A stretch of DNA of 64,000 nt from a bacterium. Its GTDB lineage: Bacteria; RBG-13-61-14; DATKZS01. The notes below the pieces were generated by a model. That model was not told the origin of the DNA, did not search any database, and saw only the letters and a list, made by a program, of their open reading frames with translations. The stretch covers positions 832,001 through 896,000 of the forward strand of contig CAXXFL010000007.1 in NCBI GenBank assembly GCA_963674965.2, in the 5' to 3' direction. Both the position numbers and the translations under genes were made by a program. Positions 1 to 64,000 of the stretch are shown piece after piece. Position 1 is the stretch's first letter. Every line of letters begins with the position of its first letter.

Positions 1-56
1 CAGTACATATGAGCCGATAAGAACCTCGCCATATTGGCGGTGAAAGGATTACGGTC

Positions 57-653
57 ATGGCCCGGGTAAAAGGAACTATTATTTTGGACTTTGTAAAAAC
101 CATCAAGGCGGATAAAAGCGGAGCCTATGACGGTTTTCTTAACGAGGAAGACTGGAAAGTTATCAACCAGCGCGTACTCCCAAGTAATTGGTATCCATAC
201 GAGACTTTCGAGCGGCTCTTCGGCGCCGTGGTCAAGGTCCTGGCCGGCGGCGACATGCATACCGTCCGGCAATGGGGCCGCATCTACGGCGAGGCCATCG
301 TGACGGGCGTCTACCGGGGGATCATCAAGGAAGGCGAGCCGATGGAGAGCCTGCGCAAGTACGGGACTTACATCCGCAACCTTTTCGACACCGGCGAGCT
401 CGTCATCCAGCCCATCACCGCAAACGAGGCCGTGCTGACGGCCCGGGGTTTCGATCCCAATTTCGAGCCTCACTATCACATGATGATGGGATGGATCGAG
501 AGGTCCCTCGAGCTTTGCGGGGCCCAGGACATCAAGATGGATTTCGTTTCCAAGTCCTGGCTCGGGGACAAGGAGACGAAATTCAGCGTCCGCTGGCGTG
601 AGCTTCCCGCCTTCGTGCCGCCCACCAAGGGCATGGTCAAGGAAAAAGGCTGA
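57..653 (+). CDS. Hypothetical protein, DUF2378/TIGR02265-like (H-NOX/V4R-like ligand-binding fold)
   Basis: 198-aa ORF with an AAGGA RBS. N-terminal VKG, internal WYP and the C-terminal GW...LEL.GA pattern are recalled from this family. Confidence 0.55.
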   Translation: MARVKGTIILDFVKTIKADKSGAYDGFLNEEDWKVINQRVLPSNWYPYETFERLFGAVVKVLAGGDMHTVRQWGRIYGEAIVTGVYRGIIKEGEPMESLRKYGTYIRNLFDTGELVIQPITANEAVLTARGFDPNFEPHYHMMMGWIERSLELCGAQDIKMDFVSKSWLGDKETKFSVRWRELPAFVPPTKGMVKEKG

Positions 654-674
654 TCCGATCGCCTGAGGCAATGC

Positions 675-712
675 GCCTCTCCCGGTCTCGGGGCCGGGAG
701 AGGCTTTTTTTT
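675..712 (+). terminator. Rho-independent terminator
   Basis: Perfect 11-bp stem GCCTCTCCCGG/CCGGGAGAGGC followed by a T8 run, directly after the first ORF. Confidence 0.85.
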
Positions 713-2483
713 ATCGGCGGGGAATGATGGGCAGCACTATCCGCGACGGGTGGTCCGGGTCGTGATAGATGACCTGGTTGGCCTCGACGGCGCGGGTGGC
801 TCCGGGGACCGGCTCGCCGGTGTTGAGGTTCCGGTTAAACCGCGGGAAGTTGCTGCTCGAGACCTCGACCCTTATCTTGTGGCCCGCCATAAAAAGGTTC
901 GAGGTCGCCCACAAGTCGATCTCGTACTCCTCGATCTCACCCGGCGTAACCGGGGTGGGGCTTTCCGGGTCGTTGTCCCTGAACATGGCCCGGACCACGC
1001 CGTCCTGGATATTGATGGGCCGGCCATCGGGATGAACGTCCACCAGCTTGACCGTGAAGTCCGTGTCCAGGGCGCTGGTCTTGGCGTAGATGACGGCCTT
1101 GATCGGTCCCGTCACCTCGACGTCCCTCGAGAGCATGGGCGTGGTATAGCAGAGCACGTCCGAGCGCTTTTCCGCCTTGCGCTGGTCGTAGGCCCCCAGG
1201 TTGAGGCCCAGGTTGTTTCCGCCGTAGGTGGGGACCGGGTCGAGCGGGTCGTAGATGAACACGTCGGGGGTCTCCTGGGTCTCGGGCGGCTCCTCGCTCA
1301 AGAGCCCGTCTCCCTCGCCGGTGTTGGCGTGTCCGTCCGAGCGGAAGTAAAAATCCGTGTACTTCGTCCGCTCGAGGGGCCACTCCTTCTCGTCTCGCCA
1401 CACGTTCTCGCCCATCACGAAAATCCTGACCCGGGGCCAACTCGGCACGTCGTTCTCGATGCCCTTCAGATGATAATCGAACCATGACAGCACGTGGGCG
1501 GGGCCGAGCGCGTTCTTTTGCCTGGCCTCCTTGCCGTACTCCATGACTCCGTCCTTGCCGTGGCCCCAGGGGCCGACGATCAATATCGAGTCCCTGGCCT
1601 TGCCCTGGCCCTGGGAGACGATCTTCCGAAAGTCGGAAAGCTGCGGGCCCAGGAACATGTCGTACCAGCCCGCCACGAAGACCGCGGGGGCCGAGACCTG
1701 GGAGTAGCGGTCCTCGAAGTTTACCGATTCGTACACCTTCATTATCTCCGCGGGATCGAGGGCCTGGTTGAAATACTCGACGTCCCGGCCCACCTTGTCG
1801 TCGGCCTGGTCCAGGGGAAGGGTCTTGGCGTAATGGTCGAGCCGCTGGAGCTTCATGGCCACGAGGGGATTGAACCTTCGGCCTCCCATCATGACCGACC
1901 AGAAGTAGACGGTTTGAAGGTGGAGCTCGCCTCCCGTGTACATGACCTCCCGAAGGTCAGGGCTGGTCACGGCCAGGTGCATGGCCCCTATCTCCTGGCC
2001 CGGCGCCGAGAACCACTGGGTCGTGCCCAGGTAAGACCCGCCGTACGTGCCCAGGCGGCCGTCGAACCACGGCCGCTCGCGAATCCAGTTCATGGTCTCG
2101 ACCCCGTCGGGACCGTCATGGATAAAGGGATAGAATTCTCCCTCCGACTTGAACCTGCCCCGGACGTCCTGCTTGACCACTATATACCCGCGCCTCACCA
2201 GAAGGTTGACGGTTTTATCGTAGCCGGAAATGCCCTTGCCGTAGGGGGTCCTTATCAGGATGACGGGGGCCTGGTCCAGGCCCACCGGAGAATAAACGTC
2301 CGCGGCCAGGCGGACCCCGTCGCTCATGGGGATCATCACGTTGGACTGTTTCTTGACCAGGTACTCGGGCTTTCTAAGACGCGGCTTCTTGCTCTTTAAC
2401 TTGAACTTGGCGCAGGAGCCGGACGCCATGGCGACAATGACGAGCAAGAGGGCCGCGTTCCGAAGGCGTTTATTTTGGATCAT
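711..2483 (-). CDS. CocE/NonD family serine hydrolase (peptidase S15-like), probable lipoprotein
   Basis: Motifs MSDGVRLAADVY, RTPYGK, QDVRGRFKSEG, nucleophile GGSYLG, GWYD, GPWGH and SSNFPRFNRN. Hydrophobic N-terminus ends in Cys. Confidence 0.9.
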   Translation of the reverse strand: MIQNKRLRNAALLLVIVAMASGSCAKFKLKSKKPRLRKPEYLVKKQSNVMIPMSDGVRLAADVYSPVGLDQAPVILIRTPYGKGISGYDKTVNLLVRRGYIVVKQDVRGRFKSEGEFYPFIHDGPDGVETMNWIRERPWFDGRLGTYGGSYLGTTQWFSAPGQEIGAMHLAVTSPDLREVMYTGGELHLQTVYFWSVMMGGRRFNPLVAMKLQRLDHYAKTLPLDQADDKVGRDVEYFNQALDPAEIMKVYESVNFEDRYSQVSAPAVFVAGWYDMFLGPQLSDFRKIVSQGQGKARDSILIVGPWGHGKDGVMEYGKEARQKNALGPAHVLSWFDYHLKGIENDVPSWPRVRIFVMGENVWRDEKEWPLERTKYTDFYFRSDGHANTGEGDGLLSEEPPETQETPDVFIYDPLDPVPTYGGNNLGLNLGAYDQRKAEKRSDVLCYTTPMLSRDVEVTGPIKAVIYAKTSALDTDFTVKLVDVHPDGRPINIQDGVVRAMFRDNDPESPTPVTPGEIEEYEIDLWATSNLFMAGHKIRVEVSSSNFPRFNRNLNTGEPVPGATRAVEANQVIYHDPDHPSRIVLPIIPRR

Positions 2484-2526
2484 TCATGTCTCCCCGGCCG
2501 AATTTTCGGCTGTTGGTAATCAGTCG

Positions 2527-2555
2527 ATTATCGAAGGCCAGTCCCCCGATGTCAA
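2527..2555 (-). promoter_or_regulatory. Sigma-70 promoter for the CocE/NonD gene
   Basis: Minus strand TTGACA-N17-GATAAT, about 45 nt upstream of the start. Confidence 0.7.
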
Positions 2556-2597
2556 GAAGAAACCGTCGGGGCGCCGGATCAGGAAACCGACGCCCCG
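2553..2597 (-). terminator. Probable terminator ending the GRE operon
   Basis: Minus-strand 11-bp stem CGGGGCGTCGG/CCGGCGCCCCG (one G-U pair) followed by a T-rich tract. Confidence 0.5.
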
Positions 2598-2622
2598 CTT
2601 AAGCGCTCGATATCCTTACCGA

Positions 2623-3288
2623 TCAGTCCTCCTTGGTCCAGGTCCCTCCCGACTCGATCCGTTTCTTGATGTTGATTACCACGGTCGGCAGGTCCTTCGA
2701 GGTCAGGTAGTTCTGCACCATGCTCGGGACCTTGAGGCCAGTCTCGACCTTGGTGGCCGCGTAGGTGATAAGGGTCTTCTTCTCGTCGACCTTCTCGAAA
2801 TGGAAATAGCCGGCCGTGTCCTTCAGGTCGTGGGGGTAAGAAGGGTCCATCTCGAAATCGACCCGGTGGTTTTTCTCGTCCTTCACGTACTTGACCGTGT
2901 ACTCGATGGTTATAAGCGAGAAGTCGAACTCCTTGTGCACCCAGGAAACTTCCCCCTCCGTCTTGACCACGTCGCTTTTGGTCTTGCGGGGAAAATAAAG
3001 CTGGTGCTTGTCGTACTGGCAGAAAATCTTGAAGGCCTCGTCAATGGGCGCGTCGATCAAGGCCGACGACTGGCCGTGGCCGTGAAGCTTGCCGTCCTCC
3101 CCCTTCTCCTCGACGTGCTCGTAGATGGCCTCGCCGGCCAGGAGCTTTTCCTTTTGCTCGGGCGTGAAGCGGGCGAGAGGCGACTCCTCGGCCGCGGCCC
3201 CCGCCTCTTTTTCCGCGTCGCCTGGGCGCGCCATAAGGGGCAGGGCCAGTGCCAACAGTAACGCAAGCAGTATAGATTTAATCTTCAT
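2623..3288 (-). CDS. SRPBCC/START (polyketide cyclase-like) domain protein with signal peptide
   Basis: Sec-type signal MKIKSILLALLLALALPLMA. Pattern IDAPIDEAFKIF..YD...YFP and a C-terminal helix typical of the Bet v1/START fold. Confidence 0.7.
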   Translation of the reverse strand: MKIKSILLALLLALALPLMARPGDAEKEAGAAAEESPLARFTPEQKEKLLAGEAIYEHVEEKGEDGKLHGHGQSSALIDAPIDEAFKIFCQYDKHQLYFPRKTKSDVVKTEGEVSWVHKEFDFSLITIEYTVKYVKDEKNHRVDFEMDPSYPHDLKDTAGYFHFEKVDEKKTLITYAATKVETGLKVPSMVQNYLTSKDLPTVVINIKKRIESGGTWTKED

Positions 3289-3315
3289 CTTTGTCCTCCT
3301 TGGGCGAAGGGCGGC

Positions 3316-4518
3316 TTACAGATGCTCCGCCGCCTTGACCATCAACGTTTCGTTGGTCCCGTCCATTATCTTAAGAAGGTAGGCGTCGCGGGCGAACTTT
3401 TCAACGGGATACTCCTTGGAGATGCCGTATCCGCCCAGGACCTGGACCATCTCGGCCGTGTGTTTGGCCGCCATCTCCGTGGCGAAGACCTTGGCCGCCA
3501 GGCTGGTCTTGAGGTCGCCGGGAAAATTCTTGGTCGCGAGCCAGCTCCCTTTATAAAGGAAGGTCCGCGAGGCCTCGATGGCCTGGTGGCACTCGAAGAG
3601 CTTCTTGGCGATGAGCTGGTGCTTGAAGATGGGGGCCCCCCATTGGACGCGGTTCTTCGAGTGCTCGAGGGCGTACTCGAAGGCCCCCCTCATCAGCCCG
3701 ACGGCGATGTAGCCCACGCCCAGGTTGCCCACCGTGATAATCGAGTTGTGCAGCATGGGATAGAGCTCGCCGGGAGGGAAGATCATCCACTCCTCGGGGA
3801 CCTCGACCTCGTCGAAGAAAACGGCCGACTGGTTGAGCGCCCGAAGCCCGATCTTGTCGATGGACCTGCCGGTTGTGAGGCCGGGGGTATCGGCCGGAAG
3901 CACGAAGGCGCCCGAGCCCTTGATCCCCAGCGACGGGTCCACGCAGCCGAACACGATGTAAGAGTCGGCTATCCCGCCGTTGGAAACGAAGTCGGACTTG
4001 GTACCGGTCAGATAAAATTTCCCGTCCTTTTTCCTGGCGTCCGTGTGGTGGCGCACGTTTTTGTCGTAATAGTTTTTCCCGTCCGAGCCCACCTCGGGCT
4101 CGCTGCTGCACCAGGCGGAAATCTTTTTCCCCGTCGAGTCCTCGCAATAGGGGGTGACGAAGCGCTCCACCAGGTCCTTCCTGTCCGGGGCCAGGAAGGC
4201 CACGAGCTGGGGGACCACCGCGCCCGGTATGAGGGTCGAGACTACGCCGGGGGCCCACCTGGCCAATTCCTCCCACACCAGGCCGATGGTTTGGGGATCG
4301 AGGCCCAGCCCGCCCATGTGCTCGGGTATGGCCATCTTGTTAAAGCCCAGCTCGAAGGCCTGGCCGATGACGCCCCAGAAGCGGTCACTTTTAAATACCT
4401 GCTCGGGGCTGGCCATGAGGTCCAACTCGACCTCGGCCGGACCGGCCACTTCCTTTCCGAAGTCGTGGGCCGTGTCCATCATCAGTCGTTGAGTTTCGGT
4501 CGGTTCGAAGTCGATCAT
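3316..4518 (-). CDS. Acyl-CoA dehydrogenase family flavoprotein
   Basis: SEPEVGSD, GTKSDFVSNGG, KIGLRA, R.QWGAPIFKHQ, QVLGGYG...EYPVEKFARDA. Confidence 0.92.
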   Translation of the reverse strand: MIDFEPTETQRLMMDTAHDFGKEVAGPAEVELDLMASPEQVFKSDRFWGVIGQAFELGFNKMAIPEHMGGLGLDPQTIGLVWEELARWAPGVVSTLIPGAVVPQLVAFLAPDRKDLVERFVTPYCEDSTGKKISAWCSSEPEVGSDGKNYYDKNVRHHTDARKKDGKFYLTGTKSDFVSNGGIADSYIVFGCVDPSLGIKGSGAFVLPADTPGLTTGRSIDKIGLRALNQSAVFFDEVEVPEEWMIFPPGELYPMLHNSIITVGNLGVGYIAVGLMRGAFEYALEHSKNRVQWGAPIFKHQLIAKKLFECHQAIEASRTFLYKGSWLATKNFPGDLKTSLAAKVFATEMAAKHTAEMVQVLGGYGISKEYPVEKFARDAYLLKIMDGTNETLMVKAAEHL

Positions 4519-4533
4519 TTCACGCTCCAGTCA

Positions 4534-5298
4534 TTATCCGGTGAAGAAGTCGGTGATCTTGAAGTAATAAGGAAGATAGGAGTCGGCGTCCACTTCCTTT
4601 ATCACCGAGCCGGGCCTCATAACGTTGTCGCTCTCGAGGTAGAAGGCCACGTTGACCTTTTCGATCTCGATCTCGGCCCAGGGGTCGTCCTCCGATTCCC
4701 GGAGGGATATCTCGGCGCTCCCTATTTCCAGGCTCTTCATGTCGATGTCCGTCTTTTGCCGGCAAAGCAGGACGGGACCGTCGAAGCCGGGCTGAAGGTC
4801 TATGCGGGGCATGGCCTTGAACAGGAAGTTGGGGCCCGTGTCCGGCATGGCGGGCAGGCTTCCCGACAGGTCGGCCTTGATCTCGACGAACCTTACGCCG
4901 TGCCTCTCGACCCAGCCGCGGACCTTGTTCCCGTTCTTCTCCAGCCCGATGGACGCCATCTTCTTGGGATACCCGAAGATGTCGCGGCCGTTGTACAGGC
5001 GGCTCTCGAGGCTGTCGATGGGCATGGCCAGGCAGTAGCTTCCGCCCTCGTCACCGTACTTGCACCGCAAAAACAACGCGGCCTCCCGATAGCCCGGACC
5101 CAGGTTGGTCTCGGGATACCGGGCGATGAACATCATGCCCGCGGGCGCGTCCGCCGGCTCGAGCGGCGGCGGCAGAAGCCGCTTGACTATCTCCGGCCTG
5201 GTCTCGAACATGACTCCCAGCATGTTCGCGCCAATGAACTTCCTGTCCCCGAACCCGTAATAGGCGTCAAGCTCCTCTTTCGTCTTTGTAAAACCCAT
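4534..5298 (-). CDS. Acetoacetate decarboxylase-like superfamily protein
   Basis: LLPPPLEP, YREAALF and the Schiff-base lysine motif GRDIFGYPKK. Confidence 0.85.
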   Translation of the reverse strand: MGFTKTKEELDAYYGFGDRKFIGANMLGVMFETRPEIVKRLLPPPLEPADAPAGMMFIARYPETNLGPGYREAALFLRCKYGDEGGSYCLAMPIDSLESRLYNGRDIFGYPKKMASIGLEKNGNKVRGWVERHGVRFVEIKADLSGSLPAMPDTGPNFLFKAMPRIDLQPGFDGPVLLCRQKTDIDMKSLEIGSAEISLRESEDDPWAEIEIEKVNVAFYLESDNVMRPGSVIKEVDADSYLPYYFKITDFFTG

Positions 5299-5356
5299 TT
5301 AAAACCTCCCTCTCGGCCCGGCGGAAATTCTTTCTCTTAGGGCCGCTCGATAATTT

Positions 5357-7162
5357 CTATGAAAACCTCTTGAATATCCCCATCCGGCTCGACTGGGCGA
5401 ACAGCACCGCCCGCTCCAGGAAAGTCGGAGAAATCCTGTATACCGTTGCTCCCAGCTTGCCCACCGGCGTCATGATGAGCCGGGCTTTTCTTTTGAGGAG
5501 CATGTTCACGATCTGGTCGGCGGCCTGGGCCTGGCCGTGGTGGGCCGGCCGGTCGGGAAGCACGAGCGAGCCGTCCGCCGCCAGAATCCTCTTTTCCGGG
5601 TCATGCTCGGTAAACCCGAGATAGACGATGCCCACGTGCATGCCCTTTGGCAGGAGCTCGAGGCGAAGGGACTCGGTGAGTCCGGTCAGGGCCTTCTTGG
5701 TGGCGCAGTAAACCGACGCCCCCGGCAGTCCGAATATCCCGGCTATACTGGAGATGAAAACCAGGTGTCCCTTTGCCTCGGCCAGGTGGGAGATGGCCGC
5801 CTTGGACACGTTGACGCACCCGTCGTAATTCGTGCGCCCCACCCTCTGGCAGACCTCGGGCGACAGCTCGATAAAGTGGCCGCGCATGGACACGCCCGCG
5901 TTGTTGATAACCACGTCCAGCCGTCCATAGTTCGATATGGCCGTCTCCACCATGGCGGCGGCGTCCTTGTAATCTCCCACGTCCCCGGTGACCGCGACCA
6001 CGTCCCGTCCCAGCCTTTTCAGCTTTTGCTTCGAGTCCTCAAGGCGTTCCCGACCCCGGGCCGTCATCACCACCCTGGCCCCCCGCAGGGAGAGGGCGCG
6101 GGCCGCGGCAAAGCCGACTCCCCTGCTGGCGCCCGTTACCAGGGCGACCTTGCCCTTGAAATAATCCGTCCCGGAAAACTCGAGGTGTCCATACTCCAGC
6201 AGGGACTTGACCGACTCCTCGATGGCCGTCTCCACCGGGGCGTGCGTCATGCCCAACTCCTTCATGGCCTTGCCCGAGTCGTAATAGGTCCCCATCGCGG
6301 CCAGTTTGGCCATTACGCGGTTGAGCACGGCCTTTTTGCCCGAGACCTTCTCGTAGGCCGAGGCCGCCTCCCCGGCCAGCCGGAGCGCGGGGGCCGGCAT
6401 GATCCGGCTGGGCGCGGCCGTTCCCACCACCTTGGCCACGCGGGTGAAGAAGTCCATGTAAGTCAGGTTGTGGCCGCCCAGGATATAGGTCTCGCCCTTC
6501 CTTCCTTTTTCCCACGCCGCGAAAGCCGCCTTGCTCACGTCCGGCGCGTAGGCGAAGTTCCTTCCCCCCGGCGAGGTCACGGTCAGGCCCTTAACGATGA
6601 ACTGCCTTATCAGCTCGCCTCCGCTGGGCCTCGAGTCGTAGGGCCCGAGCAGGAAAGTGGGCGTCACGATCACCGCGTCCAGGTCCTTTTCCCGAACGGC
6701 CTTCCTGACCAGCTCGGCCGCCTTGTGTTTGGACTCCATGTAGGCCACGCCCTTGTATCCCTCGGGAAACCCCGAGGTCTCGCCGGCCGGTTTCTCGATG
6801 GAGCCAGGCTCGAAGGAACTGGCCGAGCCCACGAAAACCAGCCGGCCCGCGCCGGCGGCCAGGCAGGAATCCACTACCCTCTCGGTGGCCTCCAGATTGA
6901 CCTTCCAGGTTATCTCGGGCGAGGCCCACATGTCGGTGATGGCGGCGCAGTGGAAGACACCGTCGCATCCGTTCATAAGGCCGGCCAGGTCCAGCCCGCC
7001 GTCCAGCAGGTTGCCCTCGAGGCGCTCCATGGGCAGGCCCTCCAGGGTGGGCGTTTTAATTCCCGGCAGGATCAGCGCCTTAACCTCGTGTCCCGCCCCT
7101 AAAACGTCGCGGACGAGGTTCGACCCGAGCAGGCCGTCCGCTCCCGTAATGAAAAATTTCAA
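5357..7162 (-). CDS. Fusion of extended SDR (NAD-dependent epimerase/dehydratase) and classical SDR
   Basis: N-domain TGADGLLG, HCAA, YMESK. C-domain TGASRGVG, NNAG, SSIAG, YCATK. TTG start with AGGAGG RBS. Confidence 0.88.
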   Translation of the reverse strand: MKFFITGADGLLGSNLVRDVLGAGHEVKALILPGIKTPTLEGLPMERLEGNLLDGGLDLAGLMNGCDGVFHCAAITDMWASPEITWKVNLEATERVVDSCLAAGAGRLVFVGSASSFEPGSIEKPAGETSGFPEGYKGVAYMESKHKAAELVRKAVREKDLDAVIVTPTFLLGPYDSRPSGGELIRQFIVKGLTVTSPGGRNFAYAPDVSKAAFAAWEKGRKGETYILGGHNLTYMDFFTRVAKVVGTAAPSRIMPAPALRLAGEAASAYEKVSGKKAVLNRVMAKLAAMGTYYDSGKAMKELGMTHAPVETAIEESVKSLLEYGHLEFSGTDYFKGKVALVTGASRGVGFAAARALSLRGARVVMTARGRERLEDSKQKLKRLGRDVVAVTGDVGDYKDAAAMVETAISNYGRLDVVINNAGVSMRGHFIELSPEVCQRVGRTNYDGCVNVSKAAISHLAEAKGHLVFISSIAGIFGLPGASVYCATKKALTGLTESLRLELLPKGMHVGIVYLGFTEHDPEKRILAADGSLVLPDRPAHHGQAQAADQIVNMLLKRKARLIMTPVGKLGATVYRISPTFLERAVLFAQSSRMGIFKRFS

Positions 7163-7208
7163 TTGTCCTCCTTCTCTTCTTTTGGCCGACGCGATATTTC
7201 CGGACGTC

Positions 7209-8117
7209 TCATCCGTGGATTACGACGGGAAAACCGCGATCCATAAAAATCGACTCGATCCTTTTCAGGTCATCCTCCCCGAGCTTTCCCCTGTCCTCGA
7301 AGTCCCCCGACCTTCCAATCCGATCGTATTTTCCCCTGGCCCACGAGTGATAGGGCATCACGCGCGCGTCGCCCTTGTAGCCCGAGTCCGCCAGAAAGGC
7401 GGCCATGCCCTCGAGGTCCTCCGTCGAGTCGTTATAGCCGGGCACCACGGGAAAACGCGGCATGATCCCGCCGCTTCCTTTCAGGGCCAGGAGGGCCTTG
7501 AAGTTCTCGAGTATCAGAGAGTTTTCCACCCCCGTTCCTTCCTTGTGCCGGTCAGGATCGACGTGCTTCAAGTCGAACAGGACCACGTCCATGGCCTCGG
7601 CGATGGGCTTTGCCAACTCCTTTTTGAAGAACCCGCAGGTCTCGATGGCCAGGTGAACGCCCTTCTCACGGAGCGCCGCCGCCGAGGCCAGCATGAAGTC
7701 GGCCTGATAGGTCGGCTCGCCGCCGGTAAAGGTCACCCCCCCGCCGGAGCGCTTGAAAAACGGCTCGTCCAGCATGACTTGACTAACCAACTCCTCCACT
7801 TCCATCTCTTTGCCTATCTTCTCCAGGGCCCCGGTCGGACAGGCGCGGGCGCAAACGGCGCAGGACTCGCAAACGCTCCGGTCCCGCGCGAGTTTGCCAT
7901 CCACCATGCCGATGGCCGAGTTCGGGCAGACCTCGGCGCATTTGAGGCAGCCGGCGCATTTTTCCGCGTTATGCGACATCTCCGGCAATTCCCCCTGTCC
8001 CTCCGGGTTATGGCACCAGAAACACGAAAGAGGGCAACCCTTCAGGTAGACCGCCGTCCTTATTCCCGGCCCGTCGTAAATGGCGTACGACTGTATATCG
8101 AAGACGATGCCTTTCAT
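7209..8117 (-). CDS. Glycyl-radical enzyme activating enzyme (radical SAM)
   Basis: DGPGIRT, CPLSCFWCHNPE (CX3CX2C), two CX2CX2CX3C ferredoxin-like motifs, GGVTFTGGEP. Confidence 0.95.
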   Translation of the reverse strand: MKGIVFDIQSYAIYDGPGIRTAVYLKGCPLSCFWCHNPEGQGELPEMSHNAEKCAGCLKCAEVCPNSAIGMVDGKLARDRSVCESCAVCARACPTGALEKIGKEMEVEELVSQVMLDEPFFKRSGGGVTFTGGEPTYQADFMLASAAALREKGVHLAIETCGFFKKELAKPIAEAMDVVLFDLKHVDPDRHKEGTGVENSLILENFKALLALKGSGGIMPRFPVVPGYNDSTEDLEGMAAFLADSGYKGDARVMPYHSWARGKYDRIGRSGDFEDRGKLGEDDLKRIESIFMDRGFPVVIHG

Positions 8118-8162
8118 AAATCCGCCCTCCCTCCAGCGGGGAAGGCTTACCCCAAATGAGTC

Positions 8163-10775
8163 TTAATGCTCGGTCCTGGCGATTATCTCGTCCTGGACGT
8201 CCCTTCCCAGTTCCACGAAATAGGAACTGTAGCCGCCGATCTTGACTATCAGGTCCCGGTATTCGTCCGGGTTCTCCCGGGCTTTACGGAGGTCATCGGC
8301 CGAGACCACGGTCGGCTGTATCTGCGCCCCTCCCATCGAGAAATACGTCCTCATCAGGTCGGCCCACTTTTTTCTGGCCTCCTCGTTGAGGCCCACGCCG
8401 GTGGGATGGAATTTCACGTTCACCGCGCATCCCATCACGTCCTCATAGGGGAGGGCCGATATCGAGCGCAAAGCGGCGGTGACCCCGTTTTTCTCGACGT
8501 TGTAAGGATTGCAGCTCGCGGCGTAGGGCGTGGCCGCCCTCCTGCCGTCGGGAGAGGCTATGGAAAGCCTTCCGTCCACCGTGTGGGTTATCATGCTGAT
8601 GATATAAATGACGACGGGCCCGCCGGCGAAGGACCGGTAATCGTAGCTCATGTCGAAGATGCGTTTCATCACGTCGTGAGCCATGGCGTCGGTTTCCGGG
8701 TCTCCGTTCCCCCATTTCCCGGGAAGTTGCTTGATTTTAGCCAGCAGGTCCTCATGGCCCTTGTAGTTAATATCCATGGCCTCCATCAGTTCGCCTATGG
8801 TGACGTCCTTGTTCTCGTAGACAAGCTTCTTGATCACGTAGAGGGAGTCGATCATGTTGGCGATCGAGTTGATGGTGGACACGCCGGCGAACACGTATTT
8901 GCCGCCCCCATTGGTGATATCGCGGCGCTTTTCCAGGCAGTCCTGGACAAAGGCTGAGAGCATGGGGGCGGGTAGGCTCTCGGCGAAAATCCGGTCCCTG
9001 ATGTTTGACCCCTCCACTATCTTGTCCATGAAGAACCTGGCCTGCTTGTAGAGGGCCTCGAGGAGTTCGTCGAAGTCCTTAAAGGATTTCGGGTCTCCCG
9101 TGGCTGGACCGTCTCCCTTGATGGTCCCCGCCAGTATGCGGGAGTCCCCGTTCCGGAGGGTTATATCCAGGAGCCTCGATAACTGAAGCGCGTTGGCGCT
9201 CATGGGCCCGGTCTTGCCCGGGCAGGTGGTCTCGACGCAACCCATCACCGCGTAGTCCCTGGCGTCCTCCAGGCTGAAGCCCCGGTTGACCATGGACTGG
9301 ATATTCATCTCATCCGAGAACAGGGAAAAGGTGCTCGTGCCCTTGGCCGCGTACTCGGCCGTCTGGAAAAGGACCCGGTCGGGCGTCTTCTCGTGCACCC
9401 TGACCGACACGTTGGTAATGGCCTTGGACAAGTGGGCCGCCTCGAGGAATACATAGGTCAGCTCGTTGGAGGCGTCCTCCCCCTCGGGCGTGATCCCGGC
9501 CAGGGTGATGGGCGTGGAACCCAGGAAACGGTGATAGAAGTTGCTTAAGATGTTCGACTCGGGACGGATGTTCTGGGACATGACCTTGAGCAGAAGCTCG
9601 GCCAGAAGCTCGACCGCCCATTCCCTGGTGACTCGTCCCTCGCCGAGGTCCTTTTCATAAAAGGGGTACAGTACCTGGTCCATACGGCCGAAGCAATGCA
9701 GGTAAACGGGATGGGCCGTCTCGATGGCCGTCTTCAGCGTCCAGCAGGACTGCACGGCCTCCTCGAAGGTATCCGCCGCCTGGAGGGGGACCTTGCGGCA
9801 TATCTCGAGCATGCGCCTGAGACGGGCCTTGTCATCGTCGTCCCTCGCGGCCTCGAGGTCCCTCTCGAGGCGGCCGGCCAGGCGGCGGGCGTAGATCATC
9901 ACGCCCTCCACGGCTATATCGATGGACTTGAGGAATTCTTTTTCCTCATCCGCCAGACCCTCGCCCTGGCCCAGGAGTCCCTCTATCTCGCGCTTGATGG
10001 ACTCGAGGCCCCGGCCCAGGACGGGGCCGTAATCCAGGATGATATGGGCGTGGTAGCTGGCGATGGTGGCGCAGGTGGAGAGCATGATGACCTGGCGCGA
10101 GGTATTGCCGGGTATGGCCATGACGAAGTCCCGCATCTGCTCGGAGAGAAGGCCCGACTCGAGCAGTTCCTTTTCAATGAGGTCCACCGTGGTCTTGCCC
10201 TTCCAATAGGGAAGGAGCCTCGAGAGCATCTCCTTTTTATCCTTCTCCTTGATCTGGTAGGGGTTGATGGACCGCTCCGACATGGTCTTGAAATCCATGT
10301 TGAGGGGAGCCGTCCCGCTTTCGCGCGTCATTTTCTGGTTGCGGATGAATTCACCCAGCATCCTTTTTCTGGTCATGTATCCTATGCCCTTGGCCATGGT
10401 CTTGGCCCTGAACTTGACCATGCTTATCTTGTCCAACTCCGACTCGAGCACGGAGTTGAAAACGCCCCTCTCGATATCGATGGGAACGCCGAGGAAATAC
10501 TCGCACCAGTAGCCGGCTATACGGTCGTCGGGGTCAACGTAATGGGTCATCTTCTCGTAGACGTTCTTCATGGCCATGGCCACGCGGACGGGCGTGGAAA
10601 TGCCTTTGCCCTCGGTCGCCTTCCAACTCTCGGTGTAGTACCTGGCCCGCTCGACCGAAATGTAAGCGGGACCGGTCTGGTATTTTCTTCTCATGCGCCT
10701 TATGCGCTCGGCGCCGTCATTTTGCTTTTGCCCGGAGGAGATATCGTCCATTTTCATTACCGGCTGGCTGGCCAT
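8163..10775 (-). CDS. Glycyl radical enzyme (PFL2/eliminase-like), substrate unknown
   Basis: 870 aa. GRMDQ.LYP, Cys loop GCVE, ASPDGR, C-terminal glycine loop LIVKIGGYSSYF ending ARTEH. Adjacent to an activase. Confidence 0.93.
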   Translation of the reverse strand: MASQPVMKMDDISSGQKQNDGAERIRRMRRKYQTGPAYISVERARYYTESWKATEGKGISTPVRVAMAMKNVYEKMTHYVDPDDRIAGYWCEYFLGVPIDIERGVFNSVLESELDKISMVKFRAKTMAKGIGYMTRKRMLGEFIRNQKMTRESGTAPLNMDFKTMSERSINPYQIKEKDKKEMLSRLLPYWKGKTTVDLIEKELLESGLLSEQMRDFVMAIPGNTSRQVIMLSTCATIASYHAHIILDYGPVLGRGLESIKREIEGLLGQGEGLADEEKEFLKSIDIAVEGVMIYARRLAGRLERDLEAARDDDDKARLRRMLEICRKVPLQAADTFEEAVQSCWTLKTAIETAHPVYLHCFGRMDQVLYPFYEKDLGEGRVTREWAVELLAELLLKVMSQNIRPESNILSNFYHRFLGSTPITLAGITPEGEDASNELTYVFLEAAHLSKAITNVSVRVHEKTPDRVLFQTAEYAAKGTSTFSLFSDEMNIQSMVNRGFSLEDARDYAVMGCVETTCPGKTGPMSANALQLSRLLDITLRNGDSRILAGTIKGDGPATGDPKSFKDFDELLEALYKQARFFMDKIVEGSNIRDRIFAESLPAPMLSAFVQDCLEKRRDITNGGGKYVFAGVSTINSIANMIDSLYVIKKLVYENKDVTIGELMEAMDINYKGHEDLLAKIKQLPGKWGNGDPETDAMAHDVMKRIFDMSYDYRSFAGGPVVIYIISMITHTVDGRLSIASPDGRRAATPYAASCNPYNVEKNGVTAALRSISALPYEDVMGCAVNVKFHPTGVGLNEEARKKWADLMRTYFSMGGAQIQPTVVSADDLRKARENPDEYRDLIVKIGGYSSYFVELGRDVQDEIIARTEH

Positions 10776-10801
10776 GTTCCTACCCCCTTGAAAGAAATTT
10801 A

Positions 10802-11410
10802 TTAAACCGATCGTCCCTTTTCTATCGCCTCGATGGTCAAGTCCAACATTTTAAGGACATGGGCTTTTCTTCTTTTCAGCTCGTCCGACGAGAGCGGGTC
10901 GCGGTCGAGGAGTATCTCGAGCACGCCGCTATAGGTGAACCAGGCCGTGATTATCCCGTAGAAGCTCACGAACACGTGCTCCGCCGCCAGGTCCCCTTCC
11001 TTGGTCGCGGGAAGGGCCGCCTGAATTATTTCCATGCCCATCCTGAACATGGGGTTGAGGTTCCGGGCGATACGGCCCACGTTTTTGCCGCCCGAGCTTT
11101 CCCTTTGCACGATGCGGGAGAAATTTCTGTTTTGCGAGAGGAAATCGACGTAGGTATCGACCATGATGGCGAGCTTTTCTCTCAAGGTGGCCTCGGTTTG
11201 AAGGGCTTTCACCAGGGTCTCGCCAAGCCTTTCGTAGTAGCCGTCCAGCACGGACTCGAAAAGACCCTGCTTGGTTTTAAAGTGGTAATGGATGAGGGCC
11301 TTGTTAACGCCAGAGGCTTCGGCGATTTCCCTGGTGGTAGCGGCGTCGAAGCCGATATCTCCGAAGATTTTATCTGCCGCCCGCAGGATATCTTGTTTGG
11401 CGTTGATCAA
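10802..11410 (-). CDS. TetR/AcrR family transcriptional regulator
   Basis: N-terminal HTH GFDAATTREIAEASGVNKALIHYHFKTK. TTG start with GGAGG RBS. Confidence 0.93.
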   Translation of the reverse strand: MINAKQDILRAADKIFGDIGFDAATTREIAEASGVNKALIHYHFKTKQGLFESVLDGYYERLGETLVKALQTEATLREKLAIMVDTYVDFLSQNRNFSRIVQRESSGGKNVGRIARNLNPMFRMGMEIIQAALPATKEGDLAAEHVFVSFYGIITAWFTYSGVLEILLDRDPLSSDELKRRKAHVLKMLDLTIEAIEKGRSV

Positions 11411-11422
11411 TGGCGCCTCCGA

Positions 11423-11446
11423 ATTTAACTAACCGCCCAGTTAAAT
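11423..11446. promoter_or_regulatory. Putative TetR operator
   Basis: ATTTAACT-N8-AGTTAAAT perfect inverted arms between the promoter and the RBS of the TetR gene. Confidence 0.65.
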
Positions 11447-11456
11447 ATTTAGACTT

Positions 11457-11485
11457 ACGTTAGCACGCCATATGGAACATGTCAA
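11457..11485 (-). promoter_or_regulatory. Sigma-70 promoter of the tetR-GRE operon
   Basis: Minus strand TTGACA-N17-TAACGT with an extended TG. Confidence 0.6.
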
Positions 11486-11567
11486 TATAAAATTAGAGTG
11501 AAGTTCCCCCAGTTTTTCAAAACTCGGGATGTACGGCTCGTGGCGGTCTGTAAACAAATCGAAGGCC

Positions 11568-11785
11568 AAGCCCGAAGGGCTTTAACATGAGTAACCGTAG
11601 GCGCCAGCCTACGGGAGGCGTGGCCGGAAATTTCTTCCCCGCCCCTGAAAGGGGCGAACCTTGCCGGGCGTAGGCAGTACACTTCGCCGAGGGTCCGGCC
11701 CGTTCAGGGCCGAAGGAAATTTTACACGCCATCTTTTCCGTAGGCTGGCGCCTACGGCTATTCGAATTTCCCCCTTTCAGGGGGA
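11568..11785. repeat. REP/REPIN-like composite palindromic element
   Basis: 20-bp exact inverted pair CCGTAGGCGCCAGCCTACGG (11595-11614) and CCGTAGGCTGGCGCCTACGG (11738-11757), each flanked by small hairpins (GCCCGAAGGGC, GCCCCTGAAAGGGGC, GGCCCGTTCAGGGCC, CCCCTTTCAGGGG). Confidence 0.7.
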
Positions 11786-11939
11786 GGAGGCCACGTCCGT
11801 TTCAGCGGCGTCCCAGACCATCCGCGCGAGGAGGCGAGGATTGATTTTCACTTCTCGCGGCGGACAACTTGCCGGCTGAAAATGGGAACCAAGAGTGAAA
11901 CGGTCAAAATTGGGGAAGTTCCGAAATTCAGAGAAAAAA

Positions 11940-13145
11940 TCAGGCCCAGTTATCCAGTATCTCGTCGATCCGGGCCACGTTGGCTTCCTCAATGGATATC
12001 CTGGAAGAGACGGCCTGGCCGATGCCCAACTCGGCGGCGTAATAGATTTGCGGCTGGGACCACACGCTCTTATCGACGTAGGGACGGTCCACCTTATCGT
12101 CCGAAGCGTACAGCTTAAGCGCCGATAAAGCCACCGAGTCAGTGGCCACCCGGTCCTTCCCCGCCAGGATCAGCCTCGGCTTGGCCCATACGACGCCGTC
12201 CCGCTTGGGGAAAAGTCCCATGCCGCTGGCGAGAGCGCCCGCGTCGGGACCGCACCGGGTAATAATAGTGGTGGCGTCCACAACGTTGATAAGCGGCCTG
12301 GAACATAGGTTCAATTCCGCGATCTTTTCGCCGATGTTATTCTGATGCATCGCGTTTTTTCCCTCTTGTAGCCTGTCGATGGGCATGCAGATTCCCACGA
12401 AGGCCTTGAGGCAGCAGGTGTATTCGGCGGCTGTAACGTCGTGGTTCTTGAGCATGGGCGCGTTAATCCAGTGATCCACCTCGCTTAGTATGCCGGGCAT
12501 ATGGAAACCTTCGCTCCAATGGCGCTGGCCCGGCTTGAAAAGCTCGTACTTGGATCTGGTAAAGGGGAAGGCTATTGCCCCCTCCTCTTGACAAATCTTG
12601 GCAAAGCCGCACTTTACAAAGGCTTTTTCAGTTTGATAGGCCGAGCGGTCCCCCACCAGCGCCGTTGCTCCGCGCTCTTTTACCATCCTGACTATCGCTC
12701 GAACCACGTCGGGTTTGGTCGTGATCCTGCCGATATCGAGCCCGCCGTCCGACGGCCCGCACATGTTGGGCTTGATCAAAACGCGCTGGCCCGGCTTTAT
12801 CTCGTCTATTCCCCCGGCCGCCTCGACCGACTCCCGGACCGCTCTCTCAATGTCCTTATAGTCAAGGTATTCGCCCGAGACTCGTTTCACCTGGGAGAGC
12901 CCGACCTTGGCGGGGGGCATTTCAGGATAAACGCCGGTTGGCGGTAGAGGATCTGGACCGACCAGGGTGGTTGTTCCATCCGGACCGTATACGGCTTTGA
13001 CCCGATTATAGAAGTTGACCGGCTCGATACCCTTTTGCTTGGGTAAAAAACATCCCGCCGAGGCCAGCCCGAATATTCCGGCCGACGAGGCGGCCCGGAA
13101 AAAGGAGCGCCTGGTAAAATCCGCGTTGCGGAGAATATGCCTCAT
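11940..13145 (-). CDS. DUF362 domain protein with Tat signal and lipobox
   Basis: TRRSFF twin-arginine motif, ASAGC lipobox, VLIKPN, TTKPDVVRA, PMLKNH, DRVATD. Confidence 0.8.
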   Translation of the reverse strand: MRHILRNADFTRRSFFRAASSAGIFGLASAGCFLPKQKGIEPVNFYNRVKAVYGPDGTTTLVGPDPLPPTGVYPEMPPAKVGLSQVKRVSGEYLDYKDIERAVRESVEAAGGIDEIKPGQRVLIKPNMCGPSDGGLDIGRITTKPDVVRAIVRMVKERGATALVGDRSAYQTEKAFVKCGFAKICQEEGAIAFPFTRSKYELFKPGQRHWSEGFHMPGILSEVDHWINAPMLKNHDVTAAEYTCCLKAFVGICMPIDRLQEGKNAMHQNNIGEKIAELNLCSRPLINVVDATTIITRCGPDAGALASGMGLFPKRDGVVWAKPRLILAGKDRVATDSVALSALKLYASDDKVDRPYVDKSVWSQPQIYYAAELGIGQAVSSRISIEEANVARIDEILDNWA

Positions 13146-13514
13146 GAATTTTTCCTTTCCTTCCAGCTCTCACGTGATCGGATATTGTAAAATACTACTT
13201 AAATCGCCCCGTTATTCTACTATACCTTAAACCAATTGAAATGTCACGTTTTTCCTTGGCCGATCCGGCGCGCTCCGCTTTTTTTAACGCGACACAATCC
13301 ATGGAACCATTCAATATTATTAATTTGTTTTTTTCTTTTAACATAACTTCGCGTTTTCTCGCAAAAAGCCTCTGATTTGGAAAATCTGGCGGGAATACAA
13401 TGGACGATAATAAGAATCAATACTCCTGCCTCTTGCAAAGCCCATAAAGATGATTACCTTAAGAGTTAAGTAAAAGAATTCACGGCGGCTTTATTAACAA
13501 GAATGGAGGATTAA

Positions 13515-13796
13515 ATGGAACTCGAGGGAAACATAAAAGAGATTATCGAAAAAGAAGCAAAGGAAATATCCGAGACCTCGGAGTACGACTACGATGACGC
13601 TCTGAGCGCCATGACGAGATCGTACCAGTACGCCCTGGACGTTGGGGAGACCGGTGAGGCGGCTTTCGACAAGGCCCAGGAAATCGTGGGCGAGGCTTTG
13701 ATGGGCGCGAGCAGGATGGGTTTCGAGCTTAGGGGGGCAGTGGATCATCTTCTTTTCTCCATGCACCATCGGACCCCGTCAAGAGGGGCGTTTTAA
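13515..13796 (+). CDS. Hypothetical acidic protein
   Basis: 93-aa ORF with a GGAGG RBS after an AT-rich promoter region. No recognised domain. Confidence 0.55.
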   Translation: MELEGNIKEIIEKEAKEISETSEYDYDDALSAMTRSYQYALDVGETGEAAFDKAQEIVGEALMGASRMGFELRGAVDHLLFSMHHRTPSRGAF

Positions 13797-13811
13797 GAGC
13801 GATCACTTGGC

Positions 13812-13870
13812 TTAAGGCGCGGCGGCCCATTTTGCATCATGATAACTCAAAAAAGGCCGCCGCGCCTTAA
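13812..13870. repeat. 16-bp perfect inverted repeat (hairpin)
   Basis: TTAAGGCGCGGCGGCC-N27-GGCCGCCGCGCCTTAA. Confidence 0.75.
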
Positions 13871-13905
13871 CTTATATGCCTGGACTATTTTTTATGGAAA
13901 AGTAT

Positions 13906-13934
13906 TTGAAACCGGGGAGTAATTGGTGTATATT
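13906..13934 (+). promoter_or_regulatory. Sigma-70 promoter for rpmE
   Basis: TTGAAA-N17-TATATT about 55 nt upstream of the GTG start. Confidence 0.5.
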
Positions 13935-13988
13935 AGATAAATGCCTTACGGGGCGTTTTTTATTTTTCAAATCCCAGGGGGTTTTACC

Positions 13989-14240
13989 GTGAAGGAAGGA
14001 ATCCATCCCAAATACGACAAGGCGCGTTTCGAGTGCGTGTGCGGAAACGTGATCGAGACCAGGTCCACCCGCTCGGGGACCATCAAGGTTGATATCTGCT
14101 CTGCTTGCCATCCGTTTTTTACGGGCAAGGCCAAGCTGCTTGACACGGCCGGCCGGGTCGAGCGCTTTTACCGGAAATACAAAGACCACTACGACAAGCT
14201 GGAGCAGGACAAGAAACAAGAGCAGCCCAAGGAATCTTAG
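13989..14240 (+). CDS. rpmE: 50S ribosomal protein L31, zinc-binding type
   Basis: [36 protein letters not shown]. The GTG at 13989 is preferred over the ORF-track start at 13941. Confidence 0.97.
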
Positions 14241-14354
14241 ACTGGAAGAACTTCTCGCCACGGGTCCGGTCCGGCCGGGTCCGTGGTTTTCTTTTGTTCG
14301 ATCGGCATGGGAATCTGCAAATTGACATTTTCAACTTGGCGGGAGAGGCGTTAA

Positions 14355-15425
14355 ATGTGGGAAAAGCTTGACGGCATGGTCAAACGATTCGACGAGTTGG
14401 AGGGGCTTTTGGCTTCTCCCGAAATCGTGACCAACCCCGAGCGCCTGAAGAAGGTGGCCCAGGAACACTCCGAGGTGAGAAAGGTGGTCGAGGCTTATCG
14501 CCGCTATAAAAAAGTGGAGTCGAGCCTGACTGACGCCAAGGAATTGTCCCGCGGCGAAGACGCCGAGTTGGCGGAATTGGCCCGGGATGAAATCGACGGC
14601 CTCTCCGAGGACCTTGCCCGCCTGGAGGAGGAGCTCAAGGAACTTCTCATCCCGACGGACCCGCTGGACGGCAAGAATATTATCCTCGAGATCAGGGCGG
14701 GCACGGGGGGCGAGGAAGCCGCGCTTTTCGCCCGCGACCTGTTCGAGATGTACAGAAAATACGCGGAATCGAGGAAATGGAAAACCGAGATACTTTCCCT
14801 TAGCGCGGCCGAGGCCGGGGGCATCAAGGAATTGATCGCCATGATCTCGGGACGAGCGGTCTATGGCCGCCTGCGCTACGAAAGCGGGGTCCATCGCGTG
14901 CAGCGCGTTCCCGCGACCGAGTCCCAGGGCCGGGTCCATACCTCGGCCGCCACCGTGGCCGTGCTTCCGGAGGCCGAGGAAGTTGACGTCGATATCGATG
15001 AAACGGAACTGAACCTCGAGACCTTCCGGGCGGGCGGCCCCGGCGGACAGCACGTCAACACCACCGATTCCGCGGTAAGAATCACCCACAAACCCACCGG
15101 CCTCGTGGTTATCTGTCAGGACGAGAGGAGCCAGCATAAAAACAGGGCCAAGGCCATGAAGATACTTCGGGCACGCCTGCTTGACCTCGAGCGGGAACGG
15201 CAAAATAACGAGAGGGCTTCCATTCGCAAGGGCATGGTCGGCTCGGGCGACCGGTCCGAGCGAATCAGGACCTACAATTTCCCCCAGGGCAGAGTCACGG
15301 ACCACCGGGCCAACCTGACCTTGTACAAACTGGACTCCATCATGGAAGGAGAGTTGGACGATCTCGTCGAGCCTCTCTCCCAGCGCCATCGCGCCCAACA
15401 GCTCGCTGGGGATGGGGCCAGTTGA
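14355..15425 (+). CDS. prfA: Peptide chain release factor 1
   Basis: [17 protein letters not shown] (PxT tripeptide of RF1), [20 protein letters not shown]. Confidence 0.97.
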
Positions 15426-15588
15426 TTTCCGCCCGGGCGACTATTCCCGGTTGACGTTTAACGTCAAGGCACGCGCCTTTTCCCATCCGGCGCCGAAAAA
15501 AAAAGGTCGCCGTCCATATTGAATTTATTGCGATAATAATCTAATATCAGATTCAATAAGTACTAATCAATCTTGGAGGCGTTCCATC

Positions 15589-16311
15589 TTGGAAGACAAC
15601 GGCAGGAGATCAAACGTTAGAGTCAAGGCCAAATTGAAGGTCAGATTCAAGGACACAAGCGCCTTTATTTCCGAGTACACTCACAATATCAGCAAGGGCG
15701 GACTGTTCGTGCGCACCGGCAAGCCATGTGAGAAAAACTCGTTCGTACAGGTGATCCTTATCATGCCGGAGACGGAGAATGAGGTAAGCGCGGTCGGCGA
15801 GGTCATTCACGTGATCACTCCCGGCCAGGCAACCGATTCTCAGCCCTCGGGCATGGGCATAGAATTAAAGGAGATTTCCCAGGCCGACCAGAAGCTTATC
15901 GAGGACTTCATCCGGGACAAGCTTAAAAGCGACGCTGAGAAGGAATCTCTTGGCCGGCGCGAGCATCAAAGATACGAGACCAAAATACGGGTGCGCTTCG
16001 GCAGCAGGGAGGCCCTGGCCGAGGAATACACCCACAACATAAGTCACGGTGGCATATATATCCGGACCAAGTCGCCCAAAAAGCTGCGCGAAAAGCTGAT
16101 TATTATACTAACGCATCCCGATACCGGGGCCGAGATGGAACTGGAGGGGGAAGTGGTCAGGGTCGTCTCTGAGGACGAGTCCTACCGGACGGGACAGCCG
16201 GCGGGCATGGGTATCCGCTTTTTAACCATGGGTCACGATACAAAGGCCCAGATAACCGCCTTTATCAATTCCGAGTCGGTAACGAGGAACAAAAGAGTGG
16301 AGTTCGAGTAA
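15589..16311 (+). CDS. Tandem PilZ-domain protein (TIGR02266-like)
   Basis: Two repeats, each with RxxxR (RSNVR, REHQR), HNISxGG and GMGI. Confidence 0.85.
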   Translation: MEDNGRRSNVRVKAKLKVRFKDTSAFISEYTHNISKGGLFVRTGKPCEKNSFVQVILIMPETENEVSAVGEVIHVITPGQATDSQPSGMGIELKEISQADQKLIEDFIRDKLKSDAEKESLGRREHQRYETKIRVRFGSREALAEEYTHNISHGGIYIRTKSPKKLREKLIIILTHPDTGAEMELEGEVVRVVSEDESYRTGQPAGMGIRFLTMGHDTKAQITAFINSESVTRNKRVEFE

Positions 16312-16330
16312 ATCCTAAAAACGGCGCGTT

Positions 16331-16359
16331 AAAAAGCCGTTCTCCCGGGAACGGCTTTT
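16331..16359. terminator. Bidirectional terminator
   Basis: AAAAGCCGTTC...GAACGGCTTTT between the convergent PilZ and sdhB genes. Confidence 0.8.
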
Positions 16360-16375
16360 CTCGTGGGAACCGACT

Positions 16376-17139
16376 TCATTCGCGCGAGAAGAGCCTCGAC
16401 TTGAGGTACTCCCTGTTCAGTCTCGCGATATTCACTATGGATATGGACTTGGGGCAAACCTCCTGGCACTCGGTGTAATTCGAGCAATTGCCGAACCCGA
16501 CCTCGTCCATCTTTTTGACCATGGCCGCCGCCCTGCGGGCCGCCTCCGGGCGCCCTTGCGGCAAAAGAGCCAGGTGAGACACTTTGGCCCCCACGAAAAG
16601 CATGGCCGAGGCGTTGGGACAGGCGGCCACGCAGGCGCCGCAGCCTATGCACTGGGCCGCGTCCATGGCCAGCTCCGCCGCCTCCTGCGCGATGGGGATG
16701 GCGTTGGCGTCCGGCGCCCCGCCCGCGGCGGCGGATATAAAGCCGCCGGCCTGGATGATCACGTCAAAGGCCCCCCTGTCCACGGCCAGGTCCTTGATTA
16801 CGCCGAAGGGCTTGGCGCGGAAAGGCTCGATAATGATGGTGTCGTTGTTCTTGAAGTGCCTCATGTGAAGCTGGCAAAGGGTCGTTCCCTTCTCGGGGCC
16901 GTGAGGGCGGCCGTTCACCACGGCGCCGCACATCCCGCAGATGCCCTCCCTGCAGTCGTGGTCGAAGGATATCGGGTCCGCGCCCTCCAGCGTGAGCTGC
17001 TCGTTAAGCACGTCCAGCATCTCGAGGAAAGAGGCGTCCGGGGATATCTCCTTCAACCGATATACCTCGAAGCCGCCCTTCTCCATGGGGCCCTTCTGGC
17101 GCCAAACCTTCACGTTGACCGCGATCGTCTTTGACTCGC

Positions 17140-17143
<4 letters not shown>
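16376..17143 (-). CDS. sdhB: Succinate dehydrogenase/fumarate reductase iron-sulfur subunit
   Basis: [10 protein letters not shown] ([2Fe-2S]), [24 protein letters not shown]. Confidence 0.95.
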
Positions 17144-19050
<1,907 letters not shown>

Positions 19051-19128
19051 CTTTGCCTCCATTCCGTGAATACCGGAGGGTTAAAGTGAATAACGTACAT
19101 CTTCGCCTTCCCCGCGCCTCGCGAGAAA

Positions 19129-19770
19129 TCAGGCGCTCATGAGAACGAATATGGGAAGGGAGCCGTAGCCGACCGCCACCGCGATGGCGAAGACGAAGCT
19201 CGCGGCCCTCACCAGCGGCGTGTACTTGGGGTGGTTGGCCCCCACCGTCTGAAAGGCGCTCCACAGGCCGTGCTCCACGTGCAGGGCCACGACGAGCATC
19301 GAGACCACGTAGAACAGGGCGTACAAGGGATTGGTGAGAACGCCCGACACTATCTCGGATATGGTATTGGCGTCATGGTCCGCGAAGTGGAAGTTCACGA
19401 GGTGGATGACGATGAAGAAAAACATGAAAACCCCGGTGTAGGGCATGAACCCCACGCCCAGGGTCTGGCGCTCCGACTTGTGCGTCACCGCGTAGCGCCG
19501 GGGACGGGCGGCCCGGTTCCGGATGAACAATAAAAGGCCCATGCCCACGTGAACGAGGGCGAAGAATAGAAGTCCCAGCTCCGCCAGGGTTATCAGGGGC
19601 CCGAGGGAATGAAGTTTTTCCGCGTAGGCGTTAAAGGACTCATGACCTCCGAACATGGTGAAGTTGCCGGCCAGGTGAGTGGTCAGAAAAAAACAAAAGG
19701 CCAGTCCGGTGACGGCCATCATCTGTTTCTTTCCGATTGAAGACCCGAGAAAGCTGATTATCCAGTCCAT
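19129..19770 (-). CDS. sdhC: Succinate dehydrogenase cytochrome b subunit (b558 type, single membrane anchor)
   Basis: SSIGKKQMMAVTG, about five TM segments with heme His (HLAGN, HV, HL, HVEHG), SAFQT.G. Start at ATG 19770 with GGAGG RBS. Confidence 0.9.
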   Translation of the reverse strand: MDWIISFLGSSIGKKQMMAVTGLAFCFFLTTHLAGNFTMFGGHESFNAYAEKLHSLGPLITLAELGLLFFALVHVGMGLLLFIRNRAARPRRYAVTHKSERQTLGVGFMPYTGVFMFFFIVIHLVNFHFADHDANTISEIVSGVLTNPLYALFYVVSMLVVALHVEHGLWSAFQTVGANHPKYTPLVRAASFVFAIAVAVGYGSLPIFVLMSA

Positions 19771-19995
19771 CCTAACCTCCCGATCGGACCAGTGATTGGC
19801 AAGGCCCGGCGCCGCGGGCAATCTATTCACTTCGTAAAAACCCCGGCGGCGTCCGGGATCAATATAAATAACGATTGTTATATTATAGGGGACTCATGCT
19901 TAATAATGCAAATGACTAATACCAAATATCCGACGATTACGCAAAAAACCTCACGGCATATTTGCCACGCGCCGCGAACGCGATTCGCGAGCGCC

Positions 19996-20628
19996 CTACT
20001 GGCTCCTTACGATCTTGAGGCAGACCATCTGGCAAAGGACCGTTATATCCTCGGCGGGCAGAAGGCCGATGGCCGACGAGTCGAACAGGATATTGATCTC
20101 GGCTGGAAACTCCTCGTCCGGCTCGTAGAGCACGAAGATATAATCGAGTCTCGGCAGGGCCCTGATCTTGAAGGCCAGGTCTCCATGTCCCTCGATCTTT
20201 TCCGCTCCTATCCTCATCGCCGCGTCGGCCAGATGAGGAAGACGAGACCCGAATACCGAAAGCAGTATCCCGGAGGTCCGCTTCAAGAAAACGGGGTAAT
20301 AGGGCGCGCCGTCCGGGACCTGCTTATAAGTGATAAGCTCGTTGGAGGGGCCGCCGCCGTCCGCCTTGACGAGGTAATGGAGGGCCACGATATTTTCCCA
20401 CGTCTCGGGCGCGGGTCCTCCATCGCCCGGCTCGAGGTCAAGGGATGACTCATCAAGCGCGTAGACGCGATCGATCATCTTCACTTGAATCTTGCCGCCC
20501 ACTCTGGCGAAGCCCGCTTTTTCCGCCTGGCCGCCGAGGTCCATGCTCTGGAGTTCCTCCTTGGCCAGGGCCAGTGAAGTCTCCTGGTTGGTCTGTCTGG
20601 GAAGCTCGTATTTCGATTTGTCCGGCAT
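19996..20628 (-). CDS. DUF3786 domain protein (acs-cluster associated)
   Basis: LHYL, PDG..YY..F, ALPR, DEEFPA..ILFD, AED. Start MPDKSK lies downstream of the acsE terminator. Confidence 0.75.
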   Translation of the reverse strand: MPDKSKYELPRQTNQETSLALAKEELQSMDLGGQAEKAGFARVGGKIQVKMIDRVYALDESSLDLEPGDGGPAPETWENIVALHYLVKADGGGPSNELITYKQVPDGAPYYPVFLKRTSGILLSVFGSRLPHLADAAMRIGAEKIEGHGDLAFKIRALPRLDYIFVLYEPDEEFPAEINILFDSSAIGLLPAEDITVLCQMVCLKIVRSQ

Positions 20629-20662
20629 TTTATCACCCGCGGATAAACGCTCTTTCTTCTTG

Positions 20663-20714
20663 AAAAATGAAACGGCCCCAAGGACCTTTCGGTACCCGGG
20701 GGCCGCGTTCATTT
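20663..20714 (-). terminator. Terminator after acsE
   Basis: Minus-strand GC-rich stem GGCCCC...GGGGCC, extendable with AAATGAA/TTCATTT, followed by a T-tract. Confidence 0.6.
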
Positions 20715-20738
20715 ATATAGTCATAAGATCGGGGGAGG

Positions 20739-21626
20739 TTATCCTTCCAGCCACGAGTCGGAATAGAGGGTCTCTCCCACGAGCACCTTGGCGGTGCGGT
20801 AGTATTTAAGCTGCTCCTCGGACAAGGAGTCGACGCCGACGGACTTTCCATCCATCACGTCGTAGGTTAACTGAACGATGTCCTCCTTGCCGCCCTTGGC
20901 GATGGCGATAAGGTCCTCGTCAAAGGCGTCCACGATGGCGGAGTACATCCCGTAGCGCATAAGCATGATGAGATAGGAGCGGTTGAGCCACTCCCGGAGC
21001 TCGGTGGGAGCGCCGTTGGAAATATTGGAAAGTCCGCAGGTGCTCTTGGCTCCCGGCACCAGGTCCTGCAGGGTCTTCATGAACTCGATGCAGGACTTGA
21101 CCTGGTTGATCTCGACCGACACGGGGCTGACGATGGGGTCGATCCACAGCCTCTCGTTGGGGAAGCCCAGCTCGGTGGCCTTCATCATGGCCTCGGCCGC
21201 GAACATGGCCCGCTCGTTCTCGTCGCGGGGCATGCCGTCGGGACCCCAGAGGACCACGATGATGTCGGCGTCGTACTTGGGCGCCAAGGGGAACACGCGC
21301 TCCATCTTGGCGGGCTGAAGGGTCACGGAGTTGATCAACGCGGTGCCGGGCTTGACGACCTTAAGGCCGGCCTCGACGGCGTCGCCGTTGTAAGAGTCCA
21401 GGGCCACGGGGTTGTCCACCGCCTCCTGGACCGCCTTGACCACGAAGGGCATGAGCTCCTGGCCGTCCTTGCGGGCGGGCCCGATGTTAAGGTCGATATA
21501 ATCGACGCCCTGCTCAGCCTCGGCCTTCGCCATGTCCTGAAGGGGGCCGGCGTTCCTTTCCTTCATGGCCGGACCAAGGGTCTTGGACATGACGTTGAGG
21601 TTTTCACCGATGGTTACGCACTTCAT
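20739..21626 (-). CDS. acsE: Methyltetrahydrofolate:corrinoid iron-sulfur protein methyltransferase
   Basis: Pterin-binding barrel motifs IGENLN, IDLNIG, LINS, IDP, GLSNISNG. Directly after acsC. Confidence 0.9.
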   Translation of the reverse strand: MKCVTIGENLNVMSKTLGPAMKERNAGPLQDMAKAEAEQGVDYIDLNIGPARKDGQELMPFVVKAVQEAVDNPVALDSYNGDAVEAGLKVVKPGTALINSVTLQPAKMERVFPLAPKYDADIIVVLWGPDGMPRDENERAMFAAEAMMKATELGFPNERLWIDPIVSPVSVEINQVKSCIEFMKTLQDLVPGAKSTCGLSNISNGAPTELREWLNRSYLIMLMRYGMYSAIVDAFDEDLIAIAKGGKEDIVQLTYDVMDGKSVGVDSLSEEQLKYYRTAKVLVGETLYSDSWLEG

Positions 21627-21641
21627 TTTCACTTTCCTTTC

Positions 21642-22979
21642 TTAGGACAAGTCTTTGAGGAAACCGGCGAGATGCGCCGCCTCGCGCGGACCGATGATGA
21701 TTTCCCAACCGGGCAGCTCCTCCTCGAGCTCGCCCGAGATGCTGGCGACCATGCCGGGGATGACGAGCCGTTTCTTGCCCATCTTGTCGGCCACGCCGCT
21801 CTTGAGGATCGCCGGTCCGATCAGGTCGGCCGCGAACTTGCCCGCCGCCCATCCGGTCAGGACCGAGAGCCCCTCGGTGTCGACCACTATGAGGCGCGCC
21901 GGGGACCTGCTCGTCTCCAGTTCCCCGGAGACGATGAAGTAGGTCAGCGAGAAGTTCGAGGTCACGAGAAGCGGAGAGTTCTCGTCGGGGTTGTTGAAAT
22001 CGTAAACGCCGGGCTCGGTGGCCATGGGCCTTTGCGGGTCGGTATATATGTTCATCCGCTCGACCAGGAGCGGGAACAGGTACTCGGCCTTGAGGTCGGA
22101 AAGGACCACGATACCCGCGTACTTGGGTATGAAGATCGAGGCGTAAAGGGCCTCCTTGAGCGGGTCGTCGGTCATCTCGCAGGGGAACGTGATAATCGGA
22201 TACCCCAGCGGCCGGAAAGTCTTCTTGATGGCCTGGCGGCGAATCTGAATCTGGTCCTTAAGCGCCTGCTTGATTTGCCTCGCGCCGGCGTCGATGAATA
22301 TCTTCTTCAGGCCGGCGGCCGCGAGCTTTTCGGTGACCGCGGCCACGCCGCCGAGTCCGTCGCCCTTGGCGGCCACGGGAACGTCCAGTTCCTTGGCCAG
22401 GGCGGCCATGGCGTCGACGTTGTCGGCCGTCGCCGCGTAGAGCAGGGGCTGCTTCGCCTTCAGGGGCTCGGCGGCCTTCTTGAGAGCGTCGAGGTTCCCG
22501 CTGACCAGGATCAGGGGCAGACCCGTTCCCTCGTCGGCCTTCTTGGCCAGGGCGGCGAGCTTGTCCGCGTCGTCGCTCTTGACGGCCACGAGGTCGCAGT
22601 GAAGGGCCACGCCCACGCGCTCGTACTTTAACTCGTTGGCGGCCTTGATCCTCGCGTCAACGGCGGCGGCGTCCATGGCGTCGGTGAGAAGGACCGCCAC
22701 TCCGGTCGGAGACACGAAGGTCTTCTCATGCCGGAACAGGATCGTCTCTCCGCCGGACTTGAACGCGCTATCGCCGGAGCCGATGGTGACGGGAAGCACC
22801 GGCGGCTGGCTCGACGCGCTAAGTTCTTCAGCGGCCGCCGAGTCCACGTGCGGGCACTGTGACAGTTCGGCCTTGCCCTGGGTGAGCTGCACGGCGAAAG
22901 CCATGCAGGTGGGCACGCCGCAGTCGCCGCAGTTGGTCTTCGGCAGCTTTTTGAAGATTTCAATTGGTGATACGCCCAT
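21642..22979 (-). CDS. acsC: Corrinoid iron-sulfur protein large subunit
   Basis: LPKTNCGDCGVPTCMAFA, FRHEKTF, NIYTDPQRP, NFSLTYF, GLSVLT.WAAGKF. Confidence 0.96.
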   Translation of the reverse strand: MGVSPIEIFKKLPKTNCGDCGVPTCMAFAVQLTQGKAELSQCPHVDSAAAEELSASSQPPVLPVTIGSGDSAFKSGGETILFRHEKTFVSPTGVAVLLTDAMDAAAVDARIKAANELKYERVGVALHCDLVAVKSDDADKLAALAKKADEGTGLPLILVSGNLDALKKAAEPLKAKQPLLYAATADNVDAMAALAKELDVPVAAKGDGLGGVAAVTEKLAAAGLKKIFIDAGARQIKQALKDQIQIRRQAIKKTFRPLGYPIITFPCEMTDDPLKEALYASIFIPKYAGIVVLSDLKAEYLFPLLVERMNIYTDPQRPMATEPGVYDFNNPDENSPLLVTSNFSLTYFIVSGELETSRSPARLIVVDTEGLSVLTGWAAGKFAADLIGPAILKSGVADKMGKKRLVIPGMVASISGELEEELPGWEIIIGPREAAHLAGFLKDLS

Positions 22980-23031
22980 TTGCTAACTCCTCCTTAAATA
23001 TTCCTCCCACGTGTTTCCAATTACCTTTGGC

Positions 23032-25242
23032 CTACATGAGCGGGTCCATGCTCAGAACGGGATGGCCCTTCTCGGTGATGTAGGCGAGAACTTCCTCCTC
23101 GGTGACGCCCACGGTCTCGTCGGCTATCTTATCGAGAAGGTCCGGGTGGCCCAGCTCGGCGGCCACCTTGTTGAAGCGCTCCGCGATCTCTTCCTTGAGC
23201 TTCTTGGGCATCCACACCATCCTGAGAATCCCGCCCTCGGCGGAGAGGAACTTCTTGGAGGTGATGTAGAATTTCGAGTGGCCCACGAAGCCGGGGGTCA
23301 CCGCGCCGCCGCCGACGGTGCCGGCGAGGGTGGTGAACTTCATGCCCACGGGGGTCATGCCCTTGTAGTCGCGGTCGACGGTCATGAATCCCTGGCAGGT
23401 CCAGAGCATGGCCGCGATGGCCTCGAAGCAGCCGCAGGAGGTCATGGGCTGGCGCAGGATGCCGTAGGCGTCAACCGACTCCACGTTGCCCCTGCTGGCC
23501 TTTTTCACGAACTCGTTAACGCCGGTCCAGACGCCGTAGGTCTTATCGATGATATCGCCCTTCTCGACGGGCTGGTTGGGACCGGTGGGGTTGATCTCGT
23601 TGCTGGCCTTGCAGTCGAGCCAGTTATAGGCGCCGCAAAGGCCAGGACGCTCCGGCGTGACCACGCACACGTGGTTGGGCGCGAAGCTCTGGCACAGGGT
23701 GCAGCTGTAGAAGGGGTCCGTCGTCTCGTCCTTCATGTCGGCCAGACGCTCGTCGCGGGTCTTGTACATGCCCCGGGCCTTCTCGGTCAGTTCCTTGACC
23801 TTGTCCTCCTCGGTGAAGATCGTTACCTGGACCTTGTCGAGGATCGAGCCGAAGTCGCCGTGGAACTTGGCGTGAAGTATCTTGCCGATATGCTCGAGGG
23901 CGAAGCCCTTTTCCACGGAACCCTTGTTGATGCGCACCCAGGCGATGTCGCGCTGCCCTATGTGCATGATGCCCTGGGCGTAGTTCAGAAGATGGTGTAT
24001 CTGGCGCTCCAGGATGGGCTCGAAGTCCTTCTGCATCTGGCGGCCCGCCACCTCGACGTATATGCCAAGGGCCATCCTGGTCCCGGGATCGATGTCCTTT
24101 AAGTCCTTGCCGATGACGGTGACCTTGCCGTCCTCGATCGCGTTCATGTCCTTCATCTCGACCAGCTCGACCGCCTGGGTCTTGCCGCCGCCCATCTCCG
24201 TGTAGATGTCGTCGCCGCGCACGCGCTCGCCCTCGAAGGCGGGACCGTAGGCCACGGGTACCGGTACCTTGGCGATGGTGACCTTAAGTCCGCGGACCTC
24301 GGTCGACTTGGCCACGATCTGGTCGTGGGGAACGTTGGAAATAACGTGCTCGTAAGTGCATATGCCGGTGGGCAGCACCTCGGGGATCGGCGTGTCGGCG
24401 ATGACCGGGAACCCGTAGTTGACCACGCCGGTGCCCTGGGCGTACCACTCGTCGGTAACCAGGCCCATGGTCATGGCGAAGGCGAAAACGCGGTCCTTGT
24501 TATAGATAAGGATCTTGCGGTAGTCGCCGGGCTCGATGCCGCCGAAGCTCATGGCCGCGCGGGTGGCGAAGCCGACCGCGAAGGCCGCGCCGGCGGCCGC
24601 GCTGTCGGAGAAGGGCACCAGACGGGTGCTCCAGCCGATGTCCATGCCCGCGTCGCGGAGCTGCTGGCTGAAGGTGTTCCCATGCTCGTCCTGGCCGCCC
24701 ATGAACACGTAAAGGCTCTTCTCGAGAAGCTCCTGGGCGATGTTCTTGGCGACCTCGGGGCTGGGGGCCGCGCCGAGAATGGCGGCGAAGCCGGGGGCCG
24801 AGCCGTCAACGAACTCGACGCCGCGCTTCCTGAGAATGATGTCGTCGGCCGCGCCGACCCAGAGCTTGTCGTCGGGCGGGTCCTCGCCCTGCGCGTAGTA
24901 GTTGGGGTCCTCGAGGTAGCGGATGGCCTCGGCCACCTCCGTCGCCCAGAAGTTGACCATGCCGGCGTCGAGGGCCGGGGCCAGGTATGGCAGGGGGTTG
25001 TTGGCCTTGGGCGCGGGGGGAAGGAGCTTCTTGCACATCCCGATGACGTCCATGGCGTCTTTCAGGTTCTCGACCTTCTTGCCCGTGATGCCGTAGGTAA
25101 TGGGAAGATAGTATCCGGTGTTGGGGAAACCTATCTCCTGTTTCTCTCCATGTTTATCTATAGCTTTTTTTACTTTTTCCTCGGCGTTGGCAACTATCTT
25201 GTGAGCGCCTCTTATCGCCGCGGACGCAATAATTTTAGACAC
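23032..25242 (-). CDS. acsB: Acetyl-CoA synthase catalytic subunit (bacterial type)
   Basis: FPNTGYYLP. A-cluster ligands CTLCQSFAPNHVC, GLCGA and PMTSCGCFE. RMVWMPK. Confidence 0.97.
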   Translation of the reverse strand: MSKIIASAAIRGAHKIVANAEEKVKKAIDKHGEKQEIGFPNTGYYLPITYGITGKKVENLKDAMDVIGMCKKLLPPAPKANNPLPYLAPALDAGMVNFWATEVAEAIRYLEDPNYYAQGEDPPDDKLWVGAADDIILRKRGVEFVDGSAPGFAAILGAAPSPEVAKNIAQELLEKSLYVFMGGQDEHGNTFSQQLRDAGMDIGWSTRLVPFSDSAAAGAAFAVGFATRAAMSFGGIEPGDYRKILIYNKDRVFAFAMTMGLVTDEWYAQGTGVVNYGFPVIADTPIPEVLPTGICTYEHVISNVPHDQIVAKSTEVRGLKVTIAKVPVPVAYGPAFEGERVRGDDIYTEMGGGKTQAVELVEMKDMNAIEDGKVTVIGKDLKDIDPGTRMALGIYVEVAGRQMQKDFEPILERQIHHLLNYAQGIMHIGQRDIAWVRINKGSVEKGFALEHIGKILHAKFHGDFGSILDKVQVTIFTEEDKVKELTEKARGMYKTRDERLADMKDETTDPFYSCTLCQSFAPNHVCVVTPERPGLCGAYNWLDCKASNEINPTGPNQPVEKGDIIDKTYGVWTGVNEFVKKASRGNVESVDAYGILRQPMTSCGCFEAIAAMLWTCQGFMTVDRDYKGMTPVGMKFTTLAGTVGGGAVTPGFVGHSKFYITSKKFLSAEGGILRMVWMPKKLKEEIAERFNKVAAELGHPDLLDKIADETVGVTEEEVLAYITEKGHPVLSMDPLM

Positions 25243-25278
25243 GGCAAATACCTCCTTTTCTTTTTATCAGGCTAAGCC

Positions 25279-27228
25279 TTACTCCATCTCGCGCCTGTCG
25301 GCCATATCCATAAGGACGCGCTCCCTGGCCTTGTCGATGCCGAGGGCCTTCCTCTTCTTGTCGATATGGGCGATCATCTTGTGGGCGTGCTTGATCGGGT
25401 CGGGCTCGAAGTCCCACATGCCGCCCAACTCGGCCTCGAGTTCCTCGAAGAGGTACTTGACCAGGTTCTCCGCCCCCATAATGGGGAAGGTGGTCCCGAA
25501 GACGGTGTAGACTCCGGAGGCGACGAAGTAATGGCCGATGGAGATGGCCTTCTCGCTCATCCACTCGGGCGCGCTTCCCGCGGCGGGCAGGTCCGAGATG
25601 TCGTCGCCCAGTCCGCCTTCCTTGACCACGGCGGCGGCGGCGAGCAGTATCCTCGAGTTGTCCACGCAGGAGCCCATGTGCAGGACCGGCGGGATGCCGA
25701 CCGTCTCGCAAACCTCGGCCAGTCCGGGTCCGCAGAACTTGGCGGCCGACTCGTGAGTGAGCAGTCCGGCTTTGCCGCAGGCCATGGCCGAGCAACCGGT
25801 GGTAAGAACGATGACGTCGTTCTTGAGGAGTTCCTTTATAACGGTCAGGTGGCCGTCGTCGTGGGGGGTCCTGGCGTTGTTGCAGCCGACCACGCCGCCG
25901 ATGCCCCTGATCTTTCCGTTGATGATGTTGTCGTTAAGGGGCTTGTAGCTCGCCCTGAACATCCCGCCCAGGAGGTAGGAGATGGTCTCGTGCGAGAAGC
26001 CGGCCACGACCGGTTCCTTTTCCTTGGGCACGGCGACCTTCTTGGGGTCGCGGTTCTTGAAGTTGTCGATCGCGGCCTCGACGATTTCACGGGCGCTGGC
26101 CAGCGCGTCGTGCTCCTCGAACTGGATGTGCGTGGCGTCGGGTATATTGGCCCGGTAGTTGGTGGTGATCAGCTTGGTGTGGTAGCACTTGGACACCTCG
26201 GAGAGGCTCTGCATGATGCACTGGACGTCCACGATCATGGCCTCCAGGGCGCCGGTGACGATGGCCAGTTCCTGCTGGAGGAAGTTGCCCGCGATGGGCA
26301 GGCCGTGCCTCATGATGATCTCGTTGGCCGTGCAGCACATGCCGGCGATGTTGATGCCCTTGGCCCCGACGGCCTTGGCCTTGGCGACCATGTCCTCCTG
26401 CTGGGCCGCGACCACGATCATCTCCGAGAGCAGGGGCTCATGGCCGTGGACGATGAGGTTGACGTGGTCTTCCCTGAGGCACCCCAGGTTCATCTCGGAG
26501 GCGATGGGAACGGGCGTTCCGAACATTATGTCCTGCAGGTCGGTGGCGATCATGGAACCGCCCCATCCGTCTCCCAGGGCCGCCCTGCTGCACTGCTTGA
26601 TGATGTTGTGGTATTCCATGTCCACGCCGATGTGGGTGCGGTGCATGATCTCGACGATCTCGCGGTCGATGCCGCGGGGCTGGATGCCCAGCTTCTTCCA
26701 GAGTTCCTGCCTCTTGAGGGGGGCCCGCTTGAGGCATACCAGAGGCTCCTCGCTCTGGCTGCCGTACTCGGAAAGGGCCTTTCTTCCGACCTCGATGGCG
26801 ATTTCCTTGTCGTCGCGGTCGGCGATCTCGACCCCGTAGTCCATGGCCACGGCGTAAAGCTTCTGCCTGTCCTTGACCTCGTAGCCGGGGATTTTGCCCT
26901 CGGCCGCCAGGAGGAACACGTCGGCCACGGCGCGGCCGTGGTCGGAGTGGGCCGAGGCGCCGGCGGCGACCATGCGCGCGAAGTTACGGGCGGCGATGGT
27001 CTCGACCGTGGCGCCGCACACGCCCCTGGGGGCCTTCTTGGTTATGCGGCAGGGGCCCATCGAGCAGATGCGGCAGCAGACGCCGTCGGCGCCGAAGCTG
27101 CACCTGTTCTTCTGTCCTTCCCTGACGCGGTCAAAGCAAGTGTCGCATCCATCGGCCTTGGCCTTCTCGAGGAGAGGGGCCACGGTTGGATCGACGCTGA
27201 TTATTTCCTTTTTCTCTTCATCCGCCAT
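25279..27228 (-). CDS. cooS: Ni-Fe carbon monoxide dehydrogenase catalytic subunit (AcsA/CooS)
   Basis: C.FG..GVCCRICSMGPC, AHSDH, HGHEP, GMCCTANE, VDVQC, GCNN, TGC, GSCVDN, EWMSEKA. Confidence 0.97.
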   Translation of the reverse strand: MADEEKKEIISVDPTVAPLLEKAKADGCDTCFDRVREGQKNRCSFGADGVCCRICSMGPCRITKKAPRGVCGATVETIAARNFARMVAAGASAHSDHGRAVADVFLLAAEGKIPGYEVKDRQKLYAVAMDYGVEIADRDDKEIAIEVGRKALSEYGSQSEEPLVCLKRAPLKRQELWKKLGIQPRGIDREIVEIMHRTHIGVDMEYHNIIKQCSRAALGDGWGGSMIATDLQDIMFGTPVPIASEMNLGCLREDHVNLIVHGHEPLLSEMIVVAAQQEDMVAKAKAVGAKGINIAGMCCTANEIIMRHGLPIAGNFLQQELAIVTGALEAMIVDVQCIMQSLSEVSKCYHTKLITTNYRANIPDATHIQFEEHDALASAREIVEAAIDNFKNRDPKKVAVPKEKEPVVAGFSHETISYLLGGMFRASYKPLNDNIINGKIRGIGGVVGCNNARTPHDDGHLTVIKELLKNDVIVLTTGCSAMACGKAGLLTHESAAKFCGPGLAEVCETVGIPPVLHMGSCVDNSRILLAAAAVVKEGGLGDDISDLPAAGSAPEWMSEKAISIGHYFVASGVYTVFGTTFPIMGAENLVKYLFEELEAELGGMWDFEPDPIKHAHKMIAHIDKKRKALGIDKARERVLMDMADRREME

Positions 27229-27310
27229 TTTATAACCTCCCTTGCGTTACCGGTCGAATTATTATTAAAGCCAGCCGATTTCGACCGATCAGTTATAGCG
27301 CCGGCCCTTA

Positions 27311-28243
27311 TTACCAAAGCTCGTCGATGAGCTCTTTTATCTTGGCAACGGACTCCGGGTGCCTCATGACCAAAAGGTCAGACCCGGCCATAAGCAGCAC
27401 GACCGCGGTCATGCACTCCATGGCGATGGCCCTTTCCTTGACGGGTCCCATTGTATCGTCCACCTGGCGCGCCTCCTTGCACTTCCAGGTTTCGTGGGAC
27501 ACGAAGTTGATCATGGGCTGCTGCATCTTGTCGTCCTGCTGGACAAGGGCCGCCATCCGGTCGCGCTCCATGACGGAGAAGGAGTACTCCATTCCGTAAC
27601 CGATGCCTCCGGTGGTGGGGTCCATGAGGATTTTTTCCGCCTTGACGCCCAGGTTCATGAGCAGCGTGTTGAGCTGCTTGGCCAGGTTGACGTCGATGGG
27701 CGTGTTGGCCGACACGGTGTTGCCCGAGGCCAGCGCTCCCGCGCCCAGCGACTTGTAGGTGGTCTCCTCGACGGGAGCGATGACGAGGTTCCTGCCCTCG
27801 CACTCGTCGCTGACTTTCCTTAGCACCTCCTGGTCCTTGGCGGTGTTGGCCGTGCCCTGCACTATGAGGGGGACGCTGATGGCGTCGAGCACCTTCTTGA
27901 CCGTCGCCACCGCCTCGTCGGCGGGCGCGTTCTTGCCGTTGGGGTCGGTGCTCTGAAGCCTGATCGAGATGATCTCGGCCCCGAACTCGTCCTGGAGCTT
28001 CTTGGCCCAGGCCGCCGGGTCGCCCAACACGTCGGCGAAGGGTTCCTTGACCGCGTCCGGCCAGTCCTCGGCGCAACCGTCCCACATCTCCATGGCCACG
28101 CGCGGCTTGTTGCCAAGCTCGCCCTCGAAGCCGTGGAAGGGATAGGCCGCGGAGCCGCCGAGCTTTACGGCCTTGTCGCCGGTCCCTATCACGACTTCAC
28201 GGATTTTTCCCGAGTAAGTTTCCTTGATTAGATCCAAGCCCAA
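27311..28243 (-). CDS. acsD: Corrinoid iron-sulfur protein small subunit
   Basis: DPAAWAKK, STDPNG, PIDVNLAKQLN, GYGMEYS.SVMER, VMRHP. Confidence 0.95.
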   Translation of the reverse strand: MGLDLIKETYSGKIREVVIGTGDKAVKLGGSAAYPFHGFEGELGNKPRVAMEMWDGCAEDWPDAVKEPFADVLGDPAAWAKKLQDEFGAEIISIRLQSTDPNGKNAPADEAVATVKKVLDAISVPLIVQGTANTAKDQEVLRKVSDECEGRNLVIAPVEETTYKSLGAGALASGNTVSANTPIDVNLAKQLNTLLMNLGVKAEKILMDPTTGGIGYGMEYSFSVMERDRMAALVQQDDKMQQPMINFVSHETWKCKEARQVDDTMGPVKERAIAMECMTAVVLLMAGSDLLVMRHPESVAKIKELIDELW

Positions 28244-28300
28244 CTTATTTCCTCCTTGTTTATTTTGACCTCAATCTCACGTCCACTCCGACACGGTCCG

Positions 28301-28522
28301 TCAAGCGGGATTTTTCCTCTTCTCGCTGCCGAACCAATCGTCGGAATACCAGTAGCGAAGACCGGTCTTGAGGAATTTGATTATTTCGCCCTTGTCGTCG
28401 CCAAGCTGATCGATCCAGTTGTGCTTGTCTCCCTGCTGGGACTCGCCCGCCTCGTAGGTCTCGCCGAGGATTTCTACCTCGGTCCCGTCAAAACGTTTCT
28501 TTTTAATGGTGGAATCACCCAT
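28301..28522 (-). CDS. Small unknown protein heading the acs operon
   Basis: 73-aa ORF with a full AAGGAGGT RBS, first gene after the AT-rich promoter region. Confidence 0.7.
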   Translation of the reverse strand: MGDSTIKKKRFDGTEVEILGETYEAGESQQGDKHNWIDQLGDDKGEIIKFLKTGLRYWYSDDWFGSEKRKNPA

Positions 28523-28719
28523 TACCCCTAACCTCCTTTCGATTGCCAGCCATCCAACTGAGATTTAATAAAAAAGTACACTTTAAACTATATATAAATA
28601 AACTTAGCCTTTAAACCAGGCGTAAAGTTCGCGCTACCTGAAACCGGTCATTCAACTTTTCTGAATCGAAAATGTTTGGATGTACTACGCCCCCGAAAAC
28701 TACTTTGCGACCGCTACAT

Positions 28720-28749
28720 AGTATACAATGATTTTTGGGCGAATGTCCA
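28720..28749 (-). promoter_or_regulatory. Candidate sigma-70 promoter of the acs operon
   Basis: Minus strand TGGACA-N18-TATACT in a 300-bp AT-rich intergenic region. Confidence 0.4.
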
Positions 28750-28820
28750 GCGGGAATTTCAAGTTTTTTTCATTATATCCTTTAGAAAACATTAATTTTT
28801 TCTAATTTTCATCCGCCCGG

Positions 28821-29588
28821 TCAGGGGTTGTCAAGATCGCGCTTGATCGTCTCCAGCATGCGGGCCGCCGCCGCCTTGGCGGCGTTGTCCTCGGGAAGGT
28901 CCAAAAACGATTTTAAATCAAGGTCATAATCGGTCACAAAGGGGTCCTCCGGTATCGTTCCCAGAAGTCCGACGGGAAGCTCGGAGATCGCCTTTTCCAG
29001 TCTGGGATCAAGTTCCCTGGCCCTTCCAACCACCACGTACTTTTTCATGATGGGCAGGGAAAGCTCGCTTAACAGATCGAAAAGACCGCTTACGGTCCGA
29101 ACTCCCTTCATGGAAGGGTCCGTCACCATCAAAAGCGCGTCGATTCGGGAGGAGGTCCTCCTCGAGAGGTGCTCCATGCCCGCCTCGTTGTCTATGACCA
29201 CGTAGGAATAATTGTCGACCAGGCGCTCGAGGTTGTCGCGCAGTATCGAGTTGGCCGAGCAGTAGCACCCCGGTCCCTCCGGCCGTCCCATGACGAGAAG
29301 GTCCATGTTCTTCTTTTCCACTATGGCCTGGTTGATGCGAAGCTCGAGGAAGGCGGCCTTGGTCATGCCCTGGGGAATGGTCAGCTTCCTGCCGTGGAAC
29401 TCCTCGAGCACCTGTCCCACCGTCTCCTCGGGCGTGATGCCGAGGGCGGGAGCCAGGTTCGAGTTGGGATCGGCGTCCACGGCCAGGATCGGGCCGGACC
29501 CGTTTTTAATAAGGTTCGCCACCAGTAGGGCCGAAAGCGTGGTCTTGCCCGTTCCTCCCTTGCCGCATACCGCTATTACCCTGCTCAT
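28821..29588 (-). CDS. cooC: CooC/AcsF nickel-insertion ATPase
   Basis: GKGGTGKTT, DADPNSNL, GPGCYC, DNEAGMEHLSR. Confidence 0.92.
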   Translation of the reverse strand: MSRVIAVCGKGGTGKTTLSALLVANLIKNGSGPILAVDADPNSNLAPALGITPEETVGQVLEEFHGRKLTIPQGMTKAAFLELRINQAIVEKKNMDLLVMGRPEGPGCYCSANSILRDNLERLVDNYSYVVIDNEAGMEHLSRRTSSRIDALLMVTDPSMKGVRTVSGLFDLLSELSLPIMKKYVVVGRARELDPRLEKAISELPVGLLGTIPEDPFVTDYDLDLKSFLDLPEDNAAKAAAARMLETIKRDLDNP

Positions 29589-29767
29589 TATTATTCCTCC
29601 AGCGCGGCGCGAGCCTTAAGCGCGAGTCGCCGCCGTTATGATTTCTTGATCTGGACTTTTGGAGCGCGCCGCGGGCGAGTAATTTGGCCGGCGACGCCGG
29701 ATGGCCGTCCCGAATTCTATGGTAACCTCAATTTCCGCCGCTTTCCAAAAAGCATGGGGCTCCCGGG

Positions 29768-30418
29768 TCAGGTTTTCTTTTTAATCAGGTAAAGGGCCCC
29801 GACCGGACAGACCTCGACGCATTTGAGGCAGGCGTCGCAGTTCTGCTCGGACAGGGGCCGCCCGTCAAAGGTGGATACCGCGGTTTCCATCCCTCTTTGA
29901 GTGAAGTCCAGTATCCTGCATCCCGTCACCTCGTTGCAGACGTGGACGCATTTTCCGCAAAGCACGCAGCGGTTGGGATTGAGTCCGAAGTCGAACCGGC
30001 TGTCATCGATCGGAAAATCGGGCTCGATTTTGGGGAAAGATTTTGGTTTGAGCGCCAGTTTTCGCTCGCGGGCGATCCTTTGCAGCTCGCAGTTCTTATG
30101 CGCCGGGCAGTCCTTGCACTCGAGACGGTGGACGCTCATGATCAGCTCGAACCCGGTCTTCACCAGGCGGTCCACCTTCTCGCTCCTGGTGCGGACCACC
30201 ATGCCGGGCTGGACGCGAGTAGTGCATGAGGTTACCGGCGCGGGAAGTCCCTCGACCTCGACCACGCACAGCCGGCAGGCCGCGGGAATAAAGCCCATTT
30301 CCTCCATGGCGCAAAGGTTCGGTATATAAATCCCCGCCGTGAGGGCCGTCGCCAATATGGTCGCGCCTTTTTCGGCCTCGACCTTTTTTCCGTCTATTTC
30401 TATCTCGATCTTGTTCAT
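29768..30418 (-). CDS. HoxU/HydA-N-terminus/NuoG-like Fe-S subunit without catalytic domain
   Basis: [2Fe-2S] IPNLC...ACRLC...SC, His-ligated [4Fe-4S] HRLECKDCX5C, and two CX2CX2CX3C motifs. Start MNKIEI. Confidence 0.88.
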   Translation of the reverse strand: MNKIEIEIDGKKVEAEKGATILATALTAGIYIPNLCAMEEMGFIPAACRLCVVEVEGLPAPVTSCTTRVQPGMVVRTRSEKVDRLVKTGFELIMSVHRLECKDCPAHKNCELQRIARERKLALKPKSFPKIEPDFPIDDSRFDFGLNPNRCVLCGKCVHVCNEVTGCRILDFTQRGMETAVSTFDGRPLSEQNCDACLKCVEVCPVGALYLIKKKT

Positions 30419-30423
30419 CGTTC

Positions 30424-32373
30424 TCAATGCCCGCTTTTTTGTCCCTCGGGTCTTTTCTCGACCTCGGGCAGGTCCCGGAGGGGAGATATCTTTACCACCG
30501 CGTCGTACTCGGGAGGACAGACCCCCATGCAGGAGTCGCACTTCACGCAAAGGGACTGGTCCACGGCCTTGATCCGCTTCGAGGTGGTGTAAACGGCCTC
30601 GGGCGGACAGCTACCCACGCAGGCGTCGCACCCCCTGGCGCATTTTTCCGGCAGAATATAGTAAGCGGTAAAGGCCTTGCACACCTTGGCCCGGCACGTA
30701 TGATTGAGCACGTGCTCCTCGTACTCCTCCCTGAAGTAGCGCAGGGTGGTAAGGACCGGGTTGGGCGCGGTCTTTCCCAGGTTGCAAAGCGACCCGGCCT
30801 TGACGTCCTCGGCCATGCGCTCGAGCAGGTCAAGGTCCTCGATTTTGCCCTCCCCCCCCACGATCCGGTTCAGCACGTCGAGCATCTGCCTGGTTCCCAC
30901 CCGGCAAAAGGTGCACTTGCCGCAGGACTCGCGCTGAGTGAACTCGAGAAAATATCGGGCCGCGTCCACCATGCAGTTATCCTCGTCCAGGATCACCATG
31001 CCGCCCGAGCCCATGATGACCCCGGCCTTCCCCAGGCCGTCGAAGTCGATCGGAATATCGAGCTCGCTCTCGGGAAGGCAGCCGCCCGAGGGCCCTCCAA
31101 TTTGCACCGCCTTGAACTTCTTGTCCCCGGGGGGGCCGCCGCCAAGGTCGAAAATCACGCGCCTTAAGGTCGTTCCCATGGGAACTTCCACCAGGCCCGG
31201 ATTGGTGATCTTGCCGGCCAGGGCGAAAACGGCCGTGCCCTTGCTTTTCTCCGTCCCTATGGAGGAAAACCACTCGGGCCCCTCGGTGAAGATGAGGGGA
31301 ACGCCGGCCAGGGTCTTGACGTTATTGACCGAGGTGGGCAGACCGAAAAGTCCCTTTTCCGCCGGGAAGGGCGGCTTCACTCGAGGCATCCCGCGTTTAC
31401 CCTCGATCGAGGCGATCATGGCCGTTTCCTCGCCGCAGACGAAGGCCCCCGCCCCCTCGATCACCTCGAGGTCGAAGGACGCCCCCGATTCCAGGACGTT
31501 CTTGCCGAGAATGCCCGCCTCCCGCGCCTGGCGGATGGCCAGCTTGATCCGCTCGACCGCCAGGGGATACTCGGCCCGCACGTAAATAAATCCCCTCTCG
31601 GCGCCGGTGATAATGGCGGCCAGCAGCATTCCCTCCAGGAGGGCGTGGGGGTCGGACTCGAGTATGGTCCGGTCCATGAAGGCTCCCGGGTCGCCCTCGT
31701 CGGCGTTGCAGATGAGTATCCTTTCCGTCTCGGGGCTGCCTCTTAAAATCTCCCACTTGCGGCCGGTGGGAAAACCGGCGCCTCCCATGCCCCTAAGTCC
31801 CGCTCTTTTTACCATCTCCAGGTTTTCCTCGGGGGAACGGGACATGGCGTCCACCAGCCCCTTGTAGGCGCCGTTGGCCAGGGCGTCCACGAAGGAGTCG
31901 GGATCGATCGCCCCGCAGCGCCGGAGGAGTCTTCTCTCCTCCATGCCGTAGCGCGGGTAGTCCTCCATCCGGGGCAGGGACATATCGTTTTCCTCGGTGG
32001 CGGCGAGAAAGATATCGAAATAAGGGTCCTCCTCGGTAAAGAACTTCACCACCAGGTTCTTAACCAGGGGAGGATTGAGATGGTGGTAGATCATCCCCGG
32101 ATAACCGGGCCGCTTCACCGTCGCCATGGGCTCGGCGTAGCAGTGACCCATGCAGCCCACGTCGATCACGGGCACGTCCAGACCGAGCTTTGAGAAGTTC
32201 TCGATAAAGGCCTCCCTTACGGCGTCGGCCCCGGCCGAGCGGCCGCAGGTGGCCCTTCCCACCAGCACGTAGGAGGATGCCTCGTCGTGAAAGGCGCTCC
32301 ATTTCTCGAGGGACTTCTCGAATAGGGCCGAGTAGGCCTTGCTCGCGGCCTCGGCGTTATAAGGAGAACTCAT
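30424..32373 (-). CDS. NuoF/HydB-like FMN/NADH-binding subunit
   Basis: GLRGMGGAGFPTG, NADEGDPGAFMDR, GAFVCGEET, GGPSGG, ESCGKCTFCR. N-terminal thioredoxin-like [2Fe-2S] domain and C-terminal 2x[4Fe-4S] domain. Confidence 0.93.
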   Translation of the reverse strand: MSSPYNAEAASKAYSALFEKSLEKWSAFHDEASSYVLVGRATCGRSAGADAVREAFIENFSKLGLDVPVIDVGCMGHCYAEPMATVKRPGYPGMIYHHLNPPLVKNLVVKFFTEEDPYFDIFLAATEENDMSLPRMEDYPRYGMEERRLLRRCGAIDPDSFVDALANGAYKGLVDAMSRSPEENLEMVKRAGLRGMGGAGFPTGRKWEILRGSPETERILICNADEGDPGAFMDRTILESDPHALLEGMLLAAIITGAERGFIYVRAEYPLAVERIKLAIRQAREAGILGKNVLESGASFDLEVIEGAGAFVCGEETAMIASIEGKRGMPRVKPPFPAEKGLFGLPTSVNNVKTLAGVPLIFTEGPEWFSSIGTEKSKGTAVFALAGKITNPGLVEVPMGTTLRRVIFDLGGGPPGDKKFKAVQIGGPSGGCLPESELDIPIDFDGLGKAGVIMGSGGMVILDEDNCMVDAARYFLEFTQRESCGKCTFCRVGTRQMLDVLNRIVGGEGKIEDLDLLERMAEDVKAGSLCNLGKTAPNPVLTTLRYFREEYEEHVLNHTCRAKVCKAFTAYYILPEKCARGCDACVGSCPPEAVYTTSKRIKAVDQSLCVKCDSCMGVCPPEYDAVVKISPLRDLPEVEKRPEGQKSGH

Positions 32374-32912
32374 GAGTCCGGGTCCTTCGCCTCGGCCTCG
32401 AGAGCGGCCAGACGCTTGGCCTCCTTCTCTCTCTGAATGCTATGCTGGAGCAGGATGCCGTCAACCTTGGTGGGGGCCATCTGTCCTATTACCTCATCCC
32501 CCACGATGCTGACGGGGGCCATGGCGCAGGCGCCCACGCAGGCCACCCGCTCGATGCTGTACTCGCCGTCGGGGGTCCTCTCCCCCTCCTCTATCTCGAG
32601 TCTCCTTTTCCACTGGTCAAGGATGAGTTCTCCCTGCTTGATATGGCAGGCCGTTCCCATGCACACCCGGACGTGGCATTTGCCCGGCGGAGAGAACCGA
32701 AACTGATTGTAAAAAGTGGCGACCCCGAAGACGTTGGCCGGAGACACGCCGAGGTGCTCGGCTATATCGGCCATGGCCTTCTTGGGCACGTAGCCGAACT
32801 CGTTCTGTACTCTTTGTAAAATGGAGATGAGGTTCCGATAACCCTCCCACTCCTCGCCCAGAAGACGGCGAACGCCCTCCAATACTTCTTTTTCTTCCTC
32901 AGCCTCGTTCAT
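32370..32912 (-). CDS. NuoE/HydC-like [2Fe-2S] subunit
   Basis: LQ.VQ..FGY.P, VATFYNQF, CMGTAC, CVGAC. Confidence 0.93.
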   Translation of the reverse strand: MNEAEEEKEVLEGVRRLLGEEWEGYRNLISILQRVQNEFGYVPKKAMADIAEHLGVSPANVFGVATFYNQFRFSPPGKCHVRVCMGTACHIKQGELILDQWKRRLEIEEGERTPDGEYSIERVACVGACAMAPVSIVGDEVIGQMAPTKVDGILLQHSIQREKEAKRLAALEAEAKDPDS

Positions 32913-32957
32913 GACACTTCCAATCCGGGCATATCCGCCCGCCGCCGGCCACTCTCG

Positions 32958-34940
32958 TCAGCCTGCGGCCCATTCCCTTTGTTTTTTGAACTCCTCGATC
33001 CTGGCCGTGACGGTGGGAAAAATCCTCGCGTCGGTGTGGGGAAAGAACATGCCGGCCATGTAATTATCCATGAACGCGGGGTTGTCCCAGAACTCGACGT
33101 TGGTCATCATCCTGGCCGCTCTCTCGGCGTCGAAGAGGATTTCCGAGCTTCTCGTCACCATGGACGCGCCCCGCAGGGAGGAGTTGCCCACGAACTGGAA
33201 CTTGTTCCTGTCCACGTCGGGCAAAAGCCCTATGGTCACGGCGTTCTCGATGTCCAGCGTATTGCCGAAGTTCCCGGCCAGGTACACGTTCTCGATCTCG
33301 TCCATGGTCATGCCCACGTGCTCGAGCAGGGTATGATACCCCGCGTACATGGCGGCCTTGGCCCGAAGCAGGTTGTCCAGGTCGCCCTCCGTCAGGGTCA
33401 AGGCGGCGCCCGCGTCGGTCTTGTCGGCCGGGGCCAGAATGATCTCCGGACCGTTCGGGCCAATCCGCGTCAGGTCCGTCTTGGCCGCGAGGTTGACCTT
33501 GCCGTTGGGCTCGATAAGGCCGGCCTCGATAAGTCCGGAAACGGCGTTGATAAGGCCCGAGCCGCAAACGCCGCGAGCGGGCGCGCGTTTTATGGTGTCG
33601 TATTTCACCTCGAAGGATATGGGGTCGATAAGGAAGCGCTCGATGGCCCCCGCTCCCGCGTGCATGCCGCAGGTGATTCCTCCCCCCTCGAAGGCCGGGC
33701 CGGCCGACGCGCTGGCGGTAAGCAGGAAGTCCTTGTTACCCACCACCATCTCGCCGTTGGTGCCGATGTCTATAAGAAGAGACATGGCCTCGCGCTTATA
33801 CATGCCGGTGGCGATGACTCCGGCGACAATGTCGCCTCCCACGTAGGAGGCCACGGCGGGGAAGTTGTATATCCGGGCCCAGGGGCCGATGTTAATACCC
33901 AGCTCGGAGGCGAGGACGCTCCTTACGCTGAAGGCCACGGGCACGTAGGGCGATTCCCGAAGGTACCTGGCGTTAAGCCCCAAAAGGAGGTGGGTCATGG
34001 TGGTGTTGCCCGCCGCCACCAGGTGGGAAATCTCCCGAGGCTCGACGCCGCAGTCGGAACCCAGTCTCGAGATGACCTTGTTGATGGTCCCCACCACCTT
34101 GGCCTGCATGGTCTCCCGCCCTCCCGGCTTAAGGGAGTAGACTATGCGGCTGATCACGTCGGCCCCGTACTGCACCTGGGAGTTGTACTCGTTCAAGGTG
34201 CATTTGGCCTCGCCGCTGCCCAGGTCCATGACCTGGCCCGAGACCGTCGTGGTCCCTATATCTATGGCCAGGGCGAAGTGCCTGTCCCGGGCGTCCCCCG
34301 GCTCGACCCTTATAATGATGGGCAGATGAGGGTCGTGCTCGTCCTTGTCCAGGAAGGCGTCGCTCGCCCTAGACCAGATGAGGGTCACCGTCGCCTCCCA
34401 GCCGCCTTCCCTGAGGGCGTCGGGAAGATCGCGCAGGGCCGAGAGTTCCATTTGCGGATTTTCTATCCCGTGCTCGAGGCGCAGGGCCCTCATCAGCCGG
34501 GCCGCGTCGGCCACGTTATCCTCGGGCGTGGGGGGAGGGAGCTTGACGAAGACTTTCTTCAGGGGAGGATCGAATTTCCAGCCCGAGTTGAGGGCCTCGA
34601 TCATCTCGTTCGTAAGGTACTGTCCCGCGGGAGTGGGACGTCGCTCGTAGACGACCTCCGAGTCTATCCGGCTCTCGGAGGGAATGTTTATGGTCACGTC
34701 CCCGATGACCTCGGAGAGGCAGGCCTGGCGCCAGCCCTGGTCCAGTTCCTCCTGGCTCTGGGTGGACCCGGCCTCGGCTTTCACCTCGCCCTCGATGACC
34801 TTGACGCGGCACTGTCCGCAAACCCCGGCGCCCCCGCATGAAGCGTCAAGAACGATCCCGTTCTCGGATAGCGCCTCTAATAGATTGGTACCACGTTCGA
34901 CGTCGAAACTTACGTCGTCGGGCAATACGGTAACCTTCAC
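32958..34940 (-). CDS. acsV: Reductive activator of CoFeSP (RACo/AcsV, ASKHA ATPase)
   Basis: N-terminal CGGAGVCGQC [2Fe-2S], DIGTTT, GADVISRI, DIGTNGE, GPAFEG, GVCGSG. Confidence 0.92.
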   Translation of the reverse strand: MKVTVLPDDVSFDVERGTNLLEALSENGIVLDASCGGAGVCGQCRVKVIEGEVKAEAGSTQSQEELDQGWRQACLSEVIGDVTINIPSESRIDSEVVYERRPTPAGQYLTNEMIEALNSGWKFDPPLKKVFVKLPPPTPEDNVADAARLMRALRLEHGIENPQMELSALRDLPDALREGGWEATVTLIWSRASDAFLDKDEHDPHLPIIIRVEPGDARDRHFALAIDIGTTTVSGQVMDLGSGEAKCTLNEYNSQVQYGADVISRIVYSLKPGGRETMQAKVVGTINKVISRLGSDCGVEPREISHLVAAGNTTMTHLLLGLNARYLRESPYVPVAFSVRSVLASELGINIGPWARIYNFPAVASYVGGDIVAGVIATGMYKREAMSLLIDIGTNGEMVVGNKDFLLTASASAGPAFEGGGITCGMHAGAGAIERFLIDPISFEVKYDTIKRAPARGVCGSGLINAVSGLIEAGLIEPNGKVNLAAKTDLTRIGPNGPEIILAPADKTDAGAALTLTEGDLDNLLRAKAAMYAGYHTLLEHVGMTMDEIENVYLAGNFGNTLDIENAVTIGLLPDVDRNKFQFVGNSSLRGASMVTRSSEILFDAERAARMMTNVEFWDNPAFMDNYMAGMFFPHTDARIFPTVTARIEEFKKQREWAAG

Positions 34941-35054
34941 TTCCTACTCCTCGTTTCGAGCGATCTCCAGTACTGATTAGAGATGCTGGAGAAGACGTCA
35001 GGTTACAAAAACTTTCCCCTCGCGCTGAAAGGGTCGGGAATATCAATGCTTTCG

Positions 35055-35087
35055 CGCCAAAGCGGCCCGGGATGGACCGCTTTGGCG
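35055..35087. other. Stem-loop between folD and acsV (no U-tract on the transcribed strand)
   Basis: Perfect 11-bp arms CGCCAAAGCGG/CCGCTTTGGCG. Confidence 0.55.
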
Positions 35088-35097
35088 ACCTTTAATA

Positions 35098-35991
35098 TCA
35101 CTCGATGCCGGCGTGCACCTTGGCCGCGGTAATGGTGTTCTTCATAAGCATGGTGATGGTCATGGGCCCAAGTCCGCCGGGCACGGGCGTAATCTTGGAG
35201 GCCACTTCCTTGGCCGAGGCGAACTCGACGTCTCCCACCAGCTTGGTCTTCTTTTCGGCGTTGGGATCGGGGTTGGGAATGCGGTTGACGCCCACGTCCA
35301 GGACCACGGCCCCCGGCTTGAGCATGCTTCCCTTGATTACCTCGGGGACCCCGACGGCGGCGATAAGGATGTCGGCGCGCTTGGTGTGGAACTCCATGTC
35401 CTTGGTCCGGGTATGGCAAATGGTCACGGTGGCGTTGGCGCCCGCGGCCTTCTGGACCAGCATCATGGCCACCGGCTTGCCCACGATGTTCGAGCGGCCC
35501 ACCACCACCACCTCGGCGCCGGAGGTCTCGACCCCGGCCCGCTTCAATACCTCGATGCATCCGTGGGGAGTGCAGGGAAGGTACTTGGCGTCGCCGATCA
35601 TGAGACGGCCCACGTTCACGGGATGGAAGCCGTCAACGTCCTTTTCCGCGTCGATGGCGTAAAGGACCTTCTCTTCATTTATATGCTTCGGAAGAGGAAG
35701 CTGGACCAGGATGCCGTTGACTTTGGGGTCCTTGTTAAGCTCGTCGATCAGCTTTAATAGCTCCTCCTCGGGCCAGTCCATCGGCTTTCTATACTCGAAG
35801 GAAGTTATGCCAAGCTCGCCGCAGGTCTTGACCTTGTTCTTCACGTACACCTGGCTCGCGGGGTCCTCCCCCACCAATACCACCGCCAGGCCGGGAGTGA
35901 CGCCCTTTTCCTTAAGCTCGGCCACTTCCTTTTTCATCTCCTCGCGCATTTGCGCGGCGATCTCGTTACCACTGATAATTTCCGCCGTCAT
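35098..35991 (-). CDS. folD: Methylene-THF dehydrogenase/methenyl-THF cyclohydrolase
   Basis: PGLAVVLVGEDPAS.VYV..K, GILVQLPLP, KDVDGFHP, GRSNIVGKP, TPVPGG.GPMT. Confidence 0.97.
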   Translation of the reverse strand: MTAEIISGNEIAAQMREEMKKEVAELKEKGVTPGLAVVLVGEDPASQVYVKNKVKTCGELGITSFEYRKPMDWPEEELLKLIDELNKDPKVNGILVQLPLPKHINEEKVLYAIDAEKDVDGFHPVNVGRLMIGDAKYLPCTPHGCIEVLKRAGVETSGAEVVVVGRSNIVGKPVAMMLVQKAAGANATVTICHTRTKDMEFHTKRADILIAAVGVPEVIKGSMLKPGAVVLDVGVNRIPNPDPNAEKKTKLVGDVEFASAKEVASKITPVPGGLGPMTITMLMKNTITAAKVHAGIE

Positions 35992-36215
35992 TTCTCTCCT
36001 CCTTATTCCGGGATGAATAACCCGAGACTTTATTTGATATCCCCGGACGAACCCGTCCGAATTTTTACTTCTTGTCCCACGAATATCGCGCCCAAAAAAA
36101 TGCGCCCGGATAGAGAACCCACGGGAATTTTAACGCTTACTGCTTCAATGTGGCGGGCACTTCAAGGTTCGCGAGGTTGGGCCGTGATTTTCCCGATAAA
36201 TCGCGAATTAGTTGC

Positions 36216-36244
36216 ATTCTAGGGGACAAAACAGGCTTTGTCAA
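36216..36244 (-). promoter_or_regulatory. Sigma-70 promoter for the folD-acsV unit
   Basis: Minus strand TTGACA-N17-TAGAAT. Confidence 0.7.
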
Positions 36245-36463
36245 GGCCCCGCGGGCGCGAACCGGCGGCCTAAGAAACTTTTAATTTTCCGGCCGATTTG
36301 TGGATATTGCCCCTTTATCTTAGACTGTAAACATATAATCGGCGTCATCAAAAGGGAGGGACGGCCCGCGGGCTTATTTCAAGCGACGCCGGCGAACCGG
36401 CGAGGCCATCCCCTTTAACCGCGCATCCTGCTTCTTATGAAGTAACCGTGAAGGAGGGATGCC

Positions 36464-37939
36464 ATGAAGTTTCTTTCCGGTCGCTTGGGTCTTCGCGCCC
36501 GCATCTATGGGATCATTTTCTCTTTGGTCATGATATCCCTCACCGGCGGGGCCACCATGATCTGGTACACCTTCCAGATGGACGAGCTTATGCAAAACGT
36601 CATCGAGACGGACGTCCTGGCCCAGGAAATGGCCGGAGAGCTGGAAATAGCCCTGGTAAAACAAAAGGGCTTCGTGTCTTATTATTTCATCACCGGCGAC
36701 CAGAGATGGCTCGCCCTTCTGGATGAGCGCCGGGGCGAGTTCTCGAAGCTCCTTTCCGAGTCCCTGGCCAAGGCCGAGTCGGACGAGGAAAGGGAGACCC
36801 TTAACCAAATCGAGAGTGAATATGAAAATTACGTCGCCTCCAAGGACGAGGTCATCGAGCTGTATAAAGAGGGCAAAAGAGAAATCGGGGCCATGCAGCA
36901 CGAAAGGGTAAGGGAGCATTTCTTCAGGGTCCTGGACCTCACCGATAAATTTCGAGACTTGCACAAGAAAAAAATCCGGACCAGCCTGGAGGAGGCCCAT
37001 TCCCGCGCCGTGGGATACCGGGGCCTGGCCATGGGGTTGATGGGCTTTTCCCTGGTCCTGGCGGGCGTTCTCGCCTTTGTCCTTATCGTACAGATACTCG
37101 AGCCCATCAGGCGTCTTGCCCTCGACGGCGGCTCGCCACCCGTAAAAAAAGACACGGGAGACGATATAAGGGCCATAAGCAGCCGCGTGCATGACCTTAT
37201 CGAGGACGTCGATCTAAAGCGGGTCGAACTCGAGAAAAGCCGGGAAAAACTTATGGAAAGCGAGAAGATGGTGGTGGTGGGCAAGCTGGCGGCGGACGTG
37301 GCCCACAGCATCAGGAACCCCATGACCTCGATCAAAATGCGGCTTTTTTCGCTCGAGCGGGGCCTCGAGCTTACCCGGAACCAGCGGGAGGACTTCGAGG
37401 TGGTGTCCGAGGAAATGAGAAGACTCGACAATATTGTCCGCAACTTCCTCGAGTTCTCCCGCCCCCCCAAGCTGGAGACCCGGGTCATCAACGCGGCCGA
37501 CTCGGTCAACGAGACCCTCGAGCTTCTCCAGCACCAGATCGAGAGCCGGCGGGTCAAGGTTTTAAAACCCCAGCGCGCCGGCCTTCCCTCCATCCAGGCG
37601 GACCCCGAGCTGCTCAAGGAGGTGCTGGTCAACCTGGTGGTCAACGCCCTGGCGGCCATGGAGGAAGGCGGGACCTTGACCGTGTCCACCGAGGAGGGCG
37701 TGGCGGAATCGGTGGGACAAGCGGTCATCATCAAGATTTCCGACACCGGCCCCGGCATACCGGAGCGGCTTCTGGACAAGATACTCGAGCCCTTCTTCAG
37801 CACCAAGGAGGACGGGACGGGTCTTGGTCTCAGCATCGCGAGCAGGATTATCGGGGAACACGGGGGTTCCATGGATATAAGGTCCCAGGAGGGTCAGGGG
37901 ACCACCATTATCGTATCCCTTCCGATAATGGACGCCTGA
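36464..37939 (+). CDS. Sensor histidine kinase with periplasmic four-helix sensor
   Basis: Two TM segments, H-box AHSIRNP, NLVVNA, DTGPGI, PFFSTK, GTGLGL. Confidence 0.92.
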   Translation: MKFLSGRLGLRARIYGIIFSLVMISLTGGATMIWYTFQMDELMQNVIETDVLAQEMAGELEIALVKQKGFVSYYFITGDQRWLALLDERRGEFSKLLSESLAKAESDEERETLNQIESEYENYVASKDEVIELYKEGKREIGAMQHERVREHFFRVLDLTDKFRDLHKKKIRTSLEEAHSRAVGYRGLAMGLMGFSLVLAGVLAFVLIVQILEPIRRLALDGGSPPVKKDTGDDIRAISSRVHDLIEDVDLKRVELEKSREKLMESEKMVVVGKLAADVAHSIRNPMTSIKMRLFSLERGLELTRNQREDFEVVSEEMRRLDNIVRNFLEFSRPPKLETRVINAADSVNETLELLQHQIESRRVKVLKPQRAGLPSIQADPELLKEVLVNLVVNALAAMEEGGTLTVSTEEGVAESVGQAVIIKISDTGPGIPERLLDKILEPFFSTKEDGTGLGLSIASRIIGEHGGSMDIRSQEGQGTTIIVSLPIMDA

Positions 37940-37982
37940 CCATTCCGGGCGTAAAATAAGGGCCGCGATCGGGAGGCGAGAA

Positions 37983-39413
37983 TTGAGTTCCATATTGATA
38001 GTTGACGACGACGACCAGCTTCGACAAAGCTTCGCCCGGCTTCTGGCCGACGAGGGATACGACGTTAGGACGGCCACCACCGGCGAGCGGGGCATCGATG
38101 AGGTCAAGGCGAAATCGCCCGACCTGGTGATCATGGACGTGAGGATGCCCGGCATCAGCGGCATAAGCGCGCTCGATGAAATCCGGCTTCTCGACTCGAG
38201 GCTTCCCGTGATCATCATGACCGCCTTCGGCACCACCGAGACGGCCATCGAGGCGACGAAAAAAGGGGCCTTCGACTACATCCTGAAGCCCTTCGAGATA
38301 CCCGACGTGCTCGCCCTTATCGAGCGCGCCATCGAGGCCGGCCGCTTCATGCGCAACCGGGTCGAGATGGACGTGGCCCCCGAGAACGGCTCGACCGAGG
38401 CCATCATCGGCAAAAGCGAGGCCATGCAGGAGATTTACAAGTCCATCGGACGGGCCGCTCCCACCGACGCCACGGTCCTTATCAGGGGCGAGAGCGGGAC
38501 GGGCAAGGAACTCGTGGCCCGGGCCCTTTATCAGCACAGCCTTCGAAGCGAGAAGCCGTTCCTGGTCATAAACTGCGTGGCCATCCCCGAGACCCTGCTC
38601 GAGAGCGAGCTGTTCGGCTATGAAAGAGGGGCCTTTACCGGGGCCTCGAACAGGAAGATCGGGAAAATCGAGCAGGCCAGCGGCGGCACCGTGTTCCTGG
38701 ACGAGATCGGGGACATGCCCATCGCCATCCAATCGAAAATCCTTCGCCTGCTTCAGGAGAGAAGCATCGAGAGGCTGGGAGGCCGAGACCCTATTCCCGT
38801 CGACGTCAGAATCCTGGCCGCCACCAACAGAAACCTCGAGTCGGCCCTCGAGGAGGGCAGGTTCAGGGAGGACCTCTATTACAGGCTCAACGTGGTGACC
38901 ATCGAGTTGCCGCCCTTGCGGGAAAGGAAACCCGACGTTCCCCTCCTTGGCGAATATTTCCTGGCCCGGTTCGCGGGCGAAATGGGAATAGCCAACCCCG
39001 GCCTGGCGGAGGAGGGCAAAAAGGCGCTCCAACGTCATGACTGGCCGGGCAACGTAAGGGAGTTGGCCAACGCCATCCAGAAGGCGATCATCTTCAACAG
39101 GGGAGGGCCACTGCAAGCCTCGGAAATATTCAACGCCATCAAAACCGACGGCCGAGACGCGGGCGGCGGGAGCGAGGACGCCGAGCCGACCATTAAAAGA
39201 TGGATACGGGACGAGCTTATGTCCGGGGACAGGGAAAACCTCTTCGCCCTGCTGGTGGACAAGGTCTCGAGCGTTATCATCAGCGAGGCCCTCACGCTGA
39301 CCGACGGCAACAGGTCTCGAGCGGCCAAGCTTCTCGGTCTGTCCAGGCCCACTCTCCAGTCGAAAATAGAAAAGTATCGGCTTCGAGTCGGAGCCAACGT
39401 AAAAAGCGAATAG
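37983..39413 (+). CDS. NtrC-family sigma-54-dependent response regulator
   Basis: Receiver domain, GESGTGKE, GAFTGA, FLDEIG, WPGNVREL, Fis-type HTH. Confidence 0.96.
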   Translation: MSSILIVDDDDQLRQSFARLLADEGYDVRTATTGERGIDEVKAKSPDLVIMDVRMPGISGISALDEIRLLDSRLPVIIMTAFGTTETAIEATKKGAFDYILKPFEIPDVLALIERAIEAGRFMRNRVEMDVAPENGSTEAIIGKSEAMQEIYKSIGRAAPTDATVLIRGESGTGKELVARALYQHSLRSEKPFLVINCVAIPETLLESELFGYERGAFTGASNRKIGKIEQASGGTVFLDEIGDMPIAIQSKILRLLQERSIERLGGRDPIPVDVRILAATNRNLESALEEGRFREDLYYRLNVVTIELPPLRERKPDVPLLGEYFLARFAGEMGIANPGLAEEGKKALQRHDWPGNVRELANAIQKAIIFNRGGPLQASEIFNAIKTDGRDAGGGSEDAEPTIKRWIRDELMSGDRENLFALLVDKVSSVIISEALTLTDGNRSRAAKLLGLSRPTLQSKIEKYRLRVGANVKSE

Positions 39414-39516
39414 GCCCCTCAGGCACCCCGGCGCGTCGGCGCCGCGCCCGCCTTCAAAAACGCGAGAGAAATCAACGCGTCCAGGGGGCCGCGCGGCCGG
39501 GGCCCGGCGATTTGGA

Positions 39517-39543
39517 CTTTACAGCCTGTAAAGAAAATCGACA
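39517..39543. promoter_or_regulatory. Candidate upstream activator site
   Basis: Palindrome CTTTACAG-C-CTGTAAAG overlapping TGT-N11-ACA, about 85-110 nt upstream of the -24 box. Confidence 0.5.
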
Positions 39544-39627
39544 CGCCGCGGCTCTTCCAGTCCCCTTTCTGAAAACATCTTTTCTTTAATTTCAGCAAGT
39601 TAACCATCCACGCCTTTTTTATCTCCT

Positions 39628-39642
39628 TGGCACGGCCCTTGC
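39628..39642 (+). promoter_or_regulatory. Sigma-54 (-24/-12) promoter
   Basis: TGGCAC-GGCCC-TTGC is an exact consensus match, 37 nt before the ATG and its AAGGAGG RBS. Confidence 0.85.
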
Positions 39643-39679
39643 CATTAATCTAGCCGGCTGGTTAAGGAGGCATATCTTC

Positions 39680-40060
39680 ATGAATCGCGGAATTAAAATA
39701 CTTCTGGCCGACAGGAACGGTAACGTGAGGACGTTTTTAAAAAGGTTTTTCCAGGATGAAGGCTACGAGGTGGAGGACGCCGGAAGCGCCGACGAGTTGC
39801 TTCGTCTCATCGAGGACGACGAGGTCTTCTATTTCTTGCTGATGGATATCGACCTTCCCACCATGGATGGAATCAACCTTCTCGGCAACCTGAAAAACCG
39901 GATTCCCCAAATCCCCGTCGTCATCCACTCGAGTCATACCGAGCTCAAGGGCCATCCGGACCTCGCCTACGCCAAGGACTTTATCGAAAAGGGAGAAGAC
40001 CTAGCGCTTCTCAAGGAAAGGGTAATGGAACTGGTCGAGCGGGAACTGCTCGGCCGGTAA
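39680..40060 (+). CDS. Stand-alone receiver domain protein
   Basis: ILLADRN (atypical acidic pocket), LLMD..LP..DG, IPVVIHS, EK. Confidence 0.8.
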   Translation: MNRGIKILLADRNGNVRTFLKRFFQDEGYEVEDAGSADELLRLIEDDEVFYFLLMDIDLPTMDGINLLGNLKNRIPQIPVVIHSSHTELKGHPDLAYAKDFIEKGEDLALLKERVMELVERELLGR

Positions 40061-40089
40061 GTCAAATCGTTACGAAAAGGAGGGAGAAA

Positions 40090-40344
40090 ATGAACCCGAC
40101 GCGTCCTCTCGATGAAACGGCCCGCCTTTGGAAATCCATGTGGGAGGCTTCCATACAAAACGCCCGGCTTATCCAGGACGGGAGCTTCAACGCCCTGAAC
40201 CTGATCCTGGAAAGCAACAACGCCCTCATGGAGCGGGCCGTCCAATTCGTCGGCGAATGGAACAAGCAGACCCGGGAGGTGCACGCGGCGCTGTGGAGAA
40301 ACTTCCAGGACAAATTAAAAGAAGAAGGCCGGGTCGAGAAGTAA
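40090..40344 (+). CDS. Phasin-like protein, paralogue of 57368-57631
   Basis: 84 aa, helical, with AGGAGG RBS. Aligns without gaps to the small ORF heading the PHA cluster (16 identities in 76 positions by eye). Confidence 0.6.
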   Translation: MNPTRPLDETARLWKSMWEASIQNARLIQDGSFNALNLILESNNALMERAVQFVGEWNKQTREVHAALWRNFQDKLKEEGRVEK

Positions 40345-40381
40345 GCGGCCCATAAAAAGGAAGCGAGGAAAATACCGTCCC

Positions 40382-42079
40382 ATGCAAGCGGAAAAAACAA
40401 AGTCCCCGGCCAAGGGCGCCGGGCTCGAGCAATCCCGGGAATACTTTACCAAGCTCAAGCTCCTGTTGAAGGTGGGGCTGCTTGTGGCCTTTCTTACACC
40501 TTTGTCGATCCTGTCGGTTTATTTCCATTTCCAGTTCAACGTGAGCCTCAAGGAAAGCGGCAAGCTCCACCTGGCGGCCCTGGCCCAAAGCCAGAGGAAC
40601 ACGGTGGACCTGTTTCTTCAGGAGCGGGTGCTTAATATCTTCAGCGTTTTCCAGAGCTCGGAGTTCAACCTCGCGCCCTCCGAGCTGGACATGCAGCATT
40701 ACCTCCAGAACTTAAGGCAGGCGAGCGACGCCTTCATCGACGTGGGCTTCTTCGACCAGGAGGGAGTGCAAATAGGCTACGCCGGCCCCTACCCTTACCT
40801 GCACGGCCGGGATTACAGCGACGAGGACTGGTTCAGGTCCCTCATCGACCTCGAGCGGAACTATTACATCAGCGACATCTACCTGGGCTTTCGCAACAAG
40901 CCCCACTTCACCATCGCCGTCAAGCAGCTCATCGACGGGAAATACTACGTGGTGAGGGCCACCTTGGACCCGGACAAGTTCTATCTTTTCCTGCGCGGCA
41001 TCTCGAGGGGCAAGGGGGTCGACTCGGCCCTCGTCAACAGCGAGGGCAAATACCAGGTGGTGGACCCCGACCGGGGCCAGCTGTTCGGGCCCAGCGACTA
41101 CGCGCCCACCGAGGCCAAGGAATCGGGCGTCAAGGAAATAGAGATTAACGGAAGTTCCGTCCTCGTTTCCTATTACCGCCTCAGCGAGGTCCCCTGGACC
41201 CTGGTGGTAAGGGAACCCCTGCGCGTGGCCTACGCCGAGATGTACAGGACCAGAAGGATCATTATCATCGTCACGGGAGTCATCATCCTGGCCACGATCG
41301 CCGCCATCTGGCTCATAGTGGACAACCTCATCAACCGGGCCGAGGCCACGGAGGAATCCCGGGCCGAGCTGAAATACCAGCTCATCCACGCCTCGAAGCT
41401 CGCGTCGGTGGGCGAGCTGGCGGCGGGGGTGGCCCACGAGATCAACAACCCGCTCGCCATTATCGTTTCCGAGTCGGGGGTGATCCGGGACATGCTCGAC
41501 CCGGAGTTCGGCCTGGACAGCTCGCCGGAGTCCATCAGGGCCGAGCTGGACGAGATCGACACGGCCGTCTTCCGGGCCCGGGGCATTACCCAGAAGCTTC
41601 TTAACTTCGCCCGCAAGCACGAGCCCCGCCTGGTGCCCTGCGATATCAACAAAATTCTGGACAACGTGGTGGGTGGCCTGAAGGAAAGGGAGTTCCTGGT
41701 CTCGGACATCGAGCTCGAGAAGAACTACGCTCGGGACCTTCCTCTTGTCTCGCTCGATCCCGACCAGATAGCGCAGGTCTTCTTGAACCTTATAAACAAC
41801 GCGCAGGACGCCATCGTGGGGGAGGGAAAAATCACGCTTTCGACCTCCCTCGACGACGGCCGCGTGTACGTTACCGTGGCGGACACGGGAGCCGGCATGA
41901 CTCCCGAGCAGATGGGAAAAATATTCCTTCCCTTCTTCACCACGAAGGAGGTCGGAAAGGGAACGGGTCTGGGCTTAAGCGTGAGCCTCAGCATAGTCGA
42001 GTCAATGGGGGGAACGATCGAGGTCCAGAGCCTGCCCGGCTCGGGCAGTTCCTTCACGGTCGTCCTCCCCGCGGGTTAG
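40382..42079 (+). CDS. Cache-type sensor histidine kinase
   Basis: TM-sensor-TM with YAGPY, WF, SDIYLGFR.KPHF. Kinase core AHEINNP, NLINNA, PFFTTK, GTGLGL. Confidence 0.92.
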   Translation: MQAEKTKSPAKGAGLEQSREYFTKLKLLLKVGLLVAFLTPLSILSVYFHFQFNVSLKESGKLHLAALAQSQRNTVDLFLQERVLNIFSVFQSSEFNLAPSELDMQHYLQNLRQASDAFIDVGFFDQEGVQIGYAGPYPYLHGRDYSDEDWFRSLIDLERNYYISDIYLGFRNKPHFTIAVKQLIDGKYYVVRATLDPDKFYLFLRGISRGKGVDSALVNSEGKYQVVDPDRGQLFGPSDYAPTEAKESGVKEIEINGSSVLVSYYRLSEVPWTLVVREPLRVAYAEMYRTRRIIIIVTGVIILATIAAIWLIVDNLINRAEATEESRAELKYQLIHASKLASVGELAAGVAHEINNPLAIIVSESGVIRDMLDPEFGLDSSPESIRAELDEIDTAVFRARGITQKLLNFARKHEPRLVPCDINKILDNVVGGLKEREFLVSDIELEKNYARDLPLVSLDPDQIAQVFLNLINNAQDAIVGEGKITLSTSLDDGRVYVTVADTGAGMTPEQMGKIFLPFFTTKEVGKGTGLGLSVSLSIVESMGGTIEVQSLPGSGSSFTVVLPAG

Positions 42080-42095
42080 TCAGGAGAAGTATGAA

Positions 42096-44156
42096 ATGGA
42101 AACGACCGAGACGGTAAAGGGAAACGGAACGAAGCTTTTAATGGTCGACGATGAGGACCAGTTCAGGAAGGCCCTGGTCAAGCAGTTGTCGGTGCGCGGC
42201 TACAGGATCATGGACGTGGCCAGCGGCGAGGACGCGATCAAGATGGTGCGCCACGAGAACCCCGAGGTGGTCATTCTCGACCAGAAGATGCCCGGCATGG
42301 ACGGCATCCAGACCCTGAAGGAAATAAAAAAGATCAGCCCCGAGGTGCAGGTGATCATGCTCACCGGCCACGGCAGCACCGAGAGCGCCCGCCTGACGGG
42401 CAAGCACGACGTGTTCTATTACCTCGAGAAGCCCTGCGGCCTGGACGAGCTTATCGGGGTCATCGAGGCGGCCAAACAGGAGCGCGTTTACGCCATGGCC
42501 AGGAATGAAATCCCCGAGGTCAAGAAATCCAGCCTCAAGACCTGGCTGATAGGGGCCCATAACGCCCGTCCCGGTCTCATCCTGCTGGGCGTGATCCTTT
42601 TCACCGCCATTACCCTAATGCCCGTGCCGGACGGACTCACGAGGTTTCTTACGACGGAAAAGACGGGACAGGCGGGCGAACCCATAGCCGGATACTCGAG
42701 CTACAGAAAGATGAAGCCGGGCCAGACCATACCCGTCTACTATTCCGAGTCCGTTGGCGTTTACAACAAAACCAAGGCCCCAGACGGGACCGCGAAGAAA
42801 ACGCCCCTTACGCCCGCGCAGACCGCCTTCCGGGCCAAGGTCATGGTGGGCATACTGGTGGCGGCGGCCCTTTTCTGGGCCACCGGGGCCATGCCCGTCG
42901 GCATGACCGCCCTCCTGGTGGGGGCGCTGATGTACTTCTTCGGCGTGCTTCCGCCCGAGGAGGTGGCCAAGTCCTACGCCAAGGACTCGGTCATCTTCAT
43001 CTTCGGCGTGCTGGCCATGTCCGTGGCCATCAGCAAAACCGGACTCGACCGGCGGATCGGCATAGTGCTTCTCGGGACCAGCACCTCCCTCGCCAAGTTC
43101 TGCTTTATCTTCGCTCCTTTATTGGCCGTCACCGCGTCTTTCCTTTCCGAGCACGCCCTGGTCGCCTTCCTGGCCCCGATACTGATGCTCGTTTATATGG
43201 CCGCCATCAAGAACTCGAGCCTGAAACAGGACCGGGCCCTGGTGGTGATGCTTATGCTCATGCTCACCTTCTGCGCCAACATCGGGGGACCGGGATCGCC
43301 GGCGGCGGGGGGAAGGAACGCGGTCATGATCGGCATACTCTCCGATTACGGACTGGCCCCCACCTTCGGGAAGTGGGTCCAGATGGGCCTGCCCTTCGTG
43401 CCCGTCATGGCCCTGGTCATAGCCGGATACTTCTACGTGGCATTTAAAGGCCGGATCAAAATCAAAAACCTCGACGTGGCCGCCGAGGTGAGAAGGGAAT
43501 CGGAGAAGATCGGAAAGATGACCCCCGACGAGTACAAGGCCGCCGGGGTATTGGTGCTGCTTATAATCTTGTGGTCGACCCTCTCCAGCAGGTTCGGCAT
43601 GGGCGGGCCGGTCATCCTCTGCCTTATCCTTCTCAACGTCATGGGCATCATGACCTGGAAGGACGTCAACTCGATCCACTGGGACGTGGTCGCCCTCTAC
43701 GCCGCCGCCAGCGCCATGGGCTACGGCCTGGCCTCCACCGGCGCGGCCCTGTGGCTGGCGGACGGACTGGTCGGTACCCTTCCCGGCTTCCTCAAGGCGG
43801 GGACCGGACTTTGCATCTCGACCAGCCTTATCACCGGCATACTCACGAACTTCATGAGCGACGGCGCCACCGTCGCCGCGGTGGGTCCAATCACCGTCCC
43901 GATGGCCACCTTGTCGGGCACGCCTCCACTCATGGTGGGCCTGGCCACGGCCTTCTCGAGTTCCTTCGCCCACATGCTGATCATCGGGACGCCCAACAAC
44001 GCCATCGTCTACAGTCTGGCCCGCGACTCGGAAACGGGCGAACAACTGGTCACCATGAAGGACTTCTTCATCCACGGCTCGGTGGTGCTGGTCCTTAGCT
44101 TCGCCGTGCTGTGGGGCTGGGTCTTCCTGGGCTACTGGAAATGGATGGGACTGTAG
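42096..44156 (+). CDS. Receiver domain fused to DASS/SLC13 family permease
   Basis: First ~130 residues are a receiver (VDDE, LDQKMPGMDG, LTGHG, EKP). The remainder is polytopic with WATGAMP, TGLDRRI, GTPNNAIV. Confidence 0.85.
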   Translation: METTETVKGNGTKLLMVDDEDQFRKALVKQLSVRGYRIMDVASGEDAIKMVRHENPEVVILDQKMPGMDGIQTLKEIKKISPEVQVIMLTGHGSTESARLTGKHDVFYYLEKPCGLDELIGVIEAAKQERVYAMARNEIPEVKKSSLKTWLIGAHNARPGLILLGVILFTAITLMPVPDGLTRFLTTEKTGQAGEPIAGYSSYRKMKPGQTIPVYYSESVGVYNKTKAPDGTAKKTPLTPAQTAFRAKVMVGILVAAALFWATGAMPVGMTALLVGALMYFFGVLPPEEVAKSYAKDSVIFIFGVLAMSVAISKTGLDRRIGIVLLGTSTSLAKFCFIFAPLLAVTASFLSEHALVAFLAPILMLVYMAAIKNSSLKQDRALVVMLMLMLTFCANIGGPGSPAAGGRNAVMIGILSDYGLAPTFGKWVQMGLPFVPVMALVIAGYFYVAFKGRIKIKNLDVAAEVRRESEKIGKMTPDEYKAAGVLVLLIILWSTLSSRFGMGGPVILCLILLNVMGIMTWKDVNSIHWDVVALYAAASAMGYGLASTGAALWLADGLVGTLPGFLKAGTGLCISTSLITGILTNFMSDGATVAAVGPITVPMATLSGTPPLMVGLATAFSSSFAHMLIIGTPNNAIVYSLARDSETGEQLVTMKDFFIHGSVVLVLSFAVLWGWVFLGYWKWMGL

Positions 44157-44184
44157 AGGCGGATGGAGAAGGGAGGAAATAGAA

Positions 44185-44406
44185 ATGAAATGCCCATTTC
44201 TGGTCGGAAAAAACACCAGGATATGCACGGCCGTCAGGATGATCATCGCCCCGTCGAACGAGGACCTTGACGCCTACTGCATGAAGGAGACCTACAAGGA
44301 CTGCCCCCTTTACGAGGCCTATATGAAAAGCGGGCACAAGCTCAACATGAGGGAGTACTGCGAGATCGACTTTCGGCACGAGAAGACGAGGCACGCGGAC
44401 TATTAG
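44185..44406 (+). CDS. Small four-cysteine protein
   Basis: MKCPFL...C.A...PS......YC.......CPLY, with a GGAGG RBS. Confidence 0.65.
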   Translation: MKCPFLVGKNTRICTAVRMIIAPSNEDLDAYCMKETYKDCPLYEAYMKSGHKLNMREYCEIDFRHEKTRHADY

Positions 44407-44499
44407 ATTAGTCGCCCTTCCCTCAGGGGAGTGGCTGGTAAGTGAAACAAGAGACTGGGCCGGGGTCCGCCTCGGGCAGTGGGAGGAAAGGACGTCCAA

Positions 44500-44985
44500 A
44501 TGGAAAAGAAAAAGATAAACCTGCTTTTAGTTGACGACGAGGAGCAGTTCCTCAAGTCCATGACCAAAAGGCTCGAGGTCAGGGACTTTAACGTCATCGC
44601 CGTGAACCGGGGGGAGAAAGCCCTCGAGGCCGCGAGGGAGAACCCGATAGACGTGGCCCTGGTGGACCTCAAGATGCCCGGCATGGACGGCGAAAAGACC
44701 CTCGAGGCCCTGAAGAAGGAGCACAAGTGGATGGAGATAATCATCCTTACGGGCCACGGCTCGGTGGACAGCGCGGTGGACCTTACCAAGAAGGGCGCCT
44801 ACTTATACCTCCAGAAGCCGTGCGAGCTCGACAAGCTGCTCGAGGCCCTGATGGAGGCCTACAAGAAAAAGGTCATGAACAAGAACCAGATTCTTGAGGA
44901 CAAGATGGACAAGCTCCTGGACATATCCCTGGGCAACTCGCCGCTGGCCATACTCGAGAAGCTAAGGGAACTGGACGCCAAATAA
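44500..44985 (+). CDS. Response regulator (receiver plus short C-terminal tail)
   Basis: LLVDDEE, VDLKMPGMDG, LTGHG, QKP. Confidence 0.9.
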   Translation: MEKKKINLLLVDDEEQFLKSMTKRLEVRDFNVIAVNRGEKALEAARENPIDVALVDLKMPGMDGEKTLEALKKEHKWMEIIILTGHGSVDSAVDLTKKGAYLYLQKPCELDKLLEALMEAYKKKVMNKNQILEDKMDKLLDISLGNSPLAILEKLRELDAK

Positions 44986-45000
44986 GGGGGTACCGGGGCC

Positions 45001-46692
45001 ATGGAACAGGATCGTTTCAAGAAAACCAGGCGCATGATACTGGTCCGAGCGCTCCTGCCGGCCTTCGCGGTGCTGATGCTGGTTTGCACGACCCTGGTCT
45101 ACTACTTCGGGATTTACTCCAGGGACAGGGTGAAGGCGGAAATGGAGACCGTCGTGAGGGGACACCTTCAGATCATCGACCGGTTCCTCGAGGAAAGGGC
45201 CGCGGATTTGAGGCTGACCTCGGCCTCCTACGACGCGGCCTATTTGAGCGAGGACAAGAACCTGGCCAGGGTCCTCAGGAACCTCCAGGCCGGGTCCAAC
45301 GCCTTCTTCGACGTGGGCGTCTTCGACAAGGACGGCAACCATCTGGCCTACGTGGGGCCCTACGACCTGGCGGGCAAGAAATACTCCGACGCCCCCTGGT
45401 GGAAGGCCGTCAAGGAAAAAGGCATCTACGTGTCCGACGTTTTCCTCGGGTTCCGCAACATTCCCCATTTCATTGTCGCCGTCCGGGGGGGGAGCCCCGA
45501 GGAGCCATGGTATTTAAGGGCCACCATAGACTCGATGGCCTTTAACGACCTGGTCGAGAGCGTCAGGATAGGGAAAACCGGCGAGGCCTACCTCGTAAGC
45601 AAGGGCGGGCTCTTCCAGACCAAGCGGCGCTCGGGCGGCAACCTCATGGACCCGGACCCCGACTTCGAGAAATACGAGTCCGGGAGCAACCGGATCGAGA
45701 CCTTTACCGCCGTGAGCGCCTCGGGCGACAAGTTCCTCTTCGCCACCGGCGAGCTTAAGATGGCCGACCTCGTCCTCGTGGTAAGGCAGGAAACCGACGA
45801 GGCCTACGCGCCCGTGGTCGGCGCCGTGACCGTAGCCTCGGCGATTATACTTGGCGGCGGCGGCCTGGTGGCGGTCCTCTCTTATATCCTGGCCTCTTAC
45901 CTGGCCGGACAGCTAAGCACGGCCGAGCGGGAAAACCGGCAAATGAGGACCCAGCTCATCATCGCCGGCAAACTGGCCGAGCTGGGAGAGATGAGCGCCG
46001 GCGTGGCCCACGAGATCAACAACCCCCTCCAGGTCATGAAGTCGGAGCACACGCTTATCAGCGACCTTTTGTCCGACGCCGAGGAGGAGGGAGGGCATAT
46101 CGACGCGGACCACCTGGCCATCATCAAGGACTCGGTGGACCAGATCGCCCTCCAGATAGACAGGTGCAAGAACATAACCCAGGGCCTTTTGAGGTTCGCC
46201 CGCAAAAGCGAGTCCTCCATGGAGGCCGTGAGCATACAGGGCTTTTTGCCCACCGTGGTGGACATGGTCGAGCATCAGGCCTTCCTTTCAAATATTAAGA
46301 TCATCCAGGAACTCGATCCCGACCTTCCCTCCGTGATGAGCGACCCCAACCAGCTTCAGCAGGTTTTTCTCAACCTCCTGAACAACGCCATCCACGCCAT
46401 CGACGGCCGTCAAAGCGGGGAGGTCCGGATACGGGCGGGCCGGGAGAACTCTCATCTCAAGATTTCCGTCACCGACAACGGCTGCGGCATAAAGCCGGAG
46501 GACATGGAAAAGATATTCCTGCCCTTCTTCACCACCAAGCCGGTCGGGCAGGGGACGGGCCTGGGTCTTTCCACCGCCTACGGGATAGTCAAGGGGCTGG
46601 GGGGAGAGATCGACGTAACCAGTGAATTGAACGCGGGAACCGTTTTCACCGTCACGCTTCCCATCGAGGCCGGCGAAAGGGCCGGCGGGTAA
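45001..46692 (+). CDS. Cache-type sensor histidine kinase
   Basis: [39 protein letters not shown]. Paralogue of 40382-42079. Confidence 0.92.
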
Positions 46693-46714
46693 CAAACGAG
46701 GAGGTCCAAGAAAA

Positions 46715-47167
46715 ATGGATACTGTCAAGGTGCTGCTTATAGACGACGAGGAGAGGTTCCTGGCCACGACCAAGACCCTCCTGGACAAAAGAGGAGTCAA
46801 GACCTTTACCGCCTCGAACGGCGTTTTCGCCCTCAAGCTCCTGGAGGACAACGCCATCGACGTGGTGGTCCTGGACGTTAAAATGCCCGGCCTGGACGGG
46901 ATCGAGGTCCTGAGAAAAATCAAGCAAAGGTTCCCCCTCGTCGAGGTGCTTATGCTCACGGGGCACGCCTCGGTCAAGTCGGCGGTCGAGGGACTGAGGC
47001 TCGGGGCCTTCGACTACCTGGTCAAGCCCTGCGACGTCTCGGACCTCCTGGACAAGATCAACGAGGCCCACGAGAAGAGGGCCGCCGTCGAGGCCAAAAT
47101 ACAAAAGGCCAAAATCGAGGACATCATCAGCCATCCTCTCGCCGTGTTCGATAAAAAGAACAACTGA
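46715..47167 (+). CDS. Response regulator (receiver plus short tail)
   Basis: LIDDEE, LDVKMPGLDG, LTGH, GAFDYLVKP. Confidence 0.92.
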   Translation: MDTVKVLLIDDEERFLATTKTLLDKRGVKTFTASNGVFALKLLEDNAIDVVVLDVKMPGLDGIEVLRKIKQRFPLVEVLMLTGHASVKSAVEGLRLGAFDYLVKPCDVSDLLDKINEAHEKRAAVEAKIQKAKIEDIISHPLAVFDKKNN

Positions 47168-47196
47168 CCCCGGACCGAGCGGAAGGAGTAAAAAAA

Positions 47197-49044
47197 ATGA
47201 GCAGCGCGAAAAAGAAAGCGACCGGTTACGATAAGTACATCGACTGGAAGGTCTTCTTTATCCCCGTGGCCATCCTGGTGATAATGCTTGTAATGCCGCC
47301 CACCAGGGGAATGAAGGACGTGGGCACCGAGTACGCCCTGGGCGAGGTCTCCGTGGTCGATCACCTGGCCAGGAAGATATTCTCCAGGCCGTCCAACGAG
47401 CTTGACCAATGGCAGCTTCTCACGGTGAACATGATGGAGAAGTCCACCCGGGTGGGTTCCTATACCAAGGACCGTTTCCTTAAGAGGGACGCCAAGTGGT
47501 GCAAGACCCAGGGCATAAGGGTCGACTCCAAGAACCTCGAGAAGACCCTCGCCTTCGTCGAGGGCATGGACGCGGACTCCTTCAAGCTGGAGCTGGAGGA
47601 GGCCGCCAAGGTCAGGGGCCAGGTGCTGAGTTACGACGAGCTCTCCGACTCGGCCAGGGCCAAGGCCGACAAGGGAATATGGCAATTGAAGGTGGCCCTG
47701 GCCATGATGGTCTTCGTGGTCATCTGCTTCGTCACCGGCTGCATTCCTCTTCCGGCGGTGGCCTTTTGCATAGGGCTTCTGCTGGTGTTCACGGGAGTAG
47801 TGGGAAGGTCCGAGGTGGCGTCCCTTTACTGGAGCGACGCCTGCTGGTTCATCATGGGAAGCCTCATGTTCGCGGCCGCCTTCGTCAAGACGGGCGTGGA
47901 CCGGAGGATTTGCCTTTTCCTCTTCGACAAGCTGGCCAAGCCCAGCGTGGGGGCCGTCACCCTGGTGCTGATCGCGGTGATCGCGCCCCTGGCCGCCTTT
48001 ATCTCGGACCACGCCCTGGCCGCCATCTTCCTTCCCATCGCCATCATTCTCCACCGGGGAAGCCAGGTCGAGGGGAAGCCGCTGGACATGGAACTTGGCA
48101 AGATGCTGGTGATCACCGTGGCCATGGCCTGCAACATCGGCGGGTTCGGCTCCCCCAGCGGGGGCGCCAGGAACGTTATCATGATGGGCTATCTTAACGA
48201 CATGTTCGGCATGGACATAGGCTACCTTTCCTGGATCACCTACGCCTTCCCCTTCGTGCTGATCATGATGCCCCTTACCTGGCTTCTGCTGCAGATGCGC
48301 TTCAAGCCCGAGACAAGGGACCTGTCCGCCGCCATGCAGTACCTTAAAGAGGACATCCATAAAATGGGCAAATGGAGCTCCAAGCAGATCGTCGCCATCG
48401 TCATATTCGTCATCATGGTCTGGCTCTGGTTCACGGAGAAGGGCTTCTACGACCTGGGCATATACCCGGTCCGCCTCGGGATCGGCGTGGTGGCCGTGGC
48501 CGGGGCGGTGGCCTATATCCTGACGGGGGTGGTCAACTGGCGCGACTACCAGGAGCGGGTGGACTGGGGCGTGGTCTGGCTCTACGCGGGCGCCATCATC
48601 TTCGGCAAGGCGCTTGACGACACGGGCGCGGCCTACTACCTGGCGCGCACGGCGATCGACGCCCTCTCGCCCCTCGGGTTCGACAGCGGCATCCCGCTCC
48701 TGGGCGTGGCCAGCGTGCTGACGGGGCTTCTGACGCAGATCATGGCCGACGGACCGGCGGCGGCCAGCGTGGGGCCCATTACCCTGAACATGATCGGCAT
48801 CGCCCATCCCGGCTCGGCCATGCTGCCCTTCATAGCCATGGCCACGGCCTGCGCCTCCAGCTTCGCCTATTGCCTTATCATCGGGACCCCTCCCAACGCC
48901 ATCGTGTACGCCTCGGGGTACCTCGAGCCCAAGGACTACCTGAGGGTGGGAATACCTCTTTGGATCGTGGCCAACGTGGTCCTTCTTGCCCTGATCAAGC
49001 TGTTCTGGATGGTGAGGGGATTCACCGGACTGCCATTAATGTAA
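47197..49044 (+). CDS. DASS/SLC13 family permease
   Basis: Polytopic, with TGVDRRI, NIGG.GSP, VDWGVVWLYAG, GTPPNAIVY.SG.L...DYLRVG. Confidence 0.88.
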   Translation: MSSAKKKATGYDKYIDWKVFFIPVAILVIMLVMPPTRGMKDVGTEYALGEVSVVDHLARKIFSRPSNELDQWQLLTVNMMEKSTRVGSYTKDRFLKRDAKWCKTQGIRVDSKNLEKTLAFVEGMDADSFKLELEEAAKVRGQVLSYDELSDSARAKADKGIWQLKVALAMMVFVVICFVTGCIPLPAVAFCIGLLLVFTGVVGRSEVASLYWSDACWFIMGSLMFAAAFVKTGVDRRICLFLFDKLAKPSVGAVTLVLIAVIAPLAAFISDHALAAIFLPIAIILHRGSQVEGKPLDMELGKMLVITVAMACNIGGFGSPSGGARNVIMMGYLNDMFGMDIGYLSWITYAFPFVLIMMPLTWLLLQMRFKPETRDLSAAMQYLKEDIHKMGKWSSKQIVAIVIFVIMVWLWFTEKGFYDLGIYPVRLGIGVVAVAGAVAYILTGVVNWRDYQERVDWGVVWLYAGAIIFGKALDDTGAAYYLARTAIDALSPLGFDSGIPLLGVASVLTGLLTQIMADGPAAASVGPITLNMIGIAHPGSAMLPFIAMATACASSFAYCLIIGTPPNAIVYASGYLEPKDYLRVGIPLWIVANVVLLALIKLFWMVRGFTGLPLM

Positions 49045-49057
49045 AGGGGAGAACGTC

Positions 49058-49975
49058 ATGAACAATAACTTGAAAGTGCTGATAGTGGACGACGAGGAAA
49101 GGTTCAGGAAGACCACGGCCCTTGTGCTCGAGCGCGGGGGGTTCGAGGTGGTGACGGCCATGAACGGGGAGGAGGCGGTCGAGAAGGTCAGGAAGAGCGA
49201 CTTCGACGTCATCATCCTCGACGTTAAGATGCCCAAGATGGACGGCAACGAGGCGCTCAAGGAAATAAGGAAGATCAAGCCCGAGGCCGCGGTGATCATG
49301 CTTACCGGGCACGGCACTCCCGAGTCGGCCCTCGAGGGCCTGATGGACGGGGTGTACGATTACCTGACCAAGCCGTGCTCGATCGACGTTCTCGCCAAGA
49401 AGATCAAGGAGGCCGCGGGCAACAAGGACCTTTTAAAGCACAAGGAGCCCAAGGTCAGGCACATCATGGTCCCCCTCACCACCTTCAGCCACATCGAGGA
49501 GCACAGGACCGTGGCCGAGGCGATCGAGGAGATATTCAATTCCTTCTCGAGGACGGTGATGACCAACACGGTCCACGAGACGGTCCACCGTTCCATCCTG
49601 GTCATGGACGTCAGGGACAACGTGACCGGGATCGTGACCTTTACCGACCTTCTCGAGAACATGATGCCCGATTACCTCAAGATACTGGGGGAGAGGACGC
49701 ATCTTTTGGACTCCCCCTTCATGAGCACGCCCAACTTCTCGGGCATGTTCACGCTCATGGCCAGGGACCTGGCCAAGAAAACGGTCAAGGACGTCATGAG
49801 CGACGCGCCGCCGACCATCGACGTCGAGGCCAACCTGATGGAGGCCGCCAGCCGTCTTCTCAGCCTCAACGTAAGGAGGCTGTTGGTCATGGACGGGGGC
49901 AAGGTGGTGGGGGTGGTGCGCGAGCAGGACCTTTTCTTCGAGATGACCAACATCATCCGGCTGGAGAGAAAATGA
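49058..49975 (+). CDS. Receiver plus CBS-pair protein
   Basis: N-terminal receiver. CBS motifs VRHIM.P, GIVTFTDL, VKDVMS, RRLLV...KVVGVVREQDL. Confidence 0.88.
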   Translation: MNNNLKVLIVDDEERFRKTTALVLERGGFEVVTAMNGEEAVEKVRKSDFDVIILDVKMPKMDGNEALKEIRKIKPEAAVIMLTGHGTPESALEGLMDGVYDYLTKPCSIDVLAKKIKEAAGNKDLLKHKEPKVRHIMVPLTTFSHIEEHRTVAEAIEEIFNSFSRTVMTNTVHETVHRSILVMDVRDNVTGIVTFTDLLENMMPDYLKILGERTHLLDSPFMSTPNFSGMFTLMARDLAKKTVKDVMSDAPPTIDVEANLMEAASRLLSLNVRRLLVMDGGKVVGVVREQDLFFEMTNIIRLERK

Positions 49976-50019
49976 GTTAACCGCGGTTTTATTGGCCGCC
50001 GCGCAAAGAGGAGGACGGC

Positions 50020-51192
50020 ATGGCAAGGGTCCAGTTTATCGTGATGGCGGGGGGCAAGGGCGAAAGACTCAGGCCGCTCACCGAGGGAAGACCGAAGCCG
50101 CTGGTGAGGTTCGGGTCGTCGGGAAGAATCATCGACTTCACCTTGTGCAACTGCCTGTCCTCGGGGGAGGGCAAGGTTTCCGTGCTGACCCAGTACCTCT
50201 CGGACAAGATCGAGGGATACCTGTTTTCAAGATGGAGAAAGGCCTTCGCCGGCAGGGGCATGGACCTGGAGATACTCCCGGCCGAGCTGTCCATCAAGGG
50301 CGCCTACCTGGGAACGGCAGACGCGGTGTACCAGGCCCTTGCGCTGAAGGAACAAAAGCCGGACTACGTGGTCGTGCTCGCCGGCGACCACGTCTATCAG
50401 ATGGATTACTCTCCCATGCTGGAGGACCATATCAAGTCCGGGGCGGCGGCCACGGTGGGCGCGGTCGAGTGCGAGAGGGAAGACGCGAGCAGGTTTGGAA
50501 TAATAGTAACGGACGGCGATGGCCGCGTTACAAGGTTCGTGGAGAAGCCCCGAAGCCTGACCGGCGTAATTCCTCCCGGCCGGCTTCCCCTGGCTTCCAT
50601 GGGGATTTACGCCTTCTCCGCGCCGGCGCTGATGACGTATCTCGAGGCCAACCAGGAGGAGTCGTCACACGACTTCGGGCACGACGTTCTGCCCGAGATG
50701 GTCGCCTCCGGCCGGGTCAGGGTCCACCGCTTCGTCGGAAAGGACGGCCAAAGCGGATACTGGCGCGACGTGGGAGACCTGGCCGGGTACTGGAAAACCA
50801 GCATCGAGATGCTCCGGGGAAAACGCCTGCTCTTCAACTATCAGGTCCTGCCGGACGACCCGCGTCCGCCCCTGAGCGACAACCACTTCGTCAAGCGCTA
50901 CGACCATAACGGAACGACCATAATCAACTCCATGATCTCGGACACGGCCCGTATAGGAAAGGCCACGATCGAGGAATCGATCATCGGGCCGGGGGTCCAG
51001 GTGCGGGACGGCGCGGCCCTTCGGCGCTCGGTCCTTTTGGACGGGGCGGACGTGGGCAAATGGGCCGAGCTCGAGGACGTGGTGGTCGAGCCCTACTCGA
51101 TAATATCCGCGGGTTACAAGTCCCGAGGATGGTCGGCGGAGGGAGTCGCGACGCGCGGCGTTGACGGACGAATCCATCACGTCGCGGCCTGA
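50020..51192 (+). CDS. glgC: Glucose-1-phosphate adenylyltransferase-like
   Basis: AGG.G.RL.PLT..R.KP.V.FG, GTADAVYQ, LAGDHVY.MDY, FVEKP, ASMGIY, DFGHDVLP, YWRDVG, and a C-terminal beta-helix. Confidence 0.82.
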   Translation: MARVQFIVMAGGKGERLRPLTEGRPKPLVRFGSSGRIIDFTLCNCLSSGEGKVSVLTQYLSDKIEGYLFSRWRKAFAGRGMDLEILPAELSIKGAYLGTADAVYQALALKEQKPDYVVVLAGDHVYQMDYSPMLEDHIKSGAAATVGAVECEREDASRFGIIVTDGDGRVTRFVEKPRSLTGVIPPGRLPLASMGIYAFSAPALMTYLEANQEESSHDFGHDVLPEMVASGRVRVHRFVGKDGQSGYWRDVGDLAGYWKTSIEMLRGKRLLFNYQVLPDDPRPPLSDNHFVKRYDHNGTTIINSMISDTARIGKATIEESIIGPGVQVRDGAALRRSVLLDGADVGKWAELEDVVVEPYSIISAGYKSRGWSAEGVATRGVDGRIHHVAA

Positions 51193-51212
51193 GTCATTAT
51201 CCGGACGGCGCA

Positions 51213-51258
51213 GCGGGGCGGGCGACGGTTTGACGCCGTTCCCCGCCCCTTGATATTT
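51213..51258 (+). terminator. Probable terminator after glgC
   Basis: GGGGCGGG...ACGG/CCGT...CCCGCCCC stem followed by T-rich sequence. Confidence 0.45.
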
Positions 51259-51361
51259 ACTCTTTTCCTTCCTCGGCCATTGATGGAAGACGGCGATGGT
51301 GATACGATGGACCCGTAGTTTCCGATGTAAGGCGACCTCAAGACATAGGGAGGAAATTCGC

Positions 51362-51796
51362 ATGGTCGACAAGAAATCCCTCACGGCTTACTGCGGTCTT
51401 GACTGTTTCAACTGCGAGCTTTACAAGGACAACCTGACCGACCGTCTGGCCCGGGTCATCGCCGAGAAGATGGGGGTCAAGGTCCAGGACGTTCCCTGTC
51501 CGGGATGCCGCCGGATGGAGGGAGTGCATTTTCACCTGACGGGCAAGGGATGCGACAACTTCAACTGCGCGAGAAAAAAGGGGGTCGAGCTTTGCTCCGA
51601 CTGCGACGAGTTTCCCTGCGCCCTCCTCGCTCCCCTGGCCGACCAGGCCTCCCGATATCCCCACAACATGAAGCTTTACAACCTTTGCCGGATAAAGCTC
51701 ATCGGGCTGGACCGGTGGATCGAGGAGGAGGCGGGCGAAATCCGGAAACGCTATTTCAACCATCCCTTCGTGGTGGGAAAAGGCCAAGCGGATTGA
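51362..51796 (+). CDS. DUF3795 cysteine-rich protein
   Basis: YCGLDCFNC, C.GC, C...C...GVELCSDCDEFPC. GGAGG RBS. Confidence 0.8.
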   Translation: MVDKKSLTAYCGLDCFNCELYKDNLTDRLARVIAEKMGVKVQDVPCPGCRRMEGVHFHLTGKGCDNFNCARKKGVELCSDCDEFPCALLAPLADQASRYPHNMKLYNLCRIKLIGLDRWIEEEAGEIRKRYFNHPFVVGKGQAD

Positions 51797-51856
51797 TATT
51801 CTTCCCCCGCCTCGGCGCGGCCTCGCCAATGAGGCGCGGACTCGAAAGGAGTTTTC

Positions 51857-52240
51857 ATGTCTTCCCCCTATGACGCCATGGTGCTTTTAGTCCACGGCAG
51901 CCGCGACCCCGCCTGGATGGAGCCGTTTAAAAATCTTCGCGACGAGGTGGCCCAGGCGTCGGGAGACGCGCGCGTCGCGCTGGCCTGTCTTTCCTTTTGC
52001 CGGCCCGATCTTGGCGAATGCCTCGAGTCCCTCGCGTCCTCCGGGGCCTCGCGGGTCCTGGTGGTCCCCGTGTTCATTTCGGCCCTGGGCCACGTTTTAA
52101 AGGACGTTCCCGAGGCGGTAAGAAAAACCAGGGAGTCTTTTCCCTCGATCACGATCGAGGTGTCGCCGGCCCTTGGCGAGTCGTCCGAGGTCCGGGAGGC
52201 CTTCAAGGAGGCGCTCGTTCGACTCCGCCTGGGTCCCTGA
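51857..52240 (+). CDS. cbiX: Single-domain CbiX/SirB sirohydrochlorin chelatase
   Basis: HGSRDP.W, P.L, VVPVF...GHV.KDVP, PALG. Confidence 0.75.
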   Translation: MSSPYDAMVLLVHGSRDPAWMEPFKNLRDEVAQASGDARVALACLSFCRPDLGECLESLASSGASRVLVVPVFISALGHVLKDVPEAVRKTRESFPSITIEVSPALGESSEVREAFKEALVRLRLGP

Positions 52241-52305
52241 TCGCGCTTTTACCTCGATACTCCACGCCGCGATATTGCCCGCCGTGGATGGCCGCTCGCT
52301 CTCTG

Positions 52306-52334
52306 TTGAAAAAGGACGCGGTTTATGATAAATA
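52306..52334 (+). promoter_or_regulatory. Candidate sigma-70 promoter for fhs
   Basis: TTGAAA-N17-TAAATA with extended TG, in an AT-rich region. Confidence 0.4.
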
Positions 52335-52485
52335 ATTGTATTTAATTTTCTTCATTTAAGCGAGGGTTTTTACAGGTCATATCCTGGGGATTCGAATTCC
52401 GGGTTTACATATAAAGGGATAAAAAGGTAGTCCCGCCCGCGGGACGCGATACTATCGCAGTGAAAAAGTAAGGAGGTATTTTGGA

Positions 52486-54258
52486 ATGAGTTTCAATTTG
52501 GTAAAGAACCCCATGCCCGACTGGAAGGTGGCCGACGAGGCCGAAAAGACGATGAAGTCCCCCCAGCAGTTGGCCGACGAGCTTGGCCTTAAGGGAGACG
52601 AGCTTATCCCCATGGGCCGCGCCATGGCCAAGATCGACTTCGAGAAAGTCACGAAGCGCCTCGCCAAGAAGGCCAACGCCAAGTACATCGACGTGACGGC
52701 CATCACGCCCACGCCGCTTGGCGAGGGCAAGACGACCTCTTCCATGGGCCTTGTCGAGGGCCTTGGAAAGCGCGGCAAGAGCGTCATCGGCGCCATCCGC
52801 CAGCCCTCGATGGGACCGACCTTCAATATCAAGGGCAGCGCGGCCGGCGGCGGCGTTTCCCAGTGCGTTCCCCTCACCGACTTCTCGCTGGGCCTGACCG
52901 GCGACTTCGACTGCATCACCAACGCCCACAACCTGGCCATGGTGGCCCTGACCTCGCGCATGCAGCACGAGTTCATCCGCGACGACGCCTTCCTGAAGGG
53001 AAAGGGCCTCAAGCGCCTCAACATCGACCCGCGCAACGTGGAGATGAAGTGGATCATCGACTTCTGCGCCCAGTCGCTGCGCGAGATCATCATCGGCATC
53101 GGCGGCAAGATGGACGGCTTCATGATGAAGAGCGGCTTCGCCATCACGGTCAGCTCCGAGCTGATGGCCATTCTCGCCGTCTTCACCGACATTAAGGACT
53201 TCGTCGAGCGCATGAACCGCATCGTGGTGGCCTACAACCAGAACGGCGAGCCCGTGACCACCGGCGACCTCGAGGTGGGCGGCGCCATGGCGGCCCTTAT
53301 GCTCCGCGCCCTCAACCCCAACCTGATGCAGACCGTCGAGGGACAGCCCGTGCTGGTTCACGCCGGCCCCTTCGCCAACATCGCCATCGGCCAGAGCTCG
53401 ATCGTGGCCGACAGGGTGGGCCTCAAGCTGGCCGACTACCACGTGACCGAGTCCGGCTTCGGCGCCGACATCGGCTTCGAGAAGTTCTGGAACTTAAAGT
53501 GCCGCTTCTCCGGGCTCAAGCCCCATTGCGCGGTCCTGGTCGCCACCACCCGCGCCCTCAAGATGCACGGCGGCGGCCCCAAGGTCGTTCCCGGCCGCAA
53601 GCTCGACGCCGCCTACACCTCGGAGAACGTCAAGCTGGTCAGCAAGGGTTCCGAGAGCAACCTGGCCCACCACATCAGGACCATCAAGAAGGCCGGCATC
53701 AACCCGGTGGTCGTGCTCAACGGATTCGCCACCGACACCAAGCGCGAGGTCAACGCGGTCAAGAAGATCGCGGAGCAGGCCGGCGCCAGGTTCGCCTATT
53801 CCCAGCACTGGGCCTACGGCGGCGAGGGGGCCCTCGAGTTCGCCGACGCGGTCATCGACGCCTGCAACGCCAAGTCGAACTTCAAGTTCCTCTACCCGGA
53901 CAGCACCCCGCTTTCGGGCCGCATCATGAAGATCGCCAAGGAAGTGTACGGCGCCAAGGACGTGTCCTATACCCCGGACGCCCAGGCCAAGCTCGAGCGC
54001 CTCGAGAAAGACCCCGAGGCCAAGAAGCTCGGCACCTGCATGGTCAAGACCCACCTGTCCCTCTCGGACATCGGCGGCGTCGTGGGCGCCCCCAAGGGTT
54101 GGACCCTCAAAATCCGCGACATCCTTACCTACAAGGGAGCCGGGTTCCTCGTGCCCGTGGCCGGAGACATCAGGCTTATGCCCGGAACCGCCTCCGACGC
54201 GGCCTACAGAAGGATCAAAATTAACACCAAGACCGGAAAGGTCGAGGGACTCTTCTAA
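52486..54258 (+). CDS. fhs: Formate--tetrahydrofolate ligase
   Basis: [62 protein letters not shown]. Confidence 0.97.
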
Positions 54259-54282
54259 TACCGGCTCAGGCCAAACCAAATC

Positions 54283-54309
54283 GGGGCCCCCTCGGGGGCC
54301 CCTTTTTTA
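54283..54309 (+). terminator. Rho-independent terminator after fhs
   Basis: GGGGCCCC...GGGGCCCC stem followed by T6. Confidence 0.8.
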
Positions 54310-54367
54310 TGGAAAACGCCCCGCGGCCATATAACCGCGGGGCGCGTGATCGGCAAAGTATTCCCGA

Positions 54368-55471
54368 TTACTTTTTCTTGGCGGCCGCCTTTTTGGGGGG
54401 GGCCACGTTCTCCCCTCCCCTTTCCTTGAGCCACTCGGCCACGGTGGGGGCCAACTCCTTCTGGGAGCGTGAGGAAACATACATCCCGATATGGCCCAGG
54501 TTGAAGGCCTTGGTGGTCACGTCCTTGGATCCGACCAGCTCCGAGATGGGACGCGAGCAAGACGGAGGCACCAGGTGGTCCTGCTCCCCGAAGATGTTGA
54601 GCACGGGCATGGTCACGTTCTTAAGGCTGACCTTTCTTCCGCCCAGGACGAACTCGTCCTTCATAAGCTTGTTGTCCTGGTACATGTCCTTGATGAACTT
54701 GCGGAAGGTCTCGCCCGCCTGGTCTGGAGAGTCGAAAATCCACTTCTCCATCCTGAGGAAGTTATGCACCACGTAGGGGTCGTCGATGTTGTCCAGGAGT
54801 CCCACGTACTTGTCGATGATAAGCTGGAAGGGCTTGAGCCAGAGAAAGCCCAGGTTCATGAAGTCGCCGGGTATGTTGCCCATCACGTCCACCATCAGGT
54901 CCACGTCCATCTGCTTGGACCAGACGTTTAAAAGGCCGTCCTTGGTGTGAAAGTCCACCGGGGCAACCATGACCACCAGGTTTTTGATCTTCCTGGGAAA
55001 GAGGGCCGAGTAGATGAGGGAGAAGGTGCCGCCCTGGCAGACGCCGAGCAGGTTGACCGACTCCTGTCCCGACCTTTGCCGAACGAAGTCGACTATGTTG
55101 TCCATGTAGCCCATGATGTAGTCTTCCATGGTGTTGTACTTGTCGATCTTGGACGGATACCCCCAGTCGATGACGTACATGTCGATGCCCATCTCGAGCA
55201 GCTTGCGGATAAGGGAACGGTCGTGCTGGATGTCCATCATGTACTGCCGGTTGACCAGCGCGTAAGAAACCAGAAGCGGAACGTGATGGACGTCCTTGAC
55301 CGGGGGCTCGTAATGATAGAGCGACACCTTGTCCTCTTTGTATACCAGCTCGCGGGGCGTCACGCCGGACTCGAGGTCCTTGACCTGGAGCATGTTCTCG
55401 TAACCCTTGATCAGCTTGCGCTGAACGTCGGTTATCTCCTTAACCATCGATTCCATCGGATTAGCCGTCAT
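54368..55471 (-). CDS. phaC: Class III polyhydroxyalkanoate synthase, catalytic subunit
   Basis: YALVNR.YM.D, DWG, lipase box GVCQGG, RMEKWIFDSPDQAGE, DHLVPP, GHIGMYVS. Start MTANP with GGAGG RBS. Confidence 0.93.
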   Translation of the reverse strand: MTANPMESMVKEITDVQRKLIKGYENMLQVKDLESGVTPRELVYKEDKVSLYHYEPPVKDVHHVPLLVSYALVNRQYMMDIQHDRSLIRKLLEMGIDMYVIDWGYPSKIDKYNTMEDYIMGYMDNIVDFVRQRSGQESVNLLGVCQGGTFSLIYSALFPRKIKNLVVMVAPVDFHTKDGLLNVWSKQMDVDLMVDVMGNIPGDFMNLGFLWLKPFQLIIDKYVGLLDNIDDPYVVHNFLRMEKWIFDSPDQAGETFRKFIKDMYQDNKLMKDEFVLGGRKVSLKNVTMPVLNIFGEQDHLVPPSCSRPISELVGSKDVTTKAFNLGHIGMYVSSRSQKELAPTVAEWLKERGGENVAPPKKAAAKKK

Positions 55472-55521
55472 GTCCTGTCCTCCATATGCAAAAGGGTGTA
55501 ATCCCGCCAAGCCCGAGCGCG

Positions 55522-56646
55522 TCAGTCGGTCGAGGGCGCCGGCTTCTTCAGCTCGATGCCCAGGTGTTCCTCGATCTGGCGGATCGACCGAGCCTGCCAC
55601 CTGATTTCCTTCTTCAGGTCGTAGATGGCCCTGTAGATTTCATCCATGTCCTTTTTGGAGGGCAGGTTGGTCTGCTCGATAAGCTGATCGGTGAAGGAAT
55701 CGAGCACCTTACGGAAGGTCAGTCCCCTCCGGAGGACCTCCTGGAGAAGGTTGAGGAAGACCGGGGCCATGAACAGCTCCTGGTAGGTGTCCTCGTTGAT
55801 GGTCCACCAGACGCGATAGAACTCCTTGAAGGTCTCGGGAGAAACCTCCTTGCCCCGGAACTCGGACAGGCGGGCGAAGACCTTCTCCGACGCCTTCTGG
55901 CCGGTCTGCATAAAAAGGGCCTCGTATTCGGTCATGGCCGCCTGGAACTGGAAGTAGGCGTCCAGCGTCTTGTTGAAGTTGTCGATAAACTCCCTCGAGT
56001 AACCCATGGACGGGGCCTTCAGGGCCTTGCCCATGGTGGCCTCGTAGTTGCGCCGGAACAGTCCCGCCATCTCGATAAGCGCGCCCGACTCGCCCTTGGC
56101 CGCTTTCTCGAGTATCTCGGGAACTTCCTCGAGGTTCTTGGAAAGGGGAAGATAGAACTGCCACATGTAATCCAGGATGGTTTTCTGCAGCCCGGCCACC
56201 GACTTGGCCGTGTCCTGGACCTCGCCTTCCGGCATCGAGCCCCACATGGCCTCCATCATCTTGCCGTACTCCTCGTTCCACTGCCGGTGCATTTCCTCGA
56301 TCTTCTCCGCCGTAAGGGGGGTCCCGGGCGCGAGCTGGGTGAGGGGCGTCACCACCTTGGTCCAGAAACCCAGAAGGTCGGTGTAAATCTTGCCCGCCTC
56401 CATGGTCCTTCCGAACACGTCCGCGCCGAGACCCTCTCCGGGTACCGAGCCCGAGAGCGCGTCGGTAAAGGACTTCATCCAGTTTTCCTGCCAGCCGGCA
56501 AACTCCTTGCCGTTGTGGCCCGACCATAAACCCGTGAACTTTTCCATGCCCTTGCTCGCGTTCTGCATCCAGTCCTTCCAGAAGTCCTGCTGCCACTGCA
56601 TCCAGTGCGAGGCAAAATCAGTGGGTGTCTTGGAAGTTTCCGTCAT
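55522..56646 (-). CDS. phaE: Class III PHA synthase subunit PhaE
   Basis: P.MGYSRE, EFY..WW...E..Y, LPSKKDMDE.Y. Immediately upstream of phaC. Confidence 0.85.
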   Translation of the reverse strand: MTETSKTPTDFASHWMQWQQDFWKDWMQNASKGMEKFTGLWSGHNGKEFAGWQENWMKSFTDALSGSVPGEGLGADVFGRTMEAGKIYTDLLGFWTKVVTPLTQLAPGTPLTAEKIEEMHRQWNEEYGKMMEAMWGSMPEGEVQDTAKSVAGLQKTILDYMWQFYLPLSKNLEEVPEILEKAAKGESGALIEMAGLFRRNYEATMGKALKAPSMGYSREFIDNFNKTLDAYFQFQAAMTEYEALFMQTGQKASEKVFARLSEFRGKEVSPETFKEFYRVWWTINEDTYQELFMAPVFLNLLQEVLRRGLTFRKVLDSFTDQLIEQTNLPSKKDMDEIYRAIYDLKKEIRWQARSIRQIEEHLGIELKKPAPSTD

Positions 56647-56723
56647 TGATTTTCTCCTCCCTTACGCCGGTTTGTCGTTAAGTACAATTTCATATGATGC
56701 CCGTCGTTGCTTTTGGTTTCGCT

Positions 56724-57239
56724 TCAAGCGCCGCCGCCCTTTGGGCCGGCGCTACCCGTTTTCTCGTTTTCCGATTGAAGTTCCTTGTTCACCGCTTCCG
56801 GGGACTTGGCCTTGTCCCCGGCGGCGTCCTTGGCCTGGAACTCGGACAGCCAGCCCATGTAATCCTTCAGGGTCCGCTCGGCCAGGTCCATCCAGGGCTT
56901 CATCACCTCGGGGGCCTCCTTGAAGCCGGCCATCCCCTTGGCCATGGACTGCATGGCCTGGCGAAGACGCTCAGCCTCGGACTCCAGGGCCTGGTGTTTC
57001 TTTTTCAAGTCCTCGTAATCTTTTTTAGGGACGGCGCCGAAAAGGGCGAGCCAGTCGCGGTAGGCCGCCTCGATGGCCTCGGCGGAACCCGGTGGCGATC
57101 CCGCGCCGGGGACCTGGCTCCAGAGACTCGAAAACCCTCCCGGATCGGGCGGCTTTACGCCCATCTTCTCCATCATCTCGAAATTCGAGGCGAGAAGATG
57201 CATATAGTCTCCCATCCACTTTAAAAAGCGCCGGTCCAT
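56724..57239 (-). CDS. Hypothetical coiled-coil protein in the PHA cluster
   Basis: Co-oriented between the phasin-like gene and phaE. LFGAVP followed by a heptad stretch. Start uncertain. Confidence 0.55.
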   Translation of the reverse strand: MDRRFLKWMGDYMHLLASNFEMMEKMGVKPPDPGGFSSLWSQVPGAGSPPGSAEAIEAAYRDWLALFGAVPKKDYEDLKKKHQALESEAERLRQAMQSMAKGMAGFKEAPEVMKPWMDLAERTLKDYMGWLSEFQAKDAAGDKAKSPEAVNKELQSENEKTGSAGPKGGGA

Positions 57240-57367
57240 CTGGTCTTTCTTTTTTAAGGCTGGCCCCGTACAGCGGGCGTTTACAAACTGCCGATCACGC
57301 GAAACCTTCAAGAACTGAAGATTTAGAAGATATTTTCCGTCGCCTCGTCCGAGGCGGAAAAAACTTT

Positions 57368-57631
57368 CTATTTGTGCTTGTTAAGCATCTCTTCCATTTT
57401 CGTGACGTTATCTTTGAAAGCCGCCACGTACGCCTCCTGCGCCTTTTTCGAGTTCTCCATGCTTTCTTTAACGCCCTTTTTGAACTCGTCGGCCATCTCG
57501 CCGCCGCGCTCGAAGAAGAGGTCGAACATCTTCTCGCCCTGCTCCTGCGCCATCTCGAGGGACTTAAGATAAGCGTCCACCTGCGCTTTCCACAAGGTAA
57601 ACATTTCCTTGCCTATCTGTTCAGGATTCAT
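57368..57631 (-). CDS. Phasin-like small helical protein
   Basis: 87-aa amphipathic helical ORF with GGAGG RBS heading the phaEC cluster. Function inferred from context. Confidence 0.6.
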   Translation of the reverse strand: MNPEQIGKEMFTLWKAQVDAYLKSLEMAQEQGEKMFDLFFERGGEMADEFKKGVKESMENSKKAQEAYVAAFKDNVTKMEEMLNKHK

Positions 57632-57966
57632 CGGTTTTTCCTCCCTTGCTTTCCGTGTCATGGTTATATTAGGCACTTTTGTTACAATCCGCAAGGGTTA
57701 ATTTGAAATTTAATGGAATTTTAATTCCACATTAACAATCAACCCCTTCGGATTGTATGTCCCCAAGGATAAGCTCAAGAACACACCCGAAGGTTCAAAT
57801 AAGGCGGCCCGCGCCGATATATCCGATTCCATTGCCAATACGCCTCGCCCGATATGCACATAACGTTTTTCCTTGACATATCGCCCCCTTATTGATATTG
57901 TTCGTCTCATCTCGAAGACCCTGTCTGGCTCCCAGGCCAAAAAACAATTCAAAAGAGGAGGAAGAA

Positions 57967-58548
57967 ATGTATTCAGAAACAGACAAGAGGACAAGGCTTT
58001 GGAACTTCATCATATTGGCGCTCTCATTAAGTCTGGTCCTTGTTTTCTCTCCCGGGTGCAAGAAGAAATCCGAATCGGGAGAATCGGGTGATACCAAGTC
58101 CGCCGCCAAGTCCGGAGGAGGCAAGGCGAAAGCCGGCTCGACCCCCAAGGAGACTTTCGAGCTGTATAACGATTACTGGAAAAATGGCCATAAATCCGAG
58201 GCCTTCTCTCTTCTCACTCCCGAGTCCCAGAAAAAAGTTAACAAAGAAGAATTCATGTACGTGCAGACCGGAATATCGGCGATAGAGGACTCATTGGAGG
58301 TATGTGAATACGAGTCGGACTACATCGAGGAAGAAAAGGCGGCCGTATTTTACATCCGGCGTGTACCCGATATGTTCAAGCTGATGGATGACGCGGATGG
58401 GGACGTTAAAGTTGCCACCGATATGCTTAAGTCGGGCGATTATTACGAACTCGAACACCCCGATCAGGTCATATGTTTCCGGAAGATTGACGGCAAGTGG
58501 TACGTGGACCTCGCCACCAAATGCCGAGAATGGGCCTTCGAGGAATAA
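57967..58548 (+). CDS. Hypothetical lipoprotein (NTF2-like fold likely)
   Basis: Signal peptide ending FSPGC, G/S/K-rich linker, TPKETF...A..LL..ES and C-terminal KIDGKWYV. GAGGAGG RBS. Confidence 0.7.
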   Translation: MYSETDKRTRLWNFIILALSLSLVLVFSPGCKKKSESGESGDTKSAAKSGGGKAKAGSTPKETFELYNDYWKNGHKSEAFSLLTPESQKKVNKEEFMYVQTGISAIEDSLEVCEYESDYIEEEKAAVFYIRRVPDMFKLMDDADGDVKVATDMLKSGDYYELEHPDQVICFRKIDGKWYVDLATKCREWAFEE

Positions 58549-58611
58549 ATAATCGCTCAGCGGCCCCGGCCGCCCTTTGAACGCCCCCATGGCCGGTGCT
58601 ATGATCGGACC

Positions 58612-59415
58612 ATGGACCTGATCGGAAAATACCGGACCGTCGCCTTTCCCTTAAGCCGGCGGGCCATTCTCGACAGCCTCGAGGCGGGGAAGCGGGTGCA
58701 TCGCGTGACGGCCCTTCTCGAGTTCGACGTGACCCTGGCCCGTGAAAAGATCAGGCGGCGCAAAGACAAAGGGGAGGACCTCTCCTTTACCGCCTGGCTG
58801 GTCTCGGTGGTGGGAAAGGTCATGGCCGACAACAAGGCGATCAACGCCTACCGCCGGGGCTTTTCCAAGGTCATCGAGTTCGACGACGCGGACGTTTGCA
58901 TCGTGGTCGAGCGCGACCTGGGCGGTCTCAAGCAGCCCCTGCCCTACGTGGTCAGGCGGGCGAACGAGAAGACCCCGGCCGAGGTGACCCTCGAGATAAG
59001 GGCCGCCCAGGCCGAGCCGCTCGAGGGCGGCGGCCTGGTACTGGGCGACTCCTCGTTGCCGCCCTGGCTCGTCAAAGCCTGGCTCCACCTGCCCTCCTTC
59101 ATCCGAGGCCTCTTCTGGCGATACCTCCGATATGACGGAAAGCTGGCCAAAAAATTGATGGGAACGGCGGTCATAACCTCCATCGGCATGTACGGCAAGT
59201 TCCCCGGCTGGCCCATCCCCATCGGCGTCCATACCATCGACGTCGCCGTGGGCGGCTCCTATGAAAGGCCGGCCATGGTGGAAGGCGAGATCAAGCCCCG
59301 CCAGTTCCTCCGCGTCACCATCATGACCGACCACGACCTCGTGGACGGCGCCCCCGCCGCCCGCGTCATCAACGATATCACCGAGCTGATCGAGAGCGGA
59401 TGGGGACTGGATTAA
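58612..59415 (+). CDS. Stand-alone 2-oxoacid dehydrogenase E2-type acyltransferase catalytic domain
   Basis: EFDVT, SFTAW, ITSIGM, catalytic DHDLVDGAPAAR. No lipoyl domain. Confidence 0.85.
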   Translation: MDLIGKYRTVAFPLSRRAILDSLEAGKRVHRVTALLEFDVTLAREKIRRRKDKGEDLSFTAWLVSVVGKVMADNKAINAYRRGFSKVIEFDDADVCIVVERDLGGLKQPLPYVVRRANEKTPAEVTLEIRAAQAEPLEGGGLVLGDSSLPPWLVKAWLHLPSFIRGLFWRYLRYDGKLAKKLMGTAVITSIGMYGKFPGWPIPIGVHTIDVAVGGSYERPAMVEGEIKPRQFLRVTIMTDHDLVDGAPAARVINDITELIESGWGLD

Positions 59416-59591
59416 AGGAAGACTGGCGACATATGGCGTGAGGTACCAACTCGGCCCGAACGGTAAAAAATAGAGCGCAACCAAGACCGTTAAAAACTCA
59501 AAACGGCCGCGGCCGGAGGGAAGCGGCTATAATTATTACGCCCTTTCTCACTCGTGAAGCTACCACGTTTATCCTGCCGCCGGCCTATCAA

Positions 59592-60470
59592 TTACGGCTC
59601 ATACACGCATCTAAAACCTACGGTCTTGTTGCGTGATTTGATACGATGACTTATTGCTCTATTAGTGATAGAACATCTCGAAGGCGCACATCCCCAGCCC
59701 CCGCCCTTAATGATGGCGAATTGTCCAAATTTATTTGATAGAAAGCTTGATTCGAGCTTTCCCTTATTTGCCCATCCGCGTTCTTTGAACCTGTCTCTTG
59801 TCCATTCGTTGACGTTTCCGGCCATATCGAATACACCGTAAGGGCTTACGTTCTTCGGTAATGATCCTACTTTGCGTCCAAAAGTCGCGTCAGTGTCATT
59901 AGTCAGTGGACAGAAAAAAGCTGTCACGTATTCGCAGGTAAATTCATCTCCCCACGGAAATATCCTGTCATCGGTCCCCCGCGCCGCTTTTTCCCACTGG
60001 GCCTCAGTCGGGAGTTTTTTACCCGCCCATTCGCAGTATTTTTCTGCTTCGAAGTATGAAACGTCCGTCACGGGAAAATCGGGGTCGACGGGATTGGCCG
60101 AGAAAGGCGGAATTTGATTGCATCCTTTGTCTTTAACACATTCAAAAAACTGCCCACGCGTGACCTCATACTTGTCAATAAGATAGGAGTCTAAAGGCAT
60201 TTTTTTAGCCGGTCCGTCAAGATTGAAAATGTCTCGGTTACATAATTCATCCTTCAATGGGATATCGAGGGACTGGCATTGTTTAACGCTTTCTTCCACG
60301 TCTCTTCCCTTTGTAAATTCCCCCGCCGGGACAAAAAGCATTGGTCCGCCTTTTGTCCCCTTAGGATAGTATTCGACGTTCGTCGTGTATTTTTGGCTTA
60401 TCTATCCATGGCATGAAGTAAGGACCATGGCGACAATGACGTAATGTATGGTTTTCATTTTCATCCCCAT
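59592..60470 (-). pseudogene. FGE-sulfatase (SUMF1/EgtB) domain lipoprotein interrupted by an in-frame TAG
   Basis: IDKYEVT, PVTDVS, LPTEAQWEKAARG, DMAGNVNEW, GFRC. The frame extends upstream through TAG (60402-60404) to the lipoprotein signal MKMKTIHYVIVAMVLTSC. Confidence 0.75.
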
Positions 60471-60586
60471 GCTCGTTGAGGATACCCCGAAGGCGAGGCC
60501 CCGGGCAAATCTTCTCTGGGCTGGCAAGGAATATTGCGGTCCCCTCGCGTTTTATGCAAACCGGGCTGGCAGGACTGGAGCGCATA

Positions 60587-60825
60587 TTACCTTGCCAACA
60601 GGTCCGCCATGTCTTTTCCCGCCGAGTCGAATGGAGTCTCTCCACTTTTATTAACGATATGCACCAGTGCAAAGTTGTCGATCAGTAATTTCACCACGTC
60701 CCGAGAATCACTTCTTACCGCGAAATGCAGCGGAGCGTTTCCATCCTGGTCAATTGCGTTCACGTCGGCCCCATTCGAAATCAGTAACTCTACTATTTCC
60801 ATTGAACCATTTAGCGCCGCGGGAA
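60587..60825 (-). pseudogene. Ankyrin-repeat gene fragment (5'-truncated)
   Basis: AALNGSMEIVELLISNGADVNA.D.DG.APLHFAV...VVKLLI...NKSGETPFD. Begins mid-repeat with no RBS. Confidence 0.7.
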
Positions 60826-60868
60826 GGGAGAACCAAAAGTGTATGGGCCATGTACATTTCCCATCTTG

Positions 60869-60910
60869 CGGCTTGCGCCGCGCGCATAGCTATCCGCGCG
60901 GCGCAAGCCG
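60869..60910. repeat. 16-bp perfect inverted repeat
   Basis: CGGCTTGCGCCGCGCG-N10-CGCGCGGCGCAAGCCG. Confidence 0.75.
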
Positions 60911-60998
60911 TTGGATCGTTATGTACGCGCCCGGCGGACCATCGCCCCCTTTCCCGCGCCTTCGGCGCCCAGATAGCGGAGCTATCCGGGCCACCCGG

Positions 60999-62371
60999 GG
61001 TTTCTTGCGAAACCGGACGGGTCACCCATTACAGCCGTCGAGTGGTGATTGAATCGAAGTCGTAAATTTGGGATGGACGATAATTTTTTCGGCGGCTCTT
61101 ACCTACCGGAATAATTCGATTAGCCATATCGGTATACCGTCAAATTGGCCGATTCGTCAATTAGCGCTCCACAAAAATGCACCCGTTTCGCCATATATAG
61201 AAGGGCATTTTTTGCGAGGAGGAGAACATGCGATGGTTCAAGCATGAGGTGGACGCGGGCCGGGACTGGGCCAAGAGCGAGGTTATGGCAAAGTGCGGGC
61301 TCGAGGGCTACGGGCTTTATTATTATCTTATCGAGATACTGGCCGAGCGGGCGGAGGGGGAGGAGAACCGCGCCCTGACCCTTCCCGCCGGGGCCTGGGC
61401 AAAGCGGTGCGGGTTGTCCACGGTGAAGTTCAAGCGCATCGCCCGCGTCCTGGCCCGCAATTTTCTCATCAAACTATCCGAGACCCGGTCCGGCAAGATG
61501 ACCATACAATGCCGCCGCTGGATTTCGACCTGCCCCGAATGCCCGGCGGTGAAAGCCGGGTTGAAGGAACTGGACGAGTTCGACCGCGGCTTCTTCGGGA
61601 CCCCGGCCGAGCCGGAGCACGTGGGCTATCAAATACAGACGTGGCTAAAGACCGCCAAGGTCCCCGACTATCTTATTGACGTGCCGGACGAGGTCGTCGC
61701 CGGCCTTGATGAAATGTTCGTTCCTCGCGAGCGCGCCTTCGACCTGGCCTTCAGCTTCGGCCCGGCCCTTTTGATCGACGGTTTTTATTACGCCCGGGCC
61801 CACGCCGACGACGATTTCGAGGCTTTCCAGTTCCTGCTCCTGGTCTATCTTTTACGCGGCCCGGTTTACAGTCCTGTCAAAGGCAATCCCTATCTGGCTG
61901 AAGTCGAGAGCGACGGCGGCCTGGCCGCGATGGCATCGATGATCGAAAAATCCGGCTGGCCGGTCTTTCGCGCTGACTTCCTCGAGTCCGACTGCGCCCG
62001 CCCCCGTGACGGTCCTTGTCTGGCCTTTGGCAAAGGACGATCGCCTTGGTGGGGCGCCCCGGCCGGTTTTGCCAAAAACCGCCCGGGGCCGGTGGAGCCG
62101 GATAGGTGTATGGGCAGGTGGGAAATACGCGGTAACGAGAAATACGCGGCCCCGTACCCATCCCGCTTCGCGGGACCCGCGCGGTTTCTTACGAAACCGG
62201 ACGGGTCACCCGGCGTCCCGCGGCTTTCACGCGATGACGGCATGGCGATCCAAGTCAGGCCCCGGCGGCGCGACCCGCCTTGCTCTTTGACAATCGAATA
62301 CCGGGGGCGAGCCAGTACCCATCCGGCTCCGCCGGCCCCGGGCGGTTTCTTACGAAACCGGCCGGGCCACC
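60999..62371 (+). repeat. Dispersed ~29-nt hairpin direct repeat, three copies
   Basis: GGTTTCTTRCGAAACCGGMCGGGYCACC at 60999-61027, 62183-62211 and 62344-62371. Confidence 0.8.
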
Positions 62372-62412
62372 GCGCTCTTTTCGCTCCTTTAAAGCCCCGG
62401 ATGGGGCGATGA
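61228..62412 (+). CDS. Protein with phage replication-initiator-like (DUF4373/Lin1244-like) N-terminus; C-terminus probably spurious
   Basis: MRWFKH....D.........GLEGYGLYY.LIE.LA followed by an HTH-like segment. GAGGAGGAG RBS. The last third reads through repeat DNA. Confidence 0.5.
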   Translation: MRWFKHEVDAGRDWAKSEVMAKCGLEGYGLYYYLIEILAERAEGEENRALTLPAGAWAKRCGLSTVKFKRIARVLARNFLIKLSETRSGKMTIQCRRWISTCPECPAVKAGLKELDEFDRGFFGTPAEPEHVGYQIQTWLKTAKVPDYLIDVPDEVVAGLDEMFVPRERAFDLAFSFGPALLIDGFYYARAHADDDFEAFQFLLLVYLLRGPVYSPVKGNPYLAEVESDGGLAAMASMIEKSGWPVFRADFLESDCARPRDGPCLAFGKGRSPWWGAPAGFAKNRPGPVEPDRCMGRWEIRGNEKYAAPYPSRFAGPARFLTKPDGSPGVPRLSRDDGMAIQVRPRRRDPPCSLTIEYRGRASTHPAPPAPGGFLRNRPGHRALFAPLKPRMGR

Positions 62413-62658
62413 TCTACAGCCCAGGGTGGAGGACGCGCTCCGCGTCCGTAACCCTGGGTATGAGATCAAGCAAGAACCCGAGCGCTGAAGGCGCGGCGCA
62501 AAATTTCCAGCCAGGAAGATGGCCGTATTTTACCGGGCCTTTCCTCATTTTCGCCGTCCCTTTGGGACTCATTTGTTTACTACCATCTTCTCCCAGGGTT
62601 TTGGCCGCCGATCGCGGCCTCCACCCTGAGCTATAGACCGCCGTCCCTACGGGACTTA
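62394..62658. repeat. Second REP/REPIN-like composite palindromic element
   Basis: Inverted pairs AGCCCAGGGTGGAGG (62418-62432)/CCTCCACCCTGAGCT (62618-62632) and AACCCTGGG/CCCAGGGTT. Small hairpins GCCCCGGATGGGGC, GTCCCTTTGGGAC, GTCCCTACGGGAC. Confidence 0.7.
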
Positions 62659-62779
62659 TAGGGGAATAAAATTGCTAACAGCCGCGAGCGGGGCGTGGTA
62701 CCACGCGCGGTTTCTTTGCAATCGGGCGGGCCACCAGGCTGCCGGGTTGGGGCGGCGCCTCGCGGGCGTTTTCGTCGCC

Positions 62780-64000
62780 TTAATAGGCGGGCGGTCCCCA
62801 GTAGCCGAGGAGCTTGACGAGGAGGAGGGAGACGGCGGCCATGGCGGAGAGTCCGAGGAGGGAGAGCCAGAGGGGCCATCCCATCGTGAGGGGGGCGGAT
62901 ATAAAAAACAGGCCGAGCAGTATCACGGGTATGGTGAACAGGTTCATAATCGCCAGCTCGAGGGCGGCGGGGGTCTTGAAGTCGGGGTCCACCACGCGCA
63001 GGAGGAGGAGGCCGCTGGAGACCACGCCGGTGGTGGTGCCGTAGATGGCGAGGGTCCGCTCGAGGTTGTAGCGCCCGAGCCGTCTTCCGAAGAACATGAT
63101 GACCATGGTGGTGGAGACCCCGGCCAGGAGGGAGATAAGCCCGATGGGCAGGATGAATTTCCAGACCACGTCCACCTTGATGGCGGCCACGGTTGCCACG
63201 ATCAAAAAGTCGATGGACCAGCCGGTGATCCGCCTTTGCACGCCGGGGTCCACGAGGCGGACCGCGCCCATCCGCTTCATGATCGCCCGCACCATAAGGG
63301 CCAGGGCCAGGCCGAAGAAGAAAAAGAAGCCCCACAACGTCTCGGCCAGGTCACCGCCCACCAGCCCGCCCAGGCCGCGGACGATGAAATAGCCCAAAAC
63401 GTAAACCAGCCCCACCAGCGCGGCCTGAAAGGCGAGGGTGTCCACGTTGGCCGAGTTGAGGGTGAGCCGTCCCGCTTCTTCCGGCTCCTTGTCCGCGGGG
63501 TTTATCCCGGTGAGGACCTCGGGGGGAATCTCGGCGAACTTCCTCGTCCCGATGCCCTTTCTCATGCCCCGGTTGGCGATGGGCACGCCCACGAAAAAGG
63601 CGAAGAAGAAGCCCATGGCCGCGAAGGTCAGGCCCACGGTCGATCCGAACTCGAAGCCCTTTGACTCCCACACGGCGCCGATGGACAGGGCCTGGCCGGG
63701 CCCTTCATTGAAGCCGAGGGGGGCCAGGAAGCCGAAGGTCGGAAAAAGCTCGGTCCCCACAAGGCCGAGGGCGATCACCACCAGGCCGCCCATAATTCCC
63801 TGAAGCGGAAAGGCGATCCCCTGCATGAGGGCCATCCAGCCCGCGCCCCTTAAAAAGCCGCCGCCCCCGTCGCCCTCCTCCTTTTCCGACCCGGTCAGGA
63901 CCATGCCCAGTATGCCGCCGGCCAGGCAACTGGGCAGGAGGAAGCGCTGGAGGGCCCGCGCCCTGGCCCGGGCCACGATGCCCGCCAGGAGCATGACGGA
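62780..64000 (-). CDS. Sodium:glutamate symporter (GltS/ESS) family protein, start outside the window
   Basis: LQRFLLPS.LAGG, GFNEGPGQA, GLTFA.MG, YGTTTG...GLLLLRVVDP. Highly hydrophobic. Confidence 0.8.
   Translation of the reverse strand, partial: SVMLLAGIVARARARALQRFLLPSCLAGGILGMVLTGSEKEEGDGGGGFLRGAGWMALMQGIAFPLQGIMGGLVVIALGLVGTELFPTFGFLAPLGFNEGPGQALSIGAVWESKGFEFGSTVGLTFAAMGFFFAFFVGVPIANRGMRKGIGTRKFAEIPPEVLTGINPADKEPEEAGRLTLNSANVDTLAFQAALVGLVYVLGYFIVRGLGGLVGGDLAETLWGFFFFFGLALALMVRAIMKRMGAVRLVDPGVQRRITGWSIDFLIVATVAAIKVDVVWKFILPIGLISLLAGVSTTMVIMFFGRRLGRYNLERTLAIYGTTTGVVSSGLLLLRVVDPDFKTPAALELAIMNLFTIPVILLGLFFISAPLTMGWPLWLSLLGLSAMAAVSLLLVKLLGYWGPPAY

Follow-up and report, generated by a model that had tools for sequence, protein, structure and literature searches.

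A widely conserved glycyl radical enzyme operon that probably encodes an anaerobic breakdown route not known before

The window, i.e., the whole stretch of 64,000 nucleotides (64 kb) of bacterial DNA that was analysed, carries on its minus strand seven co-oriented genes, among them one for a glycyl radical enzyme (GRE), together with candidate control elements and a neighbouring hydrolase gene. From upstream to downstream, these are:

11423..11485, minus strand: promoter-like TTGACA, then a candidate 24-bp palindromic operator, both ahead of the TetR RBS
10802..11410, minus strand: TetR-family regulator, 202 aa, TTG start (Pfam TetR_N, E 3.9e-16)
8163..10775, minus strand: GRE, 870 aa (Pfam PFL-like 2.6e-140 and Gly_radical 5.1e-20)
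7209..8117, minus strand: GRE-activating radical SAM enzyme, 302 aa (Pfam Radical_SAM and Fer4; TIGR02494)
5357..7162, minus strand: fused extended SDR and classical SDR, 601 aa (Pfam Epimerase and adh_short)
4534..5298, minus strand: acetoacetate-decarboxylase (ADC)-fold protein, 254 aa (Pfam ADC 7.1e-49)
3316..4518, minus strand: acyl-CoA-dehydrogenase-like (ACAD-like) flavoprotein, 400 aa (Pfam Acyl-CoA_dh N/M/C)
2623..3288, minus strand: secreted SRPBCC/START-fold protein, 221 aa, Sec signal peptide (cluster search, AF2 model, Foldseek)
2568..2596, minus strand: GC-rich hairpin followed by a T-rich run, weak terminator candidate
711..2483, minus strand: CocE/NonD-family hydrolase, lipoprotein-type signal, promoter-like site of its own (TIGR00976)

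The gaps between the seven ORFs, computed from their coordinates, are 26, 45, 46, 58, 15, and 27 nt, which confirms the first-pass annotation of this sequence in its description of seven co-oriented genes 15 to 58 nt apart. The same annotation had bounded the operon by a promoter/operator and a terminator, and of these the upstream bound stands. A promoter-like TTGACA (11485-11480) is followed by a perfect 8-nt inverted repeat, ATTTAACT-N8-AGTTAAAT, at 11423-11446, just 5' of the TetR RBS; the window has a single match to the core pattern, and 100 shuffles have none. The palindrome is conserved in five loci where TetR leads the operon, being identical in L014 and L056, where it again comes after a TTGACA ahead of the TetR orthologue, and differing by one or two changes in L019 and L067. 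TetR orthologues (51-57% identity) adjoin the GRE in other loci. The downstream bound fared worse: the 10-bp GC-rich hairpin at 2568-2596, with a T-rich run after it, was not flagged by the terminator scanner, and 18 of 200 shuffles fold equally well or better (z -1.42). As judged from sequence features, the seven genes would form a repressor-controlled cluster, with co-transcription and repression both predicted.

The GRE, an oxygen-sensitive radical enzyme, belongs to an unstudied branch, distant from every characterised GRE. It falls below every NCBIfam cut-off, and its equivalog scores for HypD (NF043068, 437 bits for a cut-off of 1100), HpsG (435 for 1000), and CutC (379 for 1050) are each less than half of the threshold. 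Its best PDB match reaches 353 bits, compared with 1980 for the protein against itself, and six different solved GREs are about equally similar to it (328-353 bits). The view that the enzyme is unassigned was tested against the characterised GREs, and it clusters with none.

Residue mapping locates the Cys loop GCVETTC, giving Cys513 and Glu515, the glycyl loop VKIGG848Y (pattern K-[VI]-G-G-Y), and His244 within SYHAHIILDY. GCVE is kept in 29 of 30 orthologues, and the His244 equivalent in all 31 that cover the site. This histidine aligns with His166 of propanediol dehydratase (PD), which we regard as the counterpart of His164 of glycerol dehydratase (GD), which protonates the leaving hydroxyl (2026 review, PMC13450708), because the Cys/Glu register is shared. 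GCVE had been taken as an eliminase-type Cys loop. The CxE motif is indeed present as in eliminases, but it is also common to GRE isomerases whose reaction breaks a ring C-O or C-N bond (PMC13450708, section 5.7), so that the motif alone is not diagnostic.

Comparison with GD (1R8W/1R9D) and PD (5I2A/5I2G) shows a common PFL-like barrel, Gly_radical domain, and Cys-x-Glu, a histidine for protonation of the leaving hydroxyl, and a dedicated activase with ferredoxin-like clusters; the activase of the window has two such cluster motifs and scores 315.8 bits against TIGR02494 (cut-off 174.35). However, similarity to the two enzymes amounts to 336 and 328 bits, respectively, the GRE lies below the TIGR01774 subfamily cut-off, a 12-residue insertion precedes its histidine, and its glycyl loop reads K-I-G-G-Y instead of R-V-x-G-Y. 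The position of Asp447/Asp452 of GD/PD is Ser or Ala, and the active site therefore differs from the canonical one of diol dehydratases. The operon also lacks the microcompartment and the Pdu-type CoA-acylating aldehyde dehydrogenase of those systems, and has the ADC-fold, two SDRs, and ACAD-like protein instead. The reported absence of microcompartment genes was upheld genome-wide, since the BMC shell family PF00936 has no match in the whole 97.6%-complete genome; the pathway would thus run free in the cytoplasm.

Other relatives resemble parts of the protein. HypD (6VXC/6VXE) is the best match of its C-terminal half (224 bits), and both have a Cys loop of the form GCVETxC-x-GK, in which another Cys follows five residues later; there is no proline-metabolism gene among the annotated ORFs of the cluster. 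PflD is the third-best match of the same half (206 bits). YbiW/PflD (8ID7, 8YJO/8ID0), which cleave the ring C-O bond of 1,5-anhydro-hexitol-6-phosphate, also have CxE, and their C-O cleavage beside a carbinol radical yields a ketone (PMC13450708, section 5.7), a chemistry that we liken to the one proposed below. Their whole-protein scores are 269-276 bits, and the window cluster has no sugar kinase, aldolase, or PTS genes. We also considered a C-S or C-N lyase and rejected it: Arg183 and Gln187 of HpsG align with Ala and His, and the CutC Asp is replaced by His in the window GRE and by Gln in most orthologues. An alternative in which the GRE is no more than a diverged GD, PD, HypD, CutC, or sulfonate lyase, with incidental neighbours, agrees with its similarity to HypD in the C-terminal half and with automatic public names such as 'trans-4-hydroxy-L-proline dehydratase' and 'formate C-acetyltransferase'. 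Yet this is already contradicted by the low equivalog scores, by the equal similarity to six enzymes, by the loss of the substrate-binding residues of the sulfonate lyases and CutC and of the Asp of GD/PD, and by neighbours conserved across phyla, and we regard it as extremely unlikely.

Orthologues of the GRE (56-73% identity) are spread over many bacterial phyla and Asgard archaea. We assessed co-occurrence in 32 non-redundant loci (GRE at least 54% identical, window included, many contigs truncated), drawn from Planctomycetota, Myxococcota, Gemmatimonadota, Thermodesulfobacteriota, and Asgard archaea. The GRE is linked to the ADC-fold gene in 21 loci, the extended SDR in 21, the classical SDR in 18, the ACAD-like gene in 17, the activase in 14, and TetR in 10. 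The neighbourhood is thus conserved across phyla in close homologues, and many uncultured anaerobes, Asgard archaea among them, have the enzyme set as well. An EamA-type small-molecule permease is present in eight loci; the conserved core has no transporter and no CoA ligase or transferase. The Asgard loci keep only the GRE and the ADC-fold gene of the partner set, beside methyltransferase and corrinoid genes, and this reduced set counts against the full pathway proposed below. Other loci often have a URO-D-family gene linked to the GRE; in the genome of the window, it is unlinked.

The SDRs are also fused in L016, L018, and L020, and are two adjacent genes in most other loci. In the fusion, residues 1-330 form an extended, aldehyde-reductase/HpnA-like SDR (Pfam Epimerase, residues 4-229) and residues 331-601 a classical, FabG/3-hydroxyacyl-CoA-dehydrogenase-like one (adh_short, residues 338-521). 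The former is nearest to carbonyl-reductase-type SDRs and matches the HpnA, 3-beta-HSD, and 'Male sterility' acyl-CoA-reductase families, the first two below cut-off (HpnA, 205 bits for a cut-off of 367). The classical SDR, nearest to (3R)-hydroxyacyl-CoA dehydrogenase and FabG, has a basic residue after strand beta-2, which in SDRs generally points to NADPH; this suggests a reductive or even a biosynthetic role. The operon might then make a reduced or deoxygenated metabolite or lipid component needed by these anaerobes, as would fit its near-universal presence in the small phylum of the window (12 of 13 species genomes hold an orthologue) and a core devoid of importers. Against this, the characterised PFL-like GREs are all catabolic (PMC13450708), control by a TetR whose operator lies at its own promoter is a usual mark of inducible catabolism, and the patchy spread over unrelated phyla fits a niche substrate, which makes a biosynthetic role very unlikely.

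The ADC-fold protein shares with true acetoacetate decarboxylases the Pfam ADC fold, an active-site Glu (Glu72), and the Schiff-base Lys pair (Lys112-Lys113) in G-R-[DE]-I-x-G-[FY]-P-K-K; the PKK motif is aligned in 3BGT (E 2.8e-12). In its orthologues, PKK is kept in 17 of 18 and the Glu in all 18. The protein scores 62 bits in NCBIfam, below the cut-off of 150, and the PDB alignment shows Ala and Phe at the positions that we take to be Arg29 (carboxylate-binding) and Glu61 in clostridial acetoacetate decarboxylase, which makes a role as a plain acetoacetate decarboxylase less likely. The ACAD-like protein has its closest match in short-chain butyryl-CoA dehydrogenase (E 4.8e-52), also matches crotonobetainyl-CoA dehydrogenase, and has Asp386 where the canonical catalytic Glu sits, within an I-M-D-[GA] motif found in all 14 co-located orthologues; ordinary alpha,beta-dehydrogenation is therefore not assured. 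These partners invite a reading in which the substrate would be a C4-C5 3-hydroxy acid whose neighbouring carbon bears a leaving group (for example 3,4-dihydroxybutyrate, a 2-deoxy-aldonate, or a carnitine-like compound), turned by the GRE into a 3-keto acid such as acetoacetate that the ADC-fold enzyme decarboxylates, with 3-hydroxybutyrate/crotonyl-CoA-type chemistry for the SDR and ACAD-like protein. The nearest relatives of both these enzymes agree with it, as do the GRE and ADC-fold genes as the most deeply conserved pair, adjacent even in Asgard loci, and a PDB sequence search with the ADC-fold protein that returned only true acetoacetate decarboxylases (3BGT, 3C8W, 3BH2). We nonetheless hold it to be quite unlikely, given the sub-threshold ADC score, the Ala at the presumed carboxylate-binding Arg position, and a core without thiolase or CoA-transferase; carnitine itself is argued against by the loss of the trimethylammonium-binding Asp of CutC.

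The secreted START-fold protein of the first-pass annotation was borne out. Its Pfam match is sub-threshold (Polyketide_cyc2, 20.1 bits for a cut-off of 27.4), but an Atlas search links it to Polyketide_cyc clusters (score 0.97), its AF2 model (mean pLDDT 73.8) has a helix-grip fold, and the best Foldseek match is the ZhuI aromatase/cyclase (3tfz, E 2.5e-8), with TTHA0849, PYR/PYL receptors, and CERT/StAR START domains among the other top ones; a Sec-type signal peptide can be read from the sequence. Orthologues (40-48% identity) lie downstream of the ACAD-like gene in five other loci. The neighbouring CocE/NonD hydrolase (TIGR00976, 416.5 bits for a cut-off of 66.3) has a lipoprotein-type N-terminus and a promoter-like site at 2555-2527 (11 of 12 positions matched); a paralogue with 63% identity adjoins a second GRE and extended-SDR cluster in the same genome. 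The hydrolase gene may be an accessory one, peculiar to this genome.

These two proteins bear on the hydrophobic, lipid-like substrate proposed earlier, for which the hints are weak. The exported hydrolase and a periplasmic START-fold carrier would deliver a glyceryl ether or ether lipid, lipid diol, sphingoid base, or steroid/hopanoid polyol, from which the GRE would dehydrate a diol head or eliminate an alkoxy group, and the ADC-fold enzyme would beta-eliminate the remaining alkoxy from a 3-alkoxy-aldehyde. The recurrence of the START-fold gene (6 of 32 loci), the hydrolase and its paralogue, the lipid-related family matches of the extended SDR, a CrtC-type lipocalin adjoining the cluster in L011, and the precedent of ring C-O (ether) cleavage in YbiW/PflD (PMC13450708, section 5.7) are consistent with it. 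Yet the START-fold gene is missing from 26 loci and the hydrolase from 31, the HpnA match is below cut-off, the ACAD-like protein is closest to short-chain enzymes, the EamA-type permease and the URO-D and corrinoid neighbours suggest small polar molecules (the Asgard pair of GRE and ADC-fold gene is a further counter-hint), and a soluble GRE has no evident route to a membrane lipid. We consider such a substrate unlikely.

Because the enzyme set recurs in so many uncultured anaerobes, this widely conserved GRE operon probably encodes an anaerobic breakdown route not known before. Our preferred reading, with a probability of about 55%, sees a catabolic operon, repressed by TetR and serving to degrade a hydroxylated organic compound: a C-O-cleaving 1,2-elimination or isomerisation by the GRE would come first, and Schiff-base, redox, and CoA-level reactions would come after it. 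The reaction type, the partner roles, and the step order are our interpretation of the computed genes, domains, motifs, joint conservation, operator, and GRE distance. The substrate or a CoA-level intermediate would free TetR from the palindrome overlapping the promoter, and the radical SAM activase would install the radical on Gly848. The Cys513 thiyl radical would then take a hydrogen from the carbinol carbon while Glu515 accepts the hydroxyl proton, and His244 would protonate the oxygen leaving group on the neighbouring carbon, be it water or the oxygen of an ether or a ring. An aldehyde or ketone would result, in parallel to the reactions of B12-independent glycerol and propanediol dehydratases or of YbiW/PflD-type isomerases. 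Lys112 of the ADC-fold enzyme may form a Schiff base with this carbonyl and either decarboxylate a beta-keto acid or drive a beta-elimination or dehydration. The SDR pair would interconvert alcohol and aldehyde, possibly also acyl-CoA, and the ACAD-like flavoprotein, with Asp386 in place of Glu, would work on a short acyl-CoA that enters central metabolism.

A sister GRE subfamily (48-50% identity) has the K-V-G-G-Y loop and the conserved His in eight of eight loci, and an activase nearby in six. It differs from the subfamily of the window in having C-V-D instead of C-V-E in the Cys loop (8/8), in lacking the ADC-fold, extended SDR, and TetR genes (0/8), and in its occurrence as tandem paralogues.

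The seven co-oriented genes with 15-58 nt gaps described in the first-pass annotation are present as seven minus-strand ORFs, separated by 26, 45, 46, 58, 15, and 27 nt, and they place a glycyl radical enzyme (GRE) of 870 aa in the following company:

10802-11410, minus strand: TetR regulator (Pfam/NCBIfam)
8163-10775, minus strand: PFL-like GRE, 870 aa (Pfam/NCBIfam)
7209-8117, minus strand: GRE activase (TIGR02494, 315.8 bits against a cut-off of 174.35)
5357-7162, minus strand: fusion of an extended and a classical dehydrogenase/reductase (SDR) (Pfam/NCBIfam)
4534-5298, minus strand: acetoacetate-decarboxylase-fold (ADC-fold) protein (PF06314)
3316-4518, minus strand: acyl-CoA-dehydrogenase-like (ACAD-like) protein of three domains (PF02771, PF02770, PF00441)
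2623-3288, minus strand: SRPBCC/START-fold protein, 221 aa (Atlas, AF2, Foldseek)

The cognate radical SAM activating enzyme is encoded by the gene adjoining the GRE, where TIGR02494 is passed. Microcompartment genes, reported missing from the neighbourhood, are missing from the genome as well, since PF00936 has no match in this 97.6%-complete assembly and did match the control genomes.

The GRE belongs to the PFL-like superfamily by its barrel (PF02901, E 2.6e-140), its glycyl-radical domain (PF01228, E 5.1e-20; both far above cut-off), its glycyl loop, and its activase. Its distance from known enzymes was judged by HMM cut-offs and PDB scores. The earlier view that the enzyme is unassigned stands on both counts: it falls below every curated NCBIfam cut-off, and six PDB enzymes are about equally distant. 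It scores 488.5 bits against TIGR01774 (459.6 bits in the genome search; cut-off 678.2), and the equivalog models give 437 bits for HypD (cut-off 1100), 435 for HpsG (1000), 379 for CutC (1050), 376 for HpfG (1000), 300 for indoleacetate decarboxylase (1100), 261 for HPA decarboxylase (1150), and 85 for PFL (994). Among all PDB chains, the best scores are those of HpsG (6lon, 353 bits), HypD (6vxc, 343), glycerol dehydratase (GD; 1r8w, 336), IseG (5ymr, 335), CutC (333), and propanediol dehydratase (PD; 5i2a, 328), set against a self-score of 1980 bits. The review PMC13450708 lists GD, PD, HpfG, HypD, HpyG, HpzG, CutC, IslA/IseG, and HpsG as characterised eliminases, and HplG, YbiW, and PflD as characterised isomerases; our NCBIfam and PDB comparisons together cover every enzyme listed there. 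No CutC was found among the 13 genomes of the window's phylum, and the window's own genome (G000) encodes five PFL2-type GREs, none of them above the TIGR01774 cut-off, and three activases.

The residues of the active site, mapped by HMMER alignments, are more informative about the type of chemistry. The single cysteine noticed at first holds: G-C513-V-E515 is kept, with one catalytic Cys where PFL has a Cys-Cys pair. GCVE is found in 29/30 orthologues, a second Cys lies five residues after the GCVE Cys in 29/30, and the members of a sister subfamily, whose GREs are 48-50% identical to that of the window, read C-V-D in 8/8. The canonical glycyl loop of GREs is R-V-x-G-[FWY]; here it is V-K-I-G-G848-Y, and V-K-[VI]-G-G-Y occurs in all 38 family sequences covering the site, with Lys replacing the loop Arg in every one. 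CutC uses an Asp to contact the trimethylammonium group, and this position is His in the window's GRE and Gln in most orthologues. The position of GD Asp447 and PD Asp452, a residue with a role in those enzymes, lies twelve residues past the catalytic Glu and is Ser or Ala in M-S-A-N-A. The C-x-E motif of GRE 1,2-eliminases and isomerases is defined in sections 5.6 and 5.7 of PMC13450708. The review also gives Arg183, Gln187, and Arg672 as the triad that holds the sulfonate in HpsG (section 5.6.3), of which we could map two positions, Arg183 being replaced by Ala and Gln187 by His. It further names GD His164 as the residue proposed to protonate the departing hydroxyl; by the shared Cys/Glu register, PD His166 corresponds to it. 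This PD residue aligns with His244 of the window's GRE (SYHAHIILDY), a position invariant in 31/31 orthologues and in 8/8 members of the sister subfamily, with an insertion of 12 residues ahead of it. The enzyme resembles the GD/PD-type C-O eliminases in this His, but it differs from them in scoring below the HMM cut-off and in the replaced Asp. By analogy, it probably operates like these eliminases or like the YbiW/PflD isomerases.

The partner enzymes retain, in part, the catalytic features of their families. The ADC-fold protein (PF06314, 166.9 bits against a cut-off of 29.8) has among its PDB matches only true acetoacetate decarboxylases (3bgt, E 2.8e-12; 3c8w; 3bh2), and it retains G-R-D-I-F-G-Y-P-K112-K113, in which P-K112-K113 aligns with the PKK of 3bgt; PKK is kept in 17/18 orthologues and Glu72 in 18/18. 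It reaches 62.1 bits against the true-ADC model NF002614 (cut-off 150), and the positions that we take to be the carboxylate-binding Arg29 and Glu61 of the clostridial enzyme are Ala and Phe. By its conserved residues it is a predicted Schiff-base enzyme, not necessarily an acetoacetate decarboxylase, because it lies below the NCBIfam cut-off and the Arg29 and Glu61 positions are changed. The ACAD-like protein, with PF02771, PF02770, and PF00441 all above cut-off, is nearest to butyryl-CoA dehydrogenase (1buc, E 4.8e-52) and to other short-chain enzymes. The catalytic Glu of ACADs sits in a C-terminal Y-E-G-T; this site reads I-M-D386-G-T here, and likewise in 14/14 co-located orthologues. In the SDR fusion, residues 4-229 match Epimerase/3Beta_HSD/NAD_binding_4 and residues 338-521 match adh_short. 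The extended SDR is nearest to 3wj7 and 2x4g and scores 205 bits against HpnA (cut-off 367); the classical SDR is nearest to the (3R)-hydroxyacyl-CoA dehydrogenase 2et6 and to FabG enzymes. Fused FAR-like/SDR architectures such as PRK07201 exist.

The GRE is widespread. A protein search returned 412 relatives at E <=1e-50. Identity to the window's enzyme is 58% or higher throughout the best 120 of these, which puts the number of such cluster representatives at no fewer than 120; their source labels include Desulfobacterales, Phycisphaerae, Hydrogenedentes, Myxococcota, and Actinobacteria. Further carriers among the genome contigs are Planctomycetales, Gemmatimonadota, and Thermodesulfobacteriota, as well as the Asgard Helarchaeota and Promethearchaeota. 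Our collection holds 13 species genomes of the window's phylum, and 12 of them carry an orthologue (56-71% identity), G007 being the only one without. For the neighbourhoods we gathered 69 sources (the window, 23 loci from genomes, and 45 from metagenomes), dropped the 19 shorter than 6 kb to keep 50, left out L026, a locus in which no GRE ORF was called, and removed nine duplicates whose GREs were at least 97% identical. This gave 32 loci whose GRE has 54% identity or more (orthologue loci) and eight of the 48-50% subfamily (sister loci). The neighbours named in the first-pass annotation do recur, notably the ADC-fold protein (21/32), the extended SDR (21/32), and the ACAD-like protein (17/32).

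Genes neighbouring the GRE in orthologue and sister loci (tblastn searches with representatives of each family, E <=1e-6, query coverage of at least 40%; the counts are lower bounds because many contigs are incomplete)
ADC-fold protein: 21/32 orthologue loci, 0/8 sister loci
Extended SDR: 21/32, 0/8
Classical SDR: 18/32, 2/8 (unrelated, 28-30% identity)
ACAD-like protein: 17/32, 2/8 (unrelated, 24-31% identity)
Activase: 14/32, 6/8
TetR: 10/32, 0/8
EamA-like permease: 8/32, 0/8
START-fold protein: 6/32, 0/8
URO-D + HMG-CoA_red_N protein: 6/32, 2/8 (33-34% identity)
GalT-like protein: 4/32, 0/8
Corrinoid protein: 3/32, 2/8
CocE/NonD hydrolase: 1/32, 0/8
DUF362 protein: 1/32, 0/8

The main gene orders are 1) TetR-GRE-activase-SDR-SDR-ADC-ACAD, 2) ADC-ACAD-TetR-GRE-activase-SDR-SDR, and 3) arrangements with divergent SDRs. 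Order varies while the gene set stays constant, which argues for a functional rather than merely inherited linkage of the GRE and its partners. In three Asgard loci (L013, L024, and L048) the order is TrmB, a second GRE, FAD_binding_4, CCG, ADC, GRE, URO-D/HMG-CoA_red_N, and corrinoid protein. GRE and ADC form the deepest-conserved pair, because they are adjacent even there. The second GRE of the Asgard loci (L013:2839-5391, L024:4043-6595) is about 30% identical to the window's, lies four genes upstream, and adjoins genes for a GlcD-like FAD protein and a CCG-domain protein, with a TrmB-type regulator.

The accessory genes bear on the lipid substrate proposed at first. The START-fold protein has a Sec-type signal peptide, and its predicted fold agrees with the earlier description of a secreted START-fold protein. 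The Polyketide_cyc2 match is sub-threshold, Atlas gives 0.97 to Polyketide_cyc clusters, and the AF2 model (pLDDT 73.8) has a helix-grip topology, for which Foldseek finds ZhuI (3tfz, E 2.5e-8), TTHA0849, PYR/PYL receptors, and CERT/StAR START domains, with a probability of 1.00 to ARO/CYC, PYR/PYL, and START domains. Such a secreted carrier would suit a lipid, as would the adjacent lipoprotein-type CocE/NonD hydrolase, and a hydrolase 63% identical to the latter is also found in L095, a paralogous GRE cluster of G000 that likewise combines a GRE with an extended SDR. However, most loci lack the START-fold and hydrolase accessories and the ACAD-like protein resembles short-chain enzymes, so that we consider a lipid an unlikely substrate.

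Another accessory hints at the substrate in some hosts. The gene concerned encodes a protein of roughly 510 aa, HMG-CoA_red_N-like in its N-terminus and of the URO-D family in its C-terminus, and lies directly beside the GRE in L013, L014, L017, L024, L048, and L052, and also in the short contig L056. Representative positions are:

L014:2648-4207: URO-D/HMG-CoA_red_N gene, between TetR and GRE
L056:1370-2899: URO-D/HMG-CoA_red_N gene, between TetR and GRE
L024:11569-13074: URO-D/HMG-CoA_red_N gene of an Asgard locus

Five of the 11 GRE-bearing relatives in the phylum have it beside the GRE (G002, G003, G004, G005, and G012). The copy of G000 (G000:C3:318728-320458; 73-75% identical) lies on another contig in an unrelated context, and the protein is 71-75% conserved within the phylum. 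A corrinoid protein follows this gene in the Asgard loci and in the sister subfamily; three corrinoid-protein homologues are encoded elsewhere in G000. Atlas scores the protein at only 0.80, and its PDB relatives, all weak, are MtaA (E 1.6e-5), the chloromethane methyltransferase CdmB (E 7.1e-5), and URO-D. The H-x-C site of MtaA, which we take to provide zinc ligands, reads H-S-D. The protein may be either a methyltransferase or a decarboxylase. This linked gene points to a substrate that, in some hosts, might be methylated.

Upstream of TetR, a TTGACA hexamer (11485-11480) precedes a perfect inverted repeat, ATTTAACT-N8-AGTTAAAT, at 11423-11446, which is followed by an RBS. The core pattern of the repeat matches once in the 64 kb and in 0/100 shuffles. 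In L014 and L056 the exact palindrome, again behind TTGACA, stands before the TetR orthologue, and in L019 and L067 it does so with one or two changes. It is a conserved operator candidate because it recurs before the TetR orthologues of other loci. At the other end, the terminator proposed earlier is a weak candidate: a GC hairpin with a T-rich tail is present at 2568-2596, but it folds no better than shuffles (z -1.42). A strong promoter-like site at 2555-2527 belongs to the next gene, that of the CocE/NonD hydrolase. Rfam has no match in window positions 1-16000. Between the DUF362 gene and the TetR promoter (11540-11900) lies a non-coding repeat element of about 360 bp with internal inverted repeats, of which at least 11 near-full-length copies (81-91% identity), plus fragments, occur on contigs C1, C2, C6, and C7.

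The scheme that we favour, with a probability of roughly 0.55, combines a C-O-cleaving 1,2-elimination or isomerisation with Schiff-base, redox, and CoA steps. It would involve 1) repression of the putative operon by TetR at the palindrome, relieved once the regulator binds the substrate or a CoA intermediate; 2) generation of the Gly848 radical by the activase; 3) abstraction by Cys513 of a hydrogen from the carbinol carbon, deprotonation of the hydroxyl by Glu515, and protonation by His244 of the oxygen leaving group on the adjoining carbon, which would amount to a dehydration, or to an ether or ring C-O cleavage as in YbiW/PflD, and yield a carbonyl compound; 4) binding of this carbonyl as a Lys112 imine by the ADC-fold enzyme, which might then decarboxylate it, if it is a 3-keto acid, or eliminate a beta-substituent; 5) alcohol/aldehyde redox, and possibly CoA acylation, by the SDR pair; and 6) action of the Asp-type ACAD-like enzyme on a short acyl- or enoyl-CoA.

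A more specific idea, to be regarded as a long shot, is that the GRE and the ADC-fold Schiff-base enzyme form an anaerobic ether-cleaving module of a kind not yet described. Acting on a glyceryl ether (an alkylglycerol, or a degradation product of ether lipids from archaea or bacteria), the GRE would dehydrate the free diol end and so yield a 3-alkoxy-aldehyde. The Lys iminium might then beta-eliminate the alcohol, much like AP lyases, and the SDR pair and the Asp-type ACAD-like enzyme would convert the C3 fragment to propionyl-CoA. If true, this would account for the turnover of ether lipids in anoxic sediments, and for the occurrence of the enzyme in both Asgard archaea and many sediment bacteria. 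Our literature search on glycyl radicals and ether lipids returned nothing relevant.

Whichever substrate is used, the partner set of ADC-fold protein, two SDRs, and Asp-type ACAD-like protein is seen with no characterised GRE. Searches of the literature library found no GRE linked to ADC-fold and ACAD partners; those on GREs with corrinoid methyltransferases returned choline and betaine work only, and those on 'acetoacetate decarboxylase-like' proteins only enduracididine or unrelated topics. Titles, abstracts, and some passages on glycyl radicals in Asgard archaea contained nothing on this clade. The clade is large, spans many bacterial phyla and the Asgard archaea, and has clear sequence signatures. 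Anyone looking for a new anaerobic radical reaction, and for a route of carbon turnover in anoxic sediments, thus has a well-delimited target in it; the conserved operator candidate offers a handle for finding the inducer. Its existence is no surprise, since GRE clades that lack characterisation are already known: section 7 of PMC13450708 (June 2026) describes entire clades without experimental validation, and archaeal PFL-like GREs, none with an assigned function.

The paralogous cluster L095 (G000:C7:966001-985000) lies about 130 kb from that of the window. Besides the CocE/NonD hydrolase it encodes an 802-aa GRE, a PNPOx-like protein, a flavodoxin, an AMP-forming (CoA) ligase, a thiolase-like protein, an extended SDR fused to a 2x[4Fe-4S] ferredoxin domain, and a MerR-TetR fusion regulator, and it is flanked by an integrase gene. 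Elsewhere in the window we observed a Wood-Ljungdahl gene set (20742-35991 and 52486-54255) with ACS/CODH subunits, corrinoid Fe-S protein subunits, a pterin-binding methyltransferase, the RACo activator, FolD, NuoF/NuoE-like proteins, and formate-THF ligase; a fumarate-reductase-type flavoprotein (16379-19062); and a class III PHA synthase, PhaC/PhaE (54371-56646). At 42096-44153, among Cache-domain histidine kinases, a Na/sulfate-symporter (CitMHS-type) transporter carries a response-regulator receiver domain as an N-terminal fusion; another transporter of this kind is encoded at 47197-49041.
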